Shown here: positions 1 to 32,057 of the stretch, one piece after another | How positions within the stretch are numbered: the stretch's first letter is position 1 | Layout: each line of letters begins with the position of its first letter | Origin: Bacteroidota bacterium | GTDB lineage: Bacteria; Bacteroidota; Ignavibacteria; Kapaibacteriales; UBA2268 | Reading direction: 5' to 3' | NCBI GenBank assembly: GCA_041666585.1 | Contig: JBAYGQ010000001.1 | Location: forward strand, 1-32,057 | DNA length: 32,057 nucleotides | The notes under the pieces: model-generated | Told to the model about the DNA's origin: nothing | The model's input: the letters and a program-made list of their open reading frames with translations, nothing else | Database searches by the model: none | Translations under genes and position numbers: made by a program

Positions 1-520
1 AGATAAAAGTTTGAAAAGGATGAAGCAGATTTTCTATAGATAATCGTGTCAATAATTTCATTACCTTCCCACTCCTATGATAAGTAATATTGTCAAATCC
101 ACCAACCTCTATCCAATTTAGGAAATTTTTATAACCGTAATCTGTATATAACATAGGCGGCCAAGTCACTGTTAAAGGGTGCATATGATACTTGTATTTC
201 AATACATGTGATGCATAAGCACTATCTTTTCCTCCGCTTCCCGGCACTATACAGTCGTACTTACCGTCATTTTTCCGATATTTATTCAATAAAGTCCTAA
301 ATTCTCTTTCTCTATCTTTCCAATTTACTCTTTCTTTTTCTTCCGCGAATCGACATGCATCGCATATACCTGCCTTGTCAATATGTAGAGTTTTTTTCTT
401 GCTTTGTTTTGTGTGTGTAAATTCCGCAGTCGATGAAGGTCTCTGGTTCGACATAACGCATTTCTTACAGAAAACCACTTTTGCAGGTAAACCGTATTTA
501 GGCATAAGTTTGTTTTTCAT
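1..520 (-). CDS. N-acetyl sugar amidotransferase (WbuX / PseA / Cj1324-like PP-loop enzyme), N-terminal part only; the C-terminus runs off the window
   Basis: Own translation of complement(1..520): MKNKLMPKYGLPAKVVFCKKCVMSNQRPSS...GICDACRFAEEKERVNW...YDCIVPGSGGKDSAYASH... It has a CxxC...CxxC pair followed by an SGGKDS PP-loop. The ATG at 520..518 overlaps the upstream stop by 1 nt (TAATG). It is absent from the ORF track because it is open at the window edge. Confidence 0.85.
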   Translation of the reverse strand, partial: MKNKLMPKYGLPAKVVFCKKCVMSNQRPSSTAEFTHTKQSKKKTLHIDKAGICDACRFAEEKERVNWKDREREFRTLLNKYRKNDGKYDCIVPGSGGKDSAYASHVLKYKYHMHPLTVTWPPMLYTDYGYKNFLNWIEVGGFDNITYHRSGKVMKLLTRLSIENLLHPFQTFI

Positions 521-1185
521 TAATTTCTTTTTAAATATTGAGACCATTTTTTATAAATATTAATTCCGTTTGGTCCACTTTTTTCCGGATGGAATTGAAC
601 GGCAAAAACATTTTTTTGAACTAATGAAGAACAATATTCTAAACCATTGTAATTTGTTAAAGCCGTTATTACCTTCTTGTCTTTTGGATCGGTATAGAAA
701 GAATGAACAAAATACATAAATTCTCCATCTTTTGTGCTTCTAAGCGGTGTTTTGTCCCAATTACTAGGCACTTTTGATTTATTAATTCTGTTCCAACCTA
801 TTTGAGGTATTCTATTGAATTCCCCATCTGCGTTTTTATCAGGAAATTTAACTACTTTACCCTGAATTATCCCCAATCCTTTGTGTTTGCCAAACTCTTC
901 GCTTTCTGAAAATAGAAGCTGCATCCCCAAACACACCCCCAAAAATGGTCTTCCTGTTTTAATATAGTTATTAATTCCTTCTACCAACCCTAGTCTTTTT
1001 AAATTTTCCATCGCCTCTCCAAAAGCTCCAACTCCGGGCAAAATTATCCCTGCGGCAGACATTATGACATTATTATCTGAGGTTATAACTGCTTCAACTC
1101 CGATAAATTCAAAGGCGTGACGTACACTAAAAAGATTGCTCATTTGATAATCTATTATGGCTACAAAAGTATTACTTTTTGGCAT
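520..1185 (-). CDS. hisH: HisH-like class I glutamine amidotransferase (WbuY-type paralogue of the imidazole glycerol phosphate synthase subunit)
   Basis: 221 aa. N-terminus VAIIDYQMSNLFSV, nucleophile elbow GVCLGMQLL, C-terminal VQFHPEKSG (His/Glu of the triad). It lies between a HisF paralogue and a sugar amidotransferase, not among his genes. Confidence 0.9.
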   Translation of the reverse strand: MPKSNTFVAIIDYQMSNLFSVRHAFEFIGVEAVITSDNNVIMSAAGIILPGVGAFGEAMENLKRLGLVEGINNYIKTGRPFLGVCLGMQLLFSESEEFGKHKGLGIIQGKVVKFPDKNADGEFNRIPQIGWNRINKSKVPSNWDKTPLRSTKDGEFMYFVHSFYTDPKDKKVITALTNYNGLEYCSSLVQKNVFAVQFHPEKSGPNGINIYKKWSQYLKRN

Positions 1186-1188
1186 ATT

Positions 1189-2055
1189 TTATCTGTCTGA
1201 AGGTTCATATCGACAGAGAATATCCGAATGGGAAAGATATTTTTTCAAACTTCTGATATCGGTCGTTTTGATTTTAGAAAATGTTTTTCCGCTTTTCATA
1301 AACTCTGTATTACCTTCTGCCCTAGTACGAATTGATCGATTAGAATGTTTCAAGAAGTGATAATGAAGCATTGAAGAAATAGCTACTGCATCAGTATTTG
1401 TTGACATTATCACATCTAGTACGTCACTATTTTTTCCAGCACCTCCGCAACTAATGACTGGTATGGATACGATTTCAGATACTTTTTTTACTAATTCAAG
1501 ATCGTATCCGTCACCTGTCCCTTCACGATCTATAGATGTGAGAATAATCTCTCCGGCTCCTAGTTGCATAGTCTTACTTGCCCATGAAATAACTTCAATT
1601 CCCGTATGCTCTCTACCGTTATCCGTATATGCCAAATATGTTCCGTCTTTCTGTTTGCTTGCCTCTATGGAAATGGTAATTGTAGAAGACCCAAACAAAT
1701 TTGCCGCATCTTTGATCAGATTGGGATTGTTTATTGCAGCGGTATTGATGACTACCTTATCAGCTCCAACCCGTAAAACTTTTCTTATATCCTCTATTGT
1801 CCGTAATCCTCCGCCGACAGTAAGTGGTATAAAAACTTGTTGAGCAGTTCTAGATATAATATCATGCAAGCTATTCCTATTATACAGACTTGCAACGACA
1901 TCCATATAAATCAATTCATCCGCACCGGATTCATAATAATATTTGGCATAATCTTCTGGCTGTCCTAAAACCCTTAAACCTTCTAGATGGATACCTTTCA
2001 CTAAGTTTGGTCCTTTTATGTCTAATTTTGGAATTATTCTGATATTTTTTTTCAT
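1189..2055 (-). CDS. hisF: HisF-like cyclase subunit (WbuZ-type glycosyl amidation-associated protein)
   Basis: 288 aa. IIPKLDIKG, TVGGGLRTIEDI, SIDREGTGDGYDLEL and CGGAG are typical HisF (beta/alpha)8 phosphate-binding motifs. There is a 3-nt gap to the hisH-like gene. Confidence 0.9.
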   Translation of the reverse strand: MKKNIRIIPKLDIKGPNLVKGIHLEGLRVLGQPEDYAKYYYESGADELIYMDVVASLYNRNSLHDIISRTAQQVFIPLTVGGGLRTIEDIRKVLRVGADKVVINTAAINNPNLIKDAANLFGSSTITISIEASKQKDGTYLAYTDNGREHTGIEVISWASKTMQLGAGEIILTSIDREGTGDGYDLELVKKVSEIVSIPVISCGGAGKNSDVLDVIMSTNTDAVAISSMLHYHFLKHSNRSIRTRAEGNTEFMKSGKTFSKIKTTDIRSLKKYLSHSDILCRYEPSDR

Positions 2056-2106
2056 ACTCTTTTTAAACTCATATAGTAAAGAGAATTACGATGTTAAATT
2101 TCTACT

Positions 2107-3036
2107 TTAATATTTTCCTTTTCTTTCTATATATATTTTACGATTCGGGAGAATTATTCTGATTTTGTTTTTCTCAATCATATATTTTTCCTCCTCATCC
2201 GTAAAAAGACGTTCAACTAGTTTTTCCCTGTCTCTTGAGCCTATAATTTTTATTGCCACTTTCTTACCGTTAGAATTTTTATCTATGACATTTTTTGCTA
2301 ATTTATATATATTAATTTCCTTCATTTTCAAAACCATTATTTCTAAACCAAGCATGATAGAAGTCGCATAAAAGACAAGGTTTACCGCTTCAGGAATAGA
2401 AATAAAAAATCTGTTCATTCTTTTATCTGTTACAGTTACTGACCGTCCTTGTTTAATCTGCTCTATCCAAGTCGGTATTACTGATCCTCGAGAATTAAGC
2501 ACATTTCCGAAACGCACTACTGCGAATTTGGTTTTTGCATCTCCCAGATAATTATGAGCGTTAATTATCATTCTCTCCATAAGGAGCTTAGTAATACCCA
2601 TAATAGTATTTGGATAGACTGCTTTATCTGTGGAAATTGCGACAACTTTCTCAATATTATGTTTGATAGCCAAATCTATAAGGTTCTGAGCACCATCAAC
2701 ATTAGTTTTAACCGCCTCAAAAGGATTGTATTCACAAAAAGGCACATGTTTCAAAGCGGCTGCGTGAAAAACATAATTAACATTTAACATCGCCTTATCT
2801 AACCTATCTTTATCACGGATATCTCCGATAAGATACCGTATATTTTCTTTTTTTTCTTCTGCTTCTAACTCTTGTTGTAAAAAATAATGCTTGGATTCAT
2901 CTCTTGAATATACTCTTACTTGTTTGGGGTGAAAATTCAACAACTGCCTAACTATTTCACTACCTATAGATCCCGTACCTCCAGTAACAAGAATAATTTT
3001 ATTTTTGAATATTTTCTCCAAACGATTATTTTTCAT
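2107..3036 (-). CDS. Nucleotide-sugar (NDP-GlcNAc) 4,6-dehydratase, short CapD/PglF/LegB-like extended SDR
   Basis: 309 aa. Rossmann motif ILVTGGTGSIGSEI, SRDESKH, HAAALKHVP, STDKAVYPNTIMGITKLLMERM (Polysacc_synt_2-type catalytic region). ATGA overlap with the downstream aminotransferase. Confidence 0.85.
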   Translation of the reverse strand: MKNNRLEKIFKNKIILVTGGTGSIGSEIVRQLLNFHPKQVRVYSRDESKHYFLQQELEAEEKKENIRYLIGDIRDKDRLDKAMLNVNYVFHAAALKHVPFCEYNPFEAVKTNVDGAQNLIDLAIKHNIEKVVAISTDKAVYPNTIMGITKLLMERMIINAHNYLGDAKTKFAVVRFGNVLNSRGSVIPTWIEQIKQGRSVTVTDKRMNRFFISIPEAVNLVFYATSIMLGLEIMVLKMKEINIYKLAKNVIDKNSNGKKVAIKIIGSRDREKLVERLFTDEEEKYMIEKNKIRIILPNRKIYIERKGKY

Positions 3037-4139
3037 AAGATTTTCTTTATTTCAGAACATATATACCTAATATCATCTTTTCTTAAACCGATAAAAAGCG
3101 GCAGAGCGAGAGTTTGAGAAGAGATCTTTTCCGCACAAGGAAAATCACCGTTGTTGAAACCGAACAGTTTTTTCATAAAAGGCTGCAAATGGATAACAGG
3201 TAAATAAGGTTTCGTTTGGATGTTCTTTTTCAATAATTTCTTCATCACTTCATCCCTTTTACCATTTACTATTCTGATAACGTAAACAAACCAAGAATGA
3301 GTCCTATTCAATCCAATTTTGGGAGTAATTATTGAACCTATTCCAGACAATTCTTTTTCATAGATAGCTGCGATTCTTCTCTTTTGATTGATCATCCAAT
3401 CGATTTTCCGCAACTGGGTTATCCCTAACGATGCGCTCATTTCATCCATCCGATAATTGTAGCCTAATCTTTCATGAAGAAGCCAATTTCCTTCCTCATC
3501 GCGGCCCTGATTACGCATACTTGAACATAACCTGACGATATTTTTCGAATTTGTCACAATCATTCCTCCTTCTCCGGTAGTCATCTGTTTATTTGGGTAA
3601 AAAGCATATACGCCAATATCACCAAAAGTGCCAGACATCTTATTTTTGTAACGAGATCCCAAACTTTCACACGCATCTTCAATAATACGTAATTTGTGTT
3701 TTTTGGCTATCTTAAGAATTTCAGACATATTTGCCGGTTGCCCGAATATATGTACGACTAATATGGCACGGGTTTTCGCGGTTATAGCCTTTTCAATTCT
3801 TTCATGATCAATATTACAAGTAGCATTTTCTATATCTACAAAAACCGGTTTTACTTTTTCATAAATCAGACAATTGGATGAGGAAATAAAAGAAAAAGGT
3901 GAAGTAATCACTTCATCGCCCTCTTTTAATCCCACGGCCCGAACAGCCAAATGGAGACCGCATGTACCATTAGAAACTGCGCATGCGTATTTGCATCCGA
4001 CATATTGGGAAATTTTTTTCTCAAACTCTATATATTTGGAACCAAGCGAAAGTTGTCCTGATTCAAGAACCTCCATAACCCCCTTTTTATCACGATCATC
4101 CAAAAATGGCCTTGCGACAGGAATATATCTATCTTTCAT
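3033..4139 (-). CDS. DegT/DnrJ/EryC1-family PLP aminotransferase (LegC/PglE-like 4-aminotransferase)
   Basis: 368 aa. DEVITSPFSFISSSN, and FYPNKQMTTGEGGMIV, which carries the putative Schiff-base lysine. It sits between the dehydratase and the acetyltransferase. Confidence 0.9.
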   Translation of the reverse strand: MKDRYIPVARPFLDDRDKKGVMEVLESGQLSLGSKYIEFEKKISQYVGCKYACAVSNGTCGLHLAVRAVGLKEGDEVITSPFSFISSSNCLIYEKVKPVFVDIENATCNIDHERIEKAITAKTRAILVVHIFGQPANMSEILKIAKKHKLRIIEDACESLGSRYKNKMSGTFGDIGVYAFYPNKQMTTGEGGMIVTNSKNIVRLCSSMRNQGRDEEGNWLLHERLGYNYRMDEMSASLGITQLRKIDWMINQKRRIAAIYEKELSGIGSIITPKIGLNRTHSWFVYVIRIVNGKRDEVMKKLLKKNIQTKPYLPVIHLQPFMKKLFGFNNGDFPCAEKISSQTLALPLFIGLRKDDIRYICSEIKKIL

Positions 4140-4143
4140 TGAA

Positions 4144-4761
4144 TTAGATTGACTTCTTTCTTTTAGCAGGAATACCTAAATACACACCGCGTGGTTTAGT
4201 ATCAGCAACAATAACTGAACTTGCTCCAATAATATTATTAGAAGCTACCGTTATATGATCGATAATTACGGCTCCCATACCAATAAAAGAATTATCTTTT
4301 ATAATTACTCCACCACCTGTTATAACTCCCGGTCCTATCTGAACATTATCACCAATATTATTATCATGCTCGATAATACAACCGGAATTAACAATCACAT
4401 TATCTCCGATCCTAGAACCGATATTAATATACGCATGAGCGCCAATCATGACATTTTTACCTAATCGGACGGATTTTTCAAGACGTGCGGAAGGATGAAT
4501 AGCGTTGATCAGATTTTTCCTTCCAACAGTTAAGCGTTTAAACCATTTTTTTCTCATAATGTCGCTACCGAATGATACAAAAAAATTATATGATTTTATA
4601 TCAAGAGAATTAATCATATTTAACGGACCTATCACTCCGTTTAACTTAAGATTGTCATCCACGAATGATATATCTTTCTTTCCGTTTTGTAAAAGAATAT
4701 TTTCCGCTACTCTTCCGTTTTCACCAGCGCCTAAAATAATGATTTTCCTCAATGATTTCAC
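4144..4761 (-). CDS. Hexapeptide-repeat N-acetyltransferase, NeuD/PglD/LegH family
   Basis: 205 aa. N-terminal Rossmann-like IIILGAGENGRV, then a left-handed beta-helix repeat region (IGDNVIVNSGCIIEHDNNIGDNVQIGPGVITGGGVIIKDNSFIGMGAVII). GTG start at 4761..4759 in a GTGA overlap with the upstream stop. Confidence 0.85.
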   Translation of the reverse strand: MKSLRKIIILGAGENGRVAENILLQNGKKDISFVDDNLKLNGVIGPLNMINSLDIKSYNFFVSFGSDIMRKKWFKRLTVGRKNLINAIHPSARLEKSVRLGKNVMIGAHAYINIGSRIGDNVIVNSGCIIEHDNNIGDNVQIGPGVITGGGVIIKDNSFIGMGAVIIDHITVASNNIIGASSVIVADTKPRGVYLGIPAKRKKSI

Positions 4762-5858
4762 AACTTGTCCTCTAATATATTAGTTATTAATGTTGAGGCA
4801 TGACCGTTACCATATATTCTAGGCGCATGGATGCATTTTTCTTTGAACCTGGGCGTAAGCGCGGTTTGGGTAGTCATAAGTAAATTATCGGCATTAAAAT
4901 CCGATTGAAGGACGTTAGATGATCTTTCACGCCCTTCTTGACGTCTACCTATATTTATCACTGGAAGAGATAAATACGCTGATTCAATAATTCCGGCGCT
5001 AGAATTACCCAATAGAAGGGTAGACTGTCTAAGTAGATTAATAAACTCGCTTCTTTGTATATTTTTGAATATTTTCAGATTTTCTAAATTTCGTATTTCT
5101 TCCAAATGAGAAATAATATCCTCGCTGCCGGTATCAGAATTGGGATATATCCATATTATTTGAGCATCAATTTGCGATAGGGCATTAAATATTACCGAGA
5201 ATTGTTGGTCTGGAGAGATATTTCTATCTAAGGGAGTCGGGTGAAGAATTACGACAATCCATTTTTTTGATGGATTTAAACATAATCTATCTGCTACCGT
5301 TTTTTTTGAACTTACGGGAATACCTATCAATCCATCTATGGCAGGAGAACCAACGAGAAAAACGTTTTTTCTCTCTTTTAATAGTTTAAGTCGCAAAGCG
5401 CTCTTTTTTGAGGCAGCGAAATTAAATGTCGACAAATGCGATATTGCACCTCTTAGGGAATTGTCAACTGTACACCCCCCTGATTTGTCTCCTCCGTGTA
5501 TATGGGCAACTGGTATACCTAAATGGCTTCCTACGATCGCCCCTGCAAAAGCTTCGTCACGATCTCCTAGAACCAAAACACAATCGGTCTTATGATTATT
5601 GCAATAATCGTTTATACCACTAATTTCTTCACTTAACCACTCAACCATATCCCCTTTCGGATTTACTGGTTGGACAAAGACCGAAGGAAACGTTTTGCGT
5701 ATCATAGAAGCGGTTTCACCATATTTTTTCAGAGTATGCATACCGGTTAGAAGAAGAGTTGGTCTAAGATTATTACTTTCTTTTAATTTCTCTATTATTG
5801 GTTCCAATAAACCGAATTCTGCTCTTGAACCGGAAATAACTAATATATTTTTTTTCAT
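4758..5858 (-). CDS. neuC: Hydrolysing NDP-N-acetylhexosamine 2-epimerase (NeuC/LegG family)
   Basis: 366 aa. VISGSRAEFGLLEPII at the N-terminus and AHIHGGDKSGG in the centre, as in UDP-hydrolysing 2-epimerases. ATGA overlaps on both sides. Confidence 0.88.
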   Translation of the reverse strand: MKKNILVISGSRAEFGLLEPIIEKLKESNNLRPTLLLTGMHTLKKYGETASMIRKTFPSVFVQPVNPKGDMVEWLSEEISGINDYCNNHKTDCVLVLGDRDEAFAGAIVGSHLGIPVAHIHGGDKSGGCTVDNSLRGAISHLSTFNFAASKKSALRLKLLKERKNVFLVGSPAIDGLIGIPVSSKKTVADRLCLNPSKKWIVVILHPTPLDRNISPDQQFSVIFNALSQIDAQIIWIYPNSDTGSEDIISHLEEIRNLENLKIFKNIQRSEFINLLRQSTLLLGNSSAGIIESAYLSLPVINIGRRQEGRERSSNVLQSDFNADNLLMTTQTALTPRFKEKCIHAPRIYGNGHASTLITNILEDKL

Positions 5859-6925
5859 TTTAGATCTTTTAGAAATATCTGATCATCTTTGTTAAAATTA
5901 TGAATAGTACGTTTTCCTATCAATTTTTCGTAAAGTGAGGGAGATAAACCGTCACCCGGTCTTTTTGATGCAAGATCAATAGCTTTTAATAAATGTCCTT
6001 TCGTCAAATCTTTCGAAACTACTAAGCTTTTTCTTATAAGGGGAATCATCTTTTTTGATTCATATTTTGTCGGCTTTTTAACATTTTTTCCCAGAATCTT
6101 TTTTATTTTTCGGATTAAACCAATTTTATTTTTTAATTCCTCTGGTTCCGCTGATGCGAGATGATCGGGTCCGGGCAACGATCTATCCAGAGTGAAATGA
6201 CATTCGTAAATAGAGGCGCCCAAAGTTACAGCCATAATTGCTGTTTGAAATCCTATCGTATGATCCGAATAACCGACAGGAACATTTAAGCTTTCTATCA
6301 TCGTTTGCATCGCAAGGAGATTTACTTCCTCTAACGGACAAGGATAATGATTAGTACAATGCAAAAACGCAATGTTACTAGCACCCTTTTTACCTAAATG
6401 ATTCATAGTTAATAATACCTCATTCAAATCAGCCATTCCGGTAGATAGAATCATAGGTTTTCGTAAAGAAACTATTTTATCGAGTAGAAGAAAATTGGTC
6501 AGATCTGCGGATCCGATTTTATAAGCTTCAATTCCCAAGGATTCCAAAAAGTTTATACTTTTAATCCCACCATGTGGAGTAGAAAGGAAAATTATCTTTC
6601 TTTTTAGACAGTGAGAAATAATCGGTTCATAAAATCTTTCTGGCAATTCCAAATCACGAAGCATTAATCTCTGGCTTTTTATTCTACCCGTGTTGATTTT
6701 CTGATAGTCTGTCATTTCAGCGTGTTTAGTTGCTACCTCATCAGCTTGAAAAGTCTGAAACTTAACTGCATCGGCATCGGCATCTGCCGCAACATCAACA
6801 AGCTTAATAGCCGTATTCAAATCACCATTATGGTTTACCCCCGCTTCTGCTATTACAAAACATTCATGCTCCTTTCCGATAGTTTTTGAACCTATTTTAA
6901 ATTGTCGTTTTATTTTATTATTCAT
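5855..6925 (-). CDS. neuB: Nonulosonic acid synthase (NeuB/LegI family) with C-terminal SAF domain
   Basis: ECFVIAEAGVNHNGDLNTAIKLVD, AVKFQTF, YSDHTIG, C-terminal SKDLTKGHLL...KRPGDGLSP. I place the start at ATG 6925..6923 (MNNKIKRQF...) because it gives an ATGA overlap with the upstream stop. The ORF track extends 4 codons further, to 6937. Confidence 0.9.
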   Translation of the reverse strand: MNNKIKRQFKIGSKTIGKEHECFVIAEAGVNHNGDLNTAIKLVDVAADADADAVKFQTFQADEVATKHAEMTDYQKINTGRIKSQRLMLRDLELPERFYEPIISHCLKRKIIFLSTPHGGIKSINFLESLGIEAYKIGSADLTNFLLLDKIVSLRKPMILSTGMADLNEVLLTMNHLGKKGASNIAFLHCTNHYPCPLEEVNLLAMQTMIESLNVPVGYSDHTIGFQTAIMAVTLGASIYECHFTLDRSLPGPDHLASAEPEELKNKIGLIRKIKKILGKNVKKPTKYESKKMIPLIRKSLVVSKDLTKGHLLKAIDLASKRPGDGLSPSLYEKLIGKRTIHNFNKDDQIFLKDLK

Positions 6926-7713
6926 ACAATACTCCAACCTCCATCAACTATTAGGGTAGCACCGGTAATATATGAGGCCGCATCGCTTGAAAGGAATAGG
7001 ACTGCTGATGCAACTTCTTCAGGCAAACCTAATCTTTTTAATGGAGTTTTTTTAGAATAATTAGCAACAAATAGTTTGTTTTGACGATTATAAATACCCC
7101 CAGGGCATATATTGTTTACACGAATATGATATTTGCCAAAATATGAAGCTAGATACCTTGTCATATTTATAATGCCTCCTTTAATTGCAGAATAGGCGAA
7201 AGGACTCGTCATATTCGTTCCCTCATAAACTGTAAAATCGTTACCCAATATTCCATATATAGAACCCATATTTACTACACTACCGTGCTTTTGTGAACTC
7301 ATCACAAGACAAACTTTTCTGCTTATCCAGGAATATGAATTCAAATGCATATCGATGTTCTTCCTCCATGATTCAAGAGTAGTTTTTTCAAGCTTTCTTC
7401 CCCAATCAATAGTTTTTGGATACGCAGTATTCACCCATACATCCATTCCATTGTATTTTTTATATAAAGATTCAATTACACGATCACAATTTTCAAGTTT
7501 CGTAATATCGAATTCTTCATAATATATTTGCAGTTCATCTTTTAAATTTTTATTAATAAACTTCTTACCCTTTGCTTTATCGTGACTTAACACAATCGTT
7601 TTTGCACCAACTGAAGCGAATGCTTTGGAAATCTCTGAACCGATAAGACCATTTCCTCCACATACAAAAGCAACTTTATTCTTTAAAGAAAATTTTCCGA
7701 GATAGTTTGTCAT
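6922..7713 (-). CDS. Classical short-chain dehydrogenase/reductase (PtmA-like), embedded in the NulO cassette
   Basis: 263 aa. VAFVCGGNGLIGSEI dinucleotide motif, YSAIKGG (YxxxK), C-terminal LIVDGGWSIV. Confidence 0.85.
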   Translation of the reverse strand: MTNYLGKFSLKNKVAFVCGGNGLIGSEISKAFASVGAKTIVLSHDKAKGKKFINKNLKDELQIYYEEFDITKLENCDRVIESLYKKYNGMDVWVNTAYPKTIDWGRKLEKTTLESWRKNIDMHLNSYSWISRKVCLVMSSQKHGSVVNMGSIYGILGNDFTVYEGTNMTSPFAYSAIKGGIINMTRYLASYFGKYHIRVNNICPGGIYNRQNKLFVANYSKKTPLKRLGLPEEVASAVLFLSSDAASYITGATLIVDGGWSIV

Positions 7714-8417
7714 ATTGTGACTAGACCTTTTTCAATCAAAAATTCTATATAATGAAAATCCATTTCTCTATCAATATCCACAGATGAATATTCATCCATA
7801 ATATATATATCAGACCTCTTCGAAATTGGAGATGAATTCTTCAAATTTTTTAGATATTCTCTTCGATAAATATATATTGATGCATTCATATCAAAAACAG
7901 GCGGAGCATCTTGTCTTCTGTGAATTCTTCTAGTTTTTTTACTCAAATATATTCCCTTTATATTTTTCTCAATCATATTAAAGTAAGGGTTTTTTCGTGA
8001 ATGAGTCACAGAGAATAAGGTGTCGGGCTTCACTTTATTAAATATAGTCAAAGATTTATTTAAGTCTTCTATCTTCCTTATGGGCGAAGTAGGATCAAGA
8101 TCGATAATCGTATCAAAATTTTCTCCAAATAACTTCTCGGATATATTCATTGCATGTCTTATTGCATCAAGTTTGGAAGACGTATCTGAGGCTAACGTTT
8201 TAGGTCTTAAAAAGGGCACTTCAGCCCCATATTTTTTCGCCAATATTGCGATTTTCCTGGAATCCGTACTTACGATAATATGTTTTGCTCTACCCCATCC
8301 AATAGCTTGTTTAATCGTGTAGTAGATCAGAGGTTTTCCCTGAAGTAACCTAATATTCTTATTTTTTATTCCTTTTGAACCGCCCCTAGCGCAGATTGTC
8401 AATAAAATATTTTGCAT
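7710..8417 (-). CDS. neuA: Acylneuraminate (NulO) cytidylyltransferase, copy 1 (NeuA/LegF family)
   Basis: 235 aa. ICARGGSKGIKNKNIRLL N-terminal CTP-binding motif, VSTDS, DPTSP (CTP_transf_3-type). Confidence 0.85.
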   Translation of the reverse strand: MQNILLTICARGGSKGIKNKNIRLLQGKPLIYYTIKQAIGWGRAKHIIVSTDSRKIAILAKKYGAEVPFLRPKTLASDTSSKLDAIRHAMNISEKLFGENFDTIIDLDPTSPIRKIEDLNKSLTIFNKVKPDTLFSVTHSRKNPYFNMIEKNIKGIYLSKKTRRIHRRQDAPPVFDMNASIYIYRREYLKNLKNSSPISKRSDIYIMDEYSSVDIDREMDFHYIEFLIEKGLVTI

Positions 8418-9362
8418 TTAATTTTTATCCTTAAAAAGAATAATTTGTTTGAATAAATCCGAAGCTTCAAATATATTATTCATCATCCTGGTATTCTCAA
8501 GATTGTCAAAAAAATATTCCAATTGTTTTTCATATGAGTTGTCTTTACCTCTAGTTAAATAATATTGATTAATTCTTTTATAGTTTTTGTATTCAGTAAT
8601 ACTGTTATTAATAAGATCGCCTTTAACAGATATTCTTTCATAATCAATAATTATATTTCTCTCCTGAATCTGACCAAAATAATTTACATATATGTTTACC
8701 GGACCTTTATCGCAAGTAAGTAAAATATCGGCATAATCTTCTGCGTCAGATGTTAATTTACTACGTTTTCCAAAAACACCTGCAATCTTATTCACTTTCC
8801 CGAATAAATATTCCGCGTAATCTATTTCATGAGAGAGATCAAGCACCACTCCACCTCCTTTTTTAGCAAAACGCGAATAGCTTTTTATATAATCTTGATC
8901 TTTTCTCCAGTTTGGGAGAAAAGAAGAACACACAATTCTCATATGAAGGGGTTTATTAAATTTCATATATTTTTTTAGCTCGATTATCACACTGTGAAAC
9001 CTTAAATTATAAGCTATGTACGTAACAGAATTATTCTTCTTTACCTCATTTAACAAATTATCTAAATCTTTTTTCCCGATACCTATAGGTTTTTCAATAA
9101 ATAGTTTACATCCTAATTCTGAGCATTTTCTTGCTGTTTCGATATGTAGATAGGTAGGATTTGTGATTAATGCTATATCTGGATGTAATTTTTTAAGCTC
9201 ATTCCAGGAATATATTTCATTTAACCCAAATTTATTAGTTTTAGGAGTAGTTTTGGATCTAAATGCGAATAGGGTTAAATCATTTCTTTTTTTCAATAAT
9301 TTTACATGTCTTATCCCGATTGAACCCATTCCAAAAATAACTACTTTCACGTTATTTTTCAT
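8418..9362 (-). CDS. Gfo/Idh/MocA-family NAD(P)-dependent oxidoreductase
   Basis: 314 aa. VVIFGMGSIGIRHV Rossmann motif and the family-typical FIEKPIG (EKP) motif. Its stop abuts the next start with no gap (TAAATG). Confidence 0.85.
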   Translation of the reverse strand: MKNNVKVVIFGMGSIGIRHVKLLKKRNDLTLFAFRSKTTPKTNKFGLNEIYSWNELKKLHPDIALITNPTYLHIETARKCSELGCKLFIEKPIGIGKKDLDNLLNEVKKNNSVTYIAYNLRFHSVIIELKKYMKFNKPLHMRIVCSSFLPNWRKDQDYIKSYSRFAKKGGGVVLDLSHEIDYAEYLFGKVNKIAGVFGKRSKLTSDAEDYADILLTCDKGPVNIYVNYFGQIQERNIIIDYERISVKGDLINNSITEYKNYKRINQYYLTRGKDNSYEKQLEYFFDNLENTRMMNNIFEASDLFKQIILFKDKN

Positions 9363-10062
9363 TTCTATTTAAAAAATATTCTGCTAGAAGAAAATCTGTT
9401 TCTTCGTCGATGTCTATCGAATCATAACTATTCATCAGATAAAATAGAGTTTTGGGAGTACAAAAACTTTTATAGTATACGAATTTGTTTGTTTTTGCTA
9501 TATACATTGCTCCATTTGGTATGTAATAAAGTAATTTAGTATTTGATTTTATATTAGTTATATTCTGACTGACAAAAGTATGAAGTGTTTTGCTTTTCTT
9601 AAAGGGTTTTACAACAAAAAGACTACTATGTGGTCTTGATGCAGAAATTAAACTATATGCTTCAGAGTTTGAGCTAATTTTTTCTATAGCATCATCTATT
9701 TGAAAAGTACTTCTTAAGGGTGAAGTCGGCTGTAATAGCATAGTATAAAAATATTTCTTATGTTCCTTATTTCTGAGCCATCTAATGGAATGTAAAATAG
9801 CTGATTCGCTCGAAGCGTGATCTGTTGCTAGATATTTCGGTCTTCTAAACGGCACCTCTGCTTTATATTTTTCGGAAATCTGTGCAATCTCGGATGAATC
9901 AGTGGATACAATCAATCGATCAATATACTTTGAATTCAAAGCTGACTTAATTGTCCAAGATATTAAGGGTTTACCGTTAAAATTTCTTATATTCTTTTTG
10001 GGAAGTCTTTTTGATTCGGATCTAGCTAAAATAATTGCTAGTATTGATTTATTTCCTATCAT
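9352..10062 (-). CDS. Acylneuraminate cytidylyltransferase-family protein, copy 2
   Basis: 236 aa. ILARSESKRLPKKNIRNF, VSTDSSEI, LLQPTSPLR. Same fold family as 7710-8417 but clearly divergent. It overlaps the downstream gene by 11 nt. Confidence 0.8.
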   Translation of the reverse strand: MIGNKSILAIILARSESKRLPKKNIRNFNGKPLISWTIKSALNSKYIDRLIVSTDSSEIAQISEKYKAEVPFRRPKYLATDHASSESAILHSIRWLRNKEHKKYFYTMLLQPTSPLRSTFQIDDAIEKISSNSEAYSLISASRPHSSLFVVKPFKKSKTLHTFVSQNITNIKSNTKLLYYIPNGAMYIAKTNKFVYYKSFCTPKTLFYLMNSYDSIDIDEETDFLLAEYFLNRNEK

Positions 10063-10072
10063 ATCAAGCCGT

Positions 10073-10081
10073 ATTATATCA
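10073..10081 (-). promoter_or_regulatory. Candidate extended -10 element (TGATATAAT) upstream of the second cytidylyltransferase and the NulO operon
   Basis: The minus strand reads TGATATAAT, ending 10 nt upstream of ATG 10062. It lies in one of only two non-coding gaps longer than 60 nt inside block A. There is no SD before the ATG. Confidence 0.3.
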
Positions 10082-10140
10082 CTAGATTGGGTTTAAATTT
10101 GTTTGAATAACTGCTTTTTGTTCCTTATCTTTTTAATAAT

Positions 10141-11682
10141 CTATTTATATTCGTTTACATTTAAAACTAATATATTATTTATACTATTGTTGTAGTAATT
10201 TTTATCAAAAAATTGGCTATAAGTTAGAAAAATTACGTTTTTTGGATCAAGACTATACGAACCTTTGTTAATAGTGATTAAATATTTCGGCTCCTCTGGT
10301 GAGTAGTCTTTGAGGTTAGAAAAAACGTTAAAAAATTCATTGTATTTTCTTACTGATTTTATATATTCATATTCCTGACTATTAATACCTAGTCTTTTTT
10401 GATCGCCAAAAGCTTTCCTCATAATACCCGTATACTCATAAAAGGCATAATGTCTATTTTTTAAATTATATTCTTTTGTTTTGTCATTGATTACGAACGT
10501 AAAATTATTCTTTATAATATCGTTTGTTTTTATACCTTCTACAAGAGAATCTTGCTTATACCAGTCTTTAATCAAAAAGTAATTATTTTTTAAATTATAA
10601 AAAACAAAAAGAACAACAATAATCGAGTAAATATAGTATTTTATCTTCTGATTTATTTTATGAATATCCAGCATATACCCGATCCCATAATACATAATTA
10701 ACGACACTCCAAGAGGAGTAAGAAGCAGATGCCTGCTATCCCAAAAGTCAAAAGACGGAGTATGGTTTGCGGCGAAATAAGGAAAAATAGCAATATATAA
10801 AATGAATAGACCTAGAATAAATAGTAAGAGCGACAATCGAGATTTAATGATATGTACGCTATTTTGCCTCATTAATATGATAAATACCACTAAACTGGAA
10901 AAAAATAGAATCCATAAATTTACAGAGTTTAATAACAGACTAAATAGATTGTAAAAATATGTATAGAAAAATCGTATAGATTCAATTGAAGCATTTGTTA
11001 AACTTTGAATTGTAATTCCATTGTAGCCTTCATACAGTCCATACGGTCTGAAAAATTTACTTTTTATGAACCAAAATATGAAAGGTAAAATTATAAAATC
11101 TGCATACTTCTTCAAAATTGAAAAATACGTGAGAATTTTCTTTCTTTTCTGTTTTTCCATATAGAACAGATACAAGATCACAATAAGATAAAATACTAAA
11201 TAGGATCCGGTTGCGAAAGAAACAAAGAAAGCGATTAAAGACACTAATCTAAAAATGTGTATATTTCGTTTAAGGTATCTATTTAATGACCATAACCCGA
11301 AAAAAAACAACGCATTAGATATCGAATAGGGAAGAAGTATTAATGCAATTCGCAAGTCATTTGCTGGAAGTAATACGAAGAATAATAGGATGAATATTCT
11401 TGATAATTTATCAATTTCTTTGATTTCAGATAGGATTTTTTCTAAAAATATTACTGGTAATAAGTTTAAAATAAAAATTAACAATCTATATACGAAAATA
11501 CTATCCGGTGCCCGCTGTAGAAATATATGTAAATACGAGACCCATGGAGATCCATATTGGGAAAATAATGAAATTAACGTTTCTGGAGATAAATTGTATA
11601 CACTAGTCCAATCATCCCAATATATTCCTTTATTTAACAACGATAACCCATAAGAGATGGTATATAGAATATATACAAACAT
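10141..11682 (-). CDS. Polytopic membrane protein, putative GT-C-fold glycosyltransferase or polymerase (function unassigned)
   Basis: 513 aa. About 10 or more hydrophobic helices, then a roughly 150-aa hydrophilic C-terminal domain. An acidic GIYWDDW motif follows the first helix, where GT-C enzymes carry catalytic Asp/Glu. No soluble-enzyme motifs. Confidence 0.7.
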   Translation of the reverse strand: MFVYILYTISYGLSLLNKGIYWDDWTSVYNLSPETLISLFSQYGSPWVSYLHIFLQRAPDSIFVYRLLIFILNLLPVIFLEKILSEIKEIDKLSRIFILLFFVLLPANDLRIALILLPYSISNALFFFGLWSLNRYLKRNIHIFRLVSLIAFFVSFATGSYLVFYLIVILYLFYMEKQKRKKILTYFSILKKYADFIILPFIFWFIKSKFFRPYGLYEGYNGITIQSLTNASIESIRFFYTYFYNLFSLLLNSVNLWILFFSSLVVFIILMRQNSVHIIKSRLSLLLFILGLFILYIAIFPYFAANHTPSFDFWDSRHLLLTPLGVSLIMYYGIGYMLDIHKINQKIKYYIYSIIVVLFVFYNLKNNYFLIKDWYKQDSLVEGIKTNDIIKNNFTFVINDKTKEYNLKNRHYAFYEYTGIMRKAFGDQKRLGINSQEYEYIKSVRKYNEFFNVFSNLKDYSPEEPKYLITINKGSYSLDPKNVIFLTYSQFFDKNYYNNSINNILVLNVNEYK

Positions 11683-11814
11683 GAATTATGTATAAAGACT
11701 TTGAAATTTGAATTTATACATATTTGTATGGCGCCAACAGAGAACGCCCTTATAGTTATCACTAATCTAGACTCAATTTATAGGTTATTCGAAAATAAGA
11801 TTTGGAATAGAATG

Positions 11815-13080
11815 CTAGTTTTTTTCAGTTCTCCAACTTATAAAAGGTTGCAAAATTCCATTCCTGGAAGCCTCATCAAATAATGCTTTTGGCGTACTAC
11901 CATCATCAATAACATTGAATTTAATCGTATCTTTACGATCGTACACCTCGATCGGTGAATACGAATTGATACCTACGTTTATTATATAAGTACCGGGATT
12001 TAACCATTTGTTGGGAATTAAAATGTCGGCTTTATAGTATCCGGGTTGTCTTTTTTCTCTTAATTCTGGTTGAAGATCATAATCAGCGGTACAAAAGACG
12101 ACAATTCCGTCAATTGTCATCAAATGTATCCATACAATACAGTTGGATACTAATTTGTTAACTTCATATTCGACCCTAACAGTGATATTTTCATTATAAT
12201 TTACATTATTGGTCGGTCTATTTCTTTTAGAAACTAAATATATTTTTCGTAAATTCATCTTCTTTTTCTTATTCGTGGGCTGTTCGTAAACACCATCAGT
12301 TTTTATAACACCTTCCATATATTTTTTAATCACGTCGTTTGTTCTACCATAATCGATGATTTTACCTTGTTCCAGTAAAATAGTATTAGTACAAAGCTTA
12401 CTGACCGCACCCATATTATGACTGACAAATATCACGGTTCTTCCTTCTCTTAAAGATACTTCTTCCATTTTTCCTAAACATTTTTTTTGAAAAGCAGCAT
12501 CCCCAACCGCCAACACTTCATCTATGATTAGGATTTCAGGATCCAAATGCGCTGCAACGGAGAACGCGAGTCGTGTATACATACCCGATGAATAGAATTT
12601 AACTGGAGTATCCAAAAATTTCTCTGTTTCTGCGAAATCTATTATTTCATTAAATTTCTTTCTTATTTCTCTTTGTTTCATACCAAGTATTGCACCGTTC
12701 AAAAATATATTTTCCCGTCCAGTTAATTCCGGATGAAAACCGGTTCCAACTTCAAGTAGACTTGCTACTCGACCTCTCATGATTATCTCGCCTTCAGTAG
12801 GAGGTGTAATTTGTGTAAGAATTTTTAGTAAAGTACTTTTCCCTGCACCATTACTTCCGATTATTCCCAATACCTCTCCTTTTTTTACCTCAAATGAAAC
12901 GTCTTTCAAAGCCCAAAAATCGTTACTAGATTCGTTATGTTTGTCGCTTTGTCTTGTCCTTATTATATTGATCGGATGTTTTATCAATTTCATTAAACTA
13001 TCTCTCAGAGTGTAATACGGCTGGGATTTGCCTATTCTGTATTTTTTGGAAATGTTATTTGCTTTTATAATCGGGTTCAT
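11815..13080 (-). CDS. wzt: Polysaccharide ABC exporter ATP-binding protein (Wzt/TagH type) with a C-terminal extension
   Basis: Walker A GIIGSNGAGKSTLLK, signature YSSGMYTRLAF, Walker B ILIIDEVLAVGD, H-loop FVSHN. A further roughly 170 aa is beta-rich (VNYNENITVRVEYEV...YYKADILIP...). Start chosen at ATG 13080..13078 (MNPIIKANNISKKY) for its ATGA overlap with the wzm stop. The ORF track runs to 13122. Confidence 0.9.
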   Translation of the reverse strand: MNPIIKANNISKKYRIGKSQPYYTLRDSLMKLIKHPINIIRTRQSDKHNESSNDFWALKDVSFEVKKGEVLGIIGSNGAGKSTLLKILTQITPPTEGEIIMRGRVASLLEVGTGFHPELTGRENIFLNGAILGMKQREIRKKFNEIIDFAETEKFLDTPVKFYSSGMYTRLAFSVAAHLDPEILIIDEVLAVGDAAFQKKCLGKMEEVSLREGRTVIFVSHNMGAVSKLCTNTILLEQGKIIDYGRTNDVIKKYMEGVIKTDGVYEQPTNKKKKMNLRKIYLVSKRNRPTNNVNYNENITVRVEYEVNKLVSNCIVWIHLMTIDGIVVFCTADYDLQPELREKRQPGYYKADILIPNKWLNPGTYIINVGINSYSPIEVYDRKDTIKFNVIDDGSTPKALFDEASRNGILQPFISWRTEKN

Positions 13081-13907
13081 ATGATGTCGGCAAAAAATTT
13101 CTCGGTTTTTTTGAAATACCATAAACCAAAAATGAATAATGCAAATGAGGAGACGACCGATATTGTAATAATGCGAGGATCGATGAAGCTTCTTCCTGAA
13201 AATACCATCCTCACAGACTCAATAACCGATGTCATAGGATTTATAGCCATTATCAACTTATTTGATTCCGACACGATTGCAAGAGGATATATGATTGGAG
13301 ACAAAAACAGAAGTAACTGAATGAAAAAAGGTATTATAAGTCCGACGTCACGATATTTAACATTTAAGGAAGACAGAAAAAACCCCAAACCGGCGGCTGT
13401 AAGCATTGTAATAACGATTGCCATCGGAAAAACAATAAGTCCATATGCATTCGGAGGATAACCAAGTATTAAAGCTATAATAAGCAACATTGTTAAATTT
13501 ATAAGAAAATCAATAAAACTTGTCAGTATGGAAGAAAAAGGCAATATAATCTTTGGAAAGTAGACTTTCTTAATGATTCCTTCATTGGTATGCATTGACG
13601 CACTTGCCGACGATACAGAATTTGAAAAGAAATTCCAAAAAACTAAACCACAAAGAACGAATAGTGAATATGGAAGATCGTAGGATGGAATTTTTGCCAG
13701 CCTTCCGAAAAAAAAGGTAAAAATAACTGTACTCACAAGTGGCTGGAAGATAACCCAAAGCACTCCTAAAACTGTTTGTTTATATCTGACTTTAATGTCT
13801 CTCCAAGCGAATATCCAGAGAAGTTCCCTATATTGCCATAATTCTCTGAAATCGAATAATCTCCATGCTGATTTTGGACGGATAATCGTCATTAGATTCT
13901 GCTTCAT
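13077..13907 (-). CDS. wzm: ABC-2 type polysaccharide exporter permease (Wzm)
   Basis: WRDIKVRYKQTVLGVLWVIFQP is the ABC-2 N-terminal signature, followed by six hydrophobic segments. The start is uncertain. MKQNLMTIIRPKS at 13907 avoids a 40-nt overlap with the upstream gene. The ORF track maximum is 13952. Confidence 0.85.
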   Translation of the reverse strand: MKQNLMTIIRPKSAWRLFDFRELWQYRELLWIFAWRDIKVRYKQTVLGVLWVIFQPLVSTVIFTFFFGRLAKIPSYDLPYSLFVLCGLVFWNFFSNSVSSASASMHTNEGIIKKVYFPKIILPFSSILTSFIDFLINLTMLLIIALILGYPPNAYGLIVFPMAIVITMLTAAGLGFFLSSLNVKYRDVGLIIPFFIQLLLFLSPIIYPLAIVSESNKLIMAINPMTSVIESVRMVFSGRSFIDPRIITISVVSSFALFIFGLWYFKKTEKFFADII

Positions 13908-13912
13908 AAGGA

Positions 13913-15079
13913 TCAAACAAGCGACAAAATTTGATTGGAAATAATGAACCAATCTAAAGCTTTTCGGGCATACATTTCGTTTCTTCTTCCCATATTTTTC
14001 CTCAAATCTGAATTATTAATTATTTTCATCAATATTTTACTTAATTCCTGAGAATTTCCTCGGATGAACCGGGCAACTCCTCCGCTTTTGTCTAAATACT
14101 GAGTTCCGTACCATTTTGGTAAAATTACTGGCAAATGACATGCCATCGCCTCCATAATAGTAATCGAAGAATTCCCTGGCCAAACTCCGACATCCGCAGC
14201 ATTATAGTACTGTGGAAGTGTATCATTTTCTACCATTTTGATCCACCTCACGTGATCCGGTTTATTTAACATTTTTTCTAACATTTTCTGATACCCTAAA
14301 TCCCCATCCCCAACAATAAGAAGCGTGATTCTTTCGTTTGATATCCTATTAAACGCATCGATCAGTACATCGATGTCCTTATTTTTTGTTAATTTTCCTG
14401 CATAAAGCACAACTATATCTGAAAGTGAAATACCCAGCTTCTTGCGGATAGTAATTCGATCCTTATCCTTGAACTGAAAACGTTTTATGTCAACGCCGAG
14501 GCGAATAATTGGTACGGATTCAGGGTGAATATGAAAATCCTCTACCAATAACGCCTTTTCGTCCTCTCCAATCGCAAAAATTGCATCATTTTCTTTAATA
14601 ATCTTCGGGACTGCGATCTTTTGATAACAGAATTGAAAAATCTTCTTTGGAAGCGTATTGGTCAGATTGGTATTGAAATGAGCTGCATGGGTATCATAAA
14701 TCAGCTTGAATCTGTTTTTTTCCTTGAGTGATGCGATTCGATAGGATGTAATGGAATAAACTCCATGACACAAAACTAAATCCGGTTTAATCATATTTAG
14801 TGTTCTTTCCAAACCATTCATATACACTAACGGAGTATGAGGGATTTCGTATGAGGGCAACCTCCAAGTATCTATACCTCCCTCTAACATTCTTCCTGAC
14901 CTCCTCTTTCTATCCCCTAATAACTTACCAAAGATCTTTTTATAGTTGTGAAAGGGATAATAGTAGTCTGAGGTTAGGACAATAACTTCATGACCCATTT
15001 CCTTGTGTTCCCGTGCTAAAAAAGTTTCCTGATATCCGATCTTAGGTTGAAAATAATCAATTAGGTGAACGATTTTCAT
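13913..15079 (-). CDS. GT-B fold glycosyltransferase, family 4-like
   Basis: 388 aa. MKIVHLIDYFQPKIGYQE N-terminus. C-terminal donor-binding region LIVGDGDLGY ... GNSSITIMEAMACHLPVI (EX7E-like). Confidence 0.85.
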   Translation of the reverse strand: MKIVHLIDYFQPKIGYQETFLAREHKEMGHEVIVLTSDYYYPFHNYKKIFGKLLGDRKRRSGRMLEGGIDTWRLPSYEIPHTPLVYMNGLERTLNMIKPDLVLCHGVYSITSYRIASLKEKNRFKLIYDTHAAHFNTNLTNTLPKKIFQFCYQKIAVPKIIKENDAIFAIGEDEKALLVEDFHIHPESVPIIRLGVDIKRFQFKDKDRITIRKKLGISLSDIVVLYAGKLTKNKDIDVLIDAFNRISNERITLLIVGDGDLGYQKMLEKMLNKPDHVRWIKMVENDTLPQYYNAADVGVWPGNSSITIMEAMACHLPVILPKWYGTQYLDKSGGVARFIRGNSQELSKILMKIINNSDLRKNMGRRNEMYARKALDWFIISNQILSLV

Positions 15080-17028
15080 AAATAAGATAAGTCTCTGAGT
15101 GAACTCGAGGGGACTTCAACCGTTTGATTATCGATGTACATACGGCACCACAATTCGAAGACAAATAGGATCCAAATGCGCAGATGCTCACTCCATAATT
15201 TCTTCTCTCCTGAGGAGCTGTAAAGCCTCCTCAACTCATTGGCCACAAACTCCGGACGGAAGATACCTCTCTTCCGAACGCTGGTACTTGATAAAACGGA
15301 CGTAATATACGGTTTAAGAATGCCCTCCATATATTTTATTCTCGGTAAAGCAAATCCTGTCTTCTTGTGATAAAGTATCTCTTCGGGTAACCATTCCCGC
15401 ACCACATCTTTCAAAATTCTTTTAGTATCTCCGCGTTTATACTTCAATTTCGGTGGTAAAGAAGCAGCAAATGAAATCAAATCGTGGTTAAGAAAGGGAA
15501 CACGGACTTCTAGTCCATGGGCCATACTCATCATGTTTATTCCTTCAAGTAAATCATCCCGAGTATAGGTCTGAATATCCACATAATACAACTGATCTAT
15601 ATCAGGCAAATGTTCAACATCTTTAAAATACGAAGAAAAATAATTTTCTGTATTGAATTTCGAGGTCTTACCCAGCCAGGATGGCCGATATAGATTCTTT
15701 TTTTCAGCTTCCTGATAAGCGAAATAGAGATACATATACCGTTTCGCAAGGGTTGGAAGCTTCATAAACTTATCCGCGACGTTTACTGTCTTTTTCAAGT
15801 TGTTGGATAAAGGAAGAGATCTGACCACAGACATCGCAAGCATTCTCATGGGATCAGGAATCATCTTATAAAGAGAAGACAACAGTTTGGTTTCGTAAAT
15901 ATTACTGTGATACCCAGCAAAAAGTTCATCTCCTCCTAAACCCGATAAAGCAACTTTCACATCCTTAGAGGCCAATTTGGATATAAAGTAACCCTCCAAC
16001 AAACCTCCTTTGGGCTGGTCCATATAAAATATAGCTTTTGGTAACTCTTTTTCCATTTCTTTTTCGGTAACCGTAAATTCCGTGTGGTCAGTATGATATT
16101 TATCTGCAATTATTTTTGCATATTTACGCTCATCATAAGCTTCACCACCTTCAGCCCATAACGAATACGTTTTTATTCTTCTTTTTGTTTGCTCTGCCAT
16201 AATCGCAACAATCGTAGAAGAATCTATTCCACCAGATAGAAATGCTCCGATTGGTACATCTGATACTTTCGCCAAGGATACAGAAGATATAAGTAAATTC
16301 CGTAATTTTGCTTTTGCTTCTGCAGCGGATATCTTTTTCTGTTTCCAATTACCTATCGGTATATCCCAATACTTTCTTACACGGATACCATGATGATCAA
16401 CAACCAAGACGCACCCGGAAACAAGACTAAAAACGTTTTTAAAAATGGTAAGCGGAGCAGGAATAGTAAACATTGATAAATAATGATGCACTGCTTCCGG
16501 TTCCAATTCCCTGTGAATATAACCACTCGCCAGTAGAGCTTTTACTTCGGAAGCAAATAAAAAATAGGAGCCGGATTGAGTATAGTAGAGAGGTATAATC
16601 CCCGTATGATCCCGAGCGAGAAAAAATCGGCTTCTGTGTTTATCCCATATACAAAAAGCAAACTGACCGACCAAATGTTTTACGATATCTTCACCAAAAT
16701 AATCATACCCGTAAAGAATCGTTTCAGTATCCGTATGGGATTTAAACCGATACCCCTGATTCAGCAATTTTCTTTTCAATTCTTTATAATTAAAAATTTC
16801 TCCATTGAATGTAATCCATAAACGATTTCTATATGATGCCATTGGTTGAGTTCCTGCGGGACTTGGATCGATAATTGCTAGTCTTCGATGAGCTAATCCA
16901 ATGTTGCGTTCAACCATCAATTCACTCCCATCCGGACCCCGATGAGAAATTGAAGCGCTCATTCTTTTCAGTACGCTTATATCTACTTCTTTATTATCGA
17001 AACGAAATATTCCCGATATTGCACACAT
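15076..17028 (-). CDS. asnB: Asparagine synthase (glutamine-hydrolysing)-like amidotransferase
   Basis: 650 aa. N-terminal MCAISGIF (Cys2 Ntn nucleophile), RGPDG, and the FLSGGIDSS PP-loop in the synthetase domain. Confidence 0.9.
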   Translation of the reverse strand: MCAISGIFRFDNKEVDISVLKRMSASISHRGPDGSELMVERNIGLAHRRLAIIDPSPAGTQPMASYRNRLWITFNGEIFNYKELKRKLLNQGYRFKSHTDTETILYGYDYFGEDIVKHLVGQFAFCIWDKHRSRFFLARDHTGIIPLYYTQSGSYFLFASEVKALLASGYIHRELEPEAVHHYLSMFTIPAPLTIFKNVFSLVSGCVLVVDHHGIRVRKYWDIPIGNWKQKKISAAEAKAKLRNLLISSVSLAKVSDVPIGAFLSGGIDSSTIVAIMAEQTKRRIKTYSLWAEGGEAYDERKYAKIIADKYHTDHTEFTVTEKEMEKELPKAIFYMDQPKGGLLEGYFISKLASKDVKVALSGLGGDELFAGYHSNIYETKLLSSLYKMIPDPMRMLAMSVVRSLPLSNNLKKTVNVADKFMKLPTLAKRYMYLYFAYQEAEKKNLYRPSWLGKTSKFNTENYFSSYFKDVEHLPDIDQLYYVDIQTYTRDDLLEGINMMSMAHGLEVRVPFLNHDLISFAASLPPKLKYKRGDTKRILKDVVREWLPEEILYHKKTGFALPRIKYMEGILKPYITSVLSSTSVRKRGIFRPEFVANELRRLYSSSGEKKLWSEHLRIWILFVFELWCRMYIDNQTVEVPSSSLRDLSYL

Positions 17029-17042
17029 ATAATGCTAGCTGT

Positions 17043-18308
17043 TTACTTTGGAAGCTGAGTGATATTTTTCGGAAACAGTAAAGAATATATCAAACCTAAA
17101 GCAAGTAAGAATTGCACTATACCCATAATAGAAATTATTGGTTCTTGCCAAAAAATTAACGGAAAAGGGTTATTGATTATACTTCTGCCGAGACCGTAAC
17201 CCGAGTAGATATTACAAAAATGAATAAAAGCGCTGATAATCCACAATATAAACAATTTCCTGTCTTTTCCGATAATAAAAATCAGTATTAACAAAAGCGT
17301 TGCTGGATAGAAATGATAAGCATGCGATCGGGTAAGAATTTGAGGCATCATAATAAAAGGTAAAGTAAATGCCCGGGTAAAAAACAAGGGCCTGTTACTC
17401 GACTTCGCTATGTAGCTTTTTATAATAAATATTGCCATGATCAAGAAAAATACTAAATATGCGCTTTTTTCTAAATAATTGTAAGGAAAAGTATAAGTAC
17501 TCAGACTGTAAATAGGTCCTTTCATATGATTAAGATTCATTATGACGGATGTAACCGTATACCATATATTTATTTCCGATGCCACAAGATAAGGCATATA
17601 TGAGGTAAATCCAAAATATAGTTGAAAAAGGTAAAAAGCGGATTTTGCTTGTAAAAAGAAATAGGTATTAAAAAGAAAGGGTAAGATCCCGAATCCAACC
17701 GTAAAACTGGTTATTTCTCGAAAACGAAAAGATATTAGCTGAAAGAAAATAAAATATAGTCCCATTGCTACAAGAGGGGCTACTATCTGTGGTTTGATGC
17801 AAAATGCGATACCCATCATTAAGCCCGCATAGAAAAATCTGTGTTTAAGATTTTTCCTAAAATCCAGAACTCCTAAAGCTAAAAGAATAAAAAACATGAA
17901 GGGTGCATCCCAAAACCCTTCCCAAGAGCCAGGAATAAAAAACCACGGATTAAGCCAGTAGACTAACGTAATTTGTATCTTATTTTTTGGAATTAACTTA
18001 TATAAAAGAAGGAGAATAAGAATTTCAAATATCAGATTTGTTGCTTTATACGGTAACCACCATAAATGAGGAATTAAAACAGCGAATTTTTCCGATATTA
18101 ACATCATTAGATAAGCTATCGGACCGTATCCACCTACGAAGCTATCCGCCAACCCTTTATTTAACGTATTTATACCCCATTCCCGATATGTATCGAAATT
18201 ATGGTTCCCGTTGAAAAAAATTCCTGCGAACCTTATAAAAAAACCGATTAGAATCAAAGAGAATAATACAGTTCTCTTATCTCGAATAAATTTAGTTAAT
18301 TTTTTCAT
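17043..18308 (-). CDS. Polytopic membrane protein, putative GT-C-fold (PimE/DUF2029-like) glycosyltransferase
   Basis: 421 aa, about 10-11 helices. First-loop motif NGNHNFDTYREWG and YWLNPWFFIPGSWEGFWDAPF resemble the D..Y..W and NP...WGQ.D motifs of polyprenol-phosphate-sugar-dependent mannosyltransferase-like GT-C enzymes. This is a by-eye comparison only. Confidence 0.7.
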   Translation of the reverse strand: MKKLTKFIRDKRTVLFSLILIGFFIRFAGIFFNGNHNFDTYREWGINTLNKGLADSFVGGYGPIAYLMMLISEKFAVLIPHLWWLPYKATNLIFEILILLLLYKLIPKNKIQITLVYWLNPWFFIPGSWEGFWDAPFMFFILLALGVLDFRKNLKHRFFYAGLMMGIAFCIKPQIVAPLVAMGLYFIFFQLISFRFREITSFTVGFGILPFLFNTYFFLQAKSAFYLFQLYFGFTSYMPYLVASEINIWYTVTSVIMNLNHMKGPIYSLSTYTFPYNYLEKSAYLVFFLIMAIFIIKSYIAKSSNRPLFFTRAFTLPFIMMPQILTRSHAYHFYPATLLLILIFIIGKDRKLFILWIISAFIHFCNIYSGYGLGRSIINNPFPLIFWQEPIISIMGIVQFLLALGLIYSLLFPKNITQLPK

Positions 18309-19027
18309 TTATTTTTTTCAGCTATAAATATAATATCCGCACCCAACAAAGATACCCACTTTCTTCTTAAGGATGCGAATATGCCGGAACATGTTATTTC
18401 TTTAATACTTAAACCGTTACGATTAAAATATTGATATATGCTCGATACGGTAAAATAATGCAGATGGCCTCCATCCCAGCCTTTTTCATCTTCAGATGTG
18501 ACTGGAAGATTACCAAGTAAAACCGCAAGTCTTCTGGGTAGAAATCCTAGATTTGGAATCTGTACTATAACCTTTCCGCGAACCTTTAATACTCGGTATA
18601 TTTCGTCCATCACTTTTATCGGATCATAAAGATGTTCCAATACAGCCACTATAGTCACTGTATCGAAATAATTATTCGGAAACCTCAGTTTTAAATCCGC
18701 GTCACCGTATTTAAAACTAACTTTTTTTCTTATATCTTCAGGAAACTGAGAATATTTTAGTTTTATAGATCTTAATCTTGATCTTGATACATCCAAACCG
18801 TATAACTTATTAAATCTATCCGAAACCTTGAAAATTAAACTGCCGCTACCACAACCAATATCCAGAAAACGCTGACCGCTGGAAATGTATTGTATTACAG
18901 TTTCCAATCGATGAACCTCGAATTTTTTAAAAAGCAAATACAGCCACCGATAGGAGCTTCTGAGTTTAGTATACTTACCTTCGTTTTTATACGTTTCGTC
19001 GTAAAACTGCTGTTTAATATTAATCAT
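18305..19027 (-). CDS. Class I SAM-dependent methyltransferase
   Basis: 240 aa. Motif I FLDIGCGSGSL, post-I YGLDVS, VTIVAVLEHLYDP. ATGA overlaps on both sides. Confidence 0.85.
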   Translation of the reverse strand: MINIKQQFYDETYKNEGKYTKLRSSYRWLYLLFKKFEVHRLETVIQYISSGQRFLDIGCGSGSLIFKVSDRFNKLYGLDVSRSRLRSIKLKYSQFPEDIRKKVSFKYGDADLKLRFPNNYFDTVTIVAVLEHLYDPIKVMDEIYRVLKVRGKVIVQIPNLGFLPRRLAVLLGNLPVTSEDEKGWDGGHLHYFTVSSIYQYFNRNGLSIKEITCSGIFASLRRKWVSLLGADIIFIAEKNK

Positions 19028-20220
19028 AACCTGTTATGAATAGAAAAATATAACTTCTCAGTATTTTTGGTCATAAAATTCAGGCTAAATCTGTCTTTTA
19101 CCATTTTCCGTCCGTTATTACCGTAGAAATTGCGATAATCAGCGCGCGACATTATTTTTATAATTCCCGAAACGATACTTTTTGTGTTCAATTCAACTAT
19201 TATACCTGAACCAAATAACTTTACTTCAGGAATATTACAGTCTCCGGATACCAACAAAGGTACTCCGGAAAATGCCGCTTCCAAAGCAGTACACGGCAAT
19301 CCTTCTGAATAGGAAGTAAGAATAAATATATCCGAACTATCAAACGCATTGTTTTTATCTTCTTCCATGAGCGACCCCGTAAAAAATACCTTTTCTTTTA
19401 ATCCATAATCAGCAATTTCATTTACGAGACTATTGTAATAATTACTATCCTCTACGGGTCCAGAAATTACTAGAATAAGATTTTTATATCTTCCTTTTAA
19501 CATACTTAGTGATTTGATTGCTAAATGAATACCTTTTTTTCTGTGGATTCTTCCGAGAAAAAGCAATATTTTGGAGTTTGATGGCAAGTGGAATTTTTTT
19601 AGGAATTTCGATGATTTATTGCGGAATATATGTATATTTTCATTTATTCCATTTGGGATTACAGAGATCTTATCTTCCTGCAAACCTAAGTTTTTAAAGG
19701 TCGTCTTCTCTCTTAAAGTAAGAGCTATAAGGCACGATGCGGTTTTTAACATACTCATTCCTCCAAGCTCAAGAAAGATTTTTTTCCATGCTACTCTTCC
19801 TTCTTCCTTCTTCATTTCTAATGTTCCGTGAGAAGTAATCAAGTATGGTATATGCATTTTCCAAGCCCAATATCCAACCCATAAATTCATCAAGGTATAA
19901 ATTTCATGAATATGTACTATATCAAATTCTTTGATATGTCTTAAAAAATGAATAAAAAATTTCGGGGAAAAGAAAAAATGGTATTTATAAGCCAAATAAT
20001 TCGAGATGTTTGAAAAATATATAACTTTTATACCGCTAATATCAATCTCTGTATTATGAGGATATCTAACCCTCTGAGCGTTATTCAGAAGATCAGTGGA
20101 ATAGATTGTTACAGCGTGACCTTTTTTTATAAGTGCTTTGGATAGGTTATAAAGCACGTTCGCGGTTCCTCCTATCGATTCCGCCGGATAAAAATACGGC
20201 GCTATATATAAGATTTTCAT
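19024..20220 (-). CDS. GT-B fold glycosyltransferase, family 4-like
   Basis: Start set at ATG 20220..20218 (MKILYIAPYFYPAESIGG), preceded by AGGGAGAAAA (Shine-Dalgarno). The ORF-track extension to 20292 overlaps the upstream gene. C-terminal SYSEGLPCTALEAAFSGVPLLVS donor-binding motif. Confidence 0.85.
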   Translation of the reverse strand: MKILYIAPYFYPAESIGGTANVLYNLSKALIKKGHAVTIYSTDLLNNAQRVRYPHNTEIDISGIKVIYFSNISNYLAYKYHFFFSPKFFIHFLRHIKEFDIVHIHEIYTLMNLWVGYWAWKMHIPYLITSHGTLEMKKEEGRVAWKKIFLELGGMSMLKTASCLIALTLREKTTFKNLGLQEDKISVIPNGINENIHIFRNKSSKFLKKFHLPSNSKILLFLGRIHRKKGIHLAIKSLSMLKGRYKNLILVISGPVEDSNYYNSLVNEIADYGLKEKVFFTGSLMEEDKNNAFDSSDIFILTSYSEGLPCTALEAAFSGVPLLVSGDCNIPEVKLFGSGIIVELNTKSIVSGIIKIMSRADYRNFYGNNGRKMVKDRFSLNFMTKNTEKLYFSIHNRL

Positions 20221-20248
20221 TTTTCTCCCTATTTTTAGCTCACTCACA

Positions 20249-22837
20249 TTACACAGGCAGTTCCTTTTCCAAATAACATTCATCACCCTCAAATAACACT
20301 TTTATGTTAACACGCGTTTTGTAATTTAGTATATCGGGTAACTCTATATGGATGAGATTGTTTTGCCAACCGCTTCTCGTTACAATCATAGATCCGTAAT
20401 ATTCTTTTTTTATCATTCTCCACGATCTTACTTTATCCTCTAAATTCCTTTCTTCAACGAAGATATCGTTTATTTTCTTTTCTCCTTTGTCAATTCGGAT
20501 ATTAATACCGGTATATCGGTTTCTATCTAAGTCAACAATCATAAAATCGTTATCCCCTTCATAAGGATATTTTATTGATACGTCTCTAGCATTTAGACTG
20601 ATATCAGACTGACAATATCCATTATAAAGATCAAAACTATTTCCGATAATTACCGGATTAGATTTTTGAATATAAGAATTTAATGTTGATGTGTAATTTG
20701 GATAAACATTTTTTGTATCGTCCCAATTAATATATATTGGATGAAAATTATTCGGTTGATTGTAAAAAGTGAGATATAACGCATCGGGCCCATTAGTAAT
20801 GATCGATGCATCCGGATGTTTGTTAAGATAGTTTCTTAATTGATTATATATATTCTCATAAAAAACCTTGTCTATTGGAAACAATCTGATCAATTTTAAT
20901 ACTGACAAATCATTAACTGTCAAATAATTATCATTCAATCTCATGACCCCCCATTGAATACGTTTTATTATTACAGGGCTAAATACGGAAAAAAACATAG
21001 ACAGTAAAATAATTATTCTTACATATGAATCTATTATTGTATGATTATTATGGAGATTATTTTTATTATTGAAATTACACATACGCATGCTTAGTGCGTA
21101 AAAAACATATACAGTTACTCCAATCATAGGATAAGCTGCCCAATATACATGCCACTCACAAACAACAGGATAATATTGCGTCCAAGATGCTAATGAAACT
21201 AGAATTATAACCAATAACAACTCTCTTTTTGAATTAGTCTTTCTCTCTTTCAAAAAATGATATATCGTCCAAATGAAAAAAATTATACAAATAATTGGTA
21301 TAAGCACCCATAGAAAATCCATAAAAGTGGGAAAAAGATCATTCAAAATTTCAAGAGACAGATATCCTTTCCCAACTCTCTGTCCAAATTGGTAAGGTAG
21401 TATAACCGATTGTAAGAACCAGTCATTTAATGCTCGGTTTGAAATAAGCCATATAATAAATGAAAAATGTATAATGACAGTTCCAGATATAAAATACGCC
21501 AGATTCTTTAAAATACTAGAAATACTTTGAAATTTATTTTTTATCGTTTTTAGTGCGAAATATCCTAAATAGGCTAGGAATAGGAAAATACCAACCGGTT
21601 GTCTACACCAAAAGGTCAAAGCAACCGCTACGCCTGATAGAAATAAATATTTTTGTTTGCCTTGTTTTGACTCAATACTTTTTATAAATATATATAACGA
21701 TAATGTTTGGAAAAACAATGAATATACTGAAGACCAAGGAATTACAATCCAGATCAGGTAAGTTCCCAACAAAATAAGCATAAAGCAAGAAAGTGTTGCT
21801 AAATATCGAGGCATGATTCTTACCCAAATAAACCAAAGGACAACAGATGATAAAGCATAGAACAGAGCGGTGAATAGTTTGATAACAATCAGATAATTTC
21901 CGAATATTTTTAAAGCGCCAGCTTGAATATATGTTGTCAGTGCACCGTATTGTGTAAAAGTGTCTCTAAAAAGCACTTTTCCGGATACGACATCAAGAGC
22001 GGGCTTCAACATAATTCCATCATGATGAGGGTCTACGGATATAAAAGAAAACAGTCCGGAAACCAAAAAAGTAGCGATAAATATAATAAACGGAAGTAAT
22101 AGATATAAGTGTTTAATTTTACGAATAGTCTCGATATAACGATTAAGCATTAAACCGAACCGTTCAAATCTGTCCAAAATAAAAACCAATATCATCGGAA
22201 TTATAGACAGGAAAATAATGAGGATAAGTTCAGTCAAATTAATGTAGTGGGAAAATTTTAGTATCAGATAGTTGAATAATAATCCGGGATCATGAAAAAG
22301 CTCGGCTTTAGAATATTTATATTTTGTTTCGAATACGGGATTAAAGGCACTAATTGTTATAGCATTTCCGGGTTTACCGTTTAACGATTCAATTTCAAAA
22401 ATATAGGTCTTTCCGGAGGAATTAGGGATTACTGGAAAACCAAAAGTGAATAATTCGTCAGGTAAAAATTGATCTGCATGATATAGATTGTCATAATACC
22501 ACTCGTCCGTATTTTTTTCTTTTAACCGAAAATCAATCAATTCTGTATTTTTGCCTCCATAGGAGTTTCCGAAACGAAAAGCAAGTATTCCGAGGTTGTT
22601 CTCGCGGGATTCAAATTCGCCAATTATTTTTTCACCTTTTAAAATTTCGCCCTTTTTCCATTGTGCTAGATTAGTTAGAGCGTGTTTTTCTACATTTATC
22701 GTAAAATTTTTGAATCTGATATCATCTCTTGCGTTTGTGAATATTACTGAGCAGAAAATTATCAAAAATATACAAAAACAAATAGGAAAACAGAAAAATG
22801 TCTTCGATCTTAAATCTAATACTTTGTATTCTTTCAT
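20249..22837 (-). CDS. Large (862 aa) polytopic membrane protein: N-terminal anchored ectodomain, multi-helix core and C-terminal soluble domain; putative GT-C-fold glycosyltransferase
   Basis: One N-terminal helix (FFCFPICFCIFLIIFCSVIF), a roughly 170-aa beta-rich segment, at least 12 hydrophobic helices and a roughly 240-aa hydrophilic tail. The loop motif VDPHHDGIMLKPALDV loosely recalls the FDEVHFGK loop-1 motif of the PMT/GT39 family. GGGAG lies just upstream of the ATG. Confidence 0.7.
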   Translation of the reverse strand: MKEYKVLDLRSKTFFCFPICFCIFLIIFCSVIFTNARDDIRFKNFTINVEKHALTNLAQWKKGEILKGEKIIGEFESRENNLGILAFRFGNSYGGKNTELIDFRLKEKNTDEWYYDNLYHADQFLPDELFTFGFPVIPNSSGKTYIFEIESLNGKPGNAITISAFNPVFETKYKYSKAELFHDPGLLFNYLILKFSHYINLTELILIIFLSIIPMILVFILDRFERFGLMLNRYIETIRKIKHLYLLLPFIIFIATFLVSGLFSFISVDPHHDGIMLKPALDVVSGKVLFRDTFTQYGALTTYIQAGALKIFGNYLIVIKLFTALFYALSSVVLWFIWVRIMPRYLATLSCFMLILLGTYLIWIVIPWSSVYSLFFQTLSLYIFIKSIESKQGKQKYLFLSGVAVALTFWCRQPVGIFLFLAYLGYFALKTIKNKFQSISSILKNLAYFISGTVIIHFSFIIWLISNRALNDWFLQSVILPYQFGQRVGKGYLSLEILNDLFPTFMDFLWVLIPIICIIFFIWTIYHFLKERKTNSKRELLLVIILVSLASWTQYYPVVCEWHVYWAAYPMIGVTVYVFYALSMRMCNFNNKNNLHNNHTIIDSYVRIIILLSMFFSVFSPVIIKRIQWGVMRLNDNYLTVNDLSVLKLIRLFPIDKVFYENIYNQLRNYLNKHPDASIITNGPDALYLTFYNQPNNFHPIYINWDDTKNVYPNYTSTLNSYIQKSNPVIIGNSFDLYNGYCQSDISLNARDVSIKYPYEGDNDFMIVDLDRNRYTGINIRIDKGEKKINDIFVEERNLEDKVRSWRMIKKEYYGSMIVTRSGWQNNLIHIELPDILNYKTRVNIKVLFEGDECYLEKELPV

Positions 22838-22863
22838 CGCTCCCTTTCAGACAAATATCCTAA

Positions 22864-22885
22864 ATTATACTTCTTTTGTTATAAT
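22864..22885. promoter_or_regulatory. Candidate back-to-back divergent -10 boxes between the 862-aa membrane protein gene and rfbF
   Basis: TATAAT at 22880-22885 on the + strand, 8 nt before the rfbF ATG, with no SD. TATAAT on the - strand at 22869..22864, 26 nt before ATG 22837, with GGGAG in the leader. The AT-rich background makes chance matches likely. Confidence 0.3.
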
Positions 22886-22893
22886 TGCATGAA

Positions 22894-23670
22894 ATGAAAA
22901 CAATTATCCTATGCGGAGGAGCAGGAACACGGTTGAGAGAAGAAACGGAATTTAAACCTAAACCGATGGTTTTAATTGGCAATAAACCTATCATTTGGCA
23001 CATAATGAAGTATTTTTCAACTTTTGGATATAACGAGTTTATACTTGCACTCGGTTATAAAGCTGATTATGTCAAGGATTTCTTTCTAAATCAAAAAGCA
23101 TTTACCTCTGATTTTACCCTTGATACAAGTAACCATAAAACGGTCTTCTATTTAGAAAATAGGTCAAATGTAGACAACTTCAAAATTACCTTCGTTGACA
23201 CAGGACTCCATACCCTACCCGGTGAAAGAATTCTTATGTGTGAAAAATATATCCCAAAAAATGATAAATATTTTATGGTAACTTATGGAGATGGAGTAAC
23301 TGATATAAAAATTGATGATTTGATTAAATTTCATAAAAAACAGAAAACTATCGGAACAATTAGCGGAATACATCCACGATTTAAATATGGGGTTACAAAA
23401 ACTGATAATGACAATTTTGTGACGGATTTCAATGAAAAACCAGTACTTTCGGATTGGGTAAATGGAGGCTATATGATTTTTGATAAACGATTCTTCGGAT
23501 ATATCAAACCCGGAGAGACTGAACATAACGCCCTAAAAAGGTTATCAAATAAAAAACAATTATCATTATATAAGCATGAAGGATTCTGGTTTGCCGTAGA
23601 TACGAACAAAGAACTGGATGAGTTGAATCAATTGTGGAATGCGGGAAATCCGCCATGGAAAAAATGGTAA
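22894..23670 (+). CDS. rfbF: Glucose-1-phosphate cytidylyltransferase
   Basis: MKTIILCGGAGTRLREETEFKPKPMVLIGNKPIIWHIMKYFSTFGYNEFILALGYKADYVKDFF is near-canonical RfbF/DdhA. Start taken at ATG 22894. The ORF-track start at 22885 is a TTG 3 codons upstream. Confidence 0.9.
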   Translation: MKTIILCGGAGTRLREETEFKPKPMVLIGNKPIIWHIMKYFSTFGYNEFILALGYKADYVKDFFLNQKAFTSDFTLDTSNHKTVFYLENRSNVDNFKITFVDTGLHTLPGERILMCEKYIPKNDKYFMVTYGDGVTDIKIDDLIKFHKKQKTIGTISGIHPRFKYGVTKTDNDNFVTDFNEKPVLSDWVNGGYMIFDKRFFGYIKPGETEHNALKRLSNKKQLSLYKHEGFWFAVDTNKELDELNQLWNAGNPPWKKW

Positions 23671-24626
23671 CTAATTTTTACGGTATAGCTGTTTTAGTCA
23701 CTGGAGGAACCGGATTTGTCGGTTCTCATCTTGTTGAAGAATTGATTCGACTTAAGGCTCGGGTTATAACAACATCTCACTATTCTCACCCCAAATCATA
23801 CTTTTTCTCTCAGGAATTAGGTAAAAAGGCAACCGTTGTTAAAACTAACATAGGCAACATTCATAATATTTATTCCTTATTGAATCACTACAAAGTCGAG
23901 TATATTTTTCATTTAGCAGCCCAACCATTAGTAGAAGTAGGATTTCGCTACCCTAAACGCACCTTGTATACAAATGTATTAGGTACCATAAATATTTTAG
24001 AAGCCGCAAGAAAATACAATAAAATCAGAGGAATTGTGGTCGCTTCCTCTGATAAAGCATACGGACCTCTCAATAAGGCCAAATACCTGGAAACTGATTC
24101 GTTATTGGGTGAACAACCTTATGAAGTATCCAAATCATGTGCAGATCTGATTTCTCAGGCTTATGTCAAAACATATGATTTACCCATTGTTGTTACCCGT
24201 TTTGGTAATATTTATGGAGAAGGAGATTTACATTATAACCGGATTGTGCCGGGAATAATGAAAGCTATTATCTGTAATAAAGTTTTAAAAATTAGAAGCA
24301 ACGGAAAATATATTCGAGATTATTTATATGTCAAAGACGTCATCAGCGGATACATCAATTTAATAACTAATATCGATAAGACAAAAGGGGAAGCATTCAA
24401 TTTCGGATCTGTAGAGAGTTTATCTGTAATTGATCTTATCAAGTTAATTGAAAAATCGTTAGACAAAAAGATCTCATATGAAATACTTGATAGTGTAAAA
24501 AATGAAATTCCTTATCAGTCCTTGGATGATTCAAAAATAAAAAATAGATTAGGCTGGCAGCAAGAATACAATCTTGCGTCTACCTCAAAAAATATATACT
24601 CGTGGTATAAAAAAACATTAGTTTAG
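23655..24626 (+). CDS. rfbG: Extended-SDR NDP-sugar 4,6-dehydratase, probable CDP-glucose 4,6-dehydratase
   Basis: VLVTGGTGFVGSHL, SSDKAYG, PYEVSKSCADL (the SDK.Y and SK.CA.L patterns resemble RfbG/DdhB). It lies immediately downstream of rfbF and overlaps its end. The start could be ATG 23655 or 23664. Confidence 0.75.
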   Translation: MEKMVTNFYGIAVLVTGGTGFVGSHLVEELIRLKARVITTSHYSHPKSYFFSQELGKKATVVKTNIGNIHNIYSLLNHYKVEYIFHLAAQPLVEVGFRYPKRTLYTNVLGTINILEAARKYNKIRGIVVASSDKAYGPLNKAKYLETDSLLGEQPYEVSKSCADLISQAYVKTYDLPIVVTRFGNIYGEGDLHYNRIVPGIMKAIICNKVLKIRSNGKYIRDYLYVKDVISGYINLITNIDKTKGEAFNFGSVESLSVIDLIKLIEKSLDKKISYEILDSVKNEIPYQSLDDSKIKNRLGWQQEYNLASTSKNIYSWYKKTLV

Positions 24627-25579
24627 ACCTGTATGTTTAATCTCTTCTTGTGATCGTTTAGGATCTCGTCTATTACGTAAGTAGGACGATCTTTCACTTC
24701 TTCGAAAATTATTTGGATGTATTTCCCTAGGATACTTATTCCGAGCATTTGGATACCGCCGAAGAATATTATCGCTGTAAGTAATGGGATAGAAGCGTTA
24801 ACTGGATTTCCAATTAAAAATACGGTAATAAGATAAAATAATAAAAAAATAAAGGAGACAATTACTAACATGAAACCAAGGGTCGTCATTACGTCTAAAG
24901 GTACGAAAGAAAAACCCAAAATTCCTCTTTGTGAATCTTTTATGTAATCCAGTAAATTATTTTTACTATTACCGTATCGTCTGGCTTTACGTTCATAAAT
25001 CACCTCTTTTACCGAAAATCCTGCCCATGCTCTGAGTCCTCTGAAGAACCGGTTTCTTTCAGGTAAATCGTTGATAACATTTAGTACTTTTCTATCTAAT
25101 AAACAAAAACTACCTGCGTTAAGAGGCATATTAATATTGGCGAGTTTATTAAATATCTTATAAAAACTTTTTCTTACAATTCGCATCAGTAAAGTATCTT
25201 GAATTTTATTACGTACTCCTATTACTACTTGAGATCCTTTTTCCCACTCTCTAATAAATATCGGAATAACTTCAGGCGGATCCTGGAGATCACAATCTAC
25301 GATTGTCACAGCATCTCCTTGTGCTTGCATCATTGCTGCTTGTGATGAATACTCAGAGGTAAAATTCCTAGACATCAATAGCACCGTAACTTTTTTATCC
25401 TTTTTTGCGATTTTTTTCAGGATGCTTCGTGAATTATCCTGACTACAATTATCCGTAAATATTATTTCGTAATCGTAATTTCGAAGAGTATTAAATAGTT
25501 TGACAATTTCTGTATAAGCGTTTTCAATATTTAGCTCTTCATTATATACGGGAATAATTACGGTTATTAATTTCTTCAT
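24623..25579 (-). CDS. GT2 polyprenol-phosphate glycosyltransferase (GtrB/ArnC/DPM1-like) with two C-terminal TM helices
   Basis: 318 aa. VIIPVYNEELNIE, FTDNCSQDNS, TIVDCDLQDPPE. C-terminal helices LGFMLVIVSFIFLLFYLITVFLI and LLTAIIFFGGIQMLGISILGKYI. Confidence 0.88.
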   Translation of the reverse strand: MKKLITVIIPVYNEELNIENAYTEIVKLFNTLRNYDYEIIFTDNCSQDNSRSILKKIAKKDKKVTVLLMSRNFTSEYSSQAAMMQAQGDAVTIVDCDLQDPPEVIPIFIREWEKGSQVVIGVRNKIQDTLLMRIVRKSFYKIFNKLANINMPLNAGSFCLLDRKVLNVINDLPERNRFFRGLRAWAGFSVKEVIYERKARRYGNSKNNLLDYIKDSQRGILGFSFVPLDVMTTLGFMLVIVSFIFLLFYLITVFLIGNPVNASIPLLTAIIFFGGIQMLGISILGKYIQIIFEEVKDRPTYVIDEILNDHKKRLNIQV

Positions 25580-26370
25580 ACGTTTGAATTTTTCACTCTT
25601 TTTTTCAGCATTTGTATCCTCTTATCATCTTCTAGGAATATTCGCGAATAATAATTTTTTTTATTCTCTAACCACAAAAGTTCAAAAGTGTTAGCTTTGA
25701 TAATACCATCTCCTAACTTTTGGAAACTTTTTGGCACTTTAAAAACTACTTTTCTTGTTTCGAAATAGTCTAATAAGTTTTTTGACGATAATTTCTTTAT
25801 GAAAGGAACTGCCTCTAAAGCGATCCCCCCACCCATAGCCGTTTTTAAACCCTTCTTCTTAGCCTTAATAAATATATCTTCCGCAATTTTGTAAATCTGA
25901 TCACAGTTTATTTGGTCTCGAGACAAACCTAAAGAACCCGACAAATCAACTCTACCCAGAGTGATTTTTCCTAAAATCTTCATAAGTTTTACGTTCAAGA
26001 TATCGTGAATATTATGATACGCCTGAATTGTTTCAATGTTAACTCCAAAAAGAATAGTTTTTCTGAGATCCTCCGGATAATGAGTTATCACTGCTTGAAG
26101 GAATTTTTCCAAGGCATAGGCACTTTCTACCATAGGTGCAACAAGCCCAGAGACTCCGATATGCTGGGATTCGAACATATCTGTAATAGCTTCAGGTCCC
26201 CCAATTTTTAGCACTAAACCTAACCCAACTCTTTCTACGATTTCCTTCAATCTCATAATTTCGCACAATCTCGACGCCTCGGCTTCAAATTCTGCTTTTA
26301 CTTCCACCACACCATAATGCTTCTTTAATTCAGTTAACACGTTAACCATCTTTATTTCCAAAGTGTTCAT
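25576..26370 (-). CDS. HpcH/HpaI aldolase / citrate-lyase-beta-like TIM-barrel protein
   Basis: 264 aa. APMVESAYALEKF (metal-binding Glu strand), FGVNIETIQAYHNIHDIL and LGRVDLSGSLGL (G..DLS.SLG) follow the order and spacing of family motifs. This is a by-eye assignment. Confidence 0.7.
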   Translation of the reverse strand: MNTLEIKMVNVLTELKKHYGVVEVKAEFEAEASRLCEIMRLKEIVERVGLGLVLKIGGPEAITDMFESQHIGVSGLVAPMVESAYALEKFLQAVITHYPEDLRKTILFGVNIETIQAYHNIHDILNVKLMKILGKITLGRVDLSGSLGLSRDQINCDQIYKIAEDIFIKAKKKGLKTAMGGGIALEAVPFIKKLSSKNLLDYFETRKVVFKVPKSFQKLGDGIIKANTFELLWLENKKNYYSRIFLEDDKRIQMLKKRVKNSNV

Positions 26371-26412
26371 ATTACTTTAAAATAGTTAATTTTAATAATA
26401 ATTTAACAATAT

Positions 26413-27507
26413 TTAGTTAATAAAACTCGAGATACATTGATAAAATTCTGAATAATCGGATTTATACTCGTCTACATTATAATCTAATATTTTATTCATT
26501 CTTAAATTATTATCAGGCAATACTAATGCGAGGTCTTTTGTAGTTCTCTTTTTATCGTACATCATTTTTCTTAATATCCCGTCTCTATTAAAATAATCTT
26601 TTTTTATTTTAAGGATTTTAAAGGGAATTCCGGGAAATAATATTTTTTTATTAATATAATTAAATATATTTTTGTTCAACCATCCTTTTCTGAAAGAAAC
26701 TAAATTTGAGAATATAATTCCGAAAATAATAGCAGTTCCGTGAGGAATATTATAATCACTATATGATTCCAATGCATGACCGAAACAATGTCCATAGTTA
26801 AGAAGATTTCTCTTTCCATAATCCTTCTCATCACCAATCATGTAATCTAATTTTATTTTCATTGATTCCTTTATTATATTAATAAGAATTTCATTATCTC
26901 TGCAACTTATTAACTTGTTAAGCTTGGTATGAATTTGTTCCAACTTATTCATTGAATTTTTATCCATAAGTAGTAATTTAATTATCTCTCCCAAACCGCT
27001 ATAGTAATCTATTTCTTTCAAAGTTTTTAGAAATGAGACGTCTATGATAATATCTTCAGGAGAGTAAAATGTTCCCAGAACGTTCTTGTAGGATTTAAAA
27101 TTGAGCGATGTTTTTAACCCTATGGCACTATCTGCCTGTGAAAGCAAAGTAGTTGGAATATATATCCAACGAATACCTCTATATAATGTTGATGCTGTAA
27201 ATCCTACAACATCTTGATTGATACCTCCACCGAAAGAAATTACCTTCAAATTTTTTTTAGCGGAGAATTTAAGCAGTTTATTAGCCAAATGGGATACGGT
27301 GGAAAAGTTTTTTGTTTTTTCGTCTAGAGTAAGAATAATTATGTGCTTCTTCGAAAAACCATTAAAAATATTATTTTTATATAATTTATATACGTTTCTC
27401 CCTACAACAATTATCGAATTTTGATTATTCGCCCAGAGTTCTTTGATGAAATCTAAATTTTCAGAAAATTTAACATTTATGTTGCCAATTTTGGTTCTTA
27501 TTAACAT
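26413..27507 (-). CDS. 3-dehydroquinate synthase-like sugar-phosphate cyclase superfamily protein (divergent)
   Basis: 364 aa. FGGGINQDVVGFTASTLYRGIRWIYIPTTLLSQADSAIGLKTSLNF..YKNVLGTFYSP, GLGEIIKLLL, GKRNLLNYGHCFGHALE, IPHGTAIIFGI. NAD-binding and Glu/His/His metal motifs are present. GGK->GLK and HGEAV->HGTAI deviate from housekeeping AroB. Confidence 0.8.
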   Translation of the reverse strand: MLIRTKIGNINVKFSENLDFIKELWANNQNSIIVVGRNVYKLYKNNIFNGFSKKHIIILTLDEKTKNFSTVSHLANKLLKFSAKKNLKVISFGGGINQDVVGFTASTLYRGIRWIYIPTTLLSQADSAIGLKTSLNFKSYKNVLGTFYSPEDIIIDVSFLKTLKEIDYYSGLGEIIKLLLMDKNSMNKLEQIHTKLNKLISCRDNEILINIIKESMKIKLDYMIGDEKDYGKRNLLNYGHCFGHALESYSDYNIPHGTAIIFGIIFSNLVSFRKGWLNKNIFNYINKKILFPGIPFKILKIKKDYFNRDGILRKMMYDKKRTTKDLALVLPDNNLRMNKILDYNVDEYKSDYSEFYQCISSFIN

Positions 27508-27514
27508 ACATTTT

Positions 27515-28183
27515 TTACTGACAAGTAAAACCTCCGTCTACAATGATATTTGCACCGTTTATATAAGTATTTTTATCCGAAATTAAAAAACACACGACCT
27601 CAGCAATTTCATGAGGTGCCGCGAATCTCCCCATTGGAATACCTTGAGCAAGTAAAGCATTTTTTTGATCGCTATTTTTCCTTGTCAAATCCGTATCGGT
27701 AAATCCAGGTGAAACGGAATTAACCAATATATTATACGGACCGAGCTCTAAGGCTAAAGCTTTTGTAACACCATTAATACCGTGTTTTGTTGCAGTATAT
27801 AAAACCTGTTTTTTTCTCGCTACCAACCCAAAAATTGAGCTTATATTAACGATACGTCCCCACTTTTGTTTTTTCATTGTACTGATTAAACCTCCAATAA
27901 GGATAATTGGAGCGATTAGATTTGTTTCAAAATGTTTATAGCAATTTTCTATATCAATTTCATCGACAAATTGAGGTATATTTATTCCCGCGTTATTTAT
28001 AATAGCGTCAATATGCAGGTTTTTATTTCTTTGAATATACTGCTGGACTGAGCGTCTATCCGAAAGATCAAGTTCTTGTCGTCTCGGCGAAATAACGTAA
28101 TACTTTTCGTTTTTTAATTTATCACATACCTCTTTTCCTATCCCTCTGGATGCACCGGTTAGTAAAATTGTTCTATTATTCAT
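27515..28183 (-). CDS. Classical short-chain dehydrogenase/reductase (FabG-like ketoreductase)
   Basis: 222 aa. LLTGASRGIGKEV, NNAGIN, YTATKHG (YxxxK), IVDGGFTCQ. Confidence 0.85.
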   Translation of the reverse strand: MNNRTILLTGASRGIGKEVCDKLKNEKYYVISPRRQELDLSDRRSVQQYIQRNKNLHIDAIINNAGINIPQFVDEIDIENCYKHFETNLIAPIILIGGLISTMKKQKWGRIVNISSIFGLVARKKQVLYTATKHGINGVTKALALELGPYNILVNSVSPGFTDTDLTRKNSDQKNALLAQGIPMGRFAAPHEIAEVVCFLISDKNTYINGANIIVDGGFTCQ

Positions 28184-28192
28184 TTTACGATT

Positions 28193-29101
28193 TTAAATTT
28201 TAATTAAATTTATATAAGGATCTTTAATAATCTTATCTTTATCTAAGCTTGATATATTTTCTAAGTACCATTGATAAAGCAACCTAATCCCCTTTTCGAT
28301 ACTAGTGAATTTGAAATTCGGTAATTCGTTTTTTAACCTACTATTATCTGTAGTGTATTCCTTATTTAAATTTTTATTTCTTATAATTATTTCTGATTTA
28401 TGGCGGCTGATTTTATTTATTATCTTCGATATCGACAGCAAGTCAATTTTTTGGCCTGTCCCGATATTATATATGTTATGTTCAGTAGAACGATTGATAA
28501 AATAATCAACAATTGTAACCAGATCATCAGCATATAAATAATCAAAGTATACGTTCTGCACAATTTCGATCGGCAATTTATATATATTTTTTACTATTGC
28601 GTTGGAAATAAACTTAAATAAATAATTTTCATATTTACCATACACTCCAAACAATCTTAAACAAACAATCTTACTAGAATTACAAATATATTTTGAACAC
28701 ACATACTTATAAAATCCATACTCGTCACCGGGCACAGATCCATCGAAATCTTCCTCTTTTATTCTAACAATTGGATTCCTTTTGTCATATTCCGCACCTG
28801 AACCGAAAGTGATAATTTTATTTACACAATTTGAGCATCTTACTATGTTAAAAAATATCCGAAGATTAGTTTCTAATACTTTATTAAGGTTTAAAGTATC
28901 TCTTCCTCCACCCCTATTTGCACAATGAATGATAATTTCGATATTATTGTCTTTAATGTAATTTTCAACTTTTGCGGTATCTAACAAATCAAGCTCATCA
29001 TGCGTTGGGGAAAAAAGATTATACTTTTTTTCGAAATGTTCACATAAATTTCTTCCTATAAAACCTGAGGCACCGGTAATAAATATTTTTCTTTTACTCA
29101 T
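28193..29101 (-). CDS. Extended-SDR NAD-dependent NDP-sugar epimerase/reductase
   Basis: 302 aa. IFITGASGFIGRNL, HCANRGG, YKYVCSK (YxxxK). Confidence 0.8.
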   Translation of the reverse strand: MSKRKIFITGASGFIGRNLCEHFEKKYNLFSPTHDELDLLDTAKVENYIKDNNIEIIIHCANRGGGRDTLNLNKVLETNLRIFFNIVRCSNCVNKIITFGSGAEYDKRNPIVRIKEEDFDGSVPGDEYGFYKYVCSKYICNSSKIVCLRLFGVYGKYENYLFKFISNAIVKNIYKLPIEIVQNVYFDYLYADDLVTIVDYFINRSTEHNIYNIGTGQKIDLLSISKIINKISRHKSEIIIRNKNLNKEYTTDNSRLKNELPNFKFTSIEKGIRLLYQWYLENISSLDKDKIIKDPYINLIKI

Positions 29102-29731
29102 TTATCGGATCCTCGCAAAGATTAAAGTCTCAGTTTTAAATAATGAAGTAATTTTTGTGATTTTTGTATACCCGGCTAAATTTTGAACTTTCTCAATTTC
29201 AAAATGTTTGTTTATTACATTTATGAACTTATTTACCGTCCAATTATGTACGTGTGTTTTATCAAAAAATGATTTTCGTTGCAACAACATATTGATAATA
29301 TTTAGTAAATAATACTGTCTATATAATGAAAAGATTAGCACTCCACTCTTTTTTATTATAGATGGAATTACTTTATCCAGGAATTTCTCTCTATCCGAAT
29401 CTTTCATATGTTCGAGCATATTCAAACAGACGATAGCGTCTGCTTTTTTCAATTTCAATTTTCTTAAAGATATATCGGTTGCGTCTATGTTATAAAATCT
29501 ATTACTTTTATATTTATTTTTTGCATATTTTATAGCTTCAGAATTTATATCATACCCAACTGCCCCGAGAAAATTGGTGATATACCCCGTCCCGCAGCCA
29601 ATGTCATATATCAAAGGATTATCGAATCTGGATAAGACCTGATACTTGATCTGACGATACAATTCAACGTTATTCAAGTGTGAACTATTTTGAAGCGTGT
29701 AATATGATGTTTCCTTTCTCACTTTTTCCAT
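29102..29731 (-). CDS. Class I SAM-dependent methyltransferase
   Basis: 209 aa. IYDIGCGTGYI motif I, GYDINSEAI, IVCLNMLEHMKD. It overlaps the upstream gene by 13 nt. Confidence 0.8.
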   Translation of the reverse strand: MEKVRKETSYYTLQNSSHLNNVELYRQIKYQVLSRFDNPLIYDIGCGTGYITNFLGAVGYDINSEAIKYAKNKYKSNRFYNIDATDISLRKLKLKKADAIVCLNMLEHMKDSDREKFLDKVIPSIIKKSGVLIFSLYRQYYLLNIINMLLQRKSFFDKTHVHNWTVNKFINVINKHFEIEKVQNLAGYTKITKITSLFKTETLIFARIR

Positions 29732-31563
29732 AATGGAATTAACATATTTTTTACTAATTCATCTTTAGGAAGAAAAGGTGACATATCTTCAAGTGGAGGG
29801 GATGTAAAATTTCCCTCTGCGTCCTTTTTTGCGACTAATTTTGGATTGACAATCATTTCTTTAATCATATTAATATCGCATACGATCGGACCAGGATAAT
29901 TTAACACATATTTGATTTTATTACGCATTTCAGCGTGATTATGAACTCTTACCGCCTTTATTCCATAGGCTTCTGCAATTTTTACATAATCGGGACAACT
30001 CACTCCTGATTTTGGATCTGATGCCGTGTGCATTCCGCTGAATAAATTATTCTGCGTATTTCTTATAGATAAATATCCATCATTACTATAGACAAATAAT
30101 TTAATCGGGAGTTTATAATGCTTTATTACCTGCAACTCATGAATATTAAGTTGAAGACTACCATCTCCTTCAAAACATAGTACTCTTCTGCCTCGATCTG
30201 CAAACGCCGCACCTATTGCGGCAGGCAATCCATACCCCATCTGTGAACATCCATTATTCAAAATAACTCGCTGACCATTTTTAATATATAAGGCTTGATA
30301 AGAACAATTTAACGGCCCTGTTCCGTTAGATACGACTATTATCTCGTCATTTTCAATTAGCTTTCCTAGTGTGTCTATCATGCAATATGGATTGACGAAT
30401 TTCTTTTCGCTCCAATATTCCTTTAATACTATCGGATACTTTGAATTCATATTCTTACAATAATCTAACCAATATGAGATATCCAAATTTAATTTTATTT
30501 TTGATAGCTGATGTGTCATTTCTGAAATAAATTGTTTTGCATCGTAATTTACGGGTAAATCCGTTTTAATAAATGGTTTTTTCAACTCACTTCGGTCAAT
30601 ATCAACGGTTACTTTATATGCGTCACGTGCAAATGATTTATAGGAAAAACCTATGGTTCTTATATCCAATCTAGCGCCAATTGAAATCAATAGATCGCAG
30701 TTTTGGATGATGAAATTAGCTGCTCTTTGACCAAGAGTGTGTGCTCGGCCAAAATACTGCGGATGTGAAGAAGGAATAATATCATAACCGGCATAACTGC
30801 TTAGAACGGGAATTTTCATTAAACTTATGAGATTTAGGAATTCTTTCACTGCACCGCTCAAACGAATTCCGTTACCTGCATATATTACCGGTCTTTTCGA
30901 TGATTTTAACTTTGTTAATATTTGTAAAACAATCTCAGTTAATTTTTTTGGGTTTTTCTCAAATGGGATTGTAACCTCAGACTCCTTGAATCTCCTAAGT
31001 TTGTTCCTATCAACATGAACCCCTTGAACGTCTATCGGAATATCTAACCAAACGGGTCCCTGTCTACCGGATTTTGCTAAAAAGAGCGCTTTTTCAAGGT
31101 GATACCGAACATCATTCGGATTCATAATCGTAACCGCATATTTTGTCACCGGTTTTACCATATCAATGATATTAATTTCCTGGTCACCTAGTTGCCTATA
31201 TCCCCTTCCAGCTCCAATAGTTTCTCTCTTAACCTGACCGGATATAACAAGCATAGGGATGGAATCAAGCCACGCCCCTACAACACCTGTAATAGCATTC
31301 GTACCACCAGGTCCGGTTGTTACTAAACAAACGCCAATATCTTCCGAAATCCTCGAATATGCCTCGGCAGCGATGGCACACGCCTGTTCATGATGATTAC
31401 AAACGTAATGAATTTTCTTACTTTTGCCTACAGAGTCAATTAAGTGAATATTTCCCCCACCCGAAATAAGAAATATATGCCTCACGTTAATTTCTTCTAA
31501 AAAGGAAATAATATAATCTGAGATTTTTACAACTTGTGGCTTATTGCCGATTACTTTTCGCAT
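29719..31563 (-). CDS. Thiamine-diphosphate-dependent enzyme of the acetolactate-synthase large-subunit family, YerE-like candidate
   Basis: Three-domain layout: N-terminal ISDYIISFLEEINVRHIFLISGGGNIHLIDS...VTTGPGGTNA, then the C-terminal ThDP motif GDGSLQLNIHELQ...VYSNDGY. Start placed at ATG 31563. The ORF-track start at 31569 is a TTG. Confidence 0.85.
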   Translation of the reverse strand: MRKVIGNKPQVVKISDYIISFLEEINVRHIFLISGGGNIHLIDSVGKSKKIHYVCNHHEQACAIAAEAYSRISEDIGVCLVTTGPGGTNAITGVVGAWLDSIPMLVISGQVKRETIGAGRGYRQLGDQEINIIDMVKPVTKYAVTIMNPNDVRYHLEKALFLAKSGRQGPVWLDIPIDVQGVHVDRNKLRRFKESEVTIPFEKNPKKLTEIVLQILTKLKSSKRPVIYAGNGIRLSGAVKEFLNLISLMKIPVLSSYAGYDIIPSSHPQYFGRAHTLGQRAANFIIQNCDLLISIGARLDIRTIGFSYKSFARDAYKVTVDIDRSELKKPFIKTDLPVNYDAKQFISEMTHQLSKIKLNLDISYWLDYCKNMNSKYPIVLKEYWSEKKFVNPYCMIDTLGKLIENDEIIVVSNGTGPLNCSYQALYIKNGQRVILNNGCSQMGYGLPAAIGAAFADRGRRVLCFEGDGSLQLNIHELQVIKHYKLPIKLFVYSNDGYLSIRNTQNNLFSGMHTASDPKSGVSCPDYVKIAEAYGIKAVRVHNHAEMRNKIKYVLNYPGPIVCDINMIKEMIVNPKLVAKKDAEGNFTSPPLEDMSPFLPKDELVKNMLIPLWKK

Positions 31564-31568
31564 ATTCA

Positions 31569-31582
31569 AGTATTATAATACT
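31569..31582. promoter_or_regulatory. Perfect 14-bp palindrome AGTATTATAATACT carrying a TATAAT on each strand, in a 30-bp divergent intergenic region
   Basis: TATAAT at 31574-31579 on the + strand, 14 nt before the rfbH ATG. TATAAT on the - strand at 31577..31572, 8 nt before ATG 31563. Neither start codon has a Shine-Dalgarno sequence. Confidence 0.35.
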
Positions 31583-31593
31583 CACTACTAATT

Positions 31594-32057
31594 ATGAATA
31601 CTAACCCTTCCCCTGGCCCTAAGTATATTCCCGCAAGCGGAAAAGTCTATAATCGGGAAGAAATTAATAATGCCATTGATGCAGTAAAAGATGGATGGTG
31701 GACCGAAGGCAGATTTGCAAAACAGTTTGAAAAAGACTTCAGTAACTATTTAGGACTAAAGTATGTGTCACTAGTTAATTCGGGTTCCTCTGCAAATCTA
31801 TTAGCGGTAGCGTCACTCTCCTCTCAAGTATTCGGAGAAAGAAGGTTGAAACCAGGCGACGAATTTATTACCAGTCCCGTAGCATTTCCAACCACCGTTA
31901 ATCCCGGATTAATCTATCAACTTAAACCTGTATTCGTTGATATTAAGTTAAATACACTCAATATCGATGCGTCTAAAATTGAAAAGGCGATCACTAAAAA
32001 AACAAAATTGATAATAATTGCGCATACCCTTGGTATACCCTTTGACTTAAAAACGAT
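31594..32057 (+). CDS. rfbH: CDP-6-deoxy-4-hexulose 3-dehydrase (E1; RfbH/DdhC), N-terminal part only
   Basis: Own translation: MNTNPSPGPKYIPASGKVYNREEINNAIDAVKDGWWTEGRFAKQFEKDFSNYLG...NSGSSANLLAVASLSS..FGERRLKPGDEFITSPVAFPTTVNPG...IIAHTLGIPFDL. The pattern is RfbH-type within the DegT family. It is open at the window end, so it is missing from the ORF track. Confidence 0.85.
   Translation, partial: MNTNPSPGPKYIPASGKVYNREEINNAIDAVKDGWWTEGRFAKQFEKDFSNYLGLKYVSLVNSGSSANLLAVASLSSQVFGERRLKPGDEFITSPVAFPTTVNPGLIYQLKPVFVDIKLNTLNIDASKIEKAITKKTKLIIIAHTLGIPFDLKT

Follow-up and report, generated by a model that had tools for sequence, protein, structure and literature searches.

Why should an operon for a legionaminic acid (Leg)-type nonulosonate (NulO) encode two cytidylyltransferases and, between one of these and the NulO synthase, two oxidoreductases? 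The question is raised by a block of four intact genes on the minus strand of the window, the whole 32,057-nucleotide stretch of Bacteroidota DNA that was analysed. In the order of transcription given by the ORF listing these genes encode a cytidylyltransferase, CT2 (9352-10062; 236 aa; CTP_transf_3, Pfam E 5.7e-25), a Gfo/Idh/MocA oxidoreductase of the ElaA/PtmF type, hereafter Gfo (8418-9362; 314 aa; PF01408, PF22725 and PF02894), a cytidylyltransferase of the ElaB/PtmB type, CT1 (7710-8417; 235 aa; CTP_transf_3, Pfam E 3.4e-22), and a classical SDR of the ElaC/PtmA type (6922-7713; 263 aa; adh_short_C2, Pfam E 1.9e-42), and they are followed by NeuB. All four proteins keep the catalytic motifs of their families, and the two transferases are 35% identical to each other. 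The SDR and CT1 genes overlap by 4 nt, CT1 and Gfo abut, Gfo and CT2 overlap by 11 nt, and an ATG of NeuB overlaps the SDR stop codon (ATGA). A preliminary description of this DNA had reported four overlapped or abutting genes, and the ORF listing and Pfam return exactly its coordinates and families. Its account of the gene order was right in content but not in naming CT2 the 'second' transferase, which, because all the genes lie on the minus strand, is the first gene of the block.

The operon around the block

Downstream of the block, on the same minus strand, lies the gene for the NeuB/LegI-type nonulosonate synthase (5855-6937; Pfam NeuB E 1.7e-79 plus a SAF domain), which scores 394 bits against TIGR03569 (cut-off 399.65) and for which the ATG at 6925 is the more likely start; no second NeuB was found in the assembled genome, which is 80% complete. 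Pfam and NCBIfam identify the products of the genes that follow as a NeuC-type hydrolysing 2-epimerase (4758-5858), a NeuD/PglD acetyltransferase (4144-4761), a DegT aminotransferase (3033-4139) and a Polysacc_synt_2 4,6-dehydratase (2107-3036). The aminotransferase and dehydratase are 65-69% and 63-71% identical, respectively, to those of three collinear cassettes (L092-L094) that contain CT2-type enzymes without Gfo or SDR. The minus-strand genes continue with a HisF-like protein (1189-2055; Pfam His_biosynth), a HisH-like glutaminase (520-1185; Pfam GATase) and, at 2-547, the N-terminal portion of a PseA-like amidotransferase, whose gene runs past the window end and whose product matches the beginning of ~410-aa proteins in L001, L092 and L094 at 68-76% identity.

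The explanation that we favour, with a probability of about 0.55, is that this is a UDP-GlcNAc-type Leg operon with its own CT2, in which a mobile Gfo-CT1-SDR module lies between CT2 and NeuB, and that its product is a CMP-activated epimer of Leg. The dehydratase, aminotransferase, acetyltransferase, NeuC and NeuB would generate Leg5Ac7Ac, which a cytidylyltransferase would convert to CMP-Leg. Gfo is proposed to use NAD(P)+ to oxidize one side-chain hydroxyl, leaving a ketone, analogy with ElaA suggesting C8, and the SDR a stereoselective reduction in which hydride would be returned to the keto intermediate from the opposite face, yielding a CMP-activated epimer of the 8-epi-Leg type. The HisF/HisH/PseA-like trio, which 18 of 33 long module loci have no further than 10 kb from the module, would probably convert one N-acetyl group into an acetamidino group.

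The Gfo-CT1-SDR module and its relatives

The order Gfo-CT1-SDR is that of ElaA-ElaB-ElaC in Acinetobacter KL49 and of PtmF-PtmB-PtmA in Campylobacter, for both of which homologues from E. coli O108 and O61 served as sequence stand-ins. Gfo, CT1 and SDR are reciprocal best hits with the Gfo-CT-SDR genes of the O108 and O61 loci, and 8-epilegionaminic acid (8eLeg) is present in both of these O antigens (PMC7685785). Gfo (Pfam GFO_IDH_MocA N-terminal domain E 1.4e-11, C-terminal domain E 3e-8) shares 29.6% identity with its O108 counterpart (E 2e-29); in searches of the O108 and O61 chromosomes its top match has an E value of 4e-27 and the next 6e-5, and the reciprocal search agrees. It aligns over its full length with the 8eLeg-locus enzyme, with which it has in common the motifs EKP (K91), LPxWR and GGGxxLxLSHExDY (H178), and its best PDB match, 3ezy, is also the closest structure to ElaA, a Gfo/Idh/MocA protein with catalytic K91 and H181 (PMC13656337). 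The SDR, which displays a GGNGLIG cofactor motif and a YSAIK catalytic pair, is 32-33% identical to the O108 and O61 'oxidoreductase' (E 5e-47); against NCBIfam it scores 228 bits with PRK09186 and 161 bits with FlagModPtmA, both under cut-off.

In Acinetobacter lgaABCDEFG directs the synthesis of Leg, and lgaABCDEF together with elaABC that of 8eLeg (PMC9676051). Deletion of elaA, of elaB (encoding a CTP-transferase) or of elaC (encoding an SDR) leaves the capsule markedly reduced and absent on gels, and structures and knock-outs have led to the proposal of a route from CMP-Leg through CMP-8-keto to CMP-8eLeg (PMC13656337). As gene order, reciprocal best hits and active-site motifs match those of 8eLeg loci, the same regiochemistry is the simplest assumption, and C8 is probably the carbon oxidised, by analogy across about 30% identity. 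Oxidation and re-reduction to a Leg stereoisomer was the main reading of the preliminary description, and the O108/O61 reciprocal best hits and the ElaA-ElaB-ElaC order speak in its favour.

It could be argued that the same redox pair acts elsewhere than at C8, for instance at C4 to give a 4-epi-Leg type, or that a keto product serves as a branch point for tailoring. The E. coli and Acinetobacter-type enzymes share only about 30% identity with those of the window, the Gfo of the window belongs to a distinct, mostly uncultured clade, and several Leg isomers occur in nature (PMC12053666). Furthermore, in Firmicute loci a second Gfo paralogue takes the place of the SDR, indicating that the module is chemically plastic. 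In the window, however, the module brings with it no extra aminotransferase or other tailoring gene, and we think such an outcome unlikely. It should be emphasized that Campylobacter, with PtmF-PtmB-PtmA, reportedly decorates its flagellin with Leg and not 8-epi-Leg; thus, the module does not strictly predict the 8-epimer.

The order Gfo, CT1, SDR was found in 45 of 80 loci retrieved with Gfo, across bacterial and archaeal phyla, and NeuB lies within 10 kb in 30 of the 33 long module loci. When metagenomes were scanned with CT1-type enzymes as seeds, Gfo was directly upstream in 44/50 cases, the SDR directly downstream in 50/60 and the module complete in 37/44. The distribution of the module is sporadic: of 60 genomes from the family or order of this bacterium, only one has a homologue. 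Four unrelated loci encode fusion proteins, CT1-SDR in L013, L006 and L129 and Gfo-CT1 in L048, which indicates that the module transferase is functionally tied to the redox pair. The preliminary description had allowed that the trio might prove unrelated to NulO loci, and this co-occurrence shows instead that it is tightly linked to them; the genes that it treated as an 'extra' oddity constitute a common accessory module that has already been described.

The Campylobacter system also provides a quite different reading, in which Gfo (PtmF) and SDR (PtmA) assist the conversion of fructose-6-P to GlcN-6-P for GDP-GlcNAc and leave the nonulosonate untouched. A Plesiomonas paper, after Schoenhofen 2009, assigns PtmA to the opening part of the pathway, that of GDP-GlcNAc, notes that a ptmA mutant lacks flagella and draws PtmE-PtmF-LegF-PtmA as contiguous, LegF/PtmB being the module transferase by synteny (PMC4481668, including its Table 5); the same contiguity is seen in 20 of the 33 long loci. 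The other 13, however, have NeuB without PtmE, and no PtmE-type CBS-nucleotidyltransferase was found in the window or the genome, where the sole search match, on contig C261, is a partial one (33%) to a generic NTP-transferase domain. The E. coli O161 locus, unlike the window, has PtmE and a stand-alone cytidylyltransferase without Gfo or SDR, and the O161 O antigen contains a Leg derivative (PMC7685785). The redox enzymes, moreover, are fused to the cytidylyltransferase and not to PtmE. To our knowledge, amidotransferase/isomerase chemistry has been described for neither Gfo/Idh/MocA proteins nor SDRs, and a role in precursor supply appears quite improbable.

Two cytidylyltransferases of separate clades

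In a tree of 102 cytidylyltransferases CT1 and CT2 fall into separate clades (support 100/98). Clade A (100/98) comprises stand-alone LegF/NeuA-type enzymes and unites CT2 with the E. coli O161 enzyme, while clade B (100/98) places CT1 with 62 Gfo-linked enzymes and those of E. coli O108 and O61; DLDxTSP, NPYFNM and RRQDAP are specific to the clade of CT1. CT2 has intact AR..SK....KN, LLQPTSPLR, NGAMY and DIDEETD motifs, and it is 39% identical to, and a reciprocal best hit of, the O161 (Leg) cytidylyltransferase. Its best PDB matches are the CMP-NeuAc synthetases 6ifd (126 bits) and 1eyr (111 bits); 6ifd scores 110 bits with CT1, so CT2 is the more NeuA/LegF-like of the two. Against TIGR03584 (PseF) CT2 reaches 146 bits, under the 205.7 cut-off, and those of its 4533 homologues that are named are CMP-N,N'-diacetyllegionaminic acid synthases or NeuA. 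CT2, previously called 'divergent', is an ordinary stand-alone LegF/NeuA-type enzyme.

The nearest relatives of CT2 are encoded immediately before NeuB, in cassettes that lack both Gfo and SDR and have the order CT-NeuB-NeuC-(AcT)-AmT-dehydratase-HisF-HisH-PseA-like. As this order is, the module aside, collinear with the window, the latter looks like a CT2-NeuB cassette with the module inserted between, and CT2 is probably the original activating enzyme, present before the module arrived. No compositional seam of a recent insertion was seen over CT2, Gfo, CT1, SDR and NeuB (GC3 0.22-0.28). A second cytidylyltransferase occurs in the 6-10 kb module flanks of 1/33 long loci and 2/80 metagenome loci, and in none of ~165 loci examined does one lie immediately upstream of Gfo. 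The truly unusual element of the block is CT2, not the accessory genes, and the double-transferase layout is a rare arrangement of a known system rather than a new kind of system.

If the redox steps take place on CMP-Leg, one transferase is enough, and an intact CT2 is then unexplained unless it is a recent relic; CT2 is motif-complete and translationally coupled to Gfo, which counts against the epimer explanation given above. Another possibility, which we regard as doubtful though credible, is that CT2 produces CMP-Leg for one glycosyltransferase, while the module acts by oxidation and epimerization on the free acid, or on a keto intermediate, and CT1, with a specificity for the sugar so modified, forms the CMP-epimer. 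The glycan would in that case receive two different CMP-nonulosonates that stem from a single synthase. Both transferases are intact, differ in clade and in substrate-region motifs (LLQPTSP versus DLDxTSP, NPYFNM and RRQD) and share a genome with a single NeuB, and the module is almost never without a transferase of its own, to which it may even be fused. Similarly, EpaA (CTP_transf_3 plus aldo-keto reductase) and EpaB (SDR) of an Acinetobacter prophage convert Pse to 8ePse in a host whose K locus already encodes PsaF (PMC12053666), which shows a module-borne transferase domain persisting next to a resident one. The CT1-type enzyme, however, is the sole transferase in 32 of the 33 long loci and must there accept the NeuB product or a direct derivative. 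Campylobacter LegF/PtmB is reported to activate Leg5Ac7Ac itself. Furthermore, the Gfo-SDR pairs of L038 and L077 work with a clade-A transferase and without CT1, and no second NulO-transferase candidate was found. Under the epimer explanation CT2 would most simply be a retained CMP-synthetase that is redundant with CT1 or adds flux.

Also encoded in the operon-rich window are an HpcH/HpaI aldolase and a DHQ-synthase-like protein, with an HpcH-aldolase cassette at 25576-27507. CT2 might activate some other ulosonic acid produced elsewhere in the locus or genome, for example the product of this cassette or Kdo, and lie beside the module by chance, particularly as no CTP_transf_3 gene above 60 bits other than CT1 and CT2 was found in the 80%-complete assembly. 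We give this very little credence: the closest relatives of CT2 always precede NeuB directly, in minimal Leg cassettes, CT2 groups with LegF/NeuA-annotated enzymes and the O161 Leg enzyme, and its scores against KdsB models are 40-52 bits, compared with cut-offs of 155-281.

The four genes and their counterparts in E. coli

The two cytidylyltransferases (CT2 and CT1), the Gfo/Idh/MocA oxidoreductase (Gfo) and the short-chain dehydrogenase/reductase (SDR) are encoded by four open reading frames whose coordinates match exactly those of the preliminary description. Because the genes lie on the minus strand transcription starts from the CT2 side, and proceeds through CT2 (9352-10062; 236 aa; Pfam CTP_transf_3, E = 5.7e-25), Gfo (8418-9362; 314 aa; N- and C-terminal GFO_IDH_MocA domains, E = 1.4e-11 and 3e-8), CT1 (7710-8417; 235 aa; CTP_transf_3, E = 3.4e-22), SDR (6922-7713; 263 aa; adh_short_C2, E = 1.9e-42), NeuB, NeuC, an acetyltransferase, an aminotransferase, a 4,6-dehydratase and HisF-like, HisH-like and PseA-like genes. 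The overlapping or abutting arrangement first reported holds at all four junctions: CT2 and Gfo overlap by 11 nt, Gfo and CT1 abut, CT1 and SDR overlap by 4 nt, and the SDR stop codon forms an ATGA overlap with a NeuB ATG at 6925. Three contiguous, co-oriented genes in the order Gfo/Idh/MocA, CTP_transf_3 and SDR are the hallmark of modules of the ElaABC and PtmF-PtmB-PtmA type, and here NeuB follows SDR directly, then NeuC, acetyltransferase, aminotransferase and dehydratase, linking the module to a NeuB/NeuC core of the legionaminic acid (Leg) type. At the start of NeuB (6923-6937) the open reading frame was called from a TTG at 6937; translation more likely begins at the in-frame ATG at 6925, the one overlapping the SDR stop, for a protein of 356 aa. 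A scan for promoters and terminators returned sites at chance level (68 against 65.8 expected, and 6 against 7.3 expected).

Upstream of CT2 lies a gene (10141-11682) for a 513-aa protein with no Pfam match, comprising about six hydrophobic segments and a soluble tail of ~150 aa. A paralogue (33-38% identity) adjoins another DegT aminotransferase elsewhere in the genome (contig C105, 2901-4355). The proposal that this protein is a nonulosonate (NulO) transferase coupled to CT2 was dropped, as it is a polytopic, GT-C-like membrane protein that is not conserved beside CT2 relatives.

The O-antigen loci of E. coli O161, O108 and O61, taken from annotated genomes, served as stand-ins for the Ela and Ptm sequences. 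PMC7685785, together with the titles cited there, describes a Leg derivative in the O161 glycan and 8-epilegionaminic acid (8eLeg) in those of O108 and O61. The O161 locus contains a dehydratase, LegC, NeuB, NeuC, a PtmE-like protein and one cytidylyltransferase, with neither Gfo nor SDR. In O108 and O61 an O161-like core is accompanied by genes for a PtmE-like protein, a Gfo/Idh/MocA enzyme, a cytidylyltransferase and an ‘oxidoreductase' (SDR), placed in that order after NeuC, NeuB and the acetyltransferase. The window Gfo is 29.6% identical to that of O108 (E = 2e-29; 29-30% across O108 and O61), the SDR 32-33% identical to both counterparts (E = 5e-47), and CT1 36% identical to the O61 enzyme (130 bits; 33-36% across O108 and O61). 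CT2 is closest to the stand-alone O161 cytidylyltransferase (39% identity, E = 7e-50, 154 bits), against 87 and 77 bits with the module enzymes of O61 and O108, respectively. Searched against the complete O108 and O61 chromosomes, the window Gfo matched the O-antigen Gfo far better than any other protein (E = 4e-27, the next hit being at 6e-5), and reverse searches against the window's genome returned the same pairs. Thus, Gfo, CT1 and SDR are reciprocal best hits of the O108/O61 genes, and CT2 is the reciprocal best hit of the O161 stand-alone enzyme. These relationships with 8eLeg module genes support the earlier proposal that oxidation and re-reduction give a stereoisomer of Leg. The ‘extra' genes of the preliminary description are present as described but are not an oddity; they form a common accessory module that had already been described.

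Full-length alignment of Gfo with its counterparts reveals shared GxGxIxxRH, EKP (K91), LPxWR and GGGxxLxLSHExDY (H178) motifs, and K91 and H178 are invariant in both Gfo alignments (A1 and A2), the O108 and O61 proteins included. The SDR contains YSAIK, with the Tyr/Lys pair, and a GGNGLIG cofactor loop. ElaA of Acinetobacter KL49 is a Gfo/Idh/MocA protein of 323 aa with catalytic K91 and H181, ElaB a CTP-transferase and ElaC an SDR (PMC13656337). The EKP lysine and SHE histidine of the window Gfo occupy positions matching ElaA K91/H181, and the SDR Tyr/Lys pair corresponds to ElaC Y168/K172, the putative equivalence in both cases being one of position and motif only. A PDB sequence search with all four proteins did not find the structures of ElaA, ElaB or ElaC; the best relative of Gfo was 3ezy, an entry also named in the ElaA paper and the nearest PDB relative of both proteins.

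The window departs from the E. coli loci in several respects. It has a cytidylyltransferase of each type, against a single one in every E. coli locus; its dehydratase is of the short Polysacc_synt_2 type and PtmE is missing, in contrast with the long LegB/LegC-type dehydratases and PtmE of the E. coli loci; and export is by Wzx/Wzy in E. coli but by a Wzm/Wzt ABC transporter in the window.

Spread of the module and lineages of the cytidylyltransferases

A protein search with Gfo returned 328 relatives, mostly from uncultured lineages and at best 56% identical, and a genome scan identified 80 loci distributed among CPR bacteria, Omnitrophota, Planctomycetota, Proteobacteria, Firmicutes, and DPANN, Asgard and Thermoplasmatota archaea. 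When the window proteins were mapped onto these loci, Gfo, CT1 and SDR were found in the same order and orientation in 45 of the 80, and Gfo-CT1 without SDR in a further 16, mostly Firmicutes with two Gfo paralogues. The preliminary description had raised the prospect of a trio unrelated to NulO loci; it is instead linked to them, as among the 33 long module loci (at least 18 kb of sequence) NeuB was present in 30, NeuC in 29, a PtmE-like CBS-nucleotidyltransferase in 20 and the HisF/HisH/PseA-like trio in 18. To remove the bias of seeding with Gfo, metagenome contigs were scanned with a profile of CT1-type transferases. In 44 of the 50 loci with enough sequence the CT1-type gene was immediately preceded by Gfo, in 50 of 60 it was immediately followed by SDR, and 37 of 44 loci had all three genes.

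Module parts are fused in four unrelated loci. CT1 is joined to SDR in proteins of 493-527 aa from a Planctomycetales MAG (L013, 10887-12470), a gammaproteobacterial MAG (L006, 10926-12449) and a metagenome contig (L129, 3114-4595), and Gfo to CT1 in a 565-aa protein from a Methanosarcinales MAG (L048, 10001-11698). Such fusions, some of which may be assembly or frameshift artefacts, would provide Rosetta-stone support for direct coupling of the module transferase with the redox enzymes. Linkage in the genome and metagenome scans, together with the fusions, indicates that Gfo, CT1 and SDR genuinely form one tightly coupled functional unit that accompanies nonulosonate pathways. The module is portable, spans phyla and carries its own cytidylyltransferase lineage.

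Variants of this arrangement were also encountered. In loci from Firmicutes and Thermotogota (L067-L073, L076, L079 and L080) two tandem Gfo/Idh/MocA paralogues are followed by a CT1-type (clade B, see below) cytidylyltransferase with no SDR, and these transferases form their own long-branched subclade. Two loci among the closest Gfo relatives (L111, 7001-9386; L112, 7001-9418) contain the Gfo-CT-SDR unit with NeuB absent within 7 kb, its neighbours being two more weak Gfo-like genes, a ~600-aa protein without a Pfam match and split transketolase genes; the module may therefore serve pathways other than those for NulO. On plasmids, a tblastn search with Gfo gave matches at 24-31% identity only.

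CT1 and CT2 are 35% identical, and in an IQ-TREE tree of 102 CTP_transf_3 proteins they fall into two clades with 100/98 support. In clade A, CT2 is joined by its database relatives (where named, these are listed as CMP-N,N'-diacetyllegionaminic acid synthase or NeuA) and by the O161 enzyme of E. coli; in clade B, CT1 is joined by 62 Gfo-linked enzymes and by those of E. coli O108 and O61. A catalytic signature of AR..SK....KN, TSPxR, N[GA]xxY and DIDxxxD is common to both, and the substrate region distinguishes LLQPTSP in clade A from DLDxTSP, NPYFNM and RRQD in clade B; the split between stand-alone and module-linked enzymes offers a practical annotation marker. With its CTP_transf_3 domain, AR..SK....KN, QPTSPLR and DIDxxxD motifs, clade A position and relatives located beside NeuB, CT2 is predicted to be a stand-alone CMP-nonulosonate synthetase of the LegF/NeuA type. 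It is not a PseF equivalog, its score of 146 bits falling short of the 205.7 cut-off.

Neither CT2 (residues ~165-180, window ~9520-9570) nor the rest of its subclade has RRQD, a dimerisation-domain motif that clade B keeps almost without exception and that is widespread among other CMP-NeuAc/Leg synthetases; yet the L092-L094 enzymes, which belong to this subclade, are the sole transferases of their own cassettes. As the whole subclade lacks RRQD, its absence from CT2 does not reflect decay. CT2 is 48-51% identical to the L092-L094 enzymes, compared with 54-57% among these enzymes themselves; when this divergence was set against that of neighbouring genes there was no sign of decay, NeuB displaying an equal offset.

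Architecture of the cassette and the proposed route

In the three closest CT2 relatives with usable contigs (L092-L094) the gene order is cytidylyltransferase, NeuB, NeuC, in some cases an acetyltransferase, aminotransferase, dehydratase, HisF, HisH and PseA-like, and the 11-20 kb of sequence contain neither Gfo nor SDR. These are minimal cassettes for Leg from UDP-GlcNAc, following the logic of the lgaABCDEG type of Legionella and Acinetobacter, with a single cytidylyltransferase and a gene order collinear with the window, to which they are 65-69% identical in the aminotransferase, 63-71% in the dehydratase, 52-59% in NeuB and 47-51% in CT2. They lack Gfo, CT1 and SDR, which in the window occupy 2.4 kb exactly between cytidylyltransferase and NeuB. 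Given this collinearity, the window reads as a cassette of the L092-L094 type with a 2.4-kb module placed between transferase and NeuB, and the simplest view of CT2 is as the synthetase that the cassette had from the start. Among the closest Gfo relatives the three module genes stand apart as a unit of their own, frequently in divergent orientation to NeuB and in no case with a transferase upstream; the gene preceding Gfo is usually PtmE-like or PseA-like, and in none of ~165 loci examined was a cytidylyltransferase immediately upstream of Gfo. A second transferase of the clade A type is rare near the module, being found in 1 of the 33 long genome loci and in 2 of 80 metagenome loci, where a second NeuB (L145) or a further dehydratase and aminotransferase (L190) look like second NulO pathways.

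Two relatives from the same order as the window's genome also have two transferases, with both NulO gene sets on one contig. In one (G046, contig C59, 36000-55999; L107) a canonical NeuC-NeuB-AcT-PtmE-Gfo-CT-SDR block is accompanied by a second dehydratase-aminotransferase-NeuB-CT set, clearly two complete pathways, each with its own NeuB. The other (G039, contig C69, 5000-22000; L108) has two stand-alone transferases, two NeuC-type genes, one PtmE and at least one NeuB. The window's genome (~80% complete) contains one NeuB and no transferase beyond CT1 and CT2. The unusual point is a module that lies inside a transferase-NeuB cassette that keeps its own LegF-type enzyme, without PtmE; the system itself is of a known kind, and the window represents a rare variant of its architecture.

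The data also help to choose between the rival roles suggested for PtmF and PtmA. PtmE-PtmF-LegF-PtmA is the gene order in the Leg loci of Plesiomonas, Vibrio fischeri, E. coli and Campylobacter (PMC4481668, Table 5). The ptmE-ptmF-ptmB(legF)-ptmA block of Campylobacter jejuni/coli and Plesiomonas shares the Gfo-CT-SDR order with the window, and in both a nucleotidyltransferase gene precedes Gfo; in the Campylobacter block this is PtmE (CBS plus NTP_transferase, a GlcN-1-P guanylyltransferase), whereas in the window it is a CTP_transf_3 enzyme. The target is flagellin in Campylobacter and an ABC-exported polysaccharide in the window. The window SDR scores 161 bits against the cut-off of 350 for the PtmA equivalog (NCBIfam NF050062, FlagModPtmA), and is better viewed as a related SDR. 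It could be argued that Gfo and SDR, like PtmF and PtmA in the Campylobacter scheme, act in hexosamine supply. This fits poorly, however, with the distribution of PtmE, which is in neither the window nor its genome (the only match is the NTP-transferase half, at 33% identity, on contig C261) and is lacking from 13 of the 33 long module loci. Furthermore, E. coli O161, which has PtmE, makes Leg although it lacks the redox pair, and the fusions link the redox enzymes to the transferase. The PtmE-less loci and the fusions favour action of PtmF and PtmA on the NulO over one in hexosamine supply.

A route through the NulO itself is consistent with the Acinetobacter systems, in which lgaABCDEFG directs synthesis of Leg and lgaABCDEF/elaABC that of 8eLeg (8-epi-Leg5Ac7Ac; PMC9676051). 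The proposed ElaABC route is Leg5,7Ac2 to CMP-Leg, CMP-8-keto-Leg and CMP-8-epi-Leg, and removal of any one of elaA, elaB and elaC markedly reduced capsule production and abolished lethality in mice (PMC13656337). ElaABC and the window module comprise the same three families in the same order, both on a Leg core of dehydratase, aminotransferase, acetyltransferase, NeuC and NeuB; likeness to the Ela proteins, gauged only through the E. coli homologues, is about 30-36%. In KL49, however, the module replaces LgaG, leaving ElaB as the sole cytidylyltransferase, and LgaF (PtmE-like) is present, whereas the window retains the LegF/LgaG-type CT2 directly upstream and has no LgaF counterpart. In the route best supported by these data, the core enzymes would make Leg5Ac7Ac from UDP-GlcNAc, as indicated by a hydrolysing epimerase of the NeuC type, a synthase of the NeuB type and the lack of PtmE. 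One of the transferases would then generate CMP-Leg, Gfo would oxidise a side-chain hydroxyl, by analogy that at C8, SDR would reduce the ketone from the other face, and the amidotransferase trio (2-2055, minus strand) would add an acetamidino group. Campylobacter carries the module, yet its product is reported as Leg and not the 8-epimer; for this reason we assign the predicted C8 epimer a probability not above about 0.55. NulO stereoisomers decide how antibodies, phages and lectins recognize bacterial surfaces, and prediction of the isomer from sequence is still unreliable.

The presence of both transferase types in one operon makes the window a natural test case for the order of activation and epimerisation. 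With the published order of steps an intact second transferase is superfluous. A comparable case is EpaA-EpaB, a prophage module of A. baumannii that converts Pse, another NulO, into 8-epi-Pse and has its own CTP_transf_3 domain despite PsaF in the cell (PMC12053666). Like the window, EpaA-EpaB sets a redox pair with its own transferase domain beside a resident pathway cytidylyltransferase, and the transferase-reductase fusion in EpaA parallels the CT1-SDR and Gfo-CT1 fusions. It differs in using an aldo-keto reductase rather than a Gfo/Idh/MocA enzyme, in acting on Pse, in having two genes and not three, and in being prophage-borne, away from the sugar locus. In view of this and of the EpaA-EpaB parallel we retain, as unlikely, a model in which clade B enzymes (CT1 and, on this view, ElaB, PtmB and the N-domain of EpaA) could not be swapped for the resident transferase of a pathway, being dedicated to the NulO once it is oxidised or epimerised, or to passing the sugar on to the redox pair, such that the operon would make two CMP-NulO stereoisomers from a single synthase. 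Were this the case, the steps would not follow the published sequence (‘activate, oxidise, reduce').

Genomic background

At 3.05 Mb the assembly comprises 562 contigs (35.6% GC), of which the window is the largest. An EF-Tu fragment (contig C504, 282 aa) is 90-93% identical to sequences from Ignavibacteria, Kapabacteria and FCB-group MAGs, which suggests an Ignavibacteria-class host, a placement that is provisional because of 4% contamination. A Gfo homologue was found in just 1 of 60 genomes of the same family or order, at 31% identity, and given this sporadic occurrence the module was probably acquired horizontally. No compositional seam was found around it, so composition neither shows nor dates a recent insertion. 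Elsewhere in the genome (contig C148, 939-5928) a PtmA-like SDR gene (136 bits, NF050062) adjoins genes for a Gfo-like protein, an aldo-keto reductase, an HpcH-type aldolase and an MFS transporter. This cluster was considered as a second NulO locus, but in view of its transporter, aldolase and aldo-keto reductase it looks catabolic, and probably acts on sugar acids, unrelated to the NulO locus.

Follow-up and report, generated by a model that had tools for sequence, protein, structure and literature searches.

The sugars erwiniose, caryophyllose and gastriose have been explained by one published scheme, in which an aldolase, a YerE-like ThDP-dependent enzyme and a reductase act in succession. 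The aldolase product is proposed to be a gamma-hydroxy alpha-keto acid, which the ThDP enzyme grafts onto CDP-4-keto-3,6-dideoxyglucose; acids of this kind are the preferred substrates of ErwE and MMAR_2332, and pyruvate is not accepted by ErwE. Caryophyllose is 3,6,10-trideoxy-4-C-(1-hydroxyethyl)-decose, and since its deoxy positions are 3, 6 and 10, its acyclic C6 branch (a six-carbon chain with hydroxyls at 1, 3, 4 and 5) ends in a deoxy (methyl) carbon. The Mycobacterium marinum LOS locus is annotated in RefSeq as encoding a GT87 protein (MMAR_2327), a 3-dehydroquinate synthase (DHQS) family protein (MMAR_2329), an aldolase/citrate lyase family protein (MMAR_2331, so called in the published scheme as well), a ThDP-binding protein (MMAR_2332), a GT2 protein (MMAR_2333), a glucose-1-P cytidylyltransferase (MMAR_2334), RfbH (MMAR_2335) and a CDP-glucose 4,6-dehydratase (MMAR_2336); we assume that MMAR_2330 is a short-chain dehydrogenase/reductase (SDR). 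Caryophyllose is lost in knockouts of MMAR_2331, MMAR_2332 and MMAR_2333, and the last of these is needed for caryophyllose addition. The published descriptions of the M. marinum LOS components consulted here include no carbocyclic sugar. Burkholderia caryophylli produces caryophyllose and also caryose, a carbocyclic sugar.

The DNA analysed here (the window) is a stretch of 32,057 nucleotides from a Bacteroidota bacterium, and its right part carries a locus of this known cluster type, which is widespread and would serve to make surface sugars with a long branch, as in caryophyllose (Table 1). Seven minus-strand genes between 31569 and 24623 form one compact operon with intergenic gaps of only -13 to +42 nt and encode a ThDP carboligase, a methyltransferase, an NAD reductase, an SDR, a DHQS-like protein, an HpcH-like protein and a GT2 transferase, the start of the GT2 gene overlapping the HpcH-like gene by 4 nt. 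Next to the operon lie genes for a CDP-glucose synthase, a CDP-glucose 4,6-dehydratase and a GT-C transferase, as well as a partial RfbH gene. The aldolase-like and DHQS-like genes are thus inside a glycan locus, as the earlier note had stated, and in our judgement they are probably parts of a caryophyllose-type "acyl-branched" CDP-sugar cassette and not a free-standing aldolase/cyclase pair. The earlier note had overlooked the YerE-like ThDP carboligase and how this is linked to the CDP-4-keto-sugar genes beside it.

Table 1. Genes of the branched-sugar locus in the window
Predicted product	Position	Strand	Remarks
RfbH-like CDP-6-deoxy-4-hexulose 3-dehydrase (E1), N-terminal 154 aa	31594..32057	+	Cut off by contig end
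YerE-like ThDP-dependent carboligase, 616 aa	29719..31569	-	TPP_enzyme N, M and C domains
SAM-dependent methyltransferase, 209 aa	29102..29731	-	Pfam Methyltransf_11/12/25
NAD-dependent epimerase/reductase-family protein, 302 aa	28193..29101	-	Pfam Epimerase, RmlD_sub_bind
Short-chain dehydrogenase/reductase (SDR), 222 aa	27515..28183	-	adh_short_C2, 145.7 bits
DHQS-like NAD/metal sugar-phosphate lyase, 364 aa	26413..27507	-	DHQ_synthase N and C domains
HpcH/HpaI-like class II (metal) aldolase-fold protein, 264 aa	25576..26370	-	Pfam HpcH_HpaI and fold
GT2 polyprenyl-phosphate glycosyltransferase (ArnC/GtrB/PgfS-like), 318 aa	24623..25579	-	Glycos_transf_2
CDP-glucose 4,6-dehydratase-like protein, 330 aa	23634..24626	+	TIGR02622; GDP_Man_Dehyd, Epimerase
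Glucose-1-phosphate cytidylyltransferase-like protein, 261 aa	22885..23670	+	TIGR02623
GT-C (PMT_2/ArnT-like) membrane glycosyltransferase, 862 aa	20249..22837	-	Pfam PMT_2, 32.7 bits

By homology and context, the RfbF, RfbG and RfbH proteins would make a CDP-4-keto-(3,)6-deoxyhexose. The cytidylyltransferase and dehydratase have TIGR02623 (249 bits; cut-off 300) and TIGR02622 (198 bits; cut-off 278) as their best models, and the RfbH-like fragment is 52% identical over 148 amino acids to the product of a gene in another surveyed locus (L029:5996-7309), which scores 704.7 bits on the NCBIfam RfbH model NF011936. The best PDB match of the ThDP carboligase is 8rph (448 bits; the next is 5ahk with 280 bits), a chain that has CDG in place of GDG, as reported for JanthE, a YerE-like enzyme; the carboligase is thus YerE-like, and we infer that it grafts an acyl branch onto the CDP-4-keto sugar. 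The nearest solved structures to the NAD reductase are dTDP-4-dehydrorhamnose reductase and GDP-fucose synthase, and it may be a YerF-like enzyme that reduces the branch carbonyl. The methyltransferase, of which homologues were found in none of the 43 other cassettes counted below, probably acts on the sugar or the branch. The GT2 protein scores 232 bits on the NCBIfam PgfS model and 133 bits on ArnC, both under the cut-offs; homology and context indicate that this ArnC-like protein and the GT-C transferase hand the sugar via polyprenyl phosphate to the glycan, the latter probably moving the lipid-linked sugar on the periplasmic side. Related loci have GT87, YfhO or PMT_2 genes.

The HpcH-like protein has a weak, partial match to Pfam HpcH_HpaI (34.7 bits, cut-off 25, residues 64–175) and none in an NCBIfam search. 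Its AlphaFold2 model (pLDDT 92) has class II pyruvate aldolases of the HpaI/HpcH/YfaU group as best PDB neighbours (E ~1e-8, TM ~0.6), with which it shares a TIM-barrel fold, aligned Glu and Asp metal ligands and a P-x-V-x-S strand motif, but only 15–18% identity. In what is a weak alignment, E113 and D142 match the HpaI metal ligands E149 and D175, but the invariant K55 of the family stands at the position of the catalytic Arg70, and an equivalent of HpaI His45 is probably absent. The protein is called a putative aldolase here, with pyruvate rather than PEP as its presumed donor. Its family (1,926 to 5,753 database matches at E <= 0.001) is extraordinarily conserved, with 45–70% identity across phyla, and has an invariant N-terminal K-x-E-x-E-x-E-x-x-R motif, which is not known from HpaI. 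A 40% identical homologue in Ilyobacter lies in an organic-acid catabolic context.

The DHQS-like protein matches both DHQ_synthase domains of Pfam (N and C, 115 and 103 bits), and its top NCBIfam model is TIGR04425 (360.9 bits), a "hypothetical equivalog" to which no substrate is assigned, named [quoted passage not shown]. A main-group cassette member also has TIGR04425 as its top model (369.7 bits), and both proteins are below the curated cut-off of 400; a literature search found no papers citing TIGR04425. The aroB model TIGR01357 comes behind it with 253 bits (cut-off 305). All of the closest solved structures are genuine DHQS enzymes (including 3clh, 1xag and 1dqs). With true DHQS enzymes the protein shares 31–33% identity, about as much as these share with one another (36%). 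The motifs GKRNLLNYGH, GLK and HGTAI are all found in the sequence. The protein retains its NAD motif, Glu/His/His metal ligands and counterparts of all DAHP-contacting residues, and across the cassette homologues each of the 14 positions equivalent to the DHQS active site is invariant or nearly so. Arg233 and Lys219 are presumably the equivalents of the residues with which DHQS binds the DAHP carboxylate. Because the DHQS substrate and metal residues, this Arg and Lys among them, are all kept, an acidic 3-deoxy-ulosonate phosphate is favoured as substrate, in agreement with the earlier note's preference for an acidic substrate. That note had also seen a departure from housekeeping AroB, and score, context and phylogeny agree: the cassette proteins form a clade apart from true AroB sequences and differ from them by a signature (Q98, W114, non-Gly 131, S134, G173, D229, non-Glu 258) whose positions adjoin catalytic residues.

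Among 80 species-level loci collected by survey, counts were made in the 43 from other species with at least 6 kb on each flank, a gene being scored as present if no more than 9 kb separate it from the HpcH-like gene. A ThDP carboligase is found in 41 of these, RfbH in 31, RfbF and RfbG in 29 each, the NAD reductase in 29 and the GT2 transferase in 27. A DHQS-like gene is present in 25 of the 43, one of which (L030) probably has a housekeeping aroB, as its gene clusters with H. pylori AroB in the tree; an SDR accompanies it in 23 of the 25, and the two adjoin a GT2 gene in many loci. The pairing noticed in the earlier note thus recurs in other glycan loci, much more often than chance would allow. 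More than 20 loci, spread over many phyla, have the arrangement SDR/DHQS-like/HpcH-like, and the cassette is present in the candidate-phyla-radiation lineages Levybacteria, Roizmanbacteria, Gottesmanbacteria and Saccharibacteria, which generally have no aromatic amino-acid synthesis. The DHQS-like gene alternates with that for a HAD phosphatase: 25 loci have only the former, 14 only the latter, none both and four neither (Fisher p = 4e-8). The HAD genes directly follow the aldolase gene, and the aldolases of the two kinds of locus interleave in a tree.

These observations can be joined in the following pathway. According to the literature on homologous clusters, pyruvate and an aldehyde would be joined by the aldolase into a 4-hydroxy-2-oxo acid, which the ThDP enzyme would decarboxylate and add to C4 of the keto sugar, and the reductase would then reduce the branch carbonyl. 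Since DHQS-like and HAD genes never occur together and their aldolases are interleaved, the aldol product appears to be phosphorylated, and a deoxy-ulosonate phosphate as aldolase product, which the earlier note had proposed, fits this strict either/or. The aldehyde would be an aldose phosphate, most simply erythrose-4-P, giving a DAHP-like 3-deoxy-heptulosonate 7-phosphate; a C7 chain is suggested by the conserved DHQS site, by caryophyllose and by a transaldolase/FSA-like gene found only in the Levybacteria (L001) and Sulfotelmatobacter (L002, on the same contig as L007) loci. The phosphate could be lost in two interchangeable ways, of which the HAD phosphatase would leave a terminal hydroxyl; the four loci with neither gene speak against the scheme. 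In the window's version the DHQS-like enzyme would carry out NAD-dependent oxidation at C5, beta-elimination of phosphate and re-reduction to give 3,7-dideoxy-hept-2,6-diulosonate, which the SDR would reduce at C6 to 3,7-dideoxy-heptulosonate. The net change would be from a terminal CH2-OPO3 to CH3, the omega-methyl of caryophyllose, and 3,7-dideoxy-heptulosonate would be the exact donor for the caryophyllose branch; the extra methyltransferase would methylate the product. As the genes lie in a long-branched-sugar cassette, the "cyclase" more probably strips the terminal phosphate from a side-chain precursor than builds a carbocyclic sugar. The DHQS enol intermediate reportedly cyclises readily unaided (work of Knowles and Bartlett), so that the avoidance of ring closure is an assumption. 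We note that the conservation of all residues known to matter in true DHQS, and the "(cyclizing)" of the NCBI family name, point against a non-cyclising route.

Two other readings seem unlikely to us. One is a short-branched, yersiniose-type sugar made from pyruvate alone; it is equally unlikely that, as this reading goes on to suppose, the HpcH-like, DHQS-like, SDR and HAD proteins make or recycle another metabolite, for instance a non-sugar substituent, or that the HpcH-like protein is no aldolase. The lysine in place of HpaI Arg70 and the weak similarity to characterised aldolases would suit it, as would a Novosphingobium megaplasmid with RfbF, RfbG and HpcH-like genes and no ThDP gene within 9 kb; against it stand the near-universal adjacency of ThDP and HpcH-like genes, the substrate preferences of ErwE and MMAR_2332, and the specific loss of caryophyllose in the MMAR_2331 knockout. 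This knockout, with the published rationale, also shows that the earlier note was wrong, as far as the aldolase is concerned, in giving neither family an established role in dideoxyhexose synthesis.

The other is that note's own model, in which the DHQS-like enzyme cyclises a deoxy-ulosonate phosphate to a dehydroquinate- or cyclitol-like carbocycle, which the SDR and methyltransferase tailor into a glycan unit of its own. The fully conserved active site (late-step residues included), the name of the top NCBIfam model and the DHQS structures are all in its favour, and an SDR reducing the ring ketone would be a natural partner. However, the cassette has no conserved gene that could activate a carbocyclic acid or transfer it, and the constant ThDP partner depends on alpha-keto acids as donors, to which a DHQ- or quinate-like carbocycle does not belong. 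Moreover, a simple phosphatase replaces the DHQS-like/SDR pair beside near-identical, interleaving aldolases, and M. marinum, with the same gene set, has the acyclic-branched caryophyllose.

It is quite improbable that the DHQS-like enzyme acts after branch attachment, eliminating phosphate and closing a ring to give a bicyclic or carbocycle-fused sugar of the caryose/bradyrhizose kind, and no less so that the ThDP enzyme first transfers a phosphorylated branch to the CDP-sugar, as this requires. DHQS-type chemistry does end in an intramolecular aldol reaction, B. caryophylli has both kinds of sugar, and the DHQS-like and SDR genes often adjoin GT2; but Arg233 and Lys219 point to a free ulosonic acid substrate, the M. 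marinum product is not bicyclic, and in our analysis of its structure caryose is hydroxylated on all three bridging carbons, and is therefore a misfit with a pyruvate-derived CH2. That the DHQS-like gene is merely the organism's shikimate aroB and the HpcH-like protein an unrelated catabolic aldolase is very unlikely indeed, since the near-typical identity to true DHQS and the context of the Ilyobacter homologue are outweighed by the sub-threshold aroB score, the translational packing between SDR and aldolase genes, the recurrent gene order (candidate-phyla-radiation lineages included) and the separate clade with its signature.

We return to the reading of the locus as a caryophyllose-type cassette to compare it with known systems. 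The DHQS-like protein is like AroB in its two domains and its NAD, metal and DAHP residues, and unlike it in its SDR partner within glycan cassettes and in its proposed outcome, deoxygenation without ring closure. The members of the unifying scheme, namely erwiniose (ErwE/F/I/J), gastriose (MyGE/MygF/MygI), the R. palustris CGA009 sugar and yersiniose (YerE/YerF), follow the logic proposed here for the window, in which a YerE-like ThDP carboligase acts on a CDP-4-keto-3,6-dideoxyhexose as acceptor, together with a reductase and with a pyruvate aldolase as source of the extended alpha-keto acid, except that yersiniose needs no aldolase and that erwiniose has a BphI/DmpG-type aldolase with an acetaldehyde dehydrogenase partner rather than an HpcH-like protein. 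The descriptions consulted mention neither a DHQS-like gene nor a phosphatase step; the published R. palustris cluster, like the window, includes a methyltransferase. A close relative is the M. marinum cluster MMAR_2327-2336, which by annotation has the same gene set, an orthology that rests on such names and gene order rather than on alignment. It differs in its lack of the extra methyltransferase, in its gene order, in having a GT87-type rather than a PMT_2-type GT-C protein, and in its acceptor, which is a trehalose glycolipid in M. marinum and an ABC-transporter-type polysaccharide in the low-GC MAG studied here.

Both members of the gene pair, encoding an HpcH/HpaI-like and a 3-dehydroquinate synthase-like (DHQS-like) protein, are real and co-directional open reading frames on the minus strand, and their enzyme identifications are sound. 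They do not stand as an isolated, unexplained aldolase/cyclase pair, and the proposal in the earlier note that they build a carbocyclic (quinate- or cyclitol-like) glycan unit seems unlikely; judged from sequence, this locus of a low-GC MAG very probably belongs with a kind of cluster already known, the caryophyllose-type one for acyl-branched CDP-sugars, and the pair is part of it. The two genes lie in a run of seven minus-strand genes that extends from 31569 down to 24623 with intergenic spacings of -13 to +42 nt. Sugars with long branches (C10-C13), caryophyllose among them, are rarely met in the surface glycans of mycobacteria and Gram-negative bacteria and have immunological relevance there; for their side-chain precursors there have so far been proposals only. 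A unifying route to acyl-branched sugars has been proposed and partly demonstrated (Steitz et al. 2022, PMC9306805). It starts from a pyruvate aldolase, whose product is a gamma-hydroxy alpha-keto acid; after decarboxylation of this acid a YerE-like ThDP enzyme couples it to CDP-4-keto-3,6-dideoxyglucose, and a reductase completes the branch. An aldolase, a ThDP carboligase and a reductase are found together in the one operon here, and the same arrangement is kept in other loci.

Features of the window's glycan locus, in order of position
Feature	Coordinates	Strand	Remarks
HisH-like glutamine amidotransferase and HisF-like cyclase paralogues	520-2055	-	edge of glycan locus
Legionaminic/pseudaminic-type nonulosonic acid set	2107-10062	-	complete-looking
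ORF, 513 aa	10141-11682	-	no Pfam match at E <= 0.001
Wzm/Wzt	11815-13952
ORF, 421 aa	17043-18308	-	no Pfam match at E <= 0.001
GT-C (PMT_2) transferase	20249-22837		flanks operon
Glucose-1-P cytidylyltransferase-like and CDP-glucose 4,6-dehydratase-like genes	22885-24626		divergently transcribed
ArnC/PgfS-like GT2		-	seventh and last gene of operon
HpcH-like protein, 264 aa	25576-26370	-	sixth gene of operon
DHQS-like protein, 364 aa	26413-27507	-	fifth gene of operon
SDR		-	fourth gene of operon
NAD epimerase/reductase-family protein		-	third gene of operon
SAM methyltransferase		-	second gene of operon
Three-domain ThDP enzyme	29719-31569	-	YerE-like carboligase, first gene of operon
RfbH-type 3-dehydrase (E1, CDP-6-deoxy-4-hexulose 3-dehydrase)	31594-32057	+	first 154 residues; runs off contig end

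The ThDP enzyme is nearer to the YerE-like enzymes than to the acetolactate synthases (ALS). Its nearest solved structure is 8rph (448 bits), followed by 5ahk (280 bits), while plant and bacterial ALS score about 243 bits or less against it and the NCBIfam ALS models are all far below their cut-offs. In the 8rph sequence CDG replaces the GDG ThDP motif, a substitution that has been reported as a hallmark of the YerE-like enzyme JanthE. The RfbF-like and RfbG-like genes have these families as their best NCBIfam matches, at scores below the respective cut-offs, and the RfbH-like fragment, which starts divergently from the ThDP gene, completes the predicted CDP-3,6-dideoxy-4-ketohexose gene set; the 32-kb contig shows no gene for an E3 reductase. 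The product probably reaches the glycan via a polyprenyl-phosphate carrier, by the action of the GT2 and GT-C transferases.

By sequence the HpcH-like protein resembles its family weakly: it matches Pfam PF03328 with 34.7 bits, above the gathering cut-off of 25, the match being limited to residues 64-175; none of the NCBIfam models matches it, no aldolase was among the matches of a single-sequence PDB search, and a PDB profile search did marginally better. Its AlphaFold2 model (pLDDT 92) has the TIM-barrel fold of the PEP/pyruvate superfamily according to Foldseek, and the top PDB neighbours of the model are the class II pyruvate aldolases HpaI, HpcH and YfaU (E ~1e-8, TM ~0.6). The invariant residues E113 and D142 align to the HpaI metal ligands E149 and D175 by hhalign and hmmsearch; the numbering of the HpaI sequence in one of these alignments agrees with the known D42, H45 and R70. 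The catalytic arginine is replaced, an invariant lysine, Lys55, occupying the aligned place of the essential HpaI R70 in a part where the alignment is weak; Lys55 is 24 residues upstream of the P-M-V motif and R70 is 22. The equivalent of HpaI His45 is probably missing. The protein is a predicted class II metal aldolase that may use either pyruvate or PEP as donor. The NCBI protein for this gene (P0001) is 257 aa long and starts 7 codons downstream of the first ATG (26350-26370); since homologues share the MNxLExKM sequence of the longer form, the 264-aa start at 26370 is probably the right one.

The DHQS-like gene encodes a full-length DHQS homologue. Its best NCBIfam match, also over the full length, is TIGR04425, [quoted passage not shown], with a score of 360.9 bits that is below the curated cut-off of 400; the score for the aroB equivalog TIGR01357 is 253.1 bits, below the cut-off of 305. 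Every residue with which true DHQS contacts DAHP and the metal is kept in all or nearly all of 40 members from the cassettes: R110, D126, K132, N142, E174, K177, K219, R233, N237, H240, H244 and H256 are present in all of them and K319/K320 in 39. The DHQS enzymes of H. pylori and S. aureus have the identical residue at each of these positions, which correspond in A. nidulans DHQS to R130, D146, K152, N162, E194, K197, K250, R264, N268, H271, H275, H287 and K356. Family-specific substitutions stand beside the catalytic residues (Q98, W114, non-Gly 131, S134, G173, D229 and non-Glu 258). Neither of the deviations from AroB to which the earlier note drew attention, "GLK" and "HGTAI", is one fixed residue, but both mark positions at which the family departs systematically from AroB: 36 of the 40 members have A, S or L at 131, and 38 have Q, I or L at 258. 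With one 32-kb contig of the MAG to judge from, a role as the housekeeping aroB is very unlikely, given the score, the operon context, the phylogeny and the fact that candidate-phyla-radiation lineages carry the cassette too. A DHQS homologue is present in L030, one of the loci from other species that carry an HpcH-like homologue; it lies on the other strand at a distance of 7 kb from the cassette (L030:17903-18697, minus strand), groups with H. pylori AroB outside the cassette clade and is probably the true aroB of that genome, which shows that one genome can carry both kinds. Literature searches on TIGR04425, and on DHQS with caryophyllose, HpcH or O-antigen/cytidylyltransferase/thiamine, found no function for the DHQS-like gene.

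The HpcH-like family is large and conserved to an unusual degree, with 1,926 to 5,753 database matches at E <= 0.001 depending on the seed and identities of 45 to 70% across phyla. The cassette is extremely widespread; a scan of one genome per species found relatives at no fewer than 542 places. Hosts among the matches listed include Levybacteria, Roizmanbacteria, Gottesmanbacteria, Saccharibacteria, Acidobacteria, Planctomycetes, gut Bacteroidales, Elusimicrobia, Chloroflexi, Nitrospira and Microcystis; MMAR_2331 of Mycobacterium marinum is not among the best 120 homologues retrieved with the actinobacterial family seed, which are all metagenomic proteins. The best 80 of the at least 542 loci were compared with the window proteins by tblastn, and neighbours within 9 kb of the HpcH-like gene were counted in the 43 of these that have 6 kb or more on each side. 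The ThDP enzyme is present in 41 of the 43, RfbH in 31, RfbF, RfbG and the NAD reductase in 29 each, GT2 in 27 and the DHQS-like gene in 25, in 23 of them together with the SDR. The constant partner of the aldolase is therefore the YerE-like carboligase with the CDP-dideoxyhexose genes, and the DHQS-like and SDR genes are a frequent yet optional module of the cassette.

Several individual loci deserve mention. The cassettes of a Levybacteria MAG (L001:7376-8242) and a Sulfotelmatobacter MAG (L002:4665-5525) contain a transaldolase/fructose-6-phosphate-aldolase-family gene, rare among the surveyed loci, that may supply the aldose phosphate (erythrose-4-P), and an Omnitrophica MAG cassette has a tandem pair of HpcH-like genes (L071:9172-10792). 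A plasmid search gave only distant HpcH-like homologues (~40% identity) in different contexts. That of Ilyobacter polytropus pILYOP01 (L085, 159322-160095; 40% identity) is surrounded by genes for aconitase, isocitrate/isopropylmalate dehydrogenase-family proteins, PrpF, a 2-hydroxyacid dehydrogenase and a carboxylate transporter, which suggests a catabolic lyase branch of the family, in organic-acid catabolism. On a Novosphingobium humi plasmid (L086, locus 7097-13820) the homologue (39.5%) comes after RfbF-like and RfbG-like genes and is followed in turn by a Wza-like exporter gene, an unknown ORF and a gene for a GT2; with no ThDP gene within 9 kb of the HpcH-like gene, this variant breaks the aldolase-plus-ThDP rule.

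Where the DHQS-like and SDR genes are absent, the next gene after the HpcH-like gene encodes a HAD phosphatase (IIA or IA phosphoglycolate-phosphatase-like; for example L059:10800-11591, L041:10824-11477 and L060:10785-11459). The 43 well-flanked loci divide into 25 with the DHQS-like gene only, 14 with the HAD gene only, none with both and four with neither (Fisher p = 4e-8), or 24, 14, 0 and 5 if the L030 match is counted as a true aroB. In the aldolase tree the HAD-type and DHQS-type loci interleave, HAD-type L046 for instance standing beside DHQS-type L028 and L051, and L066 beside Microcystis loci, and we infer that one aldolase product is handed to either module. Cultured hosts of the DHQS type include Microcystis aeruginosa and Effusibacillus consociatus, and one of the HAD type is Gabonibacter massiliensis. 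Since both modules would remove phosphate, the one by hydrolysis and the other by DHQS-type elimination, this aldol product is most simply read as a phosphorylated 3-deoxy-2-ulosonate, which would be DAHP-like if the aldehyde is erythrose-4-P.

By oxidation, phosphate elimination and re-reduction of such a DAHP-like acid, the DHQS-like enzyme would give a 3,7-dideoxy-hept-2,6-diulosonate, whose C6 the SDR would reduce, and the resulting 3,7-dideoxy-heptulosonic acid would be the donor for the caryophyllose branch in the ThDP scheme. Caryophyllose is 3,6,10-trideoxy-4-C-(1-hydroxyethyl)-decose, with a hydroxylated C6 chain on C4; the deoxygenation scheme would account for its terminal methyl and for the obligate SDR partner, as well as for the presence of MMAR_2329, a DHQS-family protein, in the M. 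marinum caryophyllose cluster and for the "4-deoxytetrose" unit needed by the published scheme. We regard the chances that the DHQS homologue is a phosphate-eliminating deoxygenase as evenly balanced, and cluster membership and this mechanism taken jointly as moderately probable.

True cyclisation by the DHQS-like enzyme, either of the free DAHP-like acid or of a phosphorylated branch after its grafting onto the CDP-sugar, seems unlikely. The DHQS-like sequence has no sign of a lost cyclisation step, and the enol intermediate of DHQS can, according to classical work, cyclise spontaneously; yet the ThDP enzyme requires an alpha-keto acid, no gene to activate a carbocyclic acid is present, the DHQS-like and SDR genes are swapped for a phosphatase elsewhere, and the M. 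marinum product is acyclic. A more exotic variant would close the ring late, on the CDP-linked branch, and yield a sugar like caryose. The products of deoxygenation and cyclisation would be isomers, 3,7-dideoxy-hept-2,6-diulosonate and DHQ both being C7H10O6, and 3,7-dideoxyheptulosonate and quinate, the candidates after the SDR step, both C7H12O6. If the enzyme does cyclise, DHQS-type cassettes in hundreds of bacterial lineages would make surface sugars that bear a carbocycle, as caryose and bradyrhizose do, and the first genetics of carbocyclic glycan units would be at hand. A reading of the locus as one for phosphonate biosynthesis, with a PEP-mutase-like enzyme, a ThDP decarboxylase and a group III alcohol dehydrogenase, was rejected: there is no PEP_mutase signal, the ThDP protein is of the three-domain YerE/ALS type, and the DHQS match is far above that to Fe-ADH.

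The rest of the contig carries several glycosyltransferases in addition to the genes described. The nonulosonic acid set comprises a Polysacc_synt_2 dehydratase, a DegT aminotransferase, a PglD-like acetyltransferase, a NeuC-like 2-epimerase, NeuB, an SDR, two CTP_transf_3 cytidylyltransferases and a GFO/IDH oxidoreductase, and the HisH/HisF-like pair presumably resembles the WbuY/WbuZ-type pairs tied to acetamidino or amino-sugar modification. A block of GT4, AsnB-like, GT4, Wzm and Wzt genes together with the cassette (11815-31569) is syntenic with L003/L006 (CAZFNL010000137.1). The GT2 and RfbF proteins are 70% identical between the two, and that contig is labelled "uncultured Gammaproteobacteria" whereas the window contig is labelled Bacteroidota, a mismatch that suggests either that the glycan locus was transferred horizontally as a whole or that there is a binning/taxonomy error.

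The deoxygenation scheme proposes a concrete origin for the omega-deoxy end of caryophyllose, namely phosphate elimination from a DAHP-like intermediate. If it is confirmed, a DHQS homologue would serve as a deoxygenase instead of a cyclase, and the presence of the DHQS-like and SDR genes or of the HAD phosphatase would predict a CH3 or a CH2OH branch end from sequence. The literature searched contains no explanation of a DHQS-family enzyme and SDR as a cassette module; MMAR_2329 is named in one paper and its preprint, neither of which treats its function. It is this module, the DHQS-or-phosphatase rule found here and the deoxygenase proposal that are of continuing interest. In the M. marinum caryophyllose cluster (MMAR_2327-2336), mmar_2331 belongs to the aldolase/citrate-lyase family (PMC9306805), and the product names in RefSeq are RfbH for MMAR_2335 and CDP-glucose 4,6-dehydratase for MMAR_2336 (supplement of PMC12395582). 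A Delta-MMAR_2331 mutant, like the mutants of 2332 (ThDP) and 2333 (GT2), halts at LOS-II*, which is without caryophyllose. Compared by names and gene order only, this cluster and the window have the same gene set.

Follow-up and report, generated by a model that had tools for sequence, protein, structure and literature searches.

A YerE-like ThDP carboligase encoded with an aldolase and a dehydroquinate-synthase-like enzyme: a candidate pathway for a caryophyllose-like branched sugar in an uncultured Bacteroidota bacterium

Gene content of the locus

The window, that is, the whole 32,057-nucleotide stretch of DNA analysed here (contig JBAYGQ010000001.1), carries a minus-strand operon of seven genes, in which a gene for a ThDP enzyme comes first and a GT2 glycosyltransferase gene last. 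CDP-ketosugar genes lie on the plus strand on either side of it. The features are as follows.

22885–23670, plus strand: rfbF-like glucose-1-phosphate cytidylyltransferase (NCBIfam G1P_cyt_trans, 249 bits, below the cut-off of 300)
23634–24626, plus strand: rfbG-like NDP-hexose 4,6-dehydratase (NCBIfam CDP-glucose 4,6-dehydratase, 198 bits, below the cut-off of 278)
24623–25579, minus strand: GT2 polyprenyl-phosphate glycosyltransferase, PgfS/ArnC/GtrB-like (Pfam Glycos_transf_2)
25576–26370, minus strand: class II (metal-dependent) pyruvate aldolase of the HpcH/HpaI fold, 264 residues (Pfam HpcH_HpaI, 34.7 bits)
26413–27507, minus strand: 3-dehydroquinate-synthase (DHQS)-like enzyme, 364 residues (TIGR04425 and aroB profiles)
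27515–28183, minus strand: classical SDR ketoreductase, partner of the DHQS-like gene, 222 residues (Pfam adh_short)
28193–29101, minus strand: extended SDR, 302 residues (Pfam Epimerase, RmlD_sub_bind)
29102–29731, minus strand: class I SAM-dependent methyltransferase, 209 residues (Pfam Methyltransf_12/25/31/11)
29719–31569, minus strand: ThDP carboligase of the YerE-like family, JanthE-like branch (Pfam TPP_N/M/C, PDB ranking, IQ-TREE)
31594–32055, plus strand: rfbH (E1, CDP-6-deoxy-4-hexulose 3-dehydrase), N-terminal 154 residues, cut by the contig end (NCBIfam RfbH)

The ThDP reading frame is uninterrupted and encodes 616 residues from a TTG at 31569 or 614 residues from an ATG at 31563. 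It overlaps the methyltransferase gene by 13 nucleotides, and a spacer of 30 bp separates it from the truncated rfbH, from which it diverges, as an earlier, sequence-only reading of this DNA had stated. That reading also described the two SDR genes, both of which are present as described, and left three genes of the operon unused, namely those for the methyltransferase, the DHQS-like enzyme and the HpcH-like aldolase.

The rfbH fragment, a DegT-family frame, scores 189 bits over 148 residues with the RfbH model of NCBIfam. It is 69% identical to the full-length ortholog (634 bits, against a cut-off of 423) in L001, an uncultured gammaproteobacterium MAG that holds the closest syntenic locus. 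The remainder of rfbH was not found on the other 561 contigs of the assembly. Neither the window nor the assembly nor any of 379 related loci yielded an E3 (AscD-type) reductase, sought as a frame combining Fer2 and FNR-type domains, so that the 3-deoxygenation step appears without its classical partner. Of 96 related loci with at least 5 kb of flank, 78 have rfbH or rfbF within 10 kb, a count that, like the other locus counts given here, is biased because the loci were fetched with these very genes as queries. This linkage therefore supports a YerE-like reading of the ThDP gene, and the acceptor proposed earlier, the RfbF/G/H product CDP-3,6-dideoxy-4-ketohexose, is retained as the probable one.

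Assignment of the ThDP enzyme

All three domains of ThDP enzymes were recognized (Pfam TPP_N, E = 8e-36; TPP_M, 2e-33; TPP_C, 1e-33). The cofactor motif GDGSLQLN...VYSNDGY is intact, as had been claimed, and the catalytic Glu (HHEQ) is kept. The enzyme probably carries FAD as well.

The best NCBIfam names for the protein are those of the acetolactate synthase large subunit (E = 9e-113), and its gene is the sole ALS-like gene of the assembly. Both observations would suit an acetolactate synthase, anabolic or catabolic, with a role in amino acid or acetoin metabolism and a chance location in a glycan locus. However, every AHAS equivalog model of NCBIfam scores the protein below its own cut-off; TIGR00118 gives 377.7 bits against a cut-off of 538.35, compared with 634–875 bits for the true AHAS genes of ten other genomes. 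The signature residues of AHAS are also gone: AFQE is replaced by GDQE, MLGMHGT by GRAHTLGQ, and the specificity Trp by Thr, and RFDDR is not kept either. Neither ilvN, ilvC nor any other branched-chain amino acid gene occurs in the window, in agreement with the sequence-only reading, and all of these are likewise missing from the assembly as a whole (80% complete). Furthermore, the gene lies in a sugar operon whose synteny is kept across phyla.

Among solved structures, JanthE (8rph, 448 bits, E = 4e-133, aligned over residues 13–610) ranks above PpYerE (5ahk, 280 bits) and plant AHAS (243 bits), and the window enzyme ends in the C-terminal tail of the JanthE clade, SPPLEDMSPFLP. In an IQ-TREE phylogeny, in which PpYerE and JanthE represent the characterised YerE-like enzymes, these two form one clade with the mycobacterial type and the window enzyme (100/99). 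True AHAS sequences form a separate clade (100/99), with the window enzyme outside it, and the homologs of loci L001, L155 and L002 are sister to the window enzyme (100/100). A FastTree of 206 rows agrees with this placement. The comparison with acetolactate synthases that had been proposed as a check thus set the enzyme apart from them, and profile scores, solved relatives, phylogeny and gene neighbourhoods together bear out its assignment to the YerE-like class; that it is an acetolactate synthase after all is extremely improbable. The enzyme joins the known YerE/JanthE family, and by analogy its putative activity would be the coupling of a 2-keto acid to a ketone acceptor, giving a tertiary alcohol. 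YerE-like enzymes are routinely mislabelled as acetolactate synthase by genome pipelines, and here context and phylogeny correct the label.

The other genes of the operon

A search of the PDB with the aldolase sequence gave no matches, and its fold was therefore predicted from a model. The AlphaFold2 model (pLDDT 92.9) has HpaI, HpcH and YfaU as its top Foldseek matches (E = 1e-9, TM about 0.6), which confirmed the HpcH fold at the level of a predicted structure. The aldolase family is found in more than 531 loci.

The DHQS-like enzyme scores 361 bits with TIGR04425 (cut-off 400) and 253 bits with aroB (cut-off 305), and the PDB entries closest to it, at about 150 bits, are DHQS. It keeps the motifs GxKT, KN and R..LNxGHxxGHA, which, on a mapping from A. 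nidulans DHQS, we take to be the DAHP-site residues, the Arg included. A housekeeping AroB was ruled out by the score below the cut-off and by the glycan operon context. The family also occurs, alongside the cassette, in candidate-phyla-radiation bacteria and in one archaeon.

The nearest solved relatives of the extended SDR are dTDP-4-dehydrorhamnose reductase and GDP-fucose synthase. Its orthologs directly adjoin the ThDP gene in 13 related loci, with the window counted in addition (median gap 15 bp). A weak match to 1y8c was the result of comparing the methyltransferase with the PDB. In the first 64 related loci searched it has no counterpart, other methyltransferase families being present instead, and orthologs of the GT2 protein (PgfS 232 bits and ArnC 133 bits, both under the NCBIfam cut-off) occur in 26 of the 64.

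The aldolase/SDR/DHQS-like cassette recurs across phyla, and in the closest relatives (L001, L002 and L155) it is kept together with the ThDP gene. Across the ThDP family, the usual neighbour is an enzyme that forms a 2-keto acid, either an HpcH-type aldolase or a NeuB-like synthase. In 76 of 80 loci of the closest DHQS-like relatives, the classical SDR gene lies directly upstream of the DHQS-like one; 48 of the 80 have an aldolase gene and 49 a ThDP gene. Aldolase loci with good flanks contain a DHQS-like gene only (38 loci), a HAD phosphatase gene only (11) or both (one), an alternation consistent with a phosphorylated intermediate that has two possible fates. Cultured bacteria are among those with the aldolase gene: Effusibacillus consociatus CCUG 53762 has it together with a DHQS-like gene, and Gabonibacter massiliensis GM7 has it without one.

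Proposed pathway and alternative readings

On balance, we favour as probable the reading that the ThDP enzyme branches a sugar with a long, caryophyllose-like chain, and not with the branch of yersiniose. The chemistry set out here is taken from the known pathway, from family membership and from gene context. RfbF, RfbG and RfbH, with a reductase, would make CDP-3,6-dideoxy-4-ketohexose. The HpcH-type aldolase would join pyruvate to a phosphorylated aldose, most simply erythrose 4-phosphate, giving a 2-keto-3-deoxy-heptonate 7-phosphate. The DHQS-like enzyme may then oxidise this intermediate transiently and eliminate the phosphate, and the paired SDR would reduce the resulting carbonyl, so as to leave a donor of the 3,7-dideoxyheptulosonate type, deoxygenated at its omega end. 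The ThDP enzyme is expected to decarboxylate this donor and to attach the resulting acyl-anion equivalent at C-4 of the CDP-ketosugar, which would give a tertiary alcohol. The extended SDR could reduce the 1'-ketone of the branch, the methyltransferase could methylate the product, and the GtrB/ArnC-like GT2 enzyme would place the sugar on undecaprenyl phosphate for attachment to a glycan. The sugar predicted from these steps is methylated and caryophyllose-like, a 3,6-dideoxy-4-C-(polyhydroxyhexyl)hexose with a C6 branch.

Two parts of this scheme deserve separate comment. A ketoreductase acting after the ThDP enzyme had been sought earlier in either SDR. The extended SDR stands, on its sequence, as a candidate YerF/ErwF-type reductase of the 1'-ketone, whereas the classical SDR does not appear to be the YerF analogue, because it adjoins the DHQS-like gene with such regularity. 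As for the DHQS-like/SDR pair, we tentatively suggest, with somewhat less than even confidence, that it acts on ulosonic acids as a terminal deoxygenase which eliminates phosphate but does not cyclise. No such activity in the DHQS superfamily is described in the accessible portions of the literature searched.

The sequence-only reading had the ThDP enzyme attach a two-carbon unit from pyruvate, as YerE proper does, with a ketoreductase, here the extended SDR, reducing the acetyl group to complete yersiniose; the aldolase, DHQS-like and classical SDR genes would then be unrelated to it. The clade shared with PpYerE and JanthE, the presence of rfbF, rfbG and rfbH, the ketoreductase gene that follows the ThDP gene with the methyltransferase gene alone between them, and the acceptance of pyruvate by JanthE and MyGE (PMC12247030, PMC9306805) all agree with such a product. 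Yet the long 2-keto acid donor cassette lies in the same operon and accompanies the ThDP gene in its closest relatives, the family as a whole usually neighbours a 2-keto-acid-forming enzyme, and the corresponding genes of a Mycobacterium run parallel to those for caryophyllose. JanthE, moreover, converts longer 2-keto acids better than pyruvate, with which its conversions are lowest (PMC12247030, Table 1). Yersiniose as the product is thus unlikely, at perhaps one chance among several.

A different reading would keep the cassette in the pathway, with the DHQS-like enzyme cyclising its substrate. The resulting carbocycle might be a ketone resembling dehydroquinate or a ring that closes on the branch. 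In this case the role of the ThDP enzyme would be to take the cyclic ketone as acceptor or to supply a branch that is cyclised later. The sugar formed would bear a carbocycle or a fused ring and be comparable to caryose or bradyrhizose. Spontaneous cyclisation is known for DHQS enol-pyranose intermediates, which would allow a carbocyclic product. The protein has kept the true DHQS motifs for metal and substrate, its nearest profile, TIGR04425, is named putative cyclizing sugar phosphate phospholyase, and JanthE takes cyclic ketones in vitro (PMC12188165). Against this, the alternation of the DHQS-like/SDR pair with a HAD phosphatase is more easily reconciled with the removal of a terminal phosphate than with the building of a ring, the branch that corresponds to mycobacterial loci with this gene set is open-chain and omega-deoxy (PMC5706390), and the linkage to rfbH points to a CDP-ketosugar acceptor. 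We consider it improbable, more so than yersiniose, that the pair closes a ring, so that the surface sugar has a carbocycle like that of quinate or, at C-4, a fused ring. If it did so, ThDP branching and DHQS-type cyclisation would together make a bacterial monosaccharide of a new class.

With a long, open-chain branch as the favoured reading, the cassette leads to a sequence-based prediction: the O-antigen of an uncultured bacterium would be decorated with a rare branched sugar of 12 carbons. In mycobacteria, sugars of this type influence recognition by the immune system (PMC9306805, PMC5706390). The YerE-like family is sought as a source of biocatalysts for chiral tertiary alcohols, and the window enzyme, a JanthE relative with a canonical GDG motif and a defined donor pathway, would be a useful candidate. 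In addition, the alternation of the DHQS-like/SDR pair with a HAD phosphatase offers a testable idea for the terminal-deoxy end of caryophyllose-type branches, the source of which is left open in the accessible portion of the published caryophyllose scheme.

Comparison with known systems

JanthE of Janthinobacterium sp. HH01 (PDB 8rph, 8rpi and 8rpj) is the best solved relative of the window enzyme, aligning with it from end to end, and shares with it the NDGY..I..TQ motif and the C-terminal SPPLEDxSPxxP tail. It is a characterised aldehyde–ketone carboligase that takes C3 to C6 2-keto acids (PMC12188165). However, JanthE has an unusual CDG ThDP motif and a Pro at the RLAIP position, whereas the corresponding stretches of the window enzyme read GDG, the canonical form, and RLDIR, and in the tree JanthE is on a long separate branch and is not the sister of the window enzyme.

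Like the window gene, those for YerE of Yersinia pseudotuberculosis and for PpYerE adjoin CDP-3,6-dideoxyhexose genes, and PpYerE falls in the same well-supported clade (100/99). YpYerE uses CDP-3,6-dideoxy-4-keto-D-glucose as the acceptor for a ThDP-bound acyl anion, which it adds at C-4, after which YerF reduces the product (PMC9306805, PMC12247030). Unlike the window enzyme, PpYerE has no C-terminal tail within the aligned stretch. The donor of YerE is pyruvate, with C3 as the maximum, whereas the window operon includes a dedicated cassette for a long donor.

The ErwE/ErwF/ErwI/ErwJ system for erwiniose in Pectobacterium atrosepticum follows the same logic, in which an aldolase forms a 4-hydroxy-2-oxo acid that is coupled by the ThDP enzyme with the CDP-ketosugar before a reductase acts; ErwE rejects pyruvate and uses 4-hydroxy-2-oxo acids (PMC9306805). 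ErwI differs in being a BphI-type aldolase that works with an acetaldehyde dehydrogenase toward a C4 branch, in contrast to the HpcH-fold aldolase and DHQS-like/SDR pair of the window. The published scheme for erwiniose and caryophyllose has a long 2-keto acid donor, which matches the window cassette (PMC9306805).

Caryophyllose is a 3,6-dideoxy-4-C-(1,3,4,5-tetrahydroxyhexyl)hexose, in which the C6 branch is 2'-deoxy and ends in a methyl group (PMC5706390). Structures of this type have been established for Mycobacterium marinum and a few other organisms (PMC5706390, PMC9306805). Knock-outs of the M. marinum genes MMAR_2332 (ThDP enzyme), MMAR_2331 (aldolase/citrate-lyase family) and MMAR_2333 (glycosyltransferase) abolish caryophyllose (PMC9306805). 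The gene set of M. marinum and Rhodopseudomonas palustris CGA009 is that of the window, with a ThDP enzyme, a citrate-lyase-family aldolase, a reductase and CDP-ketosugar genes, and the R. palustris cluster also includes a SAM methyltransferase, as does the window (PMC9306805). As in a caryophyllose-type cassette, an aldolase is encoded together with the ThDP enzyme here. In the accessible portions of the literature searched, TIGR04425 is not treated, and a DHQS-like gene is neither mentioned for caryophyllose clusters nor given a role in them.

Among the matches listed for the aldolase profile and a high-GC DNA pattern, the mycobacteria are M. bohemicum and M. terramassiliense. Mycobacterial ThDP enzymes group in a subclade of their own, with only about 33% identity to the window enzyme. 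A 561-residue frame in M. bohemicum, considered as an SDR/DHQS-like fusion, was rejected, the listing of reading frames showing two overlapping genes. The M. bohemicum locus brings together rfbG, rfbH, rfbF and genes for the GT2 protein, ThDP enzyme, aldolase, SDR and DHQS-like enzyme, the last five in the order GT2, ThDP, aldolase, SDR, DHQS-like. This order parallels that of the caryophyllose genes of M. marinum, as the latter is expected from the gene numbers. We link the window operon to caryophyllose because of this M. bohemicum synteny, together with the literature.

Identity of the ThDP enzyme

The assembly is fragmented (562 contigs, 3.05 Mb, 35.6% GC, about 80% complete), and the window is its entire contig C1. 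The gene considered here is:

29719-31569, minus strand: ThDP enzyme, intact open reading frame of 616 residues from the TTG at 31569, or 614 from the ATG at 31563 (the start chosen in the sequence-only reading)

The product has three pyruvate-oxidase/acetolactate synthase (AHAS)-type ThDP domains, whose E-values are all at or below about 1e-33. The catalytic Glu (HHEQ) is present, and the cofactor motif reads GDGSLQLN...VYSNDGY, confirming that the ThDP motif is intact. That this protein, with its AHAS-type domains, is itself an acetolactate synthase is hardly credible. It scores 378 bits against TIGR00118 (cut-off 538), for which the true AHAS genes of ten other genomes gave 634–875 bits, and lies far under the cut-offs of all other AHAS equivalog models. 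Its best match among solved structures is JanthE (PDB 8rph; 448 bits, residues 13-610 aligned), a characterised YerE-like aldehyde-ketone carboligase (PMC12188165). The next are PpYerE (PDB 5ahk; 280 bits) and then plant AHAS (243 bits). In a 13-sequence alignment, the motifs that we take to be marks of AHAS function are exchanged in the window enzyme (AFQE to GDQE, MLGMHGT to GRAHTLGQ, RFDDR to RLDIR, and the specificity Trp to Thr), and the C-terminal tail SPPLEDMSPFLP is common to JanthE and the window enzyme but absent from AHAS. IQ-TREE analysis of 50 rows (LG+C20+F+G4) recovered an AHAS clade (100/99) and, outside it, one clade (100/99) of PpYerE, JanthE, a mycobacterial subclade and the window enzyme, whose sister group comprises the homologs from three related loci, L001 (an uncultured gammaproteobacterial MAG), L155 and L002 (100/100); a 206-row FastTree agrees. 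The firm position among acetolactate synthases that the sequence-only reading had named as evidence against itself was thus not found, and its assignment to the YerE-like class is upheld by the HMM scores, the top structures, the replaced AHAS marks and the phylogeny. The window enzyme is a further member of this already known family.

The window is without any ilv gene, and the sequence-only reading likewise saw none near the ThDP gene; moreover, neither ilvN, ilvC, ilvB or a second AHAS-like gene, nor aroB above its cut-off, was found in the whole, about 80% complete, assembly. The organism may be unable to make branched-chain and aromatic amino acids itself.

Probable acceptor-side genes and relatives

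The divergent arrangement with rfbH holds: beyond a 30-bp spacer lies a DegT-family frame that matches RfbH.

31594-32055, plus strand: rfbH fragment, 154 residues, cut by the contig end
22885-24626, plus strand: rfbF-like and rfbG-like genes

The fragment scores 189 bits over 148 residues with the NCBIfam RfbH model and is 69% identical to the full-length ortholog in L001, which reaches 634 bits (cut-off 423). The top matches of the rfbF-like and rfbG-like genes are CDP-glucose enzymes, under the equivalog cut-offs. The spacer (31564-31593) contains a perfect palindrome, AGTATTATAATACT, with TATAAT on either strand; judged from its sequence, it may be a common bidirectional promoter or operator for the ThDP gene and rfbH.

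A search of species-representative genomes for relatives of the ThDP enzyme gave 64 loci (31–64% identity) from many phyla, candidate-phyla-radiation bacteria and two archaeal MAGs among them. When all fetched loci were pooled and duplicates discarded, there were 218 distinct ThDP loci, of which 96 have 5 kb or more on each side; rfbH or rfbF lies within 10 kb of the ThDP gene in 78 of these 96, and rfbH in 66, both counts being biased because cassette genes served as fetching queries. The first 64 loci, an unbiased set, show the same pattern. Such a neighbourhood is what defines YerE-like enzymes (PMC9306805, PMC12247030). A motif scan for an AscD/RfbI-type E3 reductase (2Fe-2S plus FNR-like) detected no such frame in the window, the assembly or 379 loci, so that the E1 dehydrase would need another electron donor.

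Eight loci (L003, L005, L013, L017, L031, L032, L035 and L054) have two ThDP paralogs less than 10 kb apart, which could reflect two different branched sugars, or donor and acceptor specialisation. At L039, L046, L047, L050 and L052 (Pelagibacteraceae single-cell genomes and one gammaproteobacterial MAG), the family occurs in a different setting: the genes around the ThDP homologs encode a methyltransferase, a DJ-1/PfpI protein, DegT aminotransferases and a zinc alcohol dehydrogenase, and neither rfbF nor an aldolase was detected.

Operon and proposed donor cassette

The ThDP gene is the first of seven in an operon whose neighbouring genes overlap or are spaced by no more than 42 nt. The other genes are, in order:

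29102-29731, minus strand: methyltransferase
28193-29101, minus strand: extended SDR, nearest solved relatives RmlD and GDP-fucose synthase
27515-28183, minus strand: classical (small) SDR
26413-27507, minus strand: 3-dehydroquinate synthase (DHQS)-like enzyme
25576-26370, minus strand: HpcH-like aldolase, 264 residues, weak Pfam match
24623-25579, minus strand: GtrB/ArnC/PgfS-like polyprenyl-phosphate GT2

A search of the first 64 related loci found no counterpart of the methyltransferase. The HpcH-like protein matched nothing in the PDB by sequence; its confident AlphaFold2 model (pLDDT 92.9) resembles the class II pyruvate aldolases HpaI, HpcH and YfaU (E 1e-9, TM about 0.6), and its family keeps the Glu and Asp of NxET and GRxD, which presumably sit where HpaI has metal ligands. 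Across the ThDP family the usual neighbour is a 2-keto-acid-forming enzyme, either an HpcH-like aldolase or a NeuB-like synthase.

TIGR04425 is the model nearest to the DHQS-like enzyme (361 bits, cut-off 400); against AroB the enzyme scores 253 bits, under the cut-off of 305, although its DHQS metal and substrate motifs are kept. Of its 80 closest relatives, 76 have a small SDR immediately upstream, 48 are accompanied by the aldolase and 49 by the ThDP gene. Well-flanked aldolase loci carry the DHQS-like gene only (38), a HAD phosphatase only (11), both (1) or neither (10), and this alternation suggests two routes for disposal of a terminal phosphate: hydrolysis by the phosphatase would leave a terminal hydroxyl, whereas a terminal methyl would result from oxidation, elimination and reduction of the DHQS type and the subsequent action of the SDR.

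The neighbours of a more distant SDR/DHQS-like pair in Leptospira borgpetersenii serovar Javanica (L139, 7334-11987) are a CMP-type cytidylyltransferase, a GFO/IDH/MocA oxidoreductase and a D-2-hydroxyacid dehydrogenase; neither a ThDP enzyme nor an aldolase lies beside it. This context fits such pairs acting on ulosonic acids, and here the pair may serve a pathway of its own that makes a modified ulosonic acid.

Proposed pathway

From gene identities and neighbourhoods we infer every chemical step as follows. RfbF, RfbG and RfbH would supply a CDP-3,6-dideoxy-4-ketohexose, and the aldolase, DHQS-like enzyme and SDR an omega-deoxy polyhydroxy 2-keto acid. The ThDP enzyme would join the two at C-4 of the sugar, the extended SDR would reduce the branch ketone, the methyltransferase would methylate the product, and the GT2 would load it onto undecaprenyl phosphate.

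The earlier proposal of pyruvate as a two-carbon donor is probably wrong, since the cassette of aldolase, classical SDR and DHQS-like gene in the same operon fits a longer 2-keto acid. A true two-carbon yersiniose pathway, which would employ the same class of carboligase, is accordingly unlikely. Less likely still is that the DHQS-like enzyme, with its conserved DHQS motifs, cyclises its substrate to form a carbocyclic sugar; its alternation with the phosphatase points to phosphate disposal. In the favoured long-branch pathway, the putative DHQS-like/SDR step is a concrete hypothesis.

Possible glycan export and attachment

An 862-residue PMT_2 (GT-C-like) membrane protein is encoded just past rfbF (20249-22837), and PMT_2 proteins recur near ThDP homologs (c14 frames in L010, L026, L030, L045 and L062). 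Together with the GT2 at the operon end, they suggest that undecaprenyl phosphate carries the branched sugar, which would be attached outside the cytoplasm. The window also contains an ABC-transporter (Wzm/Wzt) O-antigen locus at 520-17028, with a legionaminic-acid-type nonulosonic acid gene set:

within 520-17028: PseB/LegB-like dehydratase, DegT aminotransferase, PglD-like acetyltransferase, NeuC, NeuB and two CMP-type cytidylyltransferases

In the same locus, amide or amidine modifications could come from two further elements, a HisH/HisF-like pair and an asparagine-synthase-like gene.

Comparison with known long-branch sugars

In the scheme that Steitz et al. proposed for long acyl-branched sugars, a YerE-like enzyme joins the hydroxylated 2-keto acid formed by an aldolase to a CDP-ketosugar, and the branch is then completed by a reductase; ErwE does not accept pyruvate, and the R. 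palustris cluster has an additional SAM methyltransferase (PMC9306805). Caryophyllose requires each of MMAR_2331 (aldolase/citrate-lyase family), MMAR_2332 (ThDP enzyme) and MMAR_2333 (glycosyltransferase) (PMC9306805). The mycobacterial link of the cassette was examined through Mycobacterium bohemicum, which is among the listed matches of a high-GC pattern scan for the aldolase family. Its locus reads rfbG, rfbH, rfbF, GT2, ThDP, aldolase, SDR and DHQS-like, the order that the gene numbers MMAR_2333, 2332 and 2331 suggest for M. marinum. Caryophyllose is 3,6-dideoxy-4-C-(1,3,4,5-tetrahydroxyhexyl)-hexose (PMC5706390), and its branch would be expected from a 3,7-dideoxyheptulosonate donor after decarboxylative coupling and reduction.
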